Shown piece by piece: positions 1 through 46,172 of a stretch of 46,172 nt of DNA. The notes under the pieces were generated by a model that worked only from the letters and a program-made list of their open reading frames with translations, searched no databases and had not been told where the DNA came from. Every line of letters begins with the position of its first letter. Positions within the stretch are counted from its first letter, which is position 1. The stretch is taken from sequence record DRR723986_1366. One strand, 5' to 3'. Made by a program: the position numbers and the translations under genes.

Positions 1-1072
<1,072 letters not shown>

Positions 1073-1107
1073 GCCAATCTGCCCATTCCCTCGCGGAATG
1101 ACCTTGG

Positions 1108-1143
1108 GACGGCCCTCCGATTTCGGAGGGCCGTCTTTGTTTT
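1108..1143 (+). terminator. Rho-independent terminator after groEL
   Basis: Inverted repeat GACGGCCCTCCGA / TCGGAGGGCCGTC followed by TTTGTTTT, 35 nt after the stop codon. Confidence 0.9.
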
Positions 1144-1269
1144 GGCCATTGATGACCGCAACGGCACTGATACGATCTTTCAGGAATCTGCCCCGGCAAG
1201 CCGGCAACAAGACCGGCGGCGCCTTCGCCTGGAGGTGACCTGCTTAGGGGCAGAATACGGAGGAAACCC

Positions 1270-2892
1270 ATGACCGAGCTTAATTTCTGGAACCTTGGCG
1301 ATATTCTGGATGCAGTGGGCGCCGCCCTCGGGCCGGAAGACATGGCGCTGATCCATGGCGAGCGCCGCATTTCATGGCCTGACATGACGGCCCGTTCGAA
1401 CCGTCTGGCCCGCAACCTGCTGGCCCGCGGCGCGAAAGTTGGCGACAAGGCCGGCTTCTACATGCGGAACCAGCCGGAATACATGGAAGGCCTCGCCGCC
1501 TGTTTCAAAGGCCGGCTGACGCATGTGAACGTCAATTACCGCTATCTTGAAGACGAGCTGTTCTACATCTTCGACAATTCCGACTCGACCGTTGTGTTCT
1601 TCGATGTCGAATTCATGGACCAGGTCGAGAAAGTGCAGCCGCGCCTGCCGAACGTGATCGCCTGGGTGCAGGTTGGGGGCGGTAAGACAGCGGACTTCGC
1701 TGTCGCTTATGAAGAACTCGCAACCACGGGTGACCCCTCCCCGTTGGGTATTCCGCGCTCCGGCGACGACTTGCTGTTCCTCTACACCGGCGGCACGACC
1801 GGCATGCCGAAAGGTGTGATGTGGTCCCACCAGATCTGGCGCAGCGCAGGCATGGAGGGCGCGGAGGCCGCCGGCCTGCCTGTGCCGAAAAACATGGACG
1901 AGCAGGTGATGGCTGCGCAGGCACTGGGCCGCCATGTGCGCAACGTGCCCGCCTGCCCTCTGATGCACGGCACGGGCCTGTTCACAGCCATGGGCTCGAT
2001 GATGGGCGGTGGCACCATCGTGACCCTGACCGAAAACAAGCATTTCGATCCGGAGAACCTTTTCGAAACGGTCGAGCGTGAAGGCGTGACCAACATGGCC
2101 ATCGTGGGCGACGCCTTCGGCAAACCGATGCTGGCCTATCTCGACGCCAATCCCGGCAAGCACAAGCTCGACTCTGTCGTGGGCATCATCTCCTCCGGGG
2201 TGATGTGGAGCACTGAGGTCAAGCGCGGCCTGCTGCGGCACATGCCGAACGCCGCCCTGACCGACAGTTTCGGCGCCTCCGAAGCGGTTGGTTTCGGCTC
2301 CTCAGTCATGACGGCGGACGGCGAAGTGAAGACGTCAAAATTCGAAATCGGCTCCAAGTGCAAAGTGTTTACCGAAGACGGCCGCGAAGTGGTGCCGGGC
2401 AGCGGCGAGGCCGGATTCATTGCCCGCGGCGGCGCTGTGCCGCTCGGCTACTACAAGGATCCGGAGAAGTCCGAAAAGACGTTCAAGATGATCAATGGAG
2501 AGCGTTACTCGGTGCCTGGTGACTGGTGCACTGTGGAGACGGACGGCACGATCACGCTGCTCGGTCGCGGTTCCAACTGCATCAACACGGCCGGTGAGAA
2601 AGTCTATCCCGAAGAGGTCGAGGAAGCACTGAAGGCGCATGACGCCGTGAAGGATGCGCTCGTTGTCGGCGTGCCGGATGACAAATGGGGCCAGGCCATC
2701 ACCGCGGTGGTCGCACTGGATGGACAGGCTGACGAAGCGTCTCTGCGGGAATTCGTGAAAACCAAGCTCGCCCACTACAAGGCACCCAAGCGCATCCTCT
2801 TCAAGGATGATCTGGGCCGCGCTGTGAATGGCAAAGCGGACTACAAGTCAATCAAGGCGTTCGCACTCTCGGAGCTTGGTATCAGCGCCTGA
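1270..2892 (+). CDS. Acyl-CoA synthetase (AMP-forming ligase, FadD19-like)
   Basis: AMP-binding motif LYTGGTTGMPKGV, plus GRGSNCINTAGEKVYPEEVE and C-terminal GKADY. GGAGG RBS upstream. Confidence 0.93.
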   Translation: MTELNFWNLGDILDAVGAALGPEDMALIHGERRISWPDMTARSNRLARNLLARGAKVGDKAGFYMRNQPEYMEGLAACFKGRLTHVNVNYRYLEDELFYIFDNSDSTVVFFDVEFMDQVEKVQPRLPNVIAWVQVGGGKTADFAVAYEELATTGDPSPLGIPRSGDDLLFLYTGGTTGMPKGVMWSHQIWRSAGMEGAEAAGLPVPKNMDEQVMAAQALGRHVRNVPACPLMHGTGLFTAMGSMMGGGTIVTLTENKHFDPENLFETVEREGVTNMAIVGDAFGKPMLAYLDANPGKHKLDSVVGIISSGVMWSTEVKRGLLRHMPNAALTDSFGASEAVGFGSSVMTADGEVKTSKFEIGSKCKVFTEDGREVVPGSGEAGFIARGGAVPLGYYKDPEKSEKTFKMINGERYSVPGDWCTVETDGTITLLGRGSNCINTAGEKVYPEEVEEALKAHDAVKDALVVGVPDDKWGQAITAVVALDGQADEASLREFVKTKLAHYKAPKRILFKDDLGRAVNGKADYKSIKAFALSELGISA

Positions 2893-2899
2893 CCGGCAA

Positions 2900-3331
2900 T
2901 CAGGTCTTCCGGCGCCGCAGGGACCGGAAGACCGCATCGGCCCGTGCGACGAGCGTGCCATCTTCAATCTTCATGTCGGCCATGACGTGAATGAGATCGC
3001 CATCCACGCCCTTTACCTGCGGGTGGGCTTCCAGCCATGTTCCTTCCGGCACGATGCCCATGAATTCCATGGTCAGCTTTATGGTGACGGACATGCGCTC
3101 GGTCGCTGACCACACGGCCCAGGCAAGCGCGCTGTCAGCGAAGGCGCAGATCATGCCGCCATGCATGAACCCCATGCCGTTACAATGCCGGTCCAGTACC
3201 CAGATTCCGCTGCGCAGGTCTCCCTCTCCGGTCGCCAGATAGGACGGTCCGTTATGGATGGAGAACTTTCCGCGCGTGGGGCGCGTCGCAAAGCCAGGCG
3301 GCGGAGGTTTGAGCGCGTTGCCGTCGCTCAT
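2900..3331 (-). CDS. PaaI-family hotdog-fold thioesterase
   Basis: Motif HCNGMGFMHGGMICAFADSAL; 143 aa. The start overlaps the stop of the DUF192 gene. Confidence 0.9.
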   Translation of the reverse strand: MSDGNALKPPPPGFATRPTRGKFSIHNGPSYLATGEGDLRSGIWVLDRHCNGMGFMHGGMICAFADSALAWAVWSATERMSVTIKLTMEFMGIVPEGTWLEAHPQVKGVDGDLIHVMADMKIEDGTLVARADAVFRSLRRRKT

Positions 3332-3789
3332 TCGTCCGTATTGCCGAAAATTGGGTGAACCACCTCATCGCCCGGCTCGATGCCCAGCTCGGCCGCGCGG
3401 CCGCCGTTCAGCTCCAGCACCGACTTCACCGGCACGCCTGGTGAGATCGTCCGCAGCGAGCCCGGTACTGTTTCACGCGCGATTGCGATGATTTTCCCGT
3501 TCGGGTCCATGAACAACATGTCCAGCGGGATCAGCGTGTTCTTCATCCACATGGCCGCTTCGCGCGGCTGGCCGAAATCGAACAACATGCCAGCATCGGC
3601 GTCCATGCTTTCGCGGTTCATGAGGCCGGTAGTGATTTCCTCCGGCTCATCGGCGATCTCCACCGTGAAGGTGTGGGCGCCGTTCGCGGATTCGATGGTC
3701 AGCGGGCTGGTTTCCAGCTCGGCCAACGCAGCCGGCGCAGAAAGGACGAGGGCGATGGCGGCCATGCCGCTGACGAGGAAGCGTTTCAT
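3328..3789 (-). CDS. DUF192-family exported protein
   Basis: Motifs GLMNR, GMLFDF, MWMKNTLIPLDMLF and VLELNGG. Signal peptide from the ATG at 3789 (MKRFLV...ALA). Confidence 0.92.
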   Translation of the reverse strand: MKRFLVSGMAAIALVLSAPAALAELETSPLTIESANGAHTFTVEIADEPEEITTGLMNRESMDADAGMLFDFGQPREAAMWMKNTLIPLDMLFMDPNGKIIAIARETVPGSLRTISPGVPVKSVLELNGGRAAELGIEPGDEVVHPIFGNTDE

Positions 3790-3848
3790 GCGCCTTGGTT
3801 TAGCCGCCCGCCTGACCAGCGGCAAGCATTCGTGGCGGTTGGAAAATG

Positions 3849-4376
3849 CTATTCGCGCGCCTTCAGGCTGGTGACGTGCTCGCCCTTGGCGCCGTCTTCG
3901 ATAATGGCTTCAAGCGGCGTGCCGGGTTCGATCTCTTCATACCCGGCTTTCCGCAGGACAACGGCGTGAACGAAGATGTCCACATCCTTGCCGTCCCGCT
4001 GCACAAAACCGTAGCCGCGGCCACGATTGAACCATTTCAGCGTCACCGGTTCATAATCCGGCTGAACGCCCAGCTCCCTGGCGACAACGGCCTTGGGGCG
4101 CTCCATCTCGATGATACTGGCGGTTTGCCAGCCGCGCTCCGTCCGCATTGCATTACAGACAATGCGGGCGCCTTCATCGGCATAGGTTTCCCCATAGGAG
4201 CGCAGGCAGGTGATGTGAATCATCACGTCGCCCGTCAGACTCGCATCCGACGTCGATTCCGCCACGATGAAGCCGTAGCCCTTGACGCTGTCGAACCATT
4301 TGACGCGACCGATCACACGCACCGTTTCGGGCGTGGGGTCCGGTTCAGATTCAGATCTTGCAGCTATTCCCGTCAT
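3849..4376 (-). CDS. Cold-shock protein with two CSD domains
   Basis: Two RNP-1/RNP-2 sets: VKWFDSVKGYGFI...DVMIH and LKWFNRGRGYGFV...DIFVH. Confidence 0.93.
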   Translation of the reverse strand: MTGIAARSESEPDPTPETVRVIGRVKWFDSVKGYGFIVAESTSDASLTGDVMIHITCLRSYGETYADEGARIVCNAMRTERGWQTASIIEMERPKAVVARELGVQPDYEPVTLKWFNRGRGYGFVQRDGKDVDIFVHAVVLRKAGYEEIEPGTPLEAIIEDGAKGEHVTSLKARE

Positions 4377-4544
4377 CAACCCATATTCCCCAATGACGTA
4401 ACGTAAGAAATGTTAACGCGCTTGTCACGCGATCTTCACACGAAAATTCGCCTGACCGCGAGTTGAGCGCATAACGATCAAATGTGGAGAAAATTGGTGG
4501 TGAATGTGCGCGGGCACAGCCGCAGACCACCAAAGCATTGTTCT

Positions 4545-5183
4545 TCATTGCGGCTGGATGATCACAGAACCAGGCGGAAGGTCGGATATTGGAAGGTCTG
4601 GCAGGGGAGGCTCAATTTGCGGTGTCGCTGCGCCTGAAAGAAAATCACTGCCAGCGGACTGTGCCCCTTGCGACACGATCCTGCCGCGGCCGATTTCATC
4701 CACTGCCCGGCTCGCATCGAACGTGCCTTTTAGCCCTGTATCCGGCGCCACGACTGTCAGGGTCATGCTGCTGTCCCCTGCCGCATCGGCACCGGTGGAT
4801 TTGGGTTTGAGGTTCGAGCGGCATTGCTCGCTCTTCTGCAGATCGCCAAGACACGGGTCATCCACAACAATTGCGGACTGGCGAATGGCGTCTATATCCG
4901 GACCGGAAGGGATCTGGCTGATACGTGATTCAGTTTGTTTGACGTCCGGACGCTGATCGACCTGCACCGCCTGGATTCTGTCACTGTTCTTTTCCGGTTC
5001 CTGCCGGGCGGCTGCCGGCACCGGAGGCGGAGGTTCTTCAGGCTGTTGGTTGAGGGGAACCATGCCAAGCAATTCCTGAGGACTGATCTCAGTACTGCAG
5101 CCTGCCAGGCAAACGGCAACGGATAGCGACGCAGCCTGGAAAGCCGATCGCCCTGTTTTCGGGTTACCCGTTCCTCTTCTCAT
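4545..5183 (-). CDS. Hypothetical lipoprotein, last gene of the curli-like cassette
   Basis: ATG at 5183 (M79 of the track ORF). Basic N-terminus, hydrophobic stretch and lipobox LAGC, then a Pro-rich linker and a Cys pair (DDPC...SEQC). 212 aa. Confidence 0.7.
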   Translation of the reverse strand: MRRGTGNPKTGRSAFQAASLSVAVCLAGCSTEISPQELLGMVPLNQQPEEPPPPVPAAARQEPEKNSDRIQAVQVDQRPDVKQTESRISQIPSGPDIDAIRQSAIVVDDPCLGDLQKSEQCRSNLKPKSTGADAAGDSSMTLTVVAPDTGLKGTFDASRAVDEIGRGRIVSQGAQSAGSDFLSGAATPQIEPPLPDLPISDLPPGSVIIQPQ

Positions 5184-5216
5184 TTGCGCTTCCGATGCAC
5201 CCCGGAGAAATGGAGC

Positions 5217-5241
5217 CCCCGGACCGGAGACCGGCCCGGGG
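5217..5241 (-). terminator. GC-rich stem-loop directly after the large curlin gene (terminator or 3' stabiliser)
   Basis: Minus strand CCCCGGGCCGG-TCT-CCGGTCCGGGG forms an 11-bp stem with one G-U pair. The U-tract after it is weak. Confidence 0.55.
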
Positions 5242-5250
5242 TGATCCGAA

Positions 5251-7392
5251 CTACTGGTTGATCGTGGCCATATTGCCAGCACCGTTCTGCGTGATCGATG
5301 CAATGCCACCGCCGGCAACCGTCTGATAGATGCCTGCGGTGTTGCTGGCACCAGCCTGAATGATGGTGGCGTCGTTGCCATCCGTCGACTGGACAATAGT
5401 CGCTTCCGACAATTCATTCACCGTCTGCTGAATCAGGGCGTCGTTATCGTCACCCGACTGAGTGATCTCAGCAATCCGGTCCCGGCTGAAGTTTGCACTC
5501 GATCCGGTCTGCTGGATGTCGGCATCGTTGCCATTCCCGCTTTGTGTGATCGTTGCGCTATCGCGGCCAGACCGCTGCAGCACATCTGCCGTGTTATAGT
5601 AGCCGGTCTGCGTGATCTGAGCGCCGTTACCATAACCCGACTGGTCAATGCTCGCCATGTTGAACGAAGCCCCGCCAATCTGATCAATCGTACCGGTATT
5701 GGACTTGCCAGTCTGGGTTACCTCAGCCTGGTTGTCATCACCGACCTGCGTAACATAGGCGTTCAGCGTGTTGTCCTGCCAGACGCGGCCTTCCTGGGTC
5801 ACGTCCGCAGAGTTTCCGCTACCATCCTGGTAGACATCCGCCGTCACACTGAAATCAGCCTGGATGCCGGCTTCAGGCACATTGTCATACTGATTGACAT
5901 TGACCAGGTTTCCGTCTCCGAACTGATTGACCGTCGCCATGAAGTCCTTCGTGTTATCTTCATTGAAGGTCTGCGTCACATTGGTCGTGCTGGCACCATC
6001 CTGATTCACGATGGCCGCCATATTGCTTTCACCGTCCCCGTTCATTGTCTGCGTGACATTGGCGATCGCGCCGTTGTCCTGTGTGACATCTGCAGAAATA
6101 CCGGTCGACCCGTTGCCGTAGATGGCCTGAGTCACGTTCGCAGTGGAGCCACCATTCTGATTGACCACGGCGGACACATCGCCCGAAATGACAGAGCCTC
6201 CCCAGGTGGTCGATGGGTTGTCGACGGTCTGGGTCACGTAGGAAGTCGAACCGCCATCCTGGGTAACATTCGCCGAGATACCGGCTGCCCGCAATCCGTC
6301 AGCTGTCTGGGTAACTTCGGAAATGGACGCACCGGACTGGTTGACCGTTGCGAACACATTCTTGGCGTCACCACCGGTAGCGGTCTGGGCCACACTCGAG
6401 TCAGAACCACCGGTTTGATTCACGATTGTACGAAGCGTGCCGGTGAAATTGGGGCCGGTACCCGTCTGGGCAACGTCTGATGTGTTGGCATTGCCGTTCT
6501 GGGTGACGTTAGCCACTTGGTTGAAGCCTCCGCCGAGGTTCGACTGAACCACCTGTGAGGCGTTGTCATCGCCATATTGCAGGACGGTCGATTCCGGATC
6601 AGCATTGTAGGCGTTGTCGATACCGATGGAGCCGTTCGGCGAGTCGTCGACCTGGGTGATGAGCGACGAGTTGTCACTACCTGTCTGAACATTGTCGGCA
6701 TAAGCGCCGATACCGTCCTGGCTCAGAACAGAGCTGTTGTCGTTCCCTGTCTGCTCGATCGATGCAACTCCACCTTCGCCTTCCTGATCTACGGAGGCGC
6801 TGTTCGAAAGACCAGCCTGAGTCACCGTTGCATAATCGACCGTGCCGCCCTGAGTAACCGTAGCCGAGTTGTCAGAACCAGTCTGTGCAACGGAGGCTAC
6901 TTCTCCGCCTTCGTCTGCATCATAGTCCTGCCCCTGTGCCACAGTGGCGGAGTTACCTTGTCCGCCCACCTGCGTTACGATCGCTGTCTGGGAAACGACG
7001 CCCGCGGTATACTGGTCTATATCCGTCAGATTCGGCGCAGCGCCGGCACTGATGTCAGAGAATTGAGTCACATCCGCCACGTTCCCGATCGCCGAGCCCA
7101 CCTCGCTCACCTGATCGATATCGGCCTCGTTTACAGCGATGGCAAAATCATCAATTCCAGGAGGCGTATGCCCCTGACGAACCGTCGCGTCATTCAGGTC
7201 CCCCGTCTGGTCCACCGTCGCGACGTTTTCATTGCTTATCAGCCCGGTCGTCACCAGGTCGGCATCCAGCGTCTGATCGACGTCTGCTGTGTTGCCAGCA
7301 CCGCTCTGATTGACGATCGCCTCTTCGGCTAACGCAGGACCTCCGAAACAGACTGCCGCGATTGCGACAGTTGCGAGTAGTTTCTTGCGCAT
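5251..7392 (-). CDS. csgA: Giant curlin-repeat protein (CsgA-like major amyloid subunit), 713 aa
   Basis: Sec signal MRKKLLATVAIAAVCFGGPALA with AGGAG RBS. About 52 strands of the (N)xAxVxQ-xGxx type by manual count. Lies downstream of csgF/csgG. The A versus B assignment is inferred. Confidence 0.88.
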   Translation of the reverse strand: MRKKLLATVAIAAVCFGGPALAEEAIVNQSGAGNTADVDQTLDADLVTTGLISNENVATVDQTGDLNDATVRQGHTPPGIDDFAIAVNEADIDQVSEVGSAIGNVADVTQFSDISAGAAPNLTDIDQYTAGVVSQTAIVTQVGGQGNSATVAQGQDYDADEGGEVASVAQTGSDNSATVTQGGTVDYATVTQAGLSNSASVDQEGEGGVASIEQTGNDNSSVLSQDGIGAYADNVQTGSDNSSLITQVDDSPNGSIGIDNAYNADPESTVLQYGDDNASQVVQSNLGGGFNQVANVTQNGNANTSDVAQTGTGPNFTGTLRTIVNQTGGSDSSVAQTATGGDAKNVFATVNQSGASISEVTQTADGLRAAGISANVTQDGGSTSYVTQTVDNPSTTWGGSVISGDVSAVVNQNGGSTANVTQAIYGNGSTGISADVTQDNGAIANVTQTMNGDGESNMAAIVNQDGASTTNVTQTFNEDNTKDFMATVNQFGDGNLVNVNQYDNVPEAGIQADFSVTADVYQDGSGNSADVTQEGRVWQDNTLNAYVTQVGDDNQAEVTQTGKSNTGTIDQIGGASFNMASIDQSGYGNGAQITQTGYYNTADVLQRSGRDSATITQSGNGNDADIQQTGSSANFSRDRIAEITQSGDDNDALIQQTVNELSEATIVQSTDGNDATIIQAGASNTAGIYQTVAGGGIASITQNGAGNMATINQ

Positions 7393-7419
7393 GAGGTATC
7401 TCCTAGTCATTGCACAATC

Positions 7420-7520
7420 TGCCTGCCAGTTCGTTCTCGAACCGGCGTCTTTAAGGCCAATCTGGAAGATACATCCTGTCCCCCACATGGCTTCTGCCAC
7501 GCCCCGCCGTGATCCAGCCT
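7420..7520 (-). promoter_or_regulatory. Conserved leader element upstream of the large curlin gene (copy 1)
   Basis: Three motifs (7507-7520, 7475-7491, 7420-7432) are shared in the same order with 8395-8575. Hairpin at 7425-7446. Confidence 0.55.
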
Positions 7521-7549
7521 AAGGCATGTCTCCCCCCAGACACGATGCG

Positions 7550-8377
7550 TCATGGTCCGCTTTGCGTCACACTGACTGCTCCGCAGCCTGATGATATGAC
7601 GCACCCCGTCTGGTTAATCGTATACTCAAGCGCGGTACCGGTTTGAACCAATATCGCGGAAAGCCCCTCTCCATCCTGGAGAATCGCGCCCCTGTTATCG
7701 TCCCCGTCCTGCTCAATGGTGGCGCTATTATCTGCACCAGTTTGTTCAATGAGGGCGGAGTTGTCGTCACCCGTTTGGGTGATGGTGGCAAAATTTTCGG
7801 CGGCAGCAAGCGTACCTGGCGCGACTGTCTGCGCGATCGTGCCGGAATTGCCATTCCCCGTCTGGACGAGCCTTGAGGTGTTGCCGAAGGTCGGACCGAA
7901 ATCGTTCGCCTGCCGAACAGTTGAATCGTTGAAGTCGCCTTTGACCGTGACATACGCCTTGTTTTGCCCAGGTCCATCGGCCGCACTTTGGGATATGGAG
8001 AATGTGTTCTCGTCTCCAATGAGACTCACCTCAGCAACAGCTCCATCTCCGGTCTGGGTGATGGTGTTGGCCCTGTCATTGGCCCGGTTCATCTGACCTT
8101 GCACATAGGCATCAACAACCAGGTCCCGGCCGTCCTGAACGATCTTCACCTGATTGCCTGCGCCGGATTGCGCAAGCCGGGTCTGGGCGAGGCGGGTCCT
8201 GGCAAGGACATCGGAGATTTGTTCAATGTTGGCGAAGGACTGTTTCTGCCCCTGGTCCGCCGATGCTGGCAAAGCGCCTCCGCAGACAATAGCGCAACCG
8301 GTCAGTATGACCGCAGGCCGAAATCCGCCGGATGACCTCTGTTGGCCGAAGTTGGATTGTCTTCCACGTGGTAACAT
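7550..8377 (-). CDS. csgB: Curlin-repeat protein (CsgB-like minor/nucleator subunit), 275 aa
   Basis: Signal peptide ending ASA, repeated QxGxxNxAxIxQ units, GGAGG RBS. Sits between csgG and the large curlin. Confidence 0.8.
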   Translation of the reverse strand: MLPRGRQSNFGQQRSSGGFRPAVILTGCAIVCGGALPASADQGQKQSFANIEQISDVLARTRLAQTRLAQSGAGNQVKIVQDGRDLVVDAYVQGQMNRANDRANTITQTGDGAVAEVSLIGDENTFSISQSAADGPGQNKAYVTVKGDFNDSTVRQANDFGPTFGNTSRLVQTGNGNSGTIAQTVAPGTLAAAENFATITQTGDDNSALIEQTGADNSATIEQDGDDNRGAILQDGEGLSAILVQTGTALEYTINQTGCVISSGCGAVSVTQSGP

Positions 8378-8394
8378 CCACGCACCTCCCGAGT

Positions 8395-8575
8395 TGCCCG
8401 CCAGCTCAACTGGCAGTATTCAATCGGGAGCAGCCGATTGGCTGCCCCCCGGGGAGAGACCGGTCCGAGCGCCAACTTGAAGTCGGCCTCTCCCCACCTT
8501 GGCGCATTGCGCCGGTTCATCCTTTGTGGTTCGGGCAAGATCACTTACAGGGTGGTCGCCCCCGTGATCCAGCCT
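8395..8575 (-). promoter_or_regulatory. Conserved, highly structured leader upstream of the small curlin gene (copy 2)
   Basis: Motifs at 8562-8575, 8487-8503 and 8395-8407 match copy 1. Several 6-12 bp stems are present. Confidence 0.55.
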
Positions 8576-8585
8576 GAACGAAACG

Positions 8586-9515
8586 TCACTTACCCTGCCA
8601 ATCCGGCTCTCCTTGCAGCAATTCCTTCGGAACGCTCTTCAGCGCACCTTTGGGAAATTCCGTGCGATAGTTTGCATCATAGAAGTCCAGCGCAGCTTGC
8701 CCCTGCTCCGGATCTTCGAAGCTCCACAGGCCTGATTTCACGCCCTCGATGATCATCCCGTAGACAGCCTTCTCCAGCGCCTGCCGAACCGCCAGATGCC
8801 GGGGCTGGTTTAACGTGATCCCCGCCTCAGCTTCGAGCAATTCGCGGTAGGCGACGTATTTGAAGGCATTAGCATGCCAGGCGACGGAGGCGACCCGCTG
8901 CTCGGTCGAAACGGATATGAGGACTTCACCCGTCTTCACACTCACGGCGCGCAGGTAAACCGAGACAGCATCCTCCCGGTACTGTGTATCCATTCCGATA
9001 CCGAGGTATCGCGCCCCTGCTCCACCCGTCTGGGTATTTGTGTCATATCCCGTGATCGCGCCCTCGATCAGGGTGCCCGCGAACAAGAGCGCTGGCAATG
9101 CCATGGAGTCTTTCGCAGATTCACCGAGATACCGCTGGCGCATTTCGAGTATGATCTGGCGCTCCTTCAAAAGGTTATCCAGCTTTTCCCGTTCGACGAC
9201 CTTGAACCAACTCTGGTCGCCGGCATCCTGTAACGCCTTGATAAGGATGGGGGTCGCACCCTGCGTCACCGCCCGTGAGAGCGTCTGCACAGTATCGCTT
9301 GGCTTGAATGCGCCCGTTTCGTCGCTCACGCCATAGACGGCCACCGGAATCTGCTCCGATGGCTTCGGCAGCCAGAGCAAGGCATATTCGGTTTGCGTCC
9401 TCGGATTGACGACCGGCTCGGCCATTTTCGTCTTCACCTTCGGTGGTGTGCCACAGGACGCCAGCACCATGGCCAGTGCAAACACAGGCGCCGTGACCGC
9501 CTTGAAACTACACAT
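8586..9515 (-). CDS. csgG: Curli secretion channel CsgG (CsgG/HfaB family lipoprotein)
   Basis: Lipobox LASC after the ATG at 9515. Motifs AVY...DETGAFKP, SRAVTQGA, WFKVVERE.LDNLLKERQII, EGAITGYDTN...GGAGARYLGIG and YLRAVSVKTGEV. Confidence 0.96.
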   Translation of the reverse strand: MCSFKAVTAPVFALAMVLASCGTPPKVKTKMAEPVVNPRTQTEYALLWLPKPSEQIPVAVYGVSDETGAFKPSDTVQTLSRAVTQGATPILIKALQDAGDQSWFKVVEREKLDNLLKERQIILEMRQRYLGESAKDSMALPALLFAGTLIEGAITGYDTNTQTGGAGARYLGIGMDTQYREDAVSVYLRAVSVKTGEVLISVSTEQRVASVAWHANAFKYVAYRELLEAEAGITLNQPRHLAVRQALEKAVYGMIIEGVKSGLWSFEDPEQGQAALDFYDANYRTEFPKGALKSVPKELLQGEPDWQGK

Positions 9516-9543
9516 CGACAATCTACTCCCCGCACATTTACGA

Positions 9544-10014
9544 TCAGCCGCCGGTGGTGAAAATCGGAACGACAATCTCTGTAGTCGTACCGGTTGTGGC
9601 GTCGAAAATGGTCAATGTGATGGAATCCAGCCCCCGCTGAAATTCCACCGTCTGGTCGCCGAACACGACCCGCCCATAGTCCTGTGGATTATCTCCGAAA
9701 ATGGCATTCGCAACTTCCGAAGCGAGACCGGACAACAACCGGCTCTGCAGCTGGCGGATAAACAGGTCGGCCTGAGGATCGCTGGACGACGCGCTCTGTG
9801 GCGGCTCGGTGTCATCCTGTGCGTTGGCTACGCCCAACAGATGGGCCGAATTGAAGGGATTGCCACCGAAAGATGGGTTCACCGGCGTATACACCAACTC
9901 CTGCGCGGACGCGGACGGGGCGTTCATCCATATGGCCACCAGCATCTGCGCTGGAAGGAACAACATCCGCCAGCGGATTTTCATGAGCGAATTGCCCGTT
10001 GTCGACCTAGTCAT
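9544..10014 (-). CDS. csgF: Curli assembly protein CsgF
   Basis: Mature N-terminus QELVYTPVNPSFGGNPFNSAHLLGVANAQ and C-terminal DATTGTTTEI. The start is 10014 (GGAGAGG RBS) or 9984. Confidence 0.95.
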   Translation of the reverse strand: MTRSTTGNSLMKIRWRMLFLPAQMLVAIWMNAPSASAQELVYTPVNPSFGGNPFNSAHLLGVANAQDDTEPPQSASSSDPQADLFIRQLQSRLLSGLASEVANAIFGDNPQDYGRVVFGDQTVEFQRGLDSITLTIFDATTGTTTEIVVPIFTTGG

Positions 10015-10930
10015 TTTCCGGTCCTCTCCAACGTTCTCCATCAACGATCAGCCGCCCGGCACGTGTCAGGTTGATCTCTCCAAGCGTGACCCCGTCATTT
10101 ACATAAGCCCTCGCCGCAGCCCCGATCGCGATCCGTGACGTTGAGGCAACGCCGTTCACATCCAGCTGGGACGCGCCGTCCAGTTCAGCGGTCAATTCGG
10201 ACAAGTCGACATCTGCCAGGGTCGCCCGGCTGGTTCCGGACATGAACACTTGCGCAGTACCTGCCACCTTCTCCGAGTTCAGTTTCGACGTTCGTCCCAG
10301 GCATGCACTCAGCAGGCGACCGACATTGGCAACCCTGATCAGGCCGCCATTGCTCGCATCTATGTCCGCCCGCCGCGCATGTTCGACACTAAACCGCGCG
10401 GCACCCATGGTCGTCAGGCGGAGCGTGTCCTTCACGCTTTTCGCAACGACGTTCGAGCAACCGCCGGCAAGGATTTCCAGATTTTCCGTTTCGGAAACTT
10501 CCGCATCCCCCGCACGTAGCACCAGCTTTACGTCCGCTGTTTCAGGAACCGAAACCACGATGGAAGGAAAATCCGTAATCGGGTGCGTGGCACCGTCTTC
10601 GAATGAAATCAACAGATTGCCATTCGTCCGAACGCAATTCATGGCGATAGGCGCGGGCATGCCGCGAATTCGCAGGCCAGTTGTCACACTTTCGTCCATG
10701 ATCACCCGGCCAAAGTCTGATGCACCTTCTGTAATGGATACAACACTGATCGCACTCTGATCGCTGCGTACGATCCGAACTGTGCCGATAAAGTCATCTA
10801 TCTGGAGTCCCACTTCATCCCCGATCCGGTCTGCCGGCAGACTTGCGTGCGCCGCCATGGAAAGGAGCGGAAGTGCGCAAAGTAGTGCAACCACCCGACT
10901 GAGGATCGCCTCCCACGCGGAAACATCCAT
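10007..10930 (-). CDS. Exported protein with probable GIN/DUF2807-like beta-helical repeats
   Basis: AGGAGG RBS before the ATG at 10930 and a signal-like segment. The C-terminal half has repeating short beta/Gly units (e.g. SGTSRATL, DGASQLDV). Family call is by eye. Confidence 0.55.
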   Translation of the reverse strand: MDVSAWEAILSRVVALLCALPLLSMAAHASLPADRIGDEVGLQIDDFIGTVRIVRSDQSAISVVSITEGASDFGRVIMDESVTTGLRIRGMPAPIAMNCVRTNGNLLISFEDGATHPITDFPSIVVSVPETADVKLVLRAGDAEVSETENLEILAGGCSNVVAKSVKDTLRLTTMGAARFSVEHARRADIDASNGGLIRVANVGRLLSACLGRTSKLNSEKVAGTAQVFMSGTSRATLADVDLSELTAELDGASQLDVNGVASTSRIAIGAAARAYVNDGVTLGEINLTRAGRLIVDGERWRGPEND

Positions 10931-11041
10931 TAACACACCTCCTTTCCATGACATCCCCAACCCAGACCTCTTGTTTGAGAGACCCAAATCCTGGCGGCTC
11001 ATGTCCCCGGCCAGTCAGGAGCGTTTCCCTCGCCTACGCGG

Positions 11042-11056
11042 GTAACAAAGCGTTAA
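11042..11056 (-). promoter_or_regulatory. Possible CtrA-type site (TTAA-N7-TTAC)
   Basis: Minus strand TTAA-CGCTTTG-TTAC, one mismatch to TTAA-N7-TTAA, in the promoter region of the curli operon. Confidence 0.3.
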
Positions 11057-11070
11057 TGTCGTGGAGGTGT

Positions 11071-11090
11071 CATCCCTCATTTGGGGGATG
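11071..11090. promoter_or_regulatory. 20-bp palindromic operator, candidate site for the adjacent LuxR-type regulator
   Basis: CATCCCTCAT|TTGGGGGATG with 8/10 dyad symmetry, located between the regulator's stop and the first gene of the operon. Confidence 0.6.
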
Positions 11091-11150
11091 CGCGCTCTGG
11101 CAGACAAGATTTTCTCTCGTAGGATGAATGGTGCGGCGGTTGCGCCACGC

Positions 11151-12245
11151 TCAGTCATGGTAATCGAATGCGAACCGAGACAGTTTGATGACGATTTCCG
11201 CCTGACGCCGTGTGCCGGTTTTCATGAGTATCGACTTGAGAAGGGACTTGATCGTGCTGAGTGCAACCTCTCTCCCCTCGGCAATCTCCGCAAGTGTATC
11301 ACCCGCATAAAGGCATTCACATACATCGCACTCGGCGTCCGTGAGAACGAAAGCCTGTCGAAGCAGATACCGATCCAGCCTCTTGGGCGCGAGCAGCGGA
11401 TCCAGCACGAGAATGGCGTGGCCTGACCTTCCGCCAAAGTTTTTCAGGGGCGGCACGGGCGTCACTGTGCAGATAAAAGTTCGCTCGGGACGCAGCCGGG
11501 TGAAAGAAAAGCGTCCGCCTGTGAGGCCTTTTGCTCCTCTCAGGGCAGCGGCAAGTGACAAATTCACCTCATCTGACATCATATCGAGGCGGCCAAAATG
11601 GTCTCGGCGGAGCAGGCCGGCCGACAAAAGCTTCTCGAATTGCTCTGTATACCGGAGCAGAACGCCTTCCTTGTCGAGGATCGCAACGTGTGCTTGTGGA
11701 CCGAACAGGTCCAGCAAGGAAGACGCCCGCGTATCGACGACTTGCTCCGCCAGCTGCACGACCGGCAGAGCGCTCTGTACGATGTTCGCAAACTTGTCGA
11801 GGACCTCCTTTTCGAAAGGGCCTTCCTCATATGGACGTGCAATTGCAAGCCCGACAACATGCCCCTTTCCTCTGGACAGGATCGCCCCGGAGAACTGGCC
11901 GATCCGGGCCGGGATCAGGAATTCTTGGTAAACGGGGTGAGTCCGGATGGTTGCAGTGTCGACCAGATCGGCATCATGAAAGATGCGGCCTGTCGGCATA
12001 CTGTCGAAGACTTTTTTCCGGGGGTTGTCGTACAGGTATTCGGCTTCTTTTTCGAACAGCTGGAAATCGACAGACCCGAAGATGGCCGAGTCGAGGATCA
12101 AGTTTGCATCGCTCACAGCAATCAGTTGCGCCGTGCCTGCACCGCAATACTCCGTCAGCCACTCCAATGCCTCTGGCAGGCTCTGGCTGTTACACATCCC
12201 TTCCAGCAACAATTCCTGAAAGCGGCCAGGTGAGCTGGTCGCCAT
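11151..12245 (-). CDS. LuxR-family HTH regulator with N-terminal sensory (GAF/PAS-like) region
   Basis: C-terminal FVLTDAECDV...LYAG.TLAEIA..R.VALSTIKSLLKSILMKTGTRRQAEIV; 364 aa; no receiver domain. Confidence 0.88.
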   Translation of the reverse strand: MATSSPGRFQELLLEGMCNSQSLPEALEWLTEYCGAGTAQLIAVSDANLILDSAIFGSVDFQLFEKEAEYLYDNPRKKVFDSMPTGRIFHDADLVDTATIRTHPVYQEFLIPARIGQFSGAILSRGKGHVVGLAIARPYEEGPFEKEVLDKFANIVQSALPVVQLAEQVVDTRASSLLDLFGPQAHVAILDKEGVLLRYTEQFEKLLSAGLLRRDHFGRLDMMSDEVNLSLAAALRGAKGLTGGRFSFTRLRPERTFICTVTPVPPLKNFGGRSGHAILVLDPLLAPKRLDRYLLRQAFVLTDAECDVCECLYAGDTLAEIAEGREVALSTIKSLLKSILMKTGTRRQAEIVIKLSRFAFDYHD

Positions 12246-12365
12246 CTAATGATCCTCTACTTGACTCCCATAAGTAGAAACATAGATTTTTTTCCCAGCA
12301 AAGCAACATTTATCAAGGTTGCATGATCGGCGCGCTTGCGGCCTCATCGGCAACCAGAGGTCTCT

Positions 12366-14024
12366 TCAGGCCTCTTCGGAGTTTTCGGCTTCGAACGCCT
12401 TCATGGCCCGCAATTCGTCTCTCAGGCTGAGATACAAACTGAAACAGCAGGCCAGCAGAATAAACGTGAAGGGCAACGCCGCGGTGATGGTGCCCGCCTG
12501 AAGGGACTGAAGCACATCTGTTCCGCCACCATATAAAAGTGCAGAAGCGGTCAGGCCGAGCATGCACGCCCAGAAGACGCGCTGTGCGACCGGCGCATCG
12601 GTCTTGCCGCCGCTGGTGATCGTATCAACGACAAGGGCACCGGAATCCGCTGATGTCACGATGAAGACGACAAGCAGGAAAATTGCGACGACGGACGTGA
12701 TCTCCGCAAACGGAAGATCTTCCAGCATCTGGAACAGAACAAGCGATGCACTGCTCATGCCATCGGCGAGTTCGCCTGTGCCGGATTGATTGAGCATCAG
12801 CGCTGTCTCACCGAACGCCGTGAACCAGATCACGCAGATCGTAAACGGGGCGAGCAGGACAACGGCGAAATATTCCCTCACGGTTCGCCCTTTGGAAATC
12901 CGCGCTATGAACATGCCGACGAAGGGCGACCAGGATATCCACCAGGCCCAATAGAATATGGTCCAGTCGTGGAACCAGACGATATCCGGGCGATCCACCC
13001 AGTTTGTAAGGGCTGGCGTATCTGTGATGTAGGCCAACAAGTTTTCGCCGAGCCCGGTGAAGATGAGGATTGTCGGCCCGGCGATGACCACGAAGATCAG
13101 AAGGCCGAAGGCAATGCTCATATTGACGTTGCTAAGGAATTTCACCCCGCCGTCCATACCGCGCAGGACCGAAATGACGGCGAGCCCCGTCATGAAGGCA
13201 ATAAGGCCCATCTGCACGTAGCGGTTCGGTTCGAACCCGAACAGATAAGCGAGACCGCTGGTCGCTTGGGTTGCCCCGATCCCGATCGTGGTGGCGAGAC
13301 CGAATACGGTCGAAACCACGGCAAACATATCAATGATGTGGCCTGGCCATCCCCAGACGCGCTCACCGAAAACATGGTAGCAGGCCGAACGGATGCTGAG
13401 CGGCAGCCCTTTGTTATGGGCAAAGAAACCGAGCGCCAGACCGACGATGGCGTAAATGGCCCACGGCGCGAGCCCCCAGTGGAAGATGGTCGCGCTGAAT
13501 GCGAGCCGCTCGGCCGCCGGTGTTTCCGGAGGCACATTGAGCGGCGTGCCATACCAGTCCGTATAATAAGCTAAGGGTTCGGCGGCACCATAAAACATGA
13601 AGCCTACCCCGACACCTGCTGCAAACAACATTGCCACCCAGGAATGCGTCCTGAATTCGGGCTCGGCGGTGGCACCCCCAAGCCGGATCCGGCCCAGCGG
13701 GCTGAAAGTGAGGTAAAGCGCGAAGGCAAACACAATCAGCGGCGTGATAGCAAAAAGCCAATCCGCGCGCTGGAGCGTCCAGGTTTTCGCAGCAGTGAGA
13801 TAGTGGGTCGCTGCCGCGGGAAAAATCAGGCTCATCGCCCCGAAAAGAACGATCAGACCGGCGCTCAGGAAGAACACCGGATTATGGACGTCCAATCCGG
13901 CGATTTCGACATTGTCCTGACCGACTTCATAATCAGTCTCATAAACAAAGAGGATTTCGTCTTCTGGGGTTTCTGCCTCGGGCGCTTCAGCGCCGGATAC
14001 GCTTGGTTCGAAATCTTGAGCCAT
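12366..14024 (-). CDS. BCCT-family (betaine/choline/carnitine) transporter
   Basis: Motifs SWVAMLFAAGVG, FHWG, WTIFYWAWWISWSPFVGMFIARISKGRTVRE and VTSADSG; about 12 hydrophobic segments. Confidence 0.96.
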   Translation of the reverse strand: MAQDFEPSVSGAEAPEAETPEDEILFVYETDYEVGQDNVEIAGLDVHNPVFFLSAGLIVLFGAMSLIFPAAATHYLTAAKTWTLQRADWLFAITPLIVFAFALYLTFSPLGRIRLGGATAEPEFRTHSWVAMLFAAGVGVGFMFYGAAEPLAYYTDWYGTPLNVPPETPAAERLAFSATIFHWGLAPWAIYAIVGLALGFFAHNKGLPLSIRSACYHVFGERVWGWPGHIIDMFAVVSTVFGLATTIGIGATQATSGLAYLFGFEPNRYVQMGLIAFMTGLAVISVLRGMDGGVKFLSNVNMSIAFGLLIFVVIAGPTILIFTGLGENLLAYITDTPALTNWVDRPDIVWFHDWTIFYWAWWISWSPFVGMFIARISKGRTVREYFAVVLLAPFTICVIWFTAFGETALMLNQSGTGELADGMSSASLVLFQMLEDLPFAEITSVVAIFLLVVFIVTSADSGALVVDTITSGGKTDAPVAQRVFWACMLGLTASALLYGGGTDVLQSLQAGTITAALPFTFILLACCFSLYLSLRDELRAMKAFEAENSEEA

Positions 14025-14046
14025 ATGCGGCTATTGCCGTAATTAC

Positions 14047-14168
14047 GTCGATAGTCAAATGATTGCACGGCAGGTTTCGCCCGCCATTGGGGGCAGAATG
14101 TGGACTCTATGTAACAGTTTTCGCCAATACCCGGGATAAAGCAGCCACAGCCCTTTAGATTATCGAAA
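14047..14168. promoter_or_regulatory. Divergent promoter region with two related candidate operators
   Basis: TTAGATTATCGAA (14155-14167, plus strand) and TTTGACTATCGAC (14047-14059, minus strand) are 10/13 identical. Confidence 0.3.
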
Positions 14169-14265
14169 TAACCAAGTAGCTCAGACGCATCGAGCAGCCA
14201 CGATTCTAAGCTGCGCGCCCGTTTGTTGTGCGCGCCACGGCTGGAGCTGACCCAAGGGGAAGAAT

Positions 14266-16842
14266 ATGAAGAAGTTAAAGTACGGCGCGTCGCTGATGGC
14301 GATCGCCGGCCTCGTCGCATCGCACGCGCAAGCGCAGGAAACCGCACCGGCACAGCCGGCTGCCAAAGTGAAGCGCCTCCAGGCTGTCACCGTGACCGCC
14401 ACCAAGCGTGCGGAAAGCGCCCAAAGCATTCCTGTCGCCGTGACCGCTCTTGGCCAGCAGGAGCTTGAATCGCTCGGCGTGAAAAGCTTCAACGACTATC
14501 TGATCCAACTGCCGGGCGTGACCGCCGGCGGCGCTGGCCCTGGCCAGAACACGATCTATATCCGCGGCCTCGCCTCGACGACGCCGAACCTGACAGTTGC
14601 CGGTGTTGCGGGTCTTGCACCGAACGTCAGCTTCTATCTCGACGAACAGCCGCTGGCCCAGCCGGGCCGCAACCTGGACGTCTACGCTGCCGACATTGAG
14701 CGCGTGGAAGTTCTGTCCGGTCCGCAGGGCACGCTATTCGGAGCCAGCTCGCAGGCTGGTACCGTTCGCATGATCACTAACAAACCTTCGCTGAACGGCT
14801 TCGATGCCGGCTTCAACGCATCGACCTCCTTCACCGACGGCGGTGAGATGAGCAACAGCGTCGAAGCGATGATCAACCTCCCGGTCAATGACAAGCTGGC
14901 CATTCGCGGCGTCGTCTACTCTGACACGCAAGGCGGCTACATCGACAATGTCGGCGGCGTCCTGACGGCCGAAGAATCCGGCCGCTTCCGTCCCGCTGGC
15001 ACAGTCCGGGCAAACGGTGTCCCGGTGAGCGCGCAGCGCGAAGGCTTCCAAGCCGGTGCTGACCTGTCTGGCGTGACGTTCATCCCTGCCAACAACGGCA
15101 CGATAGCTGAAAACGACATCAATGACGTGACCTATCAGGGCTTCCGCCTGAGCGGCCTCTACGAGATCAACGAAGACTGGGACATCCTGCTCCAGCATTC
15201 GCAGCAGCAGATCGATGCTGAAGGCGTGTTCTCAGCCGATCCGGAACTGGACGATTACGATATCGTCCGCTTTACCCCGGAAAGCACCGAGGACAAGTTC
15301 CATAATACCGCCTGGACGGTGAACGGCCGCCTCGGCGCACTGGAAGCCCTCTACACCGGTGCGTATACGGAACGCACAACGGATCAGATCGTCGACTATT
15401 CCGACTATCTCTTCGTCGGCCAATACCTGCCCTACTATATCTGCGACTACTCGGTAACCTATCCAGCCGGCGCCCCGACGGGCACCTGCTATGCTCCGGA
15501 CCTGTTCGTGAACTCGCACAGCGAAACCAAGGTGCAGACCCATGAACTTCGCTTCAACACGCCGGAACAGTATCGCTGGCGCGCCACGTTCGGCGGTTTC
15601 TTCAGCGATCTTGAACTGGCTGAGCGCAACGACTTTGTCTACCCGGGGTCGACCCAGGTTGCCTACACCGACGGCACGATCGGCTTTGCCCCGAACTATC
15701 CGCTGACCAACACAGACGTCACAGGCGCGATCGGCAGCGCCGCACCTGGCTACTACAGCCAGCCGGGCCCATTCCCGGAAGGCGTGATCTTCCGCAACGA
15801 CGTCAAGAGGACTGACAAACAGTTCGGTATCTTCGGGGAATCCAGCTTCGATATTACCGACCAGTTTTCGCTGACCCTTGGTGCCCGCTACTATGATGTG
15901 GAAGTTGATCTGGAAGGCAGCGCCAACTCGTCCTTCTACAACCTCTACACCGAGAGCGACCAACAGGTCTTCGGCACCAACATTTCCTACATCTACGGCC
16001 CGAATGGCCCGGCAGGTGCACCCGACAAGGCAGCAACGGACGGCTTCATCTACAAGGTTACGGGTGAATGGACCCCGACCGCAGACCTGCTGTTCTACGC
16101 CACCTATTCGGAAGGCTTCCGGGCTGGTCTGCTGAACCGTCCAGGCGGCACTGCAGGGCCTGGCGGTTACGTCGTGCCTTACGCCGTCGATACCGATGAA
16201 GTGAAGAACTATGAAATCGGCTGGAAAACCGAGCTCTTCGACAATTCGCTACGCTTCAATGGGTCGGCATTCTTTGTCGAAGTCGACGGCCTGCAGACCA
16301 CAATTTTCGATCCGTCGATCGTGAACCTGTTCTTCTCCGACAACGCGGCGAACGCCGAGATCCAGGGCATTGAAGGTGACTTCACCTGGGCCCCGGCGTC
16401 CATTGACGGTCTGACCGTTGCCGGTGCCTTCTCCTTCCTGGATACGGAAATCACGGAAGTTCTGGTCCCGACCAATGATGTGGTCAAAGGATCCGACCTG
16501 GCCTTCGCACCGTCCTATCAGGGCAACCTTCGTGTCCGCTATGAGTGGGATCTGGAACAGCAGATCGCAGGTCAGAACCTGCGCGCACACATCATGCCGC
16601 AAGTCGTGATCTCGGATGACTCCTTCACCGACGTGATCGAGATCAACAAGATGAAACTTGACGGTTACACCACGCTCGGCGCAACAGCCGGTGTGACGGG
16701 TGACAATTGGACCGCCGAACTGTTCGCGTCCAATCTGACGAACGAATATGCGGCCCTCAGTGGCAGCTTCGTCTACGACCGCGAGCGCATTACACCGATG
16801 CGGCCGCGGACGATCGGCTTCCGGTTCTCCTACGACTACTAG
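14266..16842 (+). CDS. TonB-dependent outer-membrane receptor
   Basis: Signal peptide, TonB-box-like VTVTATKR, plug motif DIERVEVLSGPQGTLFG, and C-terminal RPRTIGFRFSYDY. Confidence 0.96.
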   Translation: MKKLKYGASLMAIAGLVASHAQAQETAPAQPAAKVKRLQAVTVTATKRAESAQSIPVAVTALGQQELESLGVKSFNDYLIQLPGVTAGGAGPGQNTIYIRGLASTTPNLTVAGVAGLAPNVSFYLDEQPLAQPGRNLDVYAADIERVEVLSGPQGTLFGASSQAGTVRMITNKPSLNGFDAGFNASTSFTDGGEMSNSVEAMINLPVNDKLAIRGVVYSDTQGGYIDNVGGVLTAEESGRFRPAGTVRANGVPVSAQREGFQAGADLSGVTFIPANNGTIAENDINDVTYQGFRLSGLYEINEDWDILLQHSQQQIDAEGVFSADPELDDYDIVRFTPESTEDKFHNTAWTVNGRLGALEALYTGAYTERTTDQIVDYSDYLFVGQYLPYYICDYSVTYPAGAPTGTCYAPDLFVNSHSETKVQTHELRFNTPEQYRWRATFGGFFSDLELAERNDFVYPGSTQVAYTDGTIGFAPNYPLTNTDVTGAIGSAAPGYYSQPGPFPEGVIFRNDVKRTDKQFGIFGESSFDITDQFSLTLGARYYDVEVDLEGSANSSFYNLYTESDQQVFGTNISYIYGPNGPAGAPDKAATDGFIYKVTGEWTPTADLLFYATYSEGFRAGLLNRPGGTAGPGGYVVPYAVDTDEVKNYEIGWKTELFDNSLRFNGSAFFVEVDGLQTTIFDPSIVNLFFSDNAANAEIQGIEGDFTWAPASIDGLTVAGAFSFLDTEITEVLVPTNDVVKGSDLAFAPSYQGNLRVRYEWDLEQQIAGQNLRAHIMPQVVISDDSFTDVIEINKMKLDGYTTLGATAGVTGDNWTAELFASNLTNEYAALSGSFVYDRERITPMRPRTIGFRFSYDY

Positions 16843-16865
16843 GACAGCCCGAGACTTGAACCTGA

Positions 16866-16898
16866 AGCAGCGCCCTGACAGGTTCAGGGCGCTGTTTT
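16866..16898 (+). terminator. Rho-independent terminator/attenuating hairpin after the TonB receptor
   Basis: CAGCGCCCTGA-caggt-TCAGGGCGCTG followed by TTTT. Confidence 0.85.
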
Positions 16899-16922
16899 CT
16901 TATTGAGGAATAACCAGACGCG

Positions 16923-18914
16923 ATGACCGACGTGGCCACACCAGAAGCTGCGCTGCAGCAGGCGCAAAAATCGATCCAGTCCGGCGACTTCCGGACCGCA
17001 TCGAAGATCGCCGCAGATGTTCTGGCACAGCAGCCACAGCACCGGGACGCCCTCTACATGGCTGCGGTTTGCGCACGTTACGAAAACCGGCATGACGACG
17101 CCTTCGATCGTCTCGCCGAGCTGAAAGCCGCTTCACCGGATTACGGCCGCGCCTGGCAGGAGGAAGGGCATCTCCGGCGCAAACTGGGGGACAATGCCGG
17201 CGCGCTGACAGCGTTCGGGCGCGCCACGCGTTACAACCCGTCCCTCATTGCCAGCTGGAAGGCCATGGCGGAACTGCAGGCCGCGGCCGGCCATTCCGGC
17301 GCAGCCGACAATGCGCTCGCCCAGGCGCAACGGCTTCAATCCCTTCCGCGCGAACTGCTGGCGGTGACCAATCACATCCATGAAGGCCGCATCTTCCGGG
17401 CAGAGGAAATCGCGCGCGCCTTCCTGCAGCGCAATCCCACGCATGTTGAAGGCATGCGCCTGCTCGCCGACATCGGCTCACGCCTCGGGGTGCAGGAGGA
17501 TGCCGATTTTCTTCTGGAGAGCGCTATCGAGCTGGATCCGGAAATCATTCAGCTCCGACTTGATTACATCCAGGTACTGCGCAAACGGCAAAAATTCGCT
17601 GCGGCGCTGGAACAGGCCAATTTCCTGATGTCCCGCGATCCGGACAATCCGGTCTTTCAATCCCACTACGCCATCGAGAGCATGCAGGCCGGGGACTATG
17701 AAACGGCGCTGGCGTATTTCGACCGCGTCCTGAAGGTCCTGCCGGATGACCCCGCGACGCTTGTGTCGCGCGGTCATGCGCTGAAGACCTATGGACGCAC
17801 GGACGACGCCATCGCATCTTACCGGCGCGCAACCGAAGTCGCTCCCGGCCATGGGGATGCGTGGTACGGGCTCGCAAACCTGAAGACCTATCGCTTCACG
17901 GACGACCAGCTCGCTGCCATGGAAGCGCAGGCCGCGTCGCCGGATCTTGATCACATGTCGCGTATCCACATCGCCTTTGCCCTCGGCAAGGCGCGGGAGG
18001 ACCAGAAGAATTACGACGCCGCTTTTGCCGCTTATGCCAGCGGCAATGCGCTGAAGCACCAGACGGTCCGCTACACGACCGAACAGATGCAGGCCGAGCT
18101 CAATGCGCAGAAAACGCACTGCTCGGCCACCTTGTTCGAAAACCAGGGCGGAAAGGGCTGCCCTGCCCCGGACCCGATCTTCATCGTCGGCCTGCCCCGC
18201 GCGGGTTCCACACTGATTGAACAGATCCTCGCGTCTCACCCGGAGGTCGACGGCACACTGGAATTACCCAACATCCTCTCCCTGGCCCACCGCCTGCGCG
18301 GCCGTAGCCAGATAACCGACCGGGACCGTTACCCCCGCATCCTTCATGAGATGACCGCAGAGGAGCTGTGTGCCCTGGGTGAGGAATACATCGAAAACAC
18401 CCGGATCCACAGACAGGACGCCGCTTATTTCACTGACAAGATGCCGAACAATTTCAGGCATATCGGGCTGATCCACCTGATCCTGCCCAATGCGAAGATC
18501 ATTGATGCGCGGCGTAATCCGATGGACTGCTGCTGGTCCGGCTTCAAGCAACTCTTCGCCGAAGGGCAGGAATTCACCTACAGCCTTGAAGACATCGGCG
18601 AATACTACAGGGCCTATGTCGACCTTATGGACCACTGGGACGCTGTGCTTCCGCCGGGGCGAATCCTGCGCGTGCAGCATGAAGACGTCCTGGATGACCT
18701 CGAAGGACAAGTCCGCCGCTTGCTGGATTATTGCGGCCTGCCTTTCGATGAGCGCTGCGTGAACTTCCACCAGACGGAAAGAGCGGTCCGAACGGCGAGT
18801 TCCGAACAGGTCAGGCGCCCGATTAACAAAGGCGGGCTTGAACAATGGCGCCCTTATGAGGCACATCTTCAACCTCTGAAGTCCGCGTTGGGGCCAGACC
18901 TCGCGCCAGCTTAG
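16923..18914 (+). CDS. TPR-repeat sulfotransferase-family protein
   Basis: About 400 aa of Ala-rich TPR-like helices, then a PAPS-binding loop PIFIVGLPRAGSTLIEQIL, DKMPNNF, RNPMDCC and TASSEQVR. Confidence 0.93.
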   Translation: MTDVATPEAALQQAQKSIQSGDFRTASKIAADVLAQQPQHRDALYMAAVCARYENRHDDAFDRLAELKAASPDYGRAWQEEGHLRRKLGDNAGALTAFGRATRYNPSLIASWKAMAELQAAAGHSGAADNALAQAQRLQSLPRELLAVTNHIHEGRIFRAEEIARAFLQRNPTHVEGMRLLADIGSRLGVQEDADFLLESAIELDPEIIQLRLDYIQVLRKRQKFAAALEQANFLMSRDPDNPVFQSHYAIESMQAGDYETALAYFDRVLKVLPDDPATLVSRGHALKTYGRTDDAIASYRRATEVAPGHGDAWYGLANLKTYRFTDDQLAAMEAQAASPDLDHMSRIHIAFALGKAREDQKNYDAAFAAYASGNALKHQTVRYTTEQMQAELNAQKTHCSATLFENQGGKGCPAPDPIFIVGLPRAGSTLIEQILASHPEVDGTLELPNILSLAHRLRGRSQITDRDRYPRILHEMTAEELCALGEEYIENTRIHRQDAAYFTDKMPNNFRHIGLIHLILPNAKIIDARRNPMDCCWSGFKQLFAEGQEFTYSLEDIGEYYRAYVDLMDHWDAVLPPGRILRVQHEDVLDDLEGQVRRLLDYCGLPFDERCVNFHQTERAVRTASSEQVRRPINKGGLEQWRPYEAHLQPLKSALGPDLAPA

Positions 18915-18924
18915 GTTCAAGATA

Positions 18925-19407
18925 TTGAGCAAACGATCTGAAGACGCCCTGATTGCCCTGCGCCGGATACAGCGCGTGACAGAGATGGCCTCAAAGCGCC
19001 TCGCCCGGACGGCAGGATTGAACCCGTCACAGCTGAGCGTGCTGCGTATTCTCACGGAGTACCCTGAAGTTTCAGCGGGCTATCTCGCCGAGGCCACCCA
19101 GTTGAAACACGCCACCATCAGCAGCCTGATCGACAAGCTCGAGGCGCGTGGCCTCATCTCTCGCCGCAGATGCGATGAAGACAAACGCCGCGTCTGGTTG
19201 CGCCTGCTGGACGCGGGCAAGGCTGCGCTGGCCAACGCGCCGGACCCGCTACATGAAACATTTTCGGCGCGGTTCGACGCCTTGCCAGACTGGCAACAGG
19301 CCATGCTCATCGCTTCTCTTGAGCAAGTGACCAGCTTGCTGGATGCGCAGAATATCGAAGCCGCCCCAGTCCTGGACATCGGCGAACTCGACAACCACGA
19401 CTTGTAA
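18925..19407 (+). CDS. MarR-family regulator, EctR/CosR-like
   Basis: ALIALRRI.R...LAR.AGL, winged-helix DKLEARGLISR...DKRRV, and C-terminal AAPVL. TTG start is uncertain. Confidence 0.85.
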   Translation: MSKRSEDALIALRRIQRVTEMASKRLARTAGLNPSQLSVLRILTEYPEVSAGYLAEATQLKHATISSLIDKLEARGLISRRRCDEDKRRVWLRLLDAGKAALANAPDPLHETFSARFDALPDWQQAMLIASLEQVTSLLDAQNIEAAPVLDIGELDNHDL

Positions 19408-19593
19408 ACCGCTAGATACTATTGGGCGCCCCTGCCGATACGCCCCATATTTGTCTTTACACGGATGGATTGGACCCACGCCGATACGCCGAAGTTTCGG
19501 CCTGCATTTGGAAGATGCAAATGCGCTATCGGAACAGGACAAAGCGACAGGCTTTGGAAAGTGTTTTGCCGTGCCGGCCCGAGTAGGCGCCGA

Positions 19594-20370
19594 TTACCGG
19601 GCGCCCTGTCCGTCATCGACGCGAATGCACGTACCAGTCACGGCATCTGACGCCGGGCTCAAAAGATAGAGCAATGTCGAGTCGAGTTGGGCAGGATTGC
19701 CGATCCGCTTGCGCGGAAAATGCTGGGCGATATCGCCCATCCGGCTCAACATTCCGTCCATCATCTCTGATTCAAAGGCACCCGGTGCAATCGCATTGAC
19801 GTTGATGTTGTTGCGCGCCCATTCGACCGAAAGTGTCTCCGTTATCCGGACAACAGCTGCTTTCGACACGGAATAAAGCGCCGCACCTTCCCCGCGATAG
19901 CTATAAGCTGCAGAAGACGCGATATTGACGATGCGTCCCGGTTTTCCCGCAGCCATCAATCGCCTGGCGACTTCGCAGCTAAGGACGAATGGGGCACGCA
20001 CGTTGATATCGAGCACACGATCGATCAGATCGATTTCCATCTTGTGCGCACGCTGTGCATCCGGAATGCCGGCATTGTTGACAAGAATTGTTACGAGCCC
20101 GAGTTCGGCCTCAGCCTTTGCGACGCCTGCGATCATCTGGTCCGCATCGGTCGCGTCCATCTCGATGGCGACGGCTTCTCCACCATCTTTCCGTATTTCG
20201 TCAGCCAGCGCCTCCAGACGGTCGAGACGCCTGGCCGCCAGCGCAACCTTGGCCCCGCATTTCGAAAGGACCTTGGCAAAACGAAGACCAAGCCCGGAAG
20301 ATGCGCCAGTCACAAGCGCAGTTTGCCCTGTCAGATCCGTCGAAGCGTTGGGAAGAGGATATTCCATCAC
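19594..20370 (-). CDS. SDR-family NAD(P)-dependent oxidoreductase
   Basis: Motifs TGASSGLG, NNAG, catalytic YSVSK and NAIAPG. Confidence 0.95.
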   Translation of the reverse strand: MMEYPLPNASTDLTGQTALVTGASSGLGLRFAKVLSKCGAKVALAARRLDRLEALADEIRKDGGEAVAIEMDATDADQMIAGVAKAEAELGLVTILVNNAGIPDAQRAHKMEIDLIDRVLDINVRAPFVLSCEVARRLMAAGKPGRIVNIASSAAYSYRGEGAALYSVSKAAVVRITETLSVEWARNNINVNAIAPGAFESEMMDGMLSRMGDIAQHFPRKRIGNPAQLDSTLLYLLSPASDAVTGTCIRVDDGQGAR

Positions 20371-21623
20371 TTACGTTTCCCACTTGTTGGTATTTCCTTG
20401 AACGGAACATTTTTGTCGACGCGAATGTCACCGGGCAGGCCGAGCACACGTTCCCCGATAATGTTACGTAGGATTTCGTCCGATCCACCCTCGATACGCG
20501 TCGCGGGCGATCGCATGAGCATGGATTGGAAACGGCCGTTCTGAGGACTGGTCTCATCCCATAGAACGCCTGCCTGTCCCTGAAGATCCAGCGCATAAAT
20601 CGAGAGGTCCTGCATCGTCGCACCTGCAACGAGCTTGCCGATCGAATTCTCAGGTCCTGGCGTCTCACCTTTCGACAGCGCTGTGATGGCACGCATGCCG
20701 GTATATTTAAGACCGCTCTGACGCACTGCGAACTGAGCGAGCTTCGACCGAACGGATGAATCCTCTACCGCCGGGCGTCCATCAACCTCAGCTTCCATAC
20801 AGAACCGGAACAGTTCCGGGAAACCAGCAGACATGCCGGAACCGATGGACAGGCGCTCGTTCATAAGTGTGGTCAACGAGACTTCCCATCCCTGTCCTAC
20901 CGCGCCGAGGCGCTGCGCGTCCGGAATGCGAACATCTGTGAAATAGACCTCATTGAAACCGGAGGCACCGTTTGCCTGTTTGATCGGCACGACCTCAACG
21001 CCCGGCGTCCTCATCGACAGGAAGAACATCGTCAGGCCTTTGTGCTTCGGCACGTCCGGATCTGTCCGGGTAATCAGGAGACCCCAGTCAGAATTCTGCG
21101 CCCCACTGGTCCAGATTTTCTGACCATTGATGATCCAGTCACCCGAGCCATCGTCAGCTTTCACCGCGCGTGTACGAAGGCCGGCCAGGTCAGAACCACC
21201 GGCTGGCTCAGAGAAGAGCTGGCACCAGATCTCTTCACCGCTGGCGAGCGGCGGCAGGAGCTCACGCTTCTGCTCTTCAGTGGCCCAAGCCATGACCGTC
21301 GGCCCGCACATGCCGTGACCGATGGTGAACGGTCCCGACAGGGCAGCGTAAGGCCCTTCTTCCTGTCCCCAGATGACGCGTTCAATCGGCGTGCGAGCAG
21401 CCCCGCCATATTCCTTCGGCCAGTGGAGACAGGCCCAGCCTGCTTCGGCTTTCTTCTTCTGCCATGCTTTGCCGGCTGCAATCGGGTCTTCGCTAACGAC
21501 GCCGCTGGAACCAAAATTGGCGCGGCGCAGTTCAGCTTCCAGATGCTTCGGTGCATTGGCGTCGATCCAGGCCCGCACTTCCTTGCGGAAAGCTGCTTCT
21601 TCGGGTGTGTCTTCGAAATCCAT
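20367..21623 (-). CDS. Acyl-CoA dehydrogenase, large/catalytic subunit (PimC-like)
   Basis: Motifs WCQLFSEPAGGSDLA, NGQKIWTS, FNEVYFTDVRIP and RIEGGSDEILRNII. Confidence 0.93.
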   Translation of the reverse strand: MDFEDTPEEAAFRKEVRAWIDANAPKHLEAELRRANFGSSGVVSEDPIAAGKAWQKKKAEAGWACLHWPKEYGGAARTPIERVIWGQEEGPYAALSGPFTIGHGMCGPTVMAWATEEQKRELLPPLASGEEIWCQLFSEPAGGSDLAGLRTRAVKADDGSGDWIINGQKIWTSGAQNSDWGLLITRTDPDVPKHKGLTMFFLSMRTPGVEVVPIKQANGASGFNEVYFTDVRIPDAQRLGAVGQGWEVSLTTLMNERLSIGSGMSAGFPELFRFCMEAEVDGRPAVEDSSVRSKLAQFAVRQSGLKYTGMRAITALSKGETPGPENSIGKLVAGATMQDLSIYALDLQGQAGVLWDETSPQNGRFQSMLMRSPATRIEGGSDEILRNIIGERVLGLPGDIRVDKNVPFKEIPTSGKRK

Positions 21624-21638
21624 GTCCCTGCCCTTTCC

Positions 21639-22763
21639 TTATGCTGCTGTTTCGGCGTTGCCAGCGCTCATGCGCTCAATCAGTTCGCTTTCCCATGTGG
21701 AGAGCGACCCGAGCGCCAGCGCCAGACCATTGGACCGCCGGTAAAAGAGATGGCAATCAAACGCCCAGGTGAAGCCCATGCCGCCATGCACCTGAATGTT
21801 GCTCTTGGAGCAATGCTGGAAAGCTGTTGTTGCCGAGACACGCGCTGTGGCCGCCGCAACCGGCAGCTCCGCCGGACTGGAGCCAAGCGCCCAGGCGCCA
21901 TAGTAGCAATTGGAACGCGCCAGCGTGGCAGACACATACATATCCGCCAGCATGTGCTTGATCGCCTGGAATGAGCCGATCGGGCGTCCGAAAGCCATAC
22001 GCTCCAGCGCATAATCACGCGCCATTTCCAGAGCCCGGTCAGCGCCGCCTAATTGCTCAAACGCCATCAGGACCGCAGCGCGATCCATCACTTGCGTCGC
22101 GATGTGCCAGCCATCACCGGCCGCACCCAATGATTCAACAGACACACTTTCGAATGTAATGCGCGCCTGGCCACGGGTTGGGTCAATTGTCTCCAGCGCC
22201 TCACGCGTAACGCCGTCGCCCGTGAGGGAAGCAAGATACAGTGAAATGCCATCTGCCTCATCTCGCGCGGCAACAATGGCAAAGTCCGCATCACCCCCAT
22301 CGGCAACAGGCATTTTGGTGCCGGAAAGTTTCCCACCTTTGACAGTCGCAGAAATCTTGTCTGGTCGAACGCGGCCTTGGCCCTCGACTAAAGCGAAGGT
22401 GCCGATCGCTTCACCGGAGGCGAGCTTCGGCAACCACTCGGACTTCTGGGTCTCGGAACCTGCCAGCAGCAGAAACTCCGCCGCGAGATAGATTGAAGAC
22501 GATACCGGCACCGGGGCGAGTACCCGGCCCAGTTCTTCTGCAACCACGCACAGTTCAAGATGGCCCAGACCAACGCCGCCATACTCCTCGGGAATGGCAG
22601 CGCCGAGTAGCCCCATCTCTGCGAGTCCGGCGTAGAGCGATTTATCGTAACGCTCGCCCCCTTCAAGAATGGCACGAACCGCCTCAGGTGGACATTTTTC
22701 GCTCAGGAAGCGGCGCACCTGATCGCGCAATTGCTTCTGCTCGTCGGAGAAGTCGAGGTTCAA
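21639..22763 (-). CDS. Acyl-CoA dehydrogenase, small subunit (PimD-like)
   Basis: Motifs R.AFGRPIGSFQAIKH and IQVHGGMGFTW; TTG start with GGAGG RBS. It lacks the C-terminal IxxGxxE segment. Confidence 0.92.
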   Translation of the reverse strand: MNLDFSDEQKQLRDQVRRFLSEKCPPEAVRAILEGGERYDKSLYAGLAEMGLLGAAIPEEYGGVGLGHLELCVVAEELGRVLAPVPVSSSIYLAAEFLLLAGSETQKSEWLPKLASGEAIGTFALVEGQGRVRPDKISATVKGGKLSGTKMPVADGGDADFAIVAARDEADGISLYLASLTGDGVTREALETIDPTRGQARITFESVSVESLGAAGDGWHIATQVMDRAAVLMAFEQLGGADRALEMARDYALERMAFGRPIGSFQAIKHMLADMYVSATLARSNCYYGAWALGSSPAELPVAAATARVSATTAFQHCSKSNIQVHGGMGFTWAFDCHLFYRRSNGLALALGSLSTWESELIERMSAGNAETAA

Positions 22764-22865
22764 TTTATCCTCCCGGTTTTATGATTATCCGAAGTGTCCA
22801 AGTCCACCCGGCTCAGGTCAAGCCATGCCGCCAAGGCATCCTCTTTCAATTCCCGGTACTCCCTA

Positions 22866-23663
22866 TCAGGAGTAGTTTGGCTTCCGCTTTTCGAAGAACG
22901 CCGCAATGCCTTCCGCGAAATTGGGATCGTTTGCGGTCAGGATCTGATTGCGATCTTCAATGGCCATTGCAGCTTCGAGACCTGCCACATCGACCGCAAT
23001 ATTCAGACCGTCTTTTGTGAGACGCAGTCCGAGCGGTGTTGCGTGAAGCATGTCTTCCACAAAGCCATCCGCTTCTTTACGCATCTCACTGCCGTGAACG
23101 ACCCGGTTAGCCAGACCAATCTCCATGGCACGCTGCGCTGAAATGAAACGCCCGGTCAGCATGTACTCGCTTGCCAGCGACATCCCGACCATACGCGGCA
23201 GGAAGTACGACACGCCCATGTCGCAGGAAGAGAGTCCAATCCGGATGAAGGCTGCATTCATGCGCGCATCTTCTGACAGGATCCGGATGTCTGACGCCAG
23301 CGCCAGGGCAAACCCGCCTCCGCTCGCAGCGCCCTGAACAAGGCTGATAATCGGCTGCGGACACCGGCGCATTGCGACGTAGATCTCGGCGATGGACCGC
23401 TGATTGTCGAGCCCCTGCTCAACACTGCGTTTCCCGCGATTCTCAGAAGAATCCTTGAGATCCAGTCCTGCACAAAATGCCCGGCCGGCGCCTTCCAGCA
23501 CGACGACGCGAACGGACCGGTCGAAATAGAGGGATTGAAAAACCTCCCGCAGCTCCGACACCATTTGAGGGTTCAAGGCATTCAGCCGGTCGGGCCGATT
23601 CATCTTGATATTCAGGACCTGGTCTTTTTGCTCCAGAATGAGCGCCTGATAATCTAACTTCAT
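22866..23663 (-). CDS. Enoyl-CoA hydratase/isomerase family protein
   Basis: Motifs NRPDRLNAL, AFCAGLDL, GAASGGGFALALASDIR and EGIAAFFEKRKP; ATG at 23663. Confidence 0.94.
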   Translation of the reverse strand: MKLDYQALILEQKDQVLNIKMNRPDRLNALNPQMVSELREVFQSLYFDRSVRVVVLEGAGRAFCAGLDLKDSSENRGKRSVEQGLDNQRSIAEIYVAMRRCPQPIISLVQGAASGGGFALALASDIRILSEDARMNAAFIRIGLSSCDMGVSYFLPRMVGMSLASEYMLTGRFISAQRAMEIGLANRVVHGSEMRKEADGFVEDMLHATPLGLRLTKDGLNIAVDVAGLEAAMAIEDRNQILTANDPNFAEGIAAFFEKRKPNYS

Positions 23664-23943
23664 GGTGTCTGGCCTCCGTGGTTCCTCCTGCAAACTCTGA
23701 GGCGGAGAGGCGGTTGAGCGCAAGGCCTTTCGTTGCGGAATGACGCTCCGTAGGCCTACGATCTGACACTGGAAATCAACAAACCGGCATTCCCCAAGGG
23801 CAAGCAAAAGTCATCCATATTTGGTCTCAAGTGCGTGGAAAAAGCTTGTGGAACCAAGCAGACACCCCATAACTTCGCCTCCGGAAACGAAACGACAAAT
23901 GCCCTCATTCGCGAGAGGCACCCAAAAAGCCACGAAGATCCCG

Positions 23944-25983
23944 ATGACCATTGCGACAACCAAGTATCCCCACCTCTTTTCTCCGCTTCAGGTCGGAAAA
24001 ACGAAGATCAAGAACCGTGCAATCATGGGATCGATGCATACCGGTCTTGAGGAACAGGAGGATGGTCACATCCGTATGGCTGAGTTCTTCGCAGAACGGG
24101 CACGCGGTGGGATCGGCCTCATCATTACAGGCGGCATTTCGCCGAACGAGGAAGGTGGCCTGGGCGCAAAACTTACAAACGCCGAGGAAGTCGCCCGGCA
24201 TCGGGTCATTACAGATGCCGTTCATGAAGCCGCACACGACGCGCGGATCTGCATGCAGATCCTGCATTCTGGTCCACTCGCACCGCACGACAAATGCGTC
24301 GCCCCCTCACCCGTTCGGTCACGGATCGCGCGCTTCGTTCCGAATGAGCTCGATGAAGAAGGCATAGGAAAACAGCTCTCCGATTTCGCCAACTGTGCCA
24401 AATGCGCGAAGGACGCGGGCTATGACGGCGTTGAGATCATCGGATCCGCCGGATACCTGCTGTCGACTTTCCTCGTCCAGAAAACCAACCTTCGCACGGA
24501 CCGCTGGGGCGGCTCATTCGAAAACCGTATGCGCTTTCCGCTGGAAGTAGTGCGCCGGGCCCGGGCGGCCGTTGGCGAAGACTTCATTATCATCTTCCGC
24601 ATTGCTGCCATGGACATGCTACAAGGTGGCATGTCGTGGGAAGAAATCGTGGAGCTCGCCCACGAACTGGAAAAAGCGGGCGTTTCCATCATCTCCACGC
24701 ATTTTACCTGGCATGAGTCAGCTGTCCCAACCATTGCCACGATGGTTCCCCGCGCAGCATTCACCAGCGTGACGGGGCGCCTTAAAAAAGTGGTCAACGT
24801 TCCGGTCATCACAAGCAATCGTATCAATATGCCGGATGTTGCAGAGGCTGTTCTGGAACGCGGGGATGCCGATCTGGTCTCCATGGCTCGTCCGATGCTC
24901 GCCGACTCCCAATTCATGAAGAAGGCGGCTGAAGGACGAGAAGACGAGATCAATACCTGTATCGCCTGCAACCAGGCGTGTCTGGATCACACGTTTGGCG
25001 GCAACCAGGAAGTCAGCTGTCTGGTCAATCCCCGCGCCTGTCACGAGACCCAGCTGGAGTACAAACCCACCAATGCCCCGAAGCGTATTGCCGTTGTTGG
25101 CGCAGGCCCGGCGGGTCTCGCCTATTCTACAATTGCAGCGGAGCGCGGACACGAAGTCGACCTATTTGACCAGTCCACCGAAATCGGTGGTCAGTTCAAT
25201 CTGGCGAAAAGAATTCCGGGCAAAGAGGAGTTTTACGAAACGCTACGGTACTTCAAACGGCAGCTCGAAGTGACCGGCGTCAATGTGAAACTTGGGAAGC
25301 GCGTCAATTCGGACTTCCTCAAGTCGGGCGGCTATGACGAAATCATCTTCGCAACCGGCATCAGCCCGAGAACGCCAGCGATTGAAGGCATCGATCACCC
25401 AAGTGTCATCGGCTACATCGACGCGATCATGGGCAACAAGCCCATCGGAAAGCGCGTTGCGATTATCGGCGCGGGCGGTATCGGCTTCGACGTCGCCGAG
25501 CTCATCACGCATGTTGGCAAATCATCGGCGCTCGACATCGATAAGTTTGCGAAAGAGTGGGGTATCGACTTCAAGAACCACCCGCGAGGCGGCGTGACCG
25601 GCGTTGAGCCGATCGTAGAAGAATCTCCGCGGGAAGTCTGGCTGCTGCAGCGCAAGAACACGGCTGTTGGCCGCGGACTTGGCAAGACAACTGGCTGGAC
25701 ACACCGCCTGACGCTAAATCGCAAGGGCGTTCAGATGATACCGGGAGTCACATATGAACGGATCGACGACGAAGGCCTGCACTGCCTGATCGACGGAGAA
25801 CCCAAGACACTGGAAGTCGATACGATCATCCTGTGCGCCGGACAGGAACCTCTGCGTGATGTGTACAGCGAGTTTGAAGGAGCGTCGGACAATATTGCAC
25901 TTGTCGGAGGCGCTTTCGAAGCCGCGGAACTCGATGCGAAGCGGGCGATCAACCAGGCCGCCCACATGGCAGCAGAGGTCTAA
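23944..25983 (+). CDS. fadH: NADPH-dependent 2,4-dienoyl-CoA reductase
   Basis: MGSMHTGLE, TIM-barrel OYE domain, 4Fe-4S motif CIACNQAC...C, GAGPAG and AAELDAKRAI. ATG at 23944. Confidence 0.92.
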   Translation: MTIATTKYPHLFSPLQVGKTKIKNRAIMGSMHTGLEEQEDGHIRMAEFFAERARGGIGLIITGGISPNEEGGLGAKLTNAEEVARHRVITDAVHEAAHDARICMQILHSGPLAPHDKCVAPSPVRSRIARFVPNELDEEGIGKQLSDFANCAKCAKDAGYDGVEIIGSAGYLLSTFLVQKTNLRTDRWGGSFENRMRFPLEVVRRARAAVGEDFIIIFRIAAMDMLQGGMSWEEIVELAHELEKAGVSIISTHFTWHESAVPTIATMVPRAAFTSVTGRLKKVVNVPVITSNRINMPDVAEAVLERGDADLVSMARPMLADSQFMKKAAEGREDEINTCIACNQACLDHTFGGNQEVSCLVNPRACHETQLEYKPTNAPKRIAVVGAGPAGLAYSTIAAERGHEVDLFDQSTEIGGQFNLAKRIPGKEEFYETLRYFKRQLEVTGVNVKLGKRVNSDFLKSGGYDEIIFATGISPRTPAIEGIDHPSVIGYIDAIMGNKPIGKRVAIIGAGGIGFDVAELITHVGKSSALDIDKFAKEWGIDFKNHPRGGVTGVEPIVEESPREVWLLQRKNTAVGRGLGKTTGWTHRLTLNRKGVQMIPGVTYERIDDEGLHCLIDGEPKTLEVDTIILCAGQEPLRDVYSEFEGASDNIALVGGAFEAAELDAKRAINQAAHMAAEV

Positions 25984-26023
25984 CCCCCCTTAAGCAGCTG
26001 TCCGCTTCCTGATAATCTCATTG

Positions 26024-26058
26024 TGGCCATGCCAATTCTCGAGGGAATCGCATGGCCA
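26024..26058. other. Inverted repeat / hairpin after fadH
   Basis: TGGCCATGC...GCATGGCCA with 9-bp arms and an inner ATTC/GAAT pair. Confidence 0.45.
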
Positions 26059-26188
26059 TTTGCGTTCTGGACACAAACATTGAGCGATTGCCTCTCTCAG
26101 AAGAATGCTCTGACCAACATCCGGACCGAGGTCTGATCTACCCCGACGTCAGGCCTTTCGGGGCTTATCCGGCGCTTGCCGAAAATAT

Positions 26189-26202
26189 TGGAACATGTTC
26201 TA
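26189..26202. promoter_or_regulatory. Palindromic TetR-type operator candidate
   Basis: TGGAACATGTTCTA with perfect core GAACATGTTC, 26 nt upstream of the GTG start at 26229. Confidence 0.55.
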
Positions 26203-26228
26203 GTTTTCTCGAAAAGGGAGAAAACAAC

Positions 26229-26471
26229 GTGCCGACCAAACAGCTTTCAAGAGTCCGGAAATCCATTCTGCCGGTTGCCGGCGACACATGGCAGAGTATC
26301 GCCCGCCGTGAACTTACGGATATGGATATTGAGGAGGGCGTGTCCAGCCTGCAAAGCTGGAACCTGCATGTTTTCATGCGTTCATCAGGTGCGGTTGGCG
26401 GCCCCAAATCGGGCAACCCCATCCTGCCGAGCGATGTCATCTTCATCGAACCACCCATGAGCGATGCATGA
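26229..26471 (+). CDS. Small hypothetical protein with LysM-like pattern (80 aa)
   Basis: GTG start preceded by AAGGGAG. Pattern GDTWQSIARR...WN...ILPSDVIFIEP. Its stop overlaps the next start. Confidence 0.6.
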   Translation: MPTKQLSRVRKSILPVAGDTWQSIARRELTDMDIEEGVSSLQSWNLHVFMRSSGAVGGPKSGNPILPSDVIFIEPPMSDA

Positions 26472-26719
26472 ACACCGCCAAGATTCGGGAAGTGCACATT
26501 GCCGCTGCCCATGATGGTGAAGCGGAACTTCTGGTGACACTGGAATACGCCAATGGCGGCCGGACGCAGGTGACGCTCGATGAGTTTGCCGCTCGCGCCC
26601 TGCTCTCGAGCTGCCAGGCTGAGAGACCGGATGACCTCATCGGAGCCGACTGGGTGCTCGTTCGTGATGCCCTCATCGCCTCTTCTGAACGATACGCAGA
26701 CAACATAACAAACGAATGA
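26468..26719 (+). CDS. Small hypothetical protein (83 aa)
   Basis: ATGA overlap with the upstream gene, typical codon usage, and it ends 16 nt before the next gene. Confidence 0.65.
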   Translation: MNTAKIREVHIAAAHDGEAELLVTLEYANGGRTQVTLDEFAARALLSSCQAERPDDLIGADWVLVRDALIASSERYADNITNE

Positions 26720-26735
26720 ATGGGAGATAGCTGAC

Positions 26736-28430
26736 ATGTATGACCTGATCATCAGGAACGGTACGGTCATCGACGGGTCCGGGCTGCCAGCCTACAAGGC
26801 TGATATTGCCTTGCGCGGGAACAAGATCGAGAAAATCGGCCGTATCCCGGAAACAGCAGCGAAGGAAATTGATGCTGATGGACGGATCGTGGCTCCGGGC
26901 TTCATCGATCCGCACACGCATTTTGATGCCCAGCTATTATGGGACGGCTTTGCGAAGCCTGCACTTTCTCATGGCGTGACAACCATCGTACCGGGAAATT
27001 GCTCACTTTCCCTCGCACCGCTCAAGGCTGAACATCGGATGAAACTGGTCGGCATGTTCAACCAGATCGAAGAGATGCCGCTCAAAGCATTTGAAGAAGG
27101 CGTCGTCTGGGATTGGGAAACCTTTTCAGAATACATCACGCGTATTCGCAAGGGGCTTGCCATCAACGTTGCCCCGCTGGTCGGCCATAGTGTCCTGCGC
27201 CTGTGGGTGATGGGTGACGCAGCGATGGAGCGCACGGCAACCGACGCAGAAATTGCCGACATGCAGTCTGTCCTGCGTGAATGCCTGGACGCCGGCGCTA
27301 TAGGGCTATCGACCAGCTATGTCGACATGGACGAAAAATTGCAGCCAGTCCCAAGCCGGCATGCAGATGCCGGCGAAGTGGATGCTCTGGCCAGCGTCCT
27401 CGGCGAATATGGGTGGGTGCTCCAGATTGTTCCGGAATTCTATGACCCAGATCTGACGATCGCGCGACTGGACCAGTTGGCAGAACTTTCCCTGAAGTAT
27501 GGCATTCCGACGACTTTCTCGCCCCTCTTTGTGAACGCCGACAATATGGATGCCGTCGACAAGGTGATCCGCCGGGTGGACGAACAGTTCGCGCGCGGTG
27601 CGCGTGTCTGGCCGCAGGTACAAACGCGACCGATCGACATCAGCTTCTGCTTCGCTGTACCGAGCCTGCTCTTCATCCGCCTGCCGAGCTGGTATGGGGT
27701 GATGCGGTTTGGCACGCACGATCAGATCATGGCGGCATTCCGTGACGCGGAAACCCGCAAGAAGCTGGTCACCGAAGCAGCGCAGCAGGGCGATATGTGG
27801 CCGCTTCTGCGGCTCCGCCACGTCAATACGGCAGACAACCAGAAATATGTCGGCAAGACACTAGCCGAAATCGCCGATATGCGGGGAACGACTCCAATTG
27901 ACGCAATGATCGACCTTTCACTTGAGGAAGATCTCGATGCGCATTTCATCGCCGCAAGCATGGGGCATAACTCGGACGAAAAAGTCTCCAGCATGCTGAA
28001 ACATCCTCGCGTCCACATTGGTGCGAGCGATGGAGGGGCGCACATCCTCTCATTCTCGACCTATGGCGATACGGGTTACCTTTTCGGTCATTTCGTTCGT
28101 GATTTGAAGGCGATGAGCATCGAAGAAGCAGTCAAGAAAGTTACCCACGATACGGCCGCCATCTGGGGCATCCCGGACCGCGGCGTGCTTCAAACGGGCT
28201 ACGTTGCCGACATTGTCATTTTCGATCCGGACGCAATCGACCGGGGAGAAGAAATCTACGTTCAGGACGTGCCGGGCGACGGTAGCCGTTATGTGCGGGA
28301 ATCCCACGGAGTCGACACCGTTATTGTAGGTGGTGGTATCGCCTGGTCTGCTAGCGAAGGGTATCAGGAAACGCGAGGCACAGTCCTTCCCGGGGCCAAG
28401 ACCGAAACACACCCGATGGAGGCGGCATGA
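26736..28430 (+). CDS. N-acyl-D-amino-acid deacylase-like amidohydrolase
   Basis: Motifs PGFIDPHTHFD, GVTTIVPGNC, SDGGAH and RGVLQTGYVADIVIFD. Confidence 0.92.
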   Translation: MYDLIIRNGTVIDGSGLPAYKADIALRGNKIEKIGRIPETAAKEIDADGRIVAPGFIDPHTHFDAQLLWDGFAKPALSHGVTTIVPGNCSLSLAPLKAEHRMKLVGMFNQIEEMPLKAFEEGVVWDWETFSEYITRIRKGLAINVAPLVGHSVLRLWVMGDAAMERTATDAEIADMQSVLRECLDAGAIGLSTSYVDMDEKLQPVPSRHADAGEVDALASVLGEYGWVLQIVPEFYDPDLTIARLDQLAELSLKYGIPTTFSPLFVNADNMDAVDKVIRRVDEQFARGARVWPQVQTRPIDISFCFAVPSLLFIRLPSWYGVMRFGTHDQIMAAFRDAETRKKLVTEAAQQGDMWPLLRLRHVNTADNQKYVGKTLAEIADMRGTTPIDAMIDLSLEEDLDAHFIAASMGHNSDEKVSSMLKHPRVHIGASDGGAHILSFSTYGDTGYLFGHFVRDLKAMSIEEAVKKVTHDTAAIWGIPDRGVLQTGYVADIVIFDPDAIDRGEEIYVQDVPGDGSRYVRESHGVDTVIVGGGIAWSASEGYQETRGTVLPGAKTETHPMEAA

Positions 28431-29389
28431 GCGGGCCGGGCGTCACGCAAAGGCGCGTCGGAACCAACGGGATCGAATTGAACATCGCAGAAGCGGGCGA
28501 AGGCCCTCTGATCCTGCTTCTGCACGGGTTCCCAGAGTCCTGGTATTCCTGGCGCCACCAGTTCGCACCCCTTGCAGCAGCGGGGTATCACGTCGTTGCT
28601 CCGGACATGCGGGGCTACGGCAAAAGCGACAAGCCGGAACAGATCACTGCCTACAATCAGGTTGAGGTGGCAAATGACATCATTGGCCTCATCCCGGCGC
28701 TCGGATATGATCAGGCCATAGTGATCGGTCATGACTGGGGGGCGCCGACTGCCTGGGCCACCGCTCTGTTTCACCCCGACAAAGTGCGCGCCGTTGGCGG
28801 ACTATCGGTGCCATTCATGCCACGCTCTCCCGTACAGCCGATGCCTTTGATGCGGGAGATGTTCAAAGGTCAGTTCTTCTACCAGCTTTATTTCCAGGAA
28901 CCCGGCGTCGCCGAAGCGGAGTTCGAAGCAGACCTGAAGACCAGCCTGCGCAAGTTCCTTTGCATGGCTGGAGGGGAAACGGACCTGACCGCGCTTCCAG
29001 AGAAAGCGGAAGATGATGACCTGTTGTCCAACCTGCCCGACCCGGAAACGCTTCCGCCATGGCTGACAGAAGCAGACCTTGATTTCTACACCAACGAGTT
29101 TGCCAACTCCACCATGCGTGGTCCGATCAACTACTACCGCAATCATGACCTGACATGGGAAATGACCGACGGTGCGCCGACAGAGATCCACCAACCCGCC
29201 ATGTTCGTGGCCGGTACGAATGACGGGGTGGTGATGATGGCGGCCGAAGCCATCAAGATGATGCCGCATTTCGCGAAGGATCTTCGCATCAATCATATGA
29301 TCGAAGGCATCGGGCACTGGACTCAACAGGAAGCGCCTGACGAGGTGAATGCCCAGATACTGGAATTCCTCAAAAGTGTGGACGCCTGA
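28427..29389 (+). CDS. Alpha/beta-fold epoxide hydrolase
   Basis: HGFP oxyanion motif, nucleophile GHDWGA, ring-opening Tyr region (FFYQLYFQ, NYYR) and GHWTQQE. Confidence 0.92.
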   Translation: MSGPGVTQRRVGTNGIELNIAEAGEGPLILLLHGFPESWYSWRHQFAPLAAAGYHVVAPDMRGYGKSDKPEQITAYNQVEVANDIIGLIPALGYDQAIVIGHDWGAPTAWATALFHPDKVRAVGGLSVPFMPRSPVQPMPLMREMFKGQFFYQLYFQEPGVAEAEFEADLKTSLRKFLCMAGGETDLTALPEKAEDDDLLSNLPDPETLPPWLTEADLDFYTNEFANSTMRGPINYYRNHDLTWEMTDGAPTEIHQPAMFVAGTNDGVVMMAAEAIKMMPHFAKDLRINHMIEGIGHWTQQEAPDEVNAQILEFLKSVDA

Positions 29390-29402
29390 AAGTGATGCAG
29401 AC

Positions 29403-30923
29403 ATGACCGAAAAAGTCGTTGTGATCGGCGCAGGGATCGGCGGACTCTGTACCGCGCTCATGCTTCAGCCAACGGGACGCGACATCCTTATCCTGGAAAG
29501 GGATGGCCCCATCGGAACGGATGAGCCAGATGACCTGTTTCGCAACTGGAAAAGAACCGGTGTCGGTCATGTCCGGCAGAGCCACGCCTTCCTGGCCCGT
29601 CTTCGCACCATTCTGAAGGATGAGCATCCGGCCTTGCTGGACAGTCTCATGTCTCATGGTGTTCGTGAGCTCACTTTCGACATGATGCTGACCGAGCAGC
29701 AGCAACAAAATTATAGGCCACAACCGGAAGACAGCGACCTGACGATTATCACCAGCCGGCGCACCACACTGGAAATGGTTATACGCAGATATACCGAATC
29801 TCTGCCGAATGTAGAAGTACGGTCCGGATTCTTCGTCCGTAAGCTTATCACTGCGAAAGACGCCGACGGGGTCTTCACCGTCAGCGGCGTCGAGGGAGAA
29901 CGGGACGGCACATCAACATCCATTGACGCAGACCTGATTGTCGATGCCTCTGGCAAGGGCGGCTTCACCATTGAACAGCTGATGGAAGAAGGCGCGAACA
30001 TAATTGAAGAAAGTGAAACAGCCGGGATCCTCTACTTCACCCGGCACTACCGCCTTTTGCCTGGCTGCGCCGAACCGGATCGCAAATCGAACCCACCCGC
30101 CTCCGGAGATCTGGGTTATCTGAAGTTTGGCGTATTCCCGGGCGACAACGGAAACTTCTCCATCACTATCGCTCTGCCGGAGATAGAGATGGAGTTGCGG
30201 AAAAACATCCTCAACCCGGATATATTCCACCGCATTACACTGATGCTGCCGGGCCTTCGGCCATGGACCAACGAGGACCGGTCGGAGGCCACCAGCAAAG
30301 TCTTCGGCATGGGCGATCTGAACAATCGCTGGCGCGATACGGTTGTAGACGGAAAGCCCGCCACGCTCGGCTATTTCCCGCTCGGCGACACACTGGTTCG
30401 GACAAACCCGCTCTATGGCCGTGGCTGCTCTTTCGCCGCCGTCAGTGCGCAGCTGCTTCGCCAGACACTCGACGAGTCAGCTGACCCGGCCAAGCGGGCC
30501 ATTGCCTATCATCAGCGGATCCAGAGCGATCTCCGTCCCTATTACCTCAACCAGCGCAAACAGGACCGGAGCGCGATACGGCGGGCTCAACGGAACCTGA
30601 TGCCTGATGCGGTACAATCAGTCCGATCCCGCATGCTTGAGAGTTTCGCGGAAGATGGCGTGCGGATTGCCCTTCGATCCGATACCCGCCTGTTGCGCGA
30701 AGCGATGCGTGGATTCCACATGCTGGAACATCCGGACAAATGGCTTGGCAAGCCAGGCAATCTTGCAAAAGTACTCTACTTCTGGGCTCGCGGAAAAAAG
30801 GCGAACGCGGCAGCATACCCACCTCCGCCTGGTCCGGAGAGAAACGACATGCTGTCAGCCCTCCAAATCGACCCCCAAGCCGATATCATCCGTCTTAAAC
30901 AGGATGAGCATCTCGCCGCATGA
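29403..30923 (+). CDS. FAD-dependent oxidoreductase
   Basis: GAGIGG dinucleotide fold, IVDASGK and GDTLVRTNPLYGRG. ATG at 29403. Confidence 0.85.
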   Translation: MTEKVVVIGAGIGGLCTALMLQPTGRDILILERDGPIGTDEPDDLFRNWKRTGVGHVRQSHAFLARLRTILKDEHPALLDSLMSHGVRELTFDMMLTEQQQQNYRPQPEDSDLTIITSRRTTLEMVIRRYTESLPNVEVRSGFFVRKLITAKDADGVFTVSGVEGERDGTSTSIDADLIVDASGKGGFTIEQLMEEGANIIEESETAGILYFTRHYRLLPGCAEPDRKSNPPASGDLGYLKFGVFPGDNGNFSITIALPEIEMELRKNILNPDIFHRITLMLPGLRPWTNEDRSEATSKVFGMGDLNNRWRDTVVDGKPATLGYFPLGDTLVRTNPLYGRGCSFAAVSAQLLRQTLDESADPAKRAIAYHQRIQSDLRPYYLNQRKQDRSAIRRAQRNLMPDAVQSVRSRMLESFAEDGVRIALRSDTRLLREAMRGFHMLEHPDKWLGKPGNLAKVLYFWARGKKANAAAYPPPPGPERNDMLSALQIDPQADIIRLKQDEHLAA

Positions 30924-31597
30924 CAAGCACCTCGACACTTCCAGACATTGGACGCCGTGAGCGCGCGAAAGAAGAACGCCGCCAGAGGATTGTCCACGCG
31001 GTTCGGGACATCATTCGGGAGACGGGCGACACCAATCCCTCAATGCGCCTGATCGCCAACCGTGCAGGTGTGAGCATCGCGACTGCCTACAATCTTTTTG
31101 GATCGAAACAGGCTGTCGTCCTGGCCGTTCTGGAAGACCGGCAGAACTTCATCGAGAGATTTGCTTCGCTGAAGGCCAGGAACCCGCTCGACCTCGTGTT
31201 TGCTGCACACGAACTTGCTGTCAGCTATTATACGCAAGACCCGGAATTCTATCGCCCCCTTTGGCGGGCGCTCCTCGACACAAGCGGCAAGAGCGATGCC
31301 AGCATTGTACCGCCCGAGCGCCAGGCTGAAACGCGGGCAGCCTGGCGCACGGTACTCCTGCAAGCCCAGAACGAAGGTTATCTCGATCCCGCAGAATCAA
31401 TTGAATGGCTGGAACGCAGCCTGACGCATAGCGCGACAGGTGCTATGCTTTCCTGGGCCACCGAAGCACTTCCAACGGATGCTCTTCTGCCCTCTGCCGG
31501 CTTGGGCTACGCCTACATTCTGAGTGCCGCCGCAACCGGCAAAGGCGGCCCAACACTCAAACAGCGTATCGAGACATATAAAAAATCGCTGCCATAG
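30920..31597 (+). CDS. TetR/AcrR-family regulator
   Basis: N-terminal HTH SMRLIANRAGVSIATAYNLFGSK; ATGA overlap with the upstream gene. Confidence 0.92.
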   Translation: MTSTSTLPDIGRRERAKEERRQRIVHAVRDIIRETGDTNPSMRLIANRAGVSIATAYNLFGSKQAVVLAVLEDRQNFIERFASLKARNPLDLVFAAHELAVSYYTQDPEFYRPLWRALLDTSGKSDASIVPPERQAETRAAWRTVLLQAQNEGYLDPAESIEWLERSLTHSATGAMLSWATEALPTDALLPSAGLGYAYILSAAATGKGGPTLKQRIETYKKSLP

Positions 31598-31828
31598 ATA
31601 TATCGCAAGCGAATTGAACACTTTACTTTTAGTCTCCACACGAACTGAAAACTCTAGTTGATCGCTCAAACAGAAGTTTGGCCGTTGCGCTCAGACACGC
31701 CAGGAATGCCGTTGGCGTCCCGTCGAACGGAAATACAGAGCTGACCAGACGAATGAGGGGTTGAGCCGCACGAAAAACTGCCTATTGGAAGGTATCGTGA
31801 TCGGACCGGGGGATCACACAGTCGGCGA

Positions 31829-32863
31829 ATGAAAGACTCTGGGGACATGACCTACGTCGCGGCAATGTTTGTTAAGAAAATGATCGATCAGGCGCCAGAG
31901 TCGCTTGATCGAGCGGAGCTGTTCGCGGGCATAGGCATAACCGAAGAAGAAACATCGAACCCAAATACGGTGGTTGTGGACACCCAGTATTATGCGTTGC
32001 TCGAAACTATTGCGGCGGCGGAAGCGCCGGACATCAGCTTCCACCTTCGTACATCTGCAGCAATGACCTGCGCAGATTTCGGCGCTGTGGGTCTCGCCTG
32101 GAAGTGCGCTCCGACTCTACGCCGATCCTTTCAGCGGATGGACCGATACGCGCGCGCTTACAACAGAACAGCCACTTTTCGACTTGTCGAAAAGGACGGT
32201 TTCAGCATGTGGACCCACCAGCGGCTCGAACCCAGGCGGCTGGGCATGTACCTATCGACTGAAGGGACTTTGGGAACCTATGTCGCCATGTGCCGGGAAA
32301 CGACTTTTCCGGAAAACAAACCCCACGCAGTCCAGTTTCGTCACCCTGAACCTGCGGGATCCCGGGAGGCGCTGGAGGCCTACTTCAGATGCCCCGTGAC
32401 ATTTGGCGCAGAAATCGATGCGATCGTTTTACCGGAGGAGCGGCTCGACCGGAAAAATACCGTTGGGGATGAGAGTATCTGGCGCTTCCTGACGTCTCAT
32501 ATTGAGGAGACCATGATCGATGAAGATCATGAGGAAGCACTGGATCGTCAGGTTATCGTCCAGATCGCCAACACGCTGAGCGAAGGCATTCCCACTTTAG
32601 CGGATATCGCATCGGGAATGGGGATGAGCGCCCGGACCCTCCAACGCCGCCTCGCCGACCAGGGACACACATTTCAGTCTCTCGTTGATGAGGCGCGCCG
32701 GCAACTCGCCGAGAAGTTTCTGACCGACACCCGATACTCGATCGCCCAAGTCGCCTTCCTGACCGGATTCTCCGAGCAAAGTGCCTTCACCCGGGCGTTC
32801 AAACGATGGGCCGGGAAAACACCCGGTTCCTACCGTGATGAAGCCCACGAAAGTCGTTTGTGA
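31829..32863 (+). CDS. AraC-family regulator
   Basis: C-terminal GMSARTLQRRL...SIAQVAFLTGFSEQSAFTRAFKRW. The start is 31829 or 31847. Confidence 0.94.
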   Translation: MKDSGDMTYVAAMFVKKMIDQAPESLDRAELFAGIGITEEETSNPNTVVVDTQYYALLETIAAAEAPDISFHLRTSAAMTCADFGAVGLAWKCAPTLRRSFQRMDRYARAYNRTATFRLVEKDGFSMWTHQRLEPRRLGMYLSTEGTLGTYVAMCRETTFPENKPHAVQFRHPEPAGSREALEAYFRCPVTFGAEIDAIVLPEERLDRKNTVGDESIWRFLTSHIEETMIDEDHEEALDRQVIVQIANTLSEGIPTLADIASGMGMSARTLQRRLADQGHTFQSLVDEARRQLAEKFLTDTRYSIAQVAFLTGFSEQSAFTRAFKRWAGKTPGSYRDEAHESRL

Positions 32864-33080
32864 TTCCGGGCCAGGCATTTTTGCCGCTCAAATCTTAAAC
32901 GTTCTGCGGGGATGACGGCTTGGGGATTTGGTAAAAGCCCCAAGACCACTCAATCCAAACCCTGCATTCAGCCTTTTTTGACCAGCACCCAAAAAATAAA
33001 AAGCCCCGGGGCGTGCAATACGTTCCTGATTGGAATAGTGTTCACCTAGCGGAACTATCTCGAAAACTCGGAGCATTGAA

Positions 33081-33536
33081 ATGGCAACACTCAAGGTCAA
33101 TGGGCAGGTGATGACAGTTGATGTTGACGATTCAACGCCTCTGCTCTGGGTCATTCGCGAGCAACTCGGGCTTACCGGCACGAAATATGGTTGTGGCATC
33201 GCCGAATGCGGCGCCTGCACCATCCATATCGACGGTCAGGCCGTCCGGTCCTGTGTTTATCCGGTAGGCGCGCTTGCGGGTGACGAGGAGATCACCACGA
33301 TCGAAGGTCTGTCAGAAGATGGCAGTCATCCGGTCCAGCAAGCCTGGGTCGAGCTTGATGTGCCTCAGTGCGGCTTCTGCCAGCCTGGCATGATCATGGC
33401 CGCTGCCGGTCTGCTGAACGACAATCCAGATGCCACGGATGAAGACATCGACGCCACGATCACAAACATTTGCCGGTGCGGAACGTTTACCCGCGTCCGC
33501 AAAGGCATTCACCTTGCCAAGACGAAGAAAGCCTGA
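33081..33536 (+). CDS. 2x[2Fe-2S] subunit of a xanthine-oxidase-family molybdoenzyme (IorA-like)
   Basis: Motifs [22 protein letters not shown] and NICRCG. Confidence 0.95.
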
Positions 33537-33550
33537 GGAGGACTGAAAAG

Positions 33551-35737
33551 ATGACTGCTGCAACAGGCCTTTCCCGTCGCGGATTTATTGTCGGAACCGG
33601 AGCCACTGGCCTGACAATCGGCATTCTTGCTGCTTGTGGACCGGGCGGAAAAGACGCGCCGGCAGAAGCTGGTCCACCGCCGCCGGAAGTGAATGCATGG
33701 GTCCATATCGGAACCGATGATGTCGTCACCGTGCGCATCGCCCGCTCTGAAATGGGTCAGGGTACGCTGACCGGCCTCGCGCAGCTGGTCGCCGAAGAAC
33801 TGGAATGCGATTGGGACTATGTGAAAACCGAATACCCAACGCCTGGTCAAAACCTTGCACGTGATCGCGTATGGGGCGACTTCCTTACGGGGGGCAGCCG
33901 GGGTATCCGCACCAGCCATGACTATGTCCGGGAAGGCGGCGCCGCCGCTCGCATGATGCTGGTGCAGGCAGCTGCAAATCGTTGGGGTGTGCCGGTCGAA
34001 GAATGCTCCGCAGCAAAGAGCATCATAACACACGGTCCATCCGGCAAGACTCTGCGCTTCGGTGAAGTCGCTGCCGACGCAGCTGAGTTGCCGGCGCCAG
34101 AGAGCGTGACACTGAAAGACCCGTCCGAATGGAAGATTATCGGGCAATCGGTTCAGCGGCTGGATACGGTGGACAAAGTTACCGGCAAGCAACAGTACAC
34201 AACCGACATGAAAATGGACGGCATGCTGAATGCTGCAGTGAAAGCCGCGCCGAAACGTGGCGGATCACTCAAATCGTTCAACGCTGAAGCTGTCACCTCC
34301 ATGCCGGGCGTGAAAGCGGTCGTCCAGGTAGACGACACGTCCGTTGCGGTCGTTGCAGACTATTGGTGGCAAGCAAAGACAGCCCTAGATGCTCTTCCTA
34401 TCGAATGGGAAGATGGCGAAGGCTCGGACTTCTCGAGCTCTGCATTCGAAGCAGATCTCGATGCTGGTCTGACGGCCAGCGAGACCTTTGTTGGCAATCA
34501 GGCGGGCGACGTAGACGCCGCCTTTGCCAATGCCGCGCAGGTGATTGAAGCAAAATACAATGCACCTCATCAGAACCACGCCTGCATGGAGCCGATGAAT
34601 GCAATTGCCGTGTGGACGCCAGAGAAGTGTGAGGTCTGGTGTCCCACGCAGAATGGTGAAGCCGCACTGGCCGCTACATCCGAAGCCGCGGATCTGCCTA
34701 TCCAGAATTGTGAGGTTTACAAACAATTGCTGGGTGGCGGTTTTGGCCGTAAGGGAGCCTCGGACTACATTTCTCAAGCGGTGAAGATTGCCAAGCAAGT
34801 GCCGGGCACACCGATCAAACTGCTCTGGTCTCGCGAAGAGGACATGGAACAGGGCTTCTATCACCCGATCACCAAGGCTTACTGCCAGGGCGCGCTGGAT
34901 GCCGACGGCAATTTGACGGGCCTGAAAATTCGCATTTCCGGCCAGTCCATCCTTGCCGGCATCATGCCGCAAGCCTTGACGGATGGTGCCGACATGATCG
35001 TGTTCCAGGGATTGCTTCCATCCGGTGTAGATGCGCGCGTCGAAGACCAGACGATCAAGTATACTTTCCCGAACCTGCTGGTTGACCACGCAATGAGGAA
35101 CCCGCCTGTCCGGCCTGGTTTCTGGCGCGGGGTGAATGCGAACCAGAACGCCATCTATCTGGAATGCTTCATGGACGAGCTTGCCCATGCGGCCGGCCGG
35201 GATCCGCTGGAGTTCCGTCTGGCGCATCTGAAGGACAGTCCGAAAATGGCAACTGTACTGCAAGCTGTTGCGGACAAGTCCGGATGGGGCGCCGATGACG
35301 GGCTCTCCCGCGGCCTTTGCTGCTTTTATTCATTCGGGAGCTACACGGCCGCTTGTGCGGAAGTGACTGTCAATGATGAAGGTGAGCTGAAAATGCACCG
35401 GATCGTTGCCGCAACCGACCCGGGCTACGGCGTCAACCCACAGCAGATCGATGCCCAGGTCGCAGGGTCGTTCGTTTACGGTCTTTCCGCCATGCTGCAT
35501 CAGGAAATCACATTCGAAGACGGTGAAACGCAGCAAAAGAATTTCAATACCTACAATTCGATGCGGATTGCCGAGATGCCGGAAGTGGAAACGCTCGTGA
35601 TGCCCTCCGGTGGTTTCTGGGGTGGCGTGGGTGAGCCGACCATCGCTGTTGCGCCTCCTGCACTTCTGAACGCCATTTTTGCAGCCACCGGAAAGCGCAT
35701 TCGGCAACTTCCGATCAAGGATCAGGCACTGAAATAG
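33551..35737 (+). CDS. Molybdopterin-binding subunit of a xanthine-oxidase-family enzyme (IorB-like), Tat/lipoprotein signal
   Basis: Tat motif SRRGF, lipobox LAAC, SEMGQG, TGGS, GGGFGR and GGVGEP (catalytic Glu). ATG at 33551. Confidence 0.94.
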   Translation: MTAATGLSRRGFIVGTGATGLTIGILAACGPGGKDAPAEAGPPPPEVNAWVHIGTDDVVTVRIARSEMGQGTLTGLAQLVAEELECDWDYVKTEYPTPGQNLARDRVWGDFLTGGSRGIRTSHDYVREGGAAARMMLVQAAANRWGVPVEECSAAKSIITHGPSGKTLRFGEVAADAAELPAPESVTLKDPSEWKIIGQSVQRLDTVDKVTGKQQYTTDMKMDGMLNAAVKAAPKRGGSLKSFNAEAVTSMPGVKAVVQVDDTSVAVVADYWWQAKTALDALPIEWEDGEGSDFSSSAFEADLDAGLTASETFVGNQAGDVDAAFANAAQVIEAKYNAPHQNHACMEPMNAIAVWTPEKCEVWCPTQNGEAALAATSEAADLPIQNCEVYKQLLGGGFGRKGASDYISQAVKIAKQVPGTPIKLLWSREEDMEQGFYHPITKAYCQGALDADGNLTGLKIRISGQSILAGIMPQALTDGADMIVFQGLLPSGVDARVEDQTIKYTFPNLLVDHAMRNPPVRPGFWRGVNANQNAIYLECFMDELAHAAGRDPLEFRLAHLKDSPKMATVLQAVADKSGWGADDGLSRGLCCFYSFGSYTAACAEVTVNDEGELKMHRIVAATDPGYGVNPQQIDAQVAGSFVYGLSAMLHQEITFEDGETQQKNFNTYNSMRIAEMPEVETLVMPSGGFWGGVGEPTIAVAPPALLNAIFAATGKRIRQLPIKDQALK

Positions 35738-35739
35738 TC

Positions 35740-36072
35740 ATGACACGGCAGCTTGGCGCGCTGACGATCATTGCCTTGCTCGTGGGTGCATGCGGTTCGA
35801 CACCGGTCGAAACAGATTCGATCGAACTCAGTCCGATGGCGGATACAAGCTCCGCGGCCGTGCTTTCTGTCGCGTGCTCGGGCTGTCACGGCCCCACTGG
35901 CGGAGCGATTACCAGTCTTGAAGGCCGCTCATCGGCGGAACTCCGCGATGCATTGCTGCACTATCGTTCCGATGCCGACGGTGGAAGCGTCATGCACCGG
36001 ATGATGAGAGGGTATTCAGAAGCCGACATTGATGCGATCAGCGCCTATCTGGCCGAAGGTGTTTCGGAATGA
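35740..36072 (+). CDS. Monoheme cytochrome c (FccA-like partner of FCSD)
   Basis: Single CSGCH, distal Met region SVMHRM, lipobox VGAC. Overlaps the FCSD start. Confidence 0.88.
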   Translation: MTRQLGALTIIALLVGACGSTPVETDSIELSPMADTSSAAVLSVACSGCHGPTGGAITSLEGRSSAELRDALLHYRSDADGGSVMHRMMRGYSEADIDAISAYLAEGVSE

Positions 36073-37346
36073 CTGCCCTTGTTCCGAACCGTCGCGACCT
36101 GCTCCTTGCCCTTTCGGGAACGGGTCTGCTGGCCGCTTTACCATTGGCAGCCAATGCGCAGGTCCAGGCACGTCTCGTCATCATTGGCGGCGGCTTCGGC
36201 GGTGCCACGGCCGCCCGGTTTCTGAAGCGGCTGCTTCCGGAAGCCGCCGTTACGCTCATTGAAGCGAATCCCGAATACTATGCCTGCCCGTTCAGCAACC
36301 TCGTCGTTGCGGGCCTGCGCGATCTCTCGGCCCAACGTTTCAGCTATGACACCCTAAAAACCGAGGGCATCGAGTTTGTGCAGGAACGCGCGACCGATGT
36401 AGATCCGGTGAGCCGGACCGTCACAGTCGAATCCGGTCGCGCGCTGATTTATGACAAATTGATCCTGTCGCCCGGAATTGATTTCAGATGGAACGCGATC
36501 GAAGGCTACGACGAAGCCGCGGCGGAAGTCATGCCGCATGCCTGGAAAGCTGGCCCCCAAACCGGACGGTTGCAGCAACAACTCCAGGACATGAAGGATG
36601 GCGGCGTGGTGGTCATGTCCGTCCCGCCTGCGCCATTCCGTTGCCCGCCGGGTCCGTATGAACGCGCCAGCCTGATCGCGCACTATCTCAAGACCCATAA
36701 GCCGAAGTCTAAACTTATCATACTGGATGCCCAGGACAAATTTTCAAAACAACCCTTGTTTGAGGACGCCTGGTCCAGCCTCTATCCCGGCCTCATCGAA
36801 CGCTATGGGGCAAATGAGTTTGGACGGGTCGTTGCCGTCTTCCCCTCTTCCTGCACTCTGTCGACAGAGTTTGAAGACTTCAGCGCCGACGTCGCCAATG
36901 TGATCCCGCCACAGCACGCCGGCGCCATTGCTCATCGTGCTGGCGTCGCAGACATGACGGGATGGTGCCCGATTGATCCGCTTGATTTTCGATCCACGCT
37001 CCAGTCCGATATTCACGTCATCGGCGACGCCACCATTGCCTCGCCAATGCCGAAGTCTGCTTTCTCGGCGAACCTGCAGGCCAAGCTATGCGCGATGCAA
37101 ATTGCCAGAACCCTCTCAGGAGAGGTCGTTGAACCCACGACCCTGACGAACACTTGCTACTCGTACATCTCTGACAGGAAAGCCGTGTCGATCACGGGTG
37201 TCTACACAAATGACGGTGGGTCTTTGCACTCAGTGGAAGGATCGGGTGGCTTGAGCCCGCTCGATGCTGATCCCATTGTACGTGAGAACGAGGCACTGCA
37301 GGCCCAAATCTGGTTCCGTACAATCGCCAAACAGACTTTCGGATGA
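36069..37346 (+). CDS. soxF: Flavocytochrome c sulfide dehydrogenase flavoprotein (FccB/SoxF)
   Basis: Tat motif NRRDLL, GGGFGG, FAD-linking CPFSN, redox Cys motifs CPPGPYER and NTCYS, and MPKSAFSAN. Confidence 0.92.
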   Translation: MTALVPNRRDLLLALSGTGLLAALPLAANAQVQARLVIIGGGFGGATAARFLKRLLPEAAVTLIEANPEYYACPFSNLVVAGLRDLSAQRFSYDTLKTEGIEFVQERATDVDPVSRTVTVESGRALIYDKLILSPGIDFRWNAIEGYDEAAAEVMPHAWKAGPQTGRLQQQLQDMKDGGVVVMSVPPAPFRCPPGPYERASLIAHYLKTHKPKSKLIILDAQDKFSKQPLFEDAWSSLYPGLIERYGANEFGRVVAVFPSSCTLSTEFEDFSADVANVIPPQHAGAIAHRAGVADMTGWCPIDPLDFRSTLQSDIHVIGDATIASPMPKSAFSANLQAKLCAMQIARTLSGEVVEPTTLTNTCYSYISDRKAVSITGVYTNDGGSLHSVEGSGGLSPLDADPIVRENEALQAQIWFRTIAKQTFG

Positions 37347-37798
37347 AAATAGCGCGTTCTTCGGCATTGCTCTTTCTCATCTTCCTATCCGCATGTGGGC
37401 AGGCTTCGGAAGACCATCTGGCCAAGCCTGTCGAGATATCAGGTGATGCAATCAACGAACCATTGAACGGTAAGCAGGGCGATCCTGTTCGGGGGAAAAA
37501 GATATTCGCTTCACGCAAGGAAGGGCACTGTGTTCTGTGCCACCAGGTGGCCAGCCTGGATGCGGAATTCCAGGGAAATGTCGGCCCTGAGCTCACTGGC
37601 ATCGGCGCGCGCTTGTCCGCCGGACAGATCCGCTATCGCATTGTTGACGCCCAAGGCATTTGGCCGGACACTGTGATGCCATCCTATTATCGCACACGCG
37701 GCCTCCGTCAGGTTGGGCATGAATATCAGGGGGCTCCTGCCCTCAGCGCTCAACAGATCGAAGACATTGTTGCGTTTCTGGAATTGCAGACAAACTGA
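37343..37798 (+). CDS. soxX: Sulfur-oxidation cytochrome SoxX
   Basis: Motifs GDPVRG, GHCVLCH, GNVGPEL and TVMPSY; lipobox LSAC. Confidence 0.9.
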   Translation: MKIARSSALLFLIFLSACGQASEDHLAKPVEISGDAINEPLNGKQGDPVRGKKIFASRKEGHCVLCHQVASLDAEFQGNVGPELTGIGARLSAGQIRYRIVDAQGIWPDTVMPSYYRTRGLRQVGHEYQGAPALSAQQIEDIVAFLELQTN

Positions 37799-38277
37799 TG
37801 CCACACGACGATCATGCACATACGACAGACCGCTGGACGCGTCGCGCCTTCCTGGCTTCGACCGGTATTGTATCGATCGCGACCGCGCTTTCTCCGTTGG
37901 CATCCGCAACACCGGAAGACGCCGATCAGGCGATTCGCGACATCTTCGGGGATCGGCCAATCAACAAAGGCAAGGTGACTGTCACCCTACCCCCGATCGC
38001 TGAAAATGGAAACTCGGTTCCGGTTAGCGTAACCGTAGATAGTCCCATGACGGATGAAAGTTTCGTCAAACAGATTGTCGTTCTATCACCGCGCAATCCC
38101 ATCGCCACAATTGCGAGGTTCCATCTGGGGCCACATACCGGGCGCGCCGAGATTTCGACACGTGTCCGCATGGCAGGCACCCAGACCCTTCGCGTCGTCG
38201 CCGAGATGAACGATGGCACACTCTGGTCCGGCACAGGCAGCACATATGTCACGCTTGCAGCGTGCATTATTGGCTAA
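37798..38277 (+). CDS. soxY: SoxY-family sulfur carrier with variant C-terminus
   Basis: Tat motif TRRAFL, PPIAENGNSVP, NP and STRVRM. It ends in VTLAACIIG. Confidence 0.88.
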   Translation: MPHDDHAHTTDRWTRRAFLASTGIVSIATALSPLASATPEDADQAIRDIFGDRPINKGKVTVTLPPIAENGNSVPVSVTVDSPMTDESFVKQIVVLSPRNPIATIARFHLGPHTGRAEISTRVRMAGTQTLRVVAEMNDGTLWSGTGSTYVTLAACIIG

Positions 38278-38292
38278 GGAGGCGCAGCTGCA

Positions 38293-38607
38293 ATGATCCG
38301 CATTTCAGCCCCGGATACAGCCTTCGAAGGTGAGGTCATCGAGCTAAAGGCGATGATCCAGCATACGATGGAAACGGGCTATCGTCGCGATTCCAAAGGG
38401 GTGATCATTCCGACAGACATCATCAAGAGCTTCCGCTGCACATATGATGGCAACGTCATATTTGAGGCAGAGTTTTTCCCGGGTGTCGCCGCCAATCCGT
38501 TCCTGACTTTTCATATGCGTGCCTCACACACAGGTACGATAGAGTTGTCGTGGACGGATCAGCATGGAGAGCGCTGGGCCGAAGAACGGATGCTGACTGT
38601 GTCATGA
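38293..38607 (+). CDS. soxZ: SoxZ
   Basis: Motifs IQHTMETGYRRD..G..IP, GVAANP and SWTD; no signal peptide. Confidence 0.9.
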   Translation: MIRISAPDTAFEGEVIELKAMIQHTMETGYRRDSKGVIIPTDIIKSFRCTYDGNVIFEAEFFPGVAANPFLTFHMRASHTGTIELSWTDQHGERWAEERMLTVS

Positions 38608-39392
38608 GACGAGCCTACCTGTTGGCGCTCATCCTGACGGGTTGCAGCCAAGGCCATGACCGGTTTGCAGAGCGAAGCGAGATATCCTCTGCGGACATTC
38701 GGTCCGGCTATGAGTTCCTTCAGCCCGAGACCCAAGCCCTTCAGGACGACGCATTCGCCAATCCAGGATACCTCTGGGTCGACAAGGGAGAAGCCCTGTT
38801 CAATCAGAGTCCGGAGCATGGCGATCCTGCCTGCTCGTCCTGCCACAGTGACGGCAGCCGCCCGGTTTCGAAAGCTGCGGCACATTACCCAGCCATTGAC
38901 GATCAATCAGGCAAACTCGTGAATCTCGAGGCGCGAATAAATCTCTGCCGCGAACGTTACCAGGGTCTCGCACCCCTGGAATATGAAAGTGACGATCTGC
39001 TCGGCCTGACAGCCTACCTGTCCCACCTCGCCCAGGGAGAGCCGGTCTCAGTGACGGTCGATGGGCAAGCGAAGAAATACTACGACGCCGGAGAAGACTA
39101 TTTCTTTCTGCGTAAAGGTCAGTTCAATCTGGCCTGCAGCCAGTGTCACAATGAACACTGGGGTGACAAGTTGCGCGGCGATACGATCAGTCAGGGACAT
39201 GGTAACGCTTTCCCGGCTTACCGGATGGAGTGGCAGACATTTGGTTCGCTGCATCGCCGGCTGCGGGATTGCGATTCCGGGATCCGGGCTGAGCCGCTTG
39301 AGTACGGATCCGAGACCTATACGGCCGTTGAACTCTATCTGGCGAAACGCACCGAAGGGTTGGCCATGGAATCCCCGGGTGTAAGACGATGA
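38604..39392 (+). CDS. soxA: Diheme SoxA cytochrome
   Basis: ATG at 38604, lipobox LTGC, hemes CSSCH and CSQCH, INLC, FPAYR, active-site RRLRDC, and C-terminal PGVRR. Confidence 0.92.
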   Translation: MRRAYLLALILTGCSQGHDRFAERSEISSADIRSGYEFLQPETQALQDDAFANPGYLWVDKGEALFNQSPEHGDPACSSCHSDGSRPVSKAAAHYPAIDDQSGKLVNLEARINLCRERYQGLAPLEYESDDLLGLTAYLSHLAQGEPVSVTVDGQAKKYYDAGEDYFFLRKGQFNLACSQCHNEHWGDKLRGDTISQGHGNAFPAYRMEWQTFGSLHRRLRDCDSGIRAEPLEYGSETYTAVELYLAKRTEGLAMESPGVRR

Positions 39393-39745
39393 ACAAGCCT
39401 GACAAACCCCGCCTAAGCATTCGGATCGATCTGCCCAGCGGCGGACGGTTCGGGCCGGGAAAGGCCGCTCTGCTGGACGCGATCGCGGATCTCGGCTCCA
39501 TCAACAAAGCGGCTTCCCAATTGGGGATGTCATACCCACGGGCCAAAAAGCTCGTTGAAGCAATGAACCGGGACTTCGGTGTCCCTCTGGTCATTTCGAC
39601 TCAAGGCGGCGCGGATGGCGGTGGTTCCCACCTGACGGACGCCGCAGAAGATATTCGGACGCATTATCGGGACCTGTGCAAACGATCACTTGCGCACAAC
39701 AAAGAGCTCCTGACGAAGTTTGAGCCTTCAAAACCACGTCATTAG
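39389..39745 (+). CDS. Short ModE-like regulator (winged-helix domain only)
   Basis: FGPGKAALLDAI...GSINKAA..LGMSY and GGADGGGSHLT; 118 aa with no TOBE/Mop domains. Confidence 0.88.
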   Translation: MNKPDKPRLSIRIDLPSGGRFGPGKAALLDAIADLGSINKAASQLGMSYPRAKKLVEAMNRDFGVPLVISTQGGADGGGSHLTDAAEDIRTHYRDLCKRSLAHNKELLTKFEPSKPRH

Positions 39746-39752
39746 GGCTGTC

Positions 39753-39778
39753 GCATTATAAATACCCATTTATAATGC
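39753..39778. promoter_or_regulatory. ModE-box-like operator overlapping a TATAAT -10 hexamer
   Basis: Perfect inverted repeat GCATTATAAAT-ACCC-ATTTATAATGC, giving TTATA-N10-TATAA spacing. Confidence 0.75.
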
Positions 39779-39783
39779 TTGCG

Positions 39784-41286
39784 ATGGCTGACCCTTTGCG
39801 CCTCTACGCAGAACACCCGCAGGATGTGCTGGGCCAGTGGCTGGCCTGGCGCCAGACCAGACCGGTTGCGCTGGTGGTGGTCACGTCCACTGCTGGCGGC
39901 AGTGTCCGCTCCCCCGGCGCATTGATGGCCGTCACTGAGGATGGCCGCCGCTGCGGTTATATTTCGGGCGGCTGTGTCGACGCCGATGTGGTGCTGCAGG
40001 CTCAGCAGGCCATCTCAGAAAACAAGGTCATGTCATTGCGATACGGGGACGGTTCTCCCTTTATCGACATGCCGCTCCCCTGTGGTGGCGCCATCGAAAT
40101 TTCGATCTTGCCCGACGCCAATGAAGAGAAACTGCAGCTTTGTCATGACGCCTTGAGCGCCCGGGTAAATACGACGCTATCCCTGCCGGAATTGTCGGCC
40201 TCATTCGCATACAGCCCAAAACTCCGTATCAGGATTGCAGGACGCGGCGCCGATGCGCTCGCGCTTGCCAGGCTCGTCCGGGCGAGCGGCTATGAGTTGA
40301 CCCTTCAGCTGCGCGACGGGGAAGACATCGATGAAGCCAGGCGCGACGGCTTCAATGATGTCACTGCCCTGAAAACTCCTCAGGACTTGCCGCCCTCATC
40401 CGATGACGCCTGGACGGCCTTCATTCTGATGTTCCATGATCCGGACTGGGAAGCAGCGCTTCTGAAGCAAGCCCTGCAAGGTCAGGCCTTTTACATTGGG
40501 GCGGTTGGCAGCCGAAAGACACAATCCCGCCGCCGGACGCGGCTGGTACAGGAAGGCGTCGAACCGTTACAAATCTCACGCGTGCGCGGCCCGGTCGGCC
40601 TCGTCCCCTCCATGCGGGATGCCTCGATGCTTGCCGTTTCGACACTCGCGGAAATTGTTGGCGTTTACCGGGAAGCCCAAACCACTTCGCTCGCTGACAC
40701 AGCGATCATCCTTCTGGCGGCCGGGAAATCCGAACGCTTTGCGGAAGGCGACAAATTACTTTCATCCCTCGCAGGCAAGCCTGTTCTTGGTCACGCGGCG
40801 GCCCTGCTGGAAGGTCAGCCGGTTGCGGCCCGAATCGCCGTGATAGGCCCCGGTCAAACCAAGCGCCATGAGCTGCTTCAATCTGCAGGGTGGCAGGTCA
40901 TCGAAAACAGGGATGCCGCGGCAGGTCAGTCGACATCATTGAAGGCCGGCATCAAAGCAGCCGCCGCGCTGCCGGAAGTGGAGCACGCACTGTTCCTGCT
41001 GGCCGACATGCCCTTTATCACCAATGCGCACCTGAACAGACTTCGCCAAACGATGGCGCTGGAAACGCAAGCCGTCATGTCGAGCGCGCGCGAGTCCAAT
41101 TGCCCGCCTGCAATCTTTTCAAGATCCATATTTGATCAGCTCACGAACTTATCCGGTGATATGGGCGCCAGGCAGGTATTCCAGTCTCTCGACCGAACGA
41201 AAACAGTGTCCCTGCCGGAAAGCGACGCACTCGATATCGACACAACCGAAGACCTTGCCCGGGCAACCGGCGCACTTTCTGTCTAG
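39784..41286 (+). CDS. XdhC/CoxI Moco-insertion chaperone fused to MocA-like nucleotidyltransferase
   Basis: N-terminal GSVRSPGALM, ISGGCV, LPCGG and YIGAVGS; C-terminal LLAAGKSERF, LADMP, GDMGAR and DIDT. The start is 39775 or 39784. Confidence 0.9.
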   Translation: MADPLRLYAEHPQDVLGQWLAWRQTRPVALVVVTSTAGGSVRSPGALMAVTEDGRRCGYISGGCVDADVVLQAQQAISENKVMSLRYGDGSPFIDMPLPCGGAIEISILPDANEEKLQLCHDALSARVNTTLSLPELSASFAYSPKLRIRIAGRGADALALARLVRASGYELTLQLRDGEDIDEARRDGFNDVTALKTPQDLPPSSDDAWTAFILMFHDPDWEAALLKQALQGQAFYIGAVGSRKTQSRRRTRLVQEGVEPLQISRVRGPVGLVPSMRDASMLAVSTLAEIVGVYREAQTTSLADTAIILLAAGKSERFAEGDKLLSSLAGKPVLGHAAALLEGQPVAARIAVIGPGQTKRHELLQSAGWQVIENRDAAAGQSTSLKAGIKAAAALPEVEHALFLLADMPFITNAHLNRLRQTMALETQAVMSSARESNCPPAIFSRSIFDQLTNLSGDMGARQVFQSLDRTKTVSLPESDALDIDTTEDLARATGALSV

Positions 41287-41298
41287 GAGTGCGAGGTC

Positions 41299-42060
41299 TT
41301 GGTTTACGTACTCCCGATCATTTTTTTCATCACGGCAGCGCTCTATGCCAGTGTCGGGTTCGGCGGCGGGTCCACCTATAATGCGGTGCTGATCCTGTCC
41401 GGGGCTGATTTCAGAATTGTTCCGCTGATCGCTTTGGCTTGCAATATCCTGGTCGTTTCCGGCAACACGTTCAGATACGGCATCACCGGAAACCTGAACT
41501 GGCGCGCACTTCTGCCGGCATTGGCCCTTTCCGTACCGCTCGCCTGGCTAGGTGGGCGAATACCGGTGAGTGAGTTCGTGTTCTCCGCCTTGCTCGGGGT
41601 CACATTGCTGCTGACCGGCCTTTCGATGCTTTTCCAGAACCGTTGGAAACGTACAAATGAGGACGCATCTCCTCCAAGTGCGCTCATTCTGCTGCCAGTT
41701 GGCGCGGGAACCGGCTTCCTCGCAGGGCTTGTGGGCATAGGCGGCGGTATCTTTCTCGCGCCGGTGCTCTACTGGATCAGATGGAGCCACGAAAAGGCAA
41801 TCGCCGCCGCTTGCAGCTTGTTCATCCTGTTGAACTCTCTTTCCGGACTTGCCGGGCAGGCCACAAAACTGAACAATGTCGGTACACTTCAACTGGCAAC
41901 ACCGTACCTGCCGCTCCTGCCCGCTGTCCTGATCGGCGGATGGATTGGCAATCGGTTCGGTGTTCTTAAAATGCAACCAGCCCATCTGCGCCGCGGAACG
42001 GCTATCCTGATCCTGGTCGTTGCAGTGCGACTACTCTACAAAGTCTGGAAAACGGCATAG
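41299..42060 (+). CDS. TSUP (TauE/SafE) family membrane transporter
   Basis: Duplicated Gly motifs VGFGGG and VGIGGGIFLAP; about 8 hydrophobic segments. Confidence 0.9.
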   Translation: MVYVLPIIFFITAALYASVGFGGGSTYNAVLILSGADFRIVPLIALACNILVVSGNTFRYGITGNLNWRALLPALALSVPLAWLGGRIPVSEFVFSALLGVTLLLTGLSMLFQNRWKRTNEDASPPSALILLPVGAGTGFLAGLVGIGGGIFLAPVLYWIRWSHEKAIAAACSLFILLNSLSGLAGQATKLNNVGTLQLATPYLPLLPAVLIGGWIGNRFGVLKMQPAHLRRGTAILILVVAVRLLYKVWKTA

Positions 42061-42064
42061 CCCC

Positions 42065-43084
42065 ATGACCACATCTTCCCCCGCTCCTCTTCTGGACAAG
42101 TTTGGCCGGCAAGTGACCTATCTCCGCCTGTCGGTCACGGACCGCTGCGACCTTCGCTGCACTTACTGCATGGCCGAAGCGATGACTTTCCTTCCCAAAA
42201 AAGAACTACTGACTCTCGAAGAACTCGAATTCGTTGCGAAGGCCTTCATCCGCCGCGGCGTCCGGAAGATCCGGATCACAGGTGGTGAGCCACTGGTTCG
42301 CAAAGACATTCTGAGACTGTTTTACCAGCTCGGCGGAATGCTGGGCGATGGCCTTGAAGAACTGACTCTCACAACAAACGCGACACAACTTTCCCAGTAT
42401 GCGAATGACCTTGCGAAAGCCGGGGTAGGCAAGGTCAACGTATCGCTCGATACATTGAACCCTGTCCGTTTCGCCGAGATCGCCCGCCGAAGCCAGCTGC
42501 CGCGAGTGCTTGAAGGCATTGATGCGGCCAAGACGGCAGGCCTGAAAGTCAAGATCAACACCGTCGCGCTCAAGCATCAGAATGCTGATGAAATACCCGA
42601 CATCATCTCCTGGGCCCACCAAGAAGGGCATGACATCTCCCTGATAGAGGTCATGCCACTTGGTGAAACCGATGAAGACCGTTTTGATCAATACATACCT
42701 CTGGACCTTGTTCAGCAGCAGCTTGAAAACAAGTGGACGCTCGAACCGGAAGCAACGCGTGATCCGCTCGCCGGGCCATCCCGATACTTCCGCATCCGGG
42801 AAACAGGCGGCCGACTGGGTTTCATCACGCCGCTGACGAACAATTTCTGCGCGGGGTGCAATCGGGTCCGCGTCACCTGCACAGGCCGAATTTACATGTG
42901 CCTTGGCCAAAACAATCACATCGACCTGCGCACACCGATCCGAGAGTCAGCCGATCCTGAAAAAGCGCTTGATGAGGCACTGGATGCCGCGCTGTTCGCA
43001 AAACCTGAGCGCCATGACTTCGCGAACCGAAGCCCGGGCCAAGCCCCTGCCCTTGCGCGTCACATGTCCGTGACAGGAGGCTAG
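42065..43084 (+). CDS. moaA: GTP 3',8-cyclase MoaA
   Basis: YLRLSVTDRCDLRCTYC, FCAGCNRVR and C-terminal MSVTGG. Confidence 0.97.
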   Translation: MTTSSPAPLLDKFGRQVTYLRLSVTDRCDLRCTYCMAEAMTFLPKKELLTLEELEFVAKAFIRRGVRKIRITGGEPLVRKDILRLFYQLGGMLGDGLEELTLTTNATQLSQYANDLAKAGVGKVNVSLDTLNPVRFAEIARRSQLPRVLEGIDAAKTAGLKVKINTVALKHQNADEIPDIISWAHQEGHDISLIEVMPLGETDEDRFDQYIPLDLVQQQLENKWTLEPEATRDPLAGPSRYFRIRETGGRLGFITPLTNNFCAGCNRVRVTCTGRIYMCLGQNNHIDLRTPIRESADPEKALDEALDAALFAKPERHDFANRSPGQAPALARHMSVTGG

Positions 43085-43086
43085 TG

Positions 43087-43335
43087 ATGGCGACGATTCT
43101 TTACTTCGGAAAACTGTCCAGCATCTTTGGTGAGCTTTCAGAGCATACGCCCATTCCCGAGAAAATCGTGGATACCAAATCCCTGAGAGAGTGGCTCGAC
43201 CAGTCGAGAGGCTTCGACGGCGCGCTCATGCACAAAAGTGTCCGCGTCGCTGTAAACAGTGAAATCGTGGACGATCCATTCCCGGTTTCTGATGCCGATG
43301 AAATCGCATTCATGCCGCCCGTCGGAGGGGGATGA
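43087..43335 (+). CDS. moaD: Molybdopterin synthase sulfur carrier MoaD
   Basis: ILYFG, VAVN and C-terminal EIAFMPPVGGG. Confidence 0.93.
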   Translation: MATILYFGKLSSIFGELSEHTPIPEKIVDTKSLREWLDQSRGFDGALMHKSVRVAVNSEIVDDPFPVSDADEIAFMPPVGGG

Positions 43336-43784
43336 TGATCCGCATCACAGACAATCCTTTTCAGGTTGCCGATGCCGTCGCGGAGTTTGAAAGACAATCC
43401 GCAGGCGCAGGCGCCATTGTGACTTTTTCAGGTCTGGTTCGTCCTCAGTCAGCAGAAGGATTCGTGCAGACGTTGCACCTCCAGGCCTATTCACCGATGA
43501 CGGAGAATGGCATCCGGGATGCTATCGATGACACTCAGCAAAGGTGGTCGCTTTCGGCCGTCCAGGTCATCCACAGGATAGGAGACATGGCACCTGGAGA
43601 TCCCATCGTATTTGTCGCGACCGCGGCGCCCCATCGCCGGGCAGCGTTCGAAGCGGCCGACTTCCTGATGGACTACCTCAAGACCGAAGCCATCTTCTGG
43701 AAAAAGGAAATCACCGCATCTGAATCGCGCTGGATCGAACCCAGGGCTGAAGATTACCGCGACCGCACCAGATGGAACCAATAG
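43332..43784 (+). CDS. moaE: Molybdopterin synthase catalytic subunit MoaE
   Basis: Motifs GAIVTFSGLVR, HRIG, HRRAAFEA and FWKKE. Confidence 0.95.
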   Translation: MMIRITDNPFQVADAVAEFERQSAGAGAIVTFSGLVRPQSAEGFVQTLHLQAYSPMTENGIRDAIDDTQQRWSLSAVQVIHRIGDMAPGDPIVFVATAAPHRRAAFEAADFLMDYLKTEAIFWKKEITASESRWIEPRAEDYRDRTRWNQ

Positions 43785-43800
43785 GAAGAGAGCCAAACAC

Positions 43801-44337
43801 ATGCATGGCATAAATGAGAAACTCGAATTCAAGCCGGTCAGGATCGCAGTTCTGATCGTCAGCGATACGCGGACATTTGAAACAGACACATCGGGTGCAA
43901 CGCTCGTTCAGCGGCTGGAATCGGCAGGCCATGTCCTGGCGGACAGAAGGATTCTTCCTGACGACAGGGCGGCCATCCGAGCCCAGGTTTCGGCCTGGAT
44001 TGCGGACCCGGATACGGATGTCGTAATCACCAGCGGCGGCACAGGTCTCACCGGCCGGGATGTGACTCCGGAAGCTGTGACGCCGCTTTTCGACAAGACG
44101 ATTGAAGGCTTCTCGGTCATTTTCCACCAAGTCAGCTTCCAGAGCGTCGGTCTGTCTACCTTGCAGTCCCGCGCTGTTGCAGGGCTTGCATCCGGCACCT
44201 TCATATTCTGCCTCCCGGGCTCGACCGGCGCCGTGAAGGATGGCTGGGACAAGGTCATCTCTTACCAGCTCGACAGCCGCCACAAGCCCTGCAATCTCGT
44301 CGAACTGATGCCGCGCCTCATGGAGCATGAGGCGTGA
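43801..44337 (+). CDS. moaB: Molybdenum cofactor biosynthesis protein MoaB
   Basis: Motifs [27 protein letters not shown] and PCNLV. Confidence 0.95.
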
Positions 44338-44822
44338 GCGAGCTTTCCCATATCGGTCCGGACGGGCGTGCCCGGATGGTCGACATCGGCGCGAAGCCTG
44401 TCACGGAGCGTGTGGCAGTTGCGCAGGGAAAGGTCACCATGGCGGCAGCCACGCGCGAACTGGCGATGAACCGGGACACGCGAAAAGGCGATCCCATCGC
44501 CATCGCGGAACTCGCCGGCATCATGGCGGCCAAGAAAACCGCTGACCTGATCCCCCTTTGCCACCCGCTTCCGCTCACCAATGTCGAAGTCAGCATCACC
44601 CCGCTGGAACCGGATGCGATTCAGGTGACTGCAACTATCCGGACCACCGGCAAGACCGGCGTCGAGATGGAAGCCCTGACCGCCGTCTCCGCCGCCTGCC
44701 TGACGCTCTACGACATGCTGAAGTCTGTCGATAAGGCGATGGTGATCTCGGAGATCGAACTGGTGAGCAAGACCGGCGGGAAATCCGGCGACTTTTACAA
44801 GGAAACATCGCGAGCAGCCTGA
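44334..44822 (+). CDS. moaC: cPMP synthase MoaC
   Basis: Motifs [25 protein letters not shown] and KTGGKSG. Confidence 0.97.
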
Positions 44823-46006
44823 TCAGTGTCGATGATGCGTTTCGAGCGCTGGCGCCGCATGTTCTGGATGCGGGAGAAGAGGCGATCCCGGTCGGTGATG
44901 CGCTTGGCCGGGTGTTGGCACGGGACGTTCTCGCCAGAACGACAACGCCGCCGGCGGATGTCTCGGCGATGGATGGATATGCCGTCCGCCTTTCCGATGT
45001 GCGCAAAGCCGGCAACCGGCTGAACGTGACCGGAGAAATTCCTGCCGGAACGCTGCCGCGCCATCCGGTTGGGCAAGGCGAAGCGATGCGGATCTTTACC
45101 GGCGCCCCCTTGCCGGAAGGTGCGGACCACATCCTGATCCAGGAAGAGGCCTCCCGCACAGGCGACATGATCGAAGTCACGGTCGCCCAGGCAGACGCAA
45201 AACACATCCGCAAGGCAGGGCGGGATTTTTCCAAAGGCGACATCCTCCTCACGGCCGGAACGCACCTTTCTCCGGCGGACCTCGGCCTGGCCGCCGCCGG
45301 GAACAATGGCACCGTCACCGTCCGAAAGAAACCGAAAGTCGCGATCCTTCCGGGTGGAGACGAATTGCTTCCCCCCGGCAGCGAGTCGAAACCCGGCAAG
45401 ATCATCGACTCCAACTCCACGGCGCTTTCGGCGCTTGTCCGGAGTTGGGGCGGCGAACCTATGACAACCGGTATTGCAGGGGATGCCGTCGAGCAAATCC
45501 GTGAATTGATCGATGCATGCGGAGAGGCTGACCTGATCCTGCCGATCGGCGGCGCCTCCGTAGGCGACTATGACTATATGAAGGCCGCTTTCCAGGAGGC
45601 CGGCGCCGAGATTCTGTTTTCGGGCATTGCCGTCCGTCCGGGAAAGCCGACCTGGTTCGCCAGAATGGGACAGCAGCGAATACTCGGCCTGCCCGGAAAC
45701 CCTGCGTCTGCTTTTGTCTGCGCCAGCCTGTTCCTGAAAGACCTGCTCGTGAACACAGCTGGTCCCTCCGCACGCTTCACCGCGACGTTGAACGTGGAGA
45801 TGGCACCCGGCGGCTTCCGGGAAACCTATTACCGCGCTGTGGCTCGCGTGGAGGATGGTCGCCGCACCGTCATGCCACTGGCGGACCAGGACAGCTCTCT
45901 GCTCAGCCCACTGCAGATGTCAAATTGCCTGATCCGCCGGATGCCGAATGCGCCTGCCGCAATCGCGGGCGACACGGTTGAATGCCTGGGCCTCGGCGAC
46001 AAATAG
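44819..46006 (+). CDS. moeA: Molybdopterin molybdotransferase MoeA (start uncertain, probably non-canonical)
   Basis: Motifs [30 protein letters not shown] and LPGNP. The in-frame N-terminus LISVDDA lies upstream of the first GTG (44912). Confidence 0.93.
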
Positions 46007-46084
46007 TAGGTTATGCGGCTCAGCCCAGCACCTTTACCCGGAAACGCGTCCGCGCTCCGGCAAGATTCCTGATTTTGGCTGGGA

Positions 46085-46171
46085 TCAACCTGTATTGGGT
46101 ACCGGCCAGTCTCGCAGCGCCTCAATCAGCTGGACGTTGAGCCCGCCCGAGACGAGGGCCACGGCGCGGTG
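46085..46171 (-). CDS. Possible 3' end of a convergent gene entering from the right edge
   Basis: Open frame ...HRAVALVSGGLNVQLIEALRDWPVPNTG* with GC-rich third positions; too short to identify. Confidence 0.3.
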   Translation of the reverse strand, partial: HRAVALVSGGLNVQLIEALRDWPVPNTG

Positions 46172-46172
46172 C

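Follow-up and report, generated by a model that had tools for sequence, protein, structure and literature searches.

Previously described systems

SoxXA is known to catalyze oxidative S-S bond formation, and enzymes of the xanthine oxidase family usually hydroxylate carbon at a C-H bond with hydride transfer to Mo=S. In Starkeya novella, a second sox cluster, soxX2Y2Z2A2F2 (Snov_1982-1977), was found together with a xanthine-oxidase-family molybdenum (Mo) enzyme (Snov_1975/1976) (Kappler & Nouwens 2013, PMC3797975). That paper assigns no function to the cluster, and it reports that neither its SoxAX nor its SoxYZ was found in the proteome under four growth regimes and that transcript levels were very low on glucose, methanol, and thiosulfate. 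The pairing of Sox proteins with a Mo hydroxylase has already been published once, as an observation without a function. In Bradyrhizobium, thiosulfate oxidation is reported not to need soxY2 (PMC5748708), a gene that may belong to the module described below. These two cases agree with the statement in the initial annotation that truncated second sox clusters occur in other alphaproteobacteria. Additionally, a family of SoxY paralogues with an AAC-type arm is already defined in NCBIfam.

Gene organization of the cluster

The window, that is, the whole stretch of DNA analyzed (46,172 nt, record DRR723986_1366), contained iorA-iorB-cytc-soxF-soxX-soxY-soxZ-soxA on a single strand (+), with successive gaps of 14, 2, -4, -4, -1, 15, and -4 nt calculated from the coordinates, in line with the initial annotation of eight genes on one strand with overlaps or gaps of at most about 15 nt. 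All eight ORFs were intact and closely packed, with export signals, based on ORF translations and profile matches. The gene iorA (33081..33536) encodes the Mo hydroxylase small subunit with two [2Fe-2S] domains (Pfam Fer2_2, 93.9 bits; Fer2, 33.1 bits), and iorB (33551..35737) encodes a Mo-cofactor-binding large subunit of the IorB or membrane-bound aldehyde dehydrogenase type (MoCoBD_1, MoCoBD_2). The iorB ORF spans 33470-35737, and its true start is likely the ATG at 33551, directly before the twin-arginine motif SRRGF. A small mono-heme cytochrome c (35740..36072; one CxxCH; PF00034, 24.9 bits, cut-off 21.3) with a lipoprotein-type signal is probably the partner of the FCSD-type flavoprotein encoded by soxF (36069..37346; FCSD_central, 154.9 bits; FCSD-flav_bind, 67.9 bits; Tat signal). 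The remaining genes encode the mono-heme cytochrome subunit of SoxXA (soxX, 37343..37798; TIGR04485, 76.1 bits, cut-off 61), a SoxY paralogue (37798..38277; PF13501, 110.2 bits), a carrier whose C-terminal arm reads ...VTLAACIIG and whose signal is of the Tat type, its partner SoxZ (38293..38607; TIGR04490, 93 bits, cut-off 76; PF08770, 97.4 bits), and the di-heme catalytic subunit of SoxXA (soxA, 38604..39392; TIGR04484, 218.7 bits, cut-off 110; lipoprotein-type signal). The soxA ORF spans 38550-39392, and 38604 is the likely start.

The gene run had been annotated as an operon at 33081..39392; the run itself was confirmed, but its end was not, since tightly spaced genes in the same direction, including a full set for the Mo cofactor, continue from soxA to 46006. 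These genes, all on the + strand, encode a ModE-N-terminal-like helix-turn-helix (HTH) protein (39389..39745; TIGR00637, 62.6 bits, below cut-off; PF00126), possibly a molybdate-responsive regulator judging from its sequence, and a protein with XdhC_CoxI, XdhC_C, and NTP_transf_3 domains (39775..41286; TIGR03310 MocA, 101.3 bits), which by domain content is a fusion of a xanthine-oxidase-family chaperone (XdhC) with a Mo-cofactor cytidylyltransferase (MocA). They are followed by genes for a TauE/SafE-family membrane anion transporter (41299..42060; PF01925, 116.3 bits), moaA (42020-43084; TIGR02666, 360.2 bits), moaE (43332-43784; Pfam MoaE), a moaB/mog-like gene (43801-44337; Pfam MoCF_biosynth), moaC (44334-44822; Pfam MoaC), and moeA (44912-46006; Pfam MoeA). 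As annotated, the window held no soxB, soxC, or soxD, and profile searches detected none of the corresponding domains in any major ORF. Contigs from the RNA libraries of two studies (~95% identical) cover iorA-iorB-cytc-soxF and bridge soxX-Y-Z-A, possibly with some DNA carry-over.

Conservation of the module

We searched a sample of 401 genomes of the class for the IorB orthologue and SoxY. The IorB matches were bimodal, with an orthologue in 28 genomes (26 full-length at 57-98% identity and two partial at 62-64%) and the next best matches at most 50% identical. A SoxY match lay within 2.5 kb of the IorB orthologue on the same contig in 20 of the 28 genomes, was unlinked in three, and could not be judged in five owing to fragmentation. 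In the fetched loci, iorA orthologues (59-78% identical) were directly upstream of iorB, and 18 of the first 20 fetched neighbourhoods had the order iorA-iorB-[cytc-soxF]-soxX-soxY-soxZ-soxA. Eighty named loci from Alpha-, Beta-, and Gammaproteobacteria were also compared, with hosts including Hyphomonas, Bradyrhizobium, Methylobacterium, Mesorhizobium, Ancylobacter, Polaromonas, Duganella, and gammaproteobacterial MAGs. All four soxXYZA genes were linked in 63, only soxYZ in three, and none in eight, while six were cut by contig ends, giving linkage of soxXYZA in 63 of 74 assessable loci. The iorAB-soxXYZA linkage is conserved across families and classes, and the identical gene order in many genomes indicates that the arrangement in the window is not due to chance.

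The core of the module is six proteins: IorA, IorB, SoxX, SoxY, SoxZ, and SoxA. Among the fetched and named loci, about half of the modules include soxF, which separates iorB from soxX in some and follows soxA in others; the small cytochrome c was detected only alongside soxF, in many of the modules that have this gene. The neighbourhood comparison revealed no further conserved genes beside the module; in the same loci, the ModE-N-like HTH gene adjoined it only in G001 (the genome nearest to the window) and in named Hyphomonadaceae loci. About one tenth of the IorB orthologues (the eight unlinked of 74 assessable named loci) stand without SoxYZ. Of these eight genomes, one had a high-scoring AAC-type SoxY elsewhere, three had lower-scoring SoxYs only, and four had no SoxY, and the complete genome G075 kept iorAB-soxX-soxA without SoxY, which suggests that the enzyme may have a free substrate. 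More distant IorAB enzymes (36-47% identity) were likewise paired with SoxYZ-like carriers, and two such loci had no SoxXA in the locus, suggesting that the recurring pair is the carrier and the Mo enzyme.

Sox components and sulfur enzymes of the host genomes

The annotation of soxY held for a SoxY-family carrier but not for a true SoxY. The protein scored 105.9 bits against the cut-off of 125 of the NCBIfam true-SoxY model TIGR04488, and its best match was TIGR04487, 'SoxY-related AACIE arm protein' (164.9 bits, just below the cut-off of 172). Its arm reads ...VTLAAC... in place of GGCGG, and its Cys corresponds in alignments to the carrier Cys of PDB 2ox5 and 2oxg. AAC-type arms were found in 17 of 20 linked SoxYs in one comparison and in 58 of 66 in the named loci, with GGC arms in the SoxYs of ordinary sox loci. 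All 18 genomes of the class sample with a protein above the TIGR04487 cut-off were among the 28 with the IorB orthologue. The SoxA of the window keeps both CxxCH heme motifs and the active-site Cys in alignments to PDB 1h31 and 2c1d. SoxY and SoxZ also matched TIGR04557 weakly, at 76.1 and 49.8 bits against a cut-off of 140.

The nearest genome, G001 (100% complete; DNA 94% identical across all 6312 nt of the gene run), contained no match to SoxB or to the sulfite oxidase family (PF00174) in genome searches, and its only SoxY and only SoxA were those of this cluster. Among the 28 module genomes, SoxB was found in only five and SoxC above its cut-off in only seven, and 11, including G001, had no SoxC/SorA-like match. 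The initial view that this is not ordinary lithotrophic Sox is supported by the lack of SoxB and PF00174 in G001 together with the conserved iorAB-soxXYZA linkage.

The IorAB-type molybdenum enzyme

The translation of iorB begins with a Tat signal that ends in a lipobox-like LAAC. The protein matched PDB 8gy3_C over its full length (E 1e-79; profile E 7e-111) and keeps the catalytic Glu, with GVGEP aligned to GVGEL of PaoC. At 23 signature positions, 102 module sequences share, with at least 95% conservation, a residue that is rare in nine paralogues, and several of these positions adjoin active-site motifs. In G001, IorB is the sole xanthine-oxidase-family protein of the genome.

Possible function of the module

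Our leading explanation, held tentatively, is a self-contained periplasmic pathway: sulfur would be loaded on SoxY by SoxXA, alone or together with FCSD, and the Mo enzyme would then oxidize it in place of SoxB and SoxCD. The dedicated SoxXA, aided by FCSD where present, would oxidatively attach a reduced form of sulfur (in the simplest case sulfane sulfur derived from sulfide) to the ...VTLAAC... arm at its Cys, and the arm would deliver this sulfur to the Mo hydroxylase of the IorAB type through the funnel of the enzyme. IorAB would then add oxygen from water to the SoxY-bound sulfur in two-electron steps, with electrons reaching c-type cytochromes by way of the two [2Fe-2S] clusters in IorA. 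The enzyme would thus substitute for SoxCD and make SoxB dispensable. If, for instance, four electrons were withdrawn to give SoxY-S-SO2(-), sulfite could leave and the carrier could be regenerated with no need for a hydrolase. Product release in this scheme is conjecture, since the neighbourhood comparison found no hydrolase conserved in the module. To our knowledge, sulfane sulfur oxidation by xanthine-oxidase-family enzymes has no precedent. The explanation is also weakened by the IorB orthologues without SoxYZ and by the low reported expression in S. novella and the dispensability of soxY2 for thiosulfate oxidation. The module would be independent of the canonical Sox system and would not be a pathway of thiosulfate lithotrophy. 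The widespread set of altered-arm carrier, loading enzyme, and Mo hydroxylase points to an unstudied periplasmic sulfur oxidation route. The three mechanisms suggested in the initial annotation (action of the Mo hydroxylase on SoxY-bound sulfur, oxidation of an organosulfur substrate whose sulfur is passed to SoxYZ/FCSD, and (re)sulfuration of the periplasmic Mo=S centre) would all require contact between SoxY and IorB.

In an unlikely alternative, IorAB oxidizes a free aldehyde or N-heterocycle in the periplasm, and SoxXA-SoxYZ(AAC), with or without FCSD, supplies persulfide sulfur so that the terminal Mo=S ligand can be renewed or put in place beyond the reach of cytoplasmic XdhC. The missing thiosulfate phenotype (PMC5748708) and the low expression during lithotrophic growth (PMC3797975) agree with this reading. 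This would need neither SoxB nor SoxCD, would avoid the product-release problem, and fits the normal catalytic Glu of IorB, whose closest solved relative is an aldehyde dehydrogenase. It would also explain the asymmetry that IorAB sometimes stands alone while none of the AAC-arm SoxYs found does: each had an IorB orthologue in the same genome, both in the 18 genomes above the TIGR04487 cut-off and in G001, G042, G117, G179, and G365 below it. However, many other periplasmic IorB paralogues listed in the same genomes appear to lack such a system (judged from their listing), four to six genes kept in strict order within the operon are a large outlay for repair, and the signature positions near active-site motifs suggest that the substrate pocket has changed from the ordinary aldehyde type. 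We know of no periplasmic resulfuration system, and literature searches aimed at other questions met none. The usual carbon chemistry of the family would also be retained if the SoxY arm carried a carbon or organosulfur substrate, such as a thiohemiacetal with an aldehyde (for example formaldehyde) or a mixed disulfide with a small thiol (for example methanethiol), and IorAB hydroxylated the carbon. Several hosts are methylotrophs by name (Methylobacterium, Ancylobacter), an FGE/SUMF1-like gene stands beside the carrier in two distant IorAB variants, and the name of TIGR04557, 'quinoprotein dehydrogenase-associated SoxYZ-like carrier', implies that periplasmic dehydrogenases of another class also have such a carrier as partner. 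Nevertheless, we regard this reading as doubtful, because SoxXA, which keeps its active-site Cys, occurs in 63 of 66 named loci with soxYZ next to the IorB orthologue and an FCSD-type sulfide dehydrogenase in about half of the modules. Both indicate inorganic sulfur, and a thiohemiacetal route leaves SoxXA without a task.

Inorganic sulfur would also be the substrate if IorAB oxidized a free compound, such as bisulfite (the S-H of one of its tautomers is similar to the C-H of an aldehyde), with SoxXA-SoxYZ as a neighbouring step or a shared electron path. The 11 module genomes without a SoxC/SorA-like sulfite-oxidizing enzyme, the IorAB orthologues without SoxYZ, and the TauE/SafE-family gene of the window cluster are consistent with this reading. 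We consider it quite improbable, however: among the fetched and named loci, TauE/SafE lay near the module only in G001 and in one named Hyphomonas locus (L075), the chemistry is without precedent, and a special carrier arm co-inherited with the enzyme would be left unexplained. A functionless, redundant or decaying sox duplicate merely next to an unrelated Mo enzyme, a possibility raised for S. novella, would account for the undetected SoxAX2/SoxYZ2 proteins and very low expression reported there for four growth regimes (PMC3797975) and for the lack of a thiosulfate phenotype stated for Bradyrhizobium soxY2 (PMC5748708). This reading is already disfavored and very improbable, given the intact ORFs in the same order across three proteobacterial classes and the distinct, conserved arm motif. 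Furthermore, 23 of the 28 carrier genomes lack SoxB and so have no complete Sox system to duplicate, and in G001 the cluster is the only Sox set and has the only xanthine-oxidase-family enzyme, beside cofactor genes.

Comparison with known systems

By published gene content, the cluster resembles the second cluster of S. novella, which combines SoxAX, SoxYZ, and SoxF, without SoxB or SoxCD, with a xanthine-oxidase-family Mo enzyme in the operon; there it accompanies a complete Sox system (PMC3797975), whereas in G001 it is the only set. Named Xanthobacteraceae loci with the module are L110 and the Ancylobacter loci L115 and L125. As in the canonical Sox system of Paracoccus pantotrophus, SoxX, SoxZ, and SoxA of the window exceed the NCBIfam equivalog cut-offs, and the heme motifs and active-site Cys of SoxA and the C-terminal carrier Cys of SoxY are present. 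In contrast to canonical SoxXA/SoxYZ/SoxB/SoxCD, the arm is of the AAC type rather than GGCGG, SoxY falls under the true-SoxY cut-off, and the conserved partner is a Mo enzyme of a different family, with SoxB in 5 of 28 genomes. The Mo enzyme shares full-length homology, the catalytic Glu, and a Tat signal on the large subunit with IorAB (isoquinoline 1-oxidoreductase) and the membrane-bound aldehyde dehydrogenase (PDB 8gy3), as well as the two-subunit layout of the IorAB subgroup; the small subunit carries 2x[2Fe-2S], and the window cluster encodes no FAD subunit. Unlike that subgroup, the module has no multi-heme cytochrome c subunit gene but has SoxX, SoxA, and a mono-heme cytochrome c instead, and in the aligned part, 8gy3 carries Arg where the module has His. 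TIGR04557, likened here by family name, is also a SoxYZ-type carrier named for association with a periplasmic dehydrogenase, although in that family SoxY and SoxZ are fused into one protein and the partner is a PQQ enzyme, in contrast to the separate SoxY and SoxZ of the window. The sulfane dehydrogenase SoxCD belongs to the sulfite oxidase family, has no homology to IorAB, and differs in Mo enzyme family, cofactor form, and redox partners; under the leading explanation, it would nevertheless be the functional analogue, as a periplasmic Mo enzyme that oxidizes sulfur bound to the arm of SoxY, with cytochrome c as electron acceptor.

Gene content and organization of the module

Eight genes on the plus strand, recognized by ORFs and family matches, fill positions 33081-39392 of the window: iorA, iorB, a cytochrome c gene, soxF, soxX, soxY, soxZ, and soxA (the module). 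The first, iorA, encodes a small subunit with two [2Fe-2S] domains (Fer2 and Fer2_2), and iorB encodes a large molybdenum-cofactor subunit (MoCoBD_1, 115.9 bits; MoCoBD_2, 110.1 bits) whose likely start is the ATG at 33551, directly 5' of a twin-arginine motif (SRRGF). Between iorB and soxF lies the gene for a mono-haem cytochrome c of 110 aa, and soxF, which precedes soxX, carries the domains of flavocytochrome c sulfide dehydrogenase (FCSD_central, 154.9 bits; FCSD-flav_bind, 67.9 bits) together with Pyr_redox_2. The remaining genes encode SoxX (TIGR04485, 76.1 bits against a cut-off of 61), a SoxY paralogue (PF13501), SoxZ (TIGR04490, 93 bits against 76), and SoxA (likely start 38604; TIGR04484, 218.7 bits against 110). 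The gene layout is that of FCSD/SoxEF, with the flavoprotein domains in SoxF and the small cytochrome c gene directly upstream, overlapping by 4 nt; SoxF can be assigned as an FCSD-type flavoprotein by its domains, with putative sulfide dehydrogenase activity.

Translations of IorB, SoxF, and SoxY begin with twin-arginine signals. Additionally, lipobox-like signal ends were found in IorB (LAAC, 33551-33640), the cytochrome c (VGAC, 35740-35800), SoxX (LSAC, 37343-37400), and SoxA (LTGC, 38604-38650), and the entire module may be membrane-anchored in the lineage of the window; module orthologues from several other lineages have plain Tat or Sec signals.

The initial annotation described a tight one-strand operon from iorA to soxA. 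Its spacing was borne out by the coordinates, with intergenic distances of 14, 2, -4, -4, -1, 15, and -4 nt from iorA to soxA, but soxA is not its end: the run continues on the same strand up to 46006. The added part is a molybdenum-cofactor island (39389-46006, plus strand) that opens with a ModE-N-like gene and goes on with an XdhC-MocA fusion, a TauE/SafE-family transporter, moaA, moaE, a moaB/mog-like gene, moaC, and moeA. The transporter sits mid-way in this complete-looking island, which raises the question of anion uptake. A promoter and terminator scan, uninformative overall, returned no convincing terminator between the genes of the run to 46006.

The remainder of the window holds unrelated genes, including those for GroEL, curli, a BCCT transporter, a TonB receptor, and beta-oxidation. 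The curli-like system (5251-9575, minus strand) comprises two Curlin-repeat proteins of 749 and 275 aa and a CsgG homologue. An AraC-family regulator gene (31829-32863, plus strand) lies 218 nt upstream of iorA, and its best match is QhpR, the regulator of quinohemoprotein amine dehydrogenase (206.8 bits, under a cut-off of 250). This QhpR-like regulator might have hinted at induction by an amine or aldehyde, but in the loci searched with proteins of the window it turned up in G001 alone, the genome nearest to the window, and it was set aside.

Conservation and hosts

A sample of 401 genomes of the class was searched twice, with the TIGR04487 model (SoxY-related protein with an AACIE arm) and with the window IorB. 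At 1e-20, TIGR04487 matched in 74 of the 401 genomes, 18 of them above its cut-off. The IorB matches were bimodal: 26 full-length proteins at 57-98% identity and two partial ones at 62-64%, in 28 genomes, were followed by matches at 50%, 47%, and 47%, with the remainder at 43% or below. All 18 genomes above the TIGR04487 cut-off fall within the 28 with IorB orthologues. The conserved iorAB-soxXYZA linkage expected from the initial annotation was recovered, since in 20 of the 28 genomes one contig carries both the IorB and the SoxY match, separated by at most 2.5 kb. Five more have them on separate short contigs of fragmented assemblies, and three are unlinked: the module is split over two large contigs in G328, G075 lacks soxYZ but keeps iorAB-soxX-soxA, and in G105 only iorAB is present. 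When the window proteins were mapped on 20-kb neighbourhoods, the order iorA-iorB-[cytc-soxF]-soxX-soxY-soxZ-soxA was found in 18 of the first 20 loci, with soxF between iorB and soxX in eight, after soxA in two, and absent in eight.

A query built from an alignment of 22 orthologues found at least 596 IorB relatives in species-representative genomes of three proteobacterial classes. Sox genes were checked in the best 80 of these (59-84% identity; the named loci), and soxX, soxY, soxZ, and soxA all stand beside iorB in 63, so that the module is conserved as a unit. Three further loci have soxYZ only, six are cut by a contig end, and eight have no sox genes despite at least 4 kb of downstream sequence. 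Alphaproteobacterial hosts include Hyphomonas, Henriciella, Ponticaulis, Bradyrhizobium, Methylobacterium, Microvirga, Mesorhizobium, Bosea, Ancylobacter, and Azospirillum; Betaproteobacteria are represented by Polaromonas, Variovorax, Duganella, and Rhodoferax, and Gammaproteobacteria by MAGs. The window is probably from a member of the Hyphomonadaceae, because among the best 80 the IorB of Hyphomonas is closest to its own (84% identity). The contigs of three MAG loci labelled as Synechococcus or Bordetella parapertussis (L086 and L103/L134) are probably mis-binned or mislabelled, and their module proteins group with those of Burkholderiales/Rhizobiales.

No additional conserved neighbour was found beside the module, except for the molybdenum-cofactor genes that abut it in the named Hyphomonadaceae loci and in G001. 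Apart from module genes and antisense shadow ORFs, all-against-all clustering of flank ORFs from 20 loci gave a single unannotated group, in six loci, and Pfam searches on 75 of 147 selected flank genes (162 originally, 15 dropped as short) gave heterogeneous matches. Likewise, Pfam on 46 of 135 co-directional ORFs revealed no recurring partner beside the unlinked IorAB loci. Two Ancylobacter loci (L115 and L125) have a further iorA-iorB pair with an xdhC/mocA-like gene after it, placed directly upstream of the iorA-iorB that belongs to the module.

More distant IorAB proteins are also paired with SoxYZ-like carriers, which makes carrier and IorAB-type enzyme the recurring pair. G105 and G268 have a distant IorB (45-47% identical) and a SoxY-like arm ending VTSGAC; the G105 variant locus contains soxA with no soxX found, and that of G268 reaches a contig end just past soxZ. 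In G097, tandem iorAB pairs stand together with soxYZ, an FGE/SUMF1-like gene, cytc-soxF, and soxX-soxA. An FCSD-like gene, soxYZ (arm ...GAC), and IorAB at 36-39% identity occur in G162 and G305, with no SoxXA found in either locus; Pfam matches in the G305 locus (L071) also revealed an FGE-like gene and a cytochrome c. The FGE/SUMF1 family includes enzymes that oxidize Cys to formylglycine or make C-S bonds, an unexpected association for a carrier with a Cys arm. Such genes (PF03781, 164-171 bits) lie beside carrier genes at L071:8159-9106 (plus strand), a locus without SoxXA, and at L058:7448-8296 (minus strand), about 4 kb from soxX-soxA. In the variant cluster of G012 (77% complete; arm VAFGACAYM), the IorB reading is broken into two ORFs that overlap (334 and 379 aa; L062:10167-12253, minus strand), either through a frameshift or an assembly error.

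The carrier SoxY and SoxA

The SoxYs linked to IorB have the C-terminal pattern ...V-T-(L/I)-A-A-C-(I/V/L/T)-(E/D)..., and this AAC arm was present in 17 of 20 linked SoxYs of the first set and in 58 of 66 of the named-locus set. SoxYs of ordinary sox loci terminate in ...VTIGGCGG. The window arm, ...VTLAACIIG, keeps A-A-C-I with the acidic residue of AACIE replaced and is, by its sequence, a sub-variant lacking that residue; hydrophobic tails also occur in the named Hyphomonadaceae loci L072 (VIG), L096 (VIG), L074 (VVL), and L075 (AIL). The best model for the window SoxY is TIGR04487 (164.9 bits), and its position just below the cut-off of 172 is probably explained by this sub-variant; the G001 copy scores 159.8 bits on the same model. 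On the model for true SoxY (TIGR04488) the window protein fails, with 105.9 bits against a cut-off of 125. In a FastTree analysis of 99 SoxYs, whose resolution is limited by the short protein, 84 module SoxYs, including that of the window, and the SoxY of the split module in G328 lie on one side of a branch with a support of 88, and eight SoxYs with the GGC arm cluster elsewhere (support 70). In this tree the window SoxY groups with members of the AACIE-arm family.

The arm Cys aligns to the carrier Cys of solved SoxY structures. SoxA aligns over its full length with the di-haem SoxA structures 1h31 and 2c1d, and both CxxCH motifs and the active-site Cys are intact. A SoxA tree, suggested in the initial annotation, was built as a quick tree and separates the 80 SoxAs of the module from one group (support 95) of two GGC-linked and three other non-module SoxAs; a third GGC-linked SoxA (L069) forms a very long branch placed elsewhere, and the canonical sample is too small for a claim of single origin. 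A search for SoxY fusions among longer proteins found two proteins: in one, SoxY is joined to SoxZ, and the other has incidental domain matches. None was a fusion to IorA or IorB, an absence that weighs little.

The molybdenum enzyme IorAB

Of the solved structures, 8gy3_C, a membrane-bound aldehyde dehydrogenase large subunit, is closest to IorB (full-length match, E 7e-111 with the profile), and PaoC and other aldehyde oxidoreductases come next (E 1e-46). The Glu in GVGEP is invariant in all 22 IorB orthologues and aligns with GVGEL of PaoC, the Glu of which we take to be the catalytic Glu of the xanthine-oxidase family. No FAD-binding subunit of the CO-dehydrogenase type was found in the cluster. 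Twenty-three signature positions (at least 95% conserved in 102 module IorBs and at most 10% shared with nine paralogues) separate module IorBs from the paralogues. These include a pair of Cys flanking the T-Q and GGGFGR motifs (Val in paralogues), a His (Arg in all nine paralogues and, in the printed alignment, also in 8gy3), and the three residues immediately after the Glu.

Downstream of soxA, at a distance of 0.4 kb, is the XdhC-MocA fusion. Since MocA is the cytidylyltransferase making the MCD form of the cofactor, which the xanthine-oxidase family uses, and the IorB of the cluster is the sole protein of that family in G001, XdhC-MocA has one candidate client in that genome. Enzymes of its subgroup hydroxylate aldehydes or N-heterocycles with an MCD cofactor and a Mo=S ligand, and IorAB may share these features; the XdhC-MocA fusion and the sole-client status are indirect evidence.

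Absence of SoxB and SoxCD

Family searches over all major ORFs of the window confirmed that it contains no SoxB, SoxC, or SoxD domain. As a proxy for the genome of the window itself we used G001 (3.9 Mb, 100% complete), which carries the same 6312 nt at 94% identity. The search for soxB and soxCD in the rest of the genome, on which the initial annotation had made its reading depend, yielded no match in G001 for SoxB, for the sulfite-oxidase family (PF00174), or for SoxC (TIGR04555), and the single SoxY and single SoxA of this genome both come from the module cluster. Among the 28 module genomes, SoxB was found in only five, leaving 23 without soxB; SoxC was above its cut-off in seven, and 11 have no SoxC/SorA-like match at all. 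The module therefore occurs independently of SoxB and SoxCD.

Previous reports and expression

Truncated sox clusters, mentioned in the initial annotation for other alphaproteobacteria, are in print for Starkeya novella. In a 2013 study, SoxAX and SoxYZ of the cluster were undetected in the proteome, and qRT-PCR levels were very low on glucose, methanol, and thiosulfate; its authors leave open whether the cluster, which also includes a xanthine-oxidase-family molybdenum enzyme, functions at all (PMC3797975). A 2014 paper also describes this "truncated sox operon", whose di-haem SoxA is of type 1 (PMC4003848). In Bradyrhizobium, soxY2, a putative module counterpart, was dispensable for thiosulfate oxidation (PMC5748708), and the named Bradyrhizobium loci do carry the module. 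A 2026 survey counts about 1,000-1,300 "insulated" paralogues each of soxA, soxX, soxY, and soxZ; the terms xanthine, isoquinoline, and aldehyde are absent from its main text, and its supplementary data may list the module (PMC13500833). Full-text literature searches found no published function for the module.

RNA-library contigs of about 95% identity from two studies (estuary and seawater) span 33059-36255 and 33195-36541, single pieces from iorA to soxF; further contigs bridge soxX-soxY-soxZ-soxA, and others lie on the cofactor genes. These contigs, in which DNA carry-over is possible and depth is not comparable between genes, give a weak hint that the module is expressed in nature.

Possible function of the module

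We tentatively favour, at somewhat short of even chances, a function in which SoxXA, with FCSD, loads the AAC arm with sulfur and the molybdenum site oxygenates the sulfur held there. SoxXA and FCSD would put sulfur onto the arm, which would present it to the molybdenum site for the addition of oxygen from water, and electrons would exit via IorA to c-type cytochromes. The simplest closed cycle using only module proteins would lead from sulfide to a SoxY-persulfide and, by way of a pair of hydroxylations, on to SoxY-S-SO2(-), from which sulfite could come off to leave the carrier free.

Dependence between carrier and enzyme is asymmetric: every AAC-arm SoxY found has an IorB orthologue in the same genome, and some IorB orthologues stand alone. 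Among the eight genomes of unlinked named loci, which may be incomplete, one has an AAC-type SoxY of 221 bits elsewhere, in three all SoxYs score lower (97-133 bits) and may have either arm, and no SoxY was found in the other four, nor in the complete genome G075. This asymmetry would also be accounted for if the Sox proteins (re)sulfurated the Mo=S ligand of the enzyme, an explanation we consider unlikely. That the arm bears a carbon or organosulfur substrate seems to us improbable as well, and oxidation by the enzyme of a free sulfur compound such as bisulfite quite improbable. For a gene set with this conservation, there is very little probability that the cluster is a functionless duplicate.

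Oxygenation of arm-held sulfur by the molybdenum site remains our preferred reading. In its broadest form, the oxidation of arm-held SoxY sulfur by a xanthine-oxidase-family enzyme would be a third, SoxB- and SoxCD-independent, Mo-dependent type of sulfur oxidation. Its hosts would number in the hundreds, mainly heterotrophs among the Alpha-, Beta-, and Gammaproteobacteria that soxB marker surveys do not list as sulfur oxidizers, and it would add sulfur centres to the carbon chemistry of the family; we regard this as possible but rather doubtful. Genomes and metagenomes are screened for sulfur oxidation by way of sox genes, and a survey that requires soxB misses the module, which is present in 28 of the 401 sampled class genomes, most of them (23 of 28) lacking that gene. 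Action of the molybdenum enzyme on carrier-bound sulfur would mean an unrecognized oxidative branch of the sulfur cycle, with a reaction type new to the xanthine-oxidase family; service of Mo=S by the Sox proteins would instead make the module this family's first system for maturation or repair in the periplasm. In both cases, this gene set, unexplained since 2013, offers a clear six-protein system in the tractable hosts Bradyrhizobium, Methylobacterium, and Starkeya.

Comparison with known systems

The module shares SoxXA with the canonical Sox system, both proteins scoring above the cut-offs of TIGR04484 and TIGR04485. It differs in its carrier, since the GGCGG arm of the TIGR04488 equivalog is absent and the window SoxY lies below that cut-off. 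Canonical Sox also includes SoxB and SoxCD; neither was found in the window or in the proxy genome G001, and G001 also has no match to the sulfite-oxidase family. With regard to the molybdenum enzyme, the aldehyde dehydrogenase of acetic acid bacteria has a dedicated multi-haem cytochrome c subunit; this is missing here, and the module encodes only the mono-haem cytochrome c, SoxX, and the di-haem SoxA. With the subgroup of IorAB and membrane-bound aldehyde dehydrogenases the enzyme shares the Mo-cofactor domains and the Glu, a separate small subunit with two [2Fe-2S] clusters (Fer2 and Fer2_2), an architecture free of an FAD subunit, and a large subunit exported by Tat (SRRGF).
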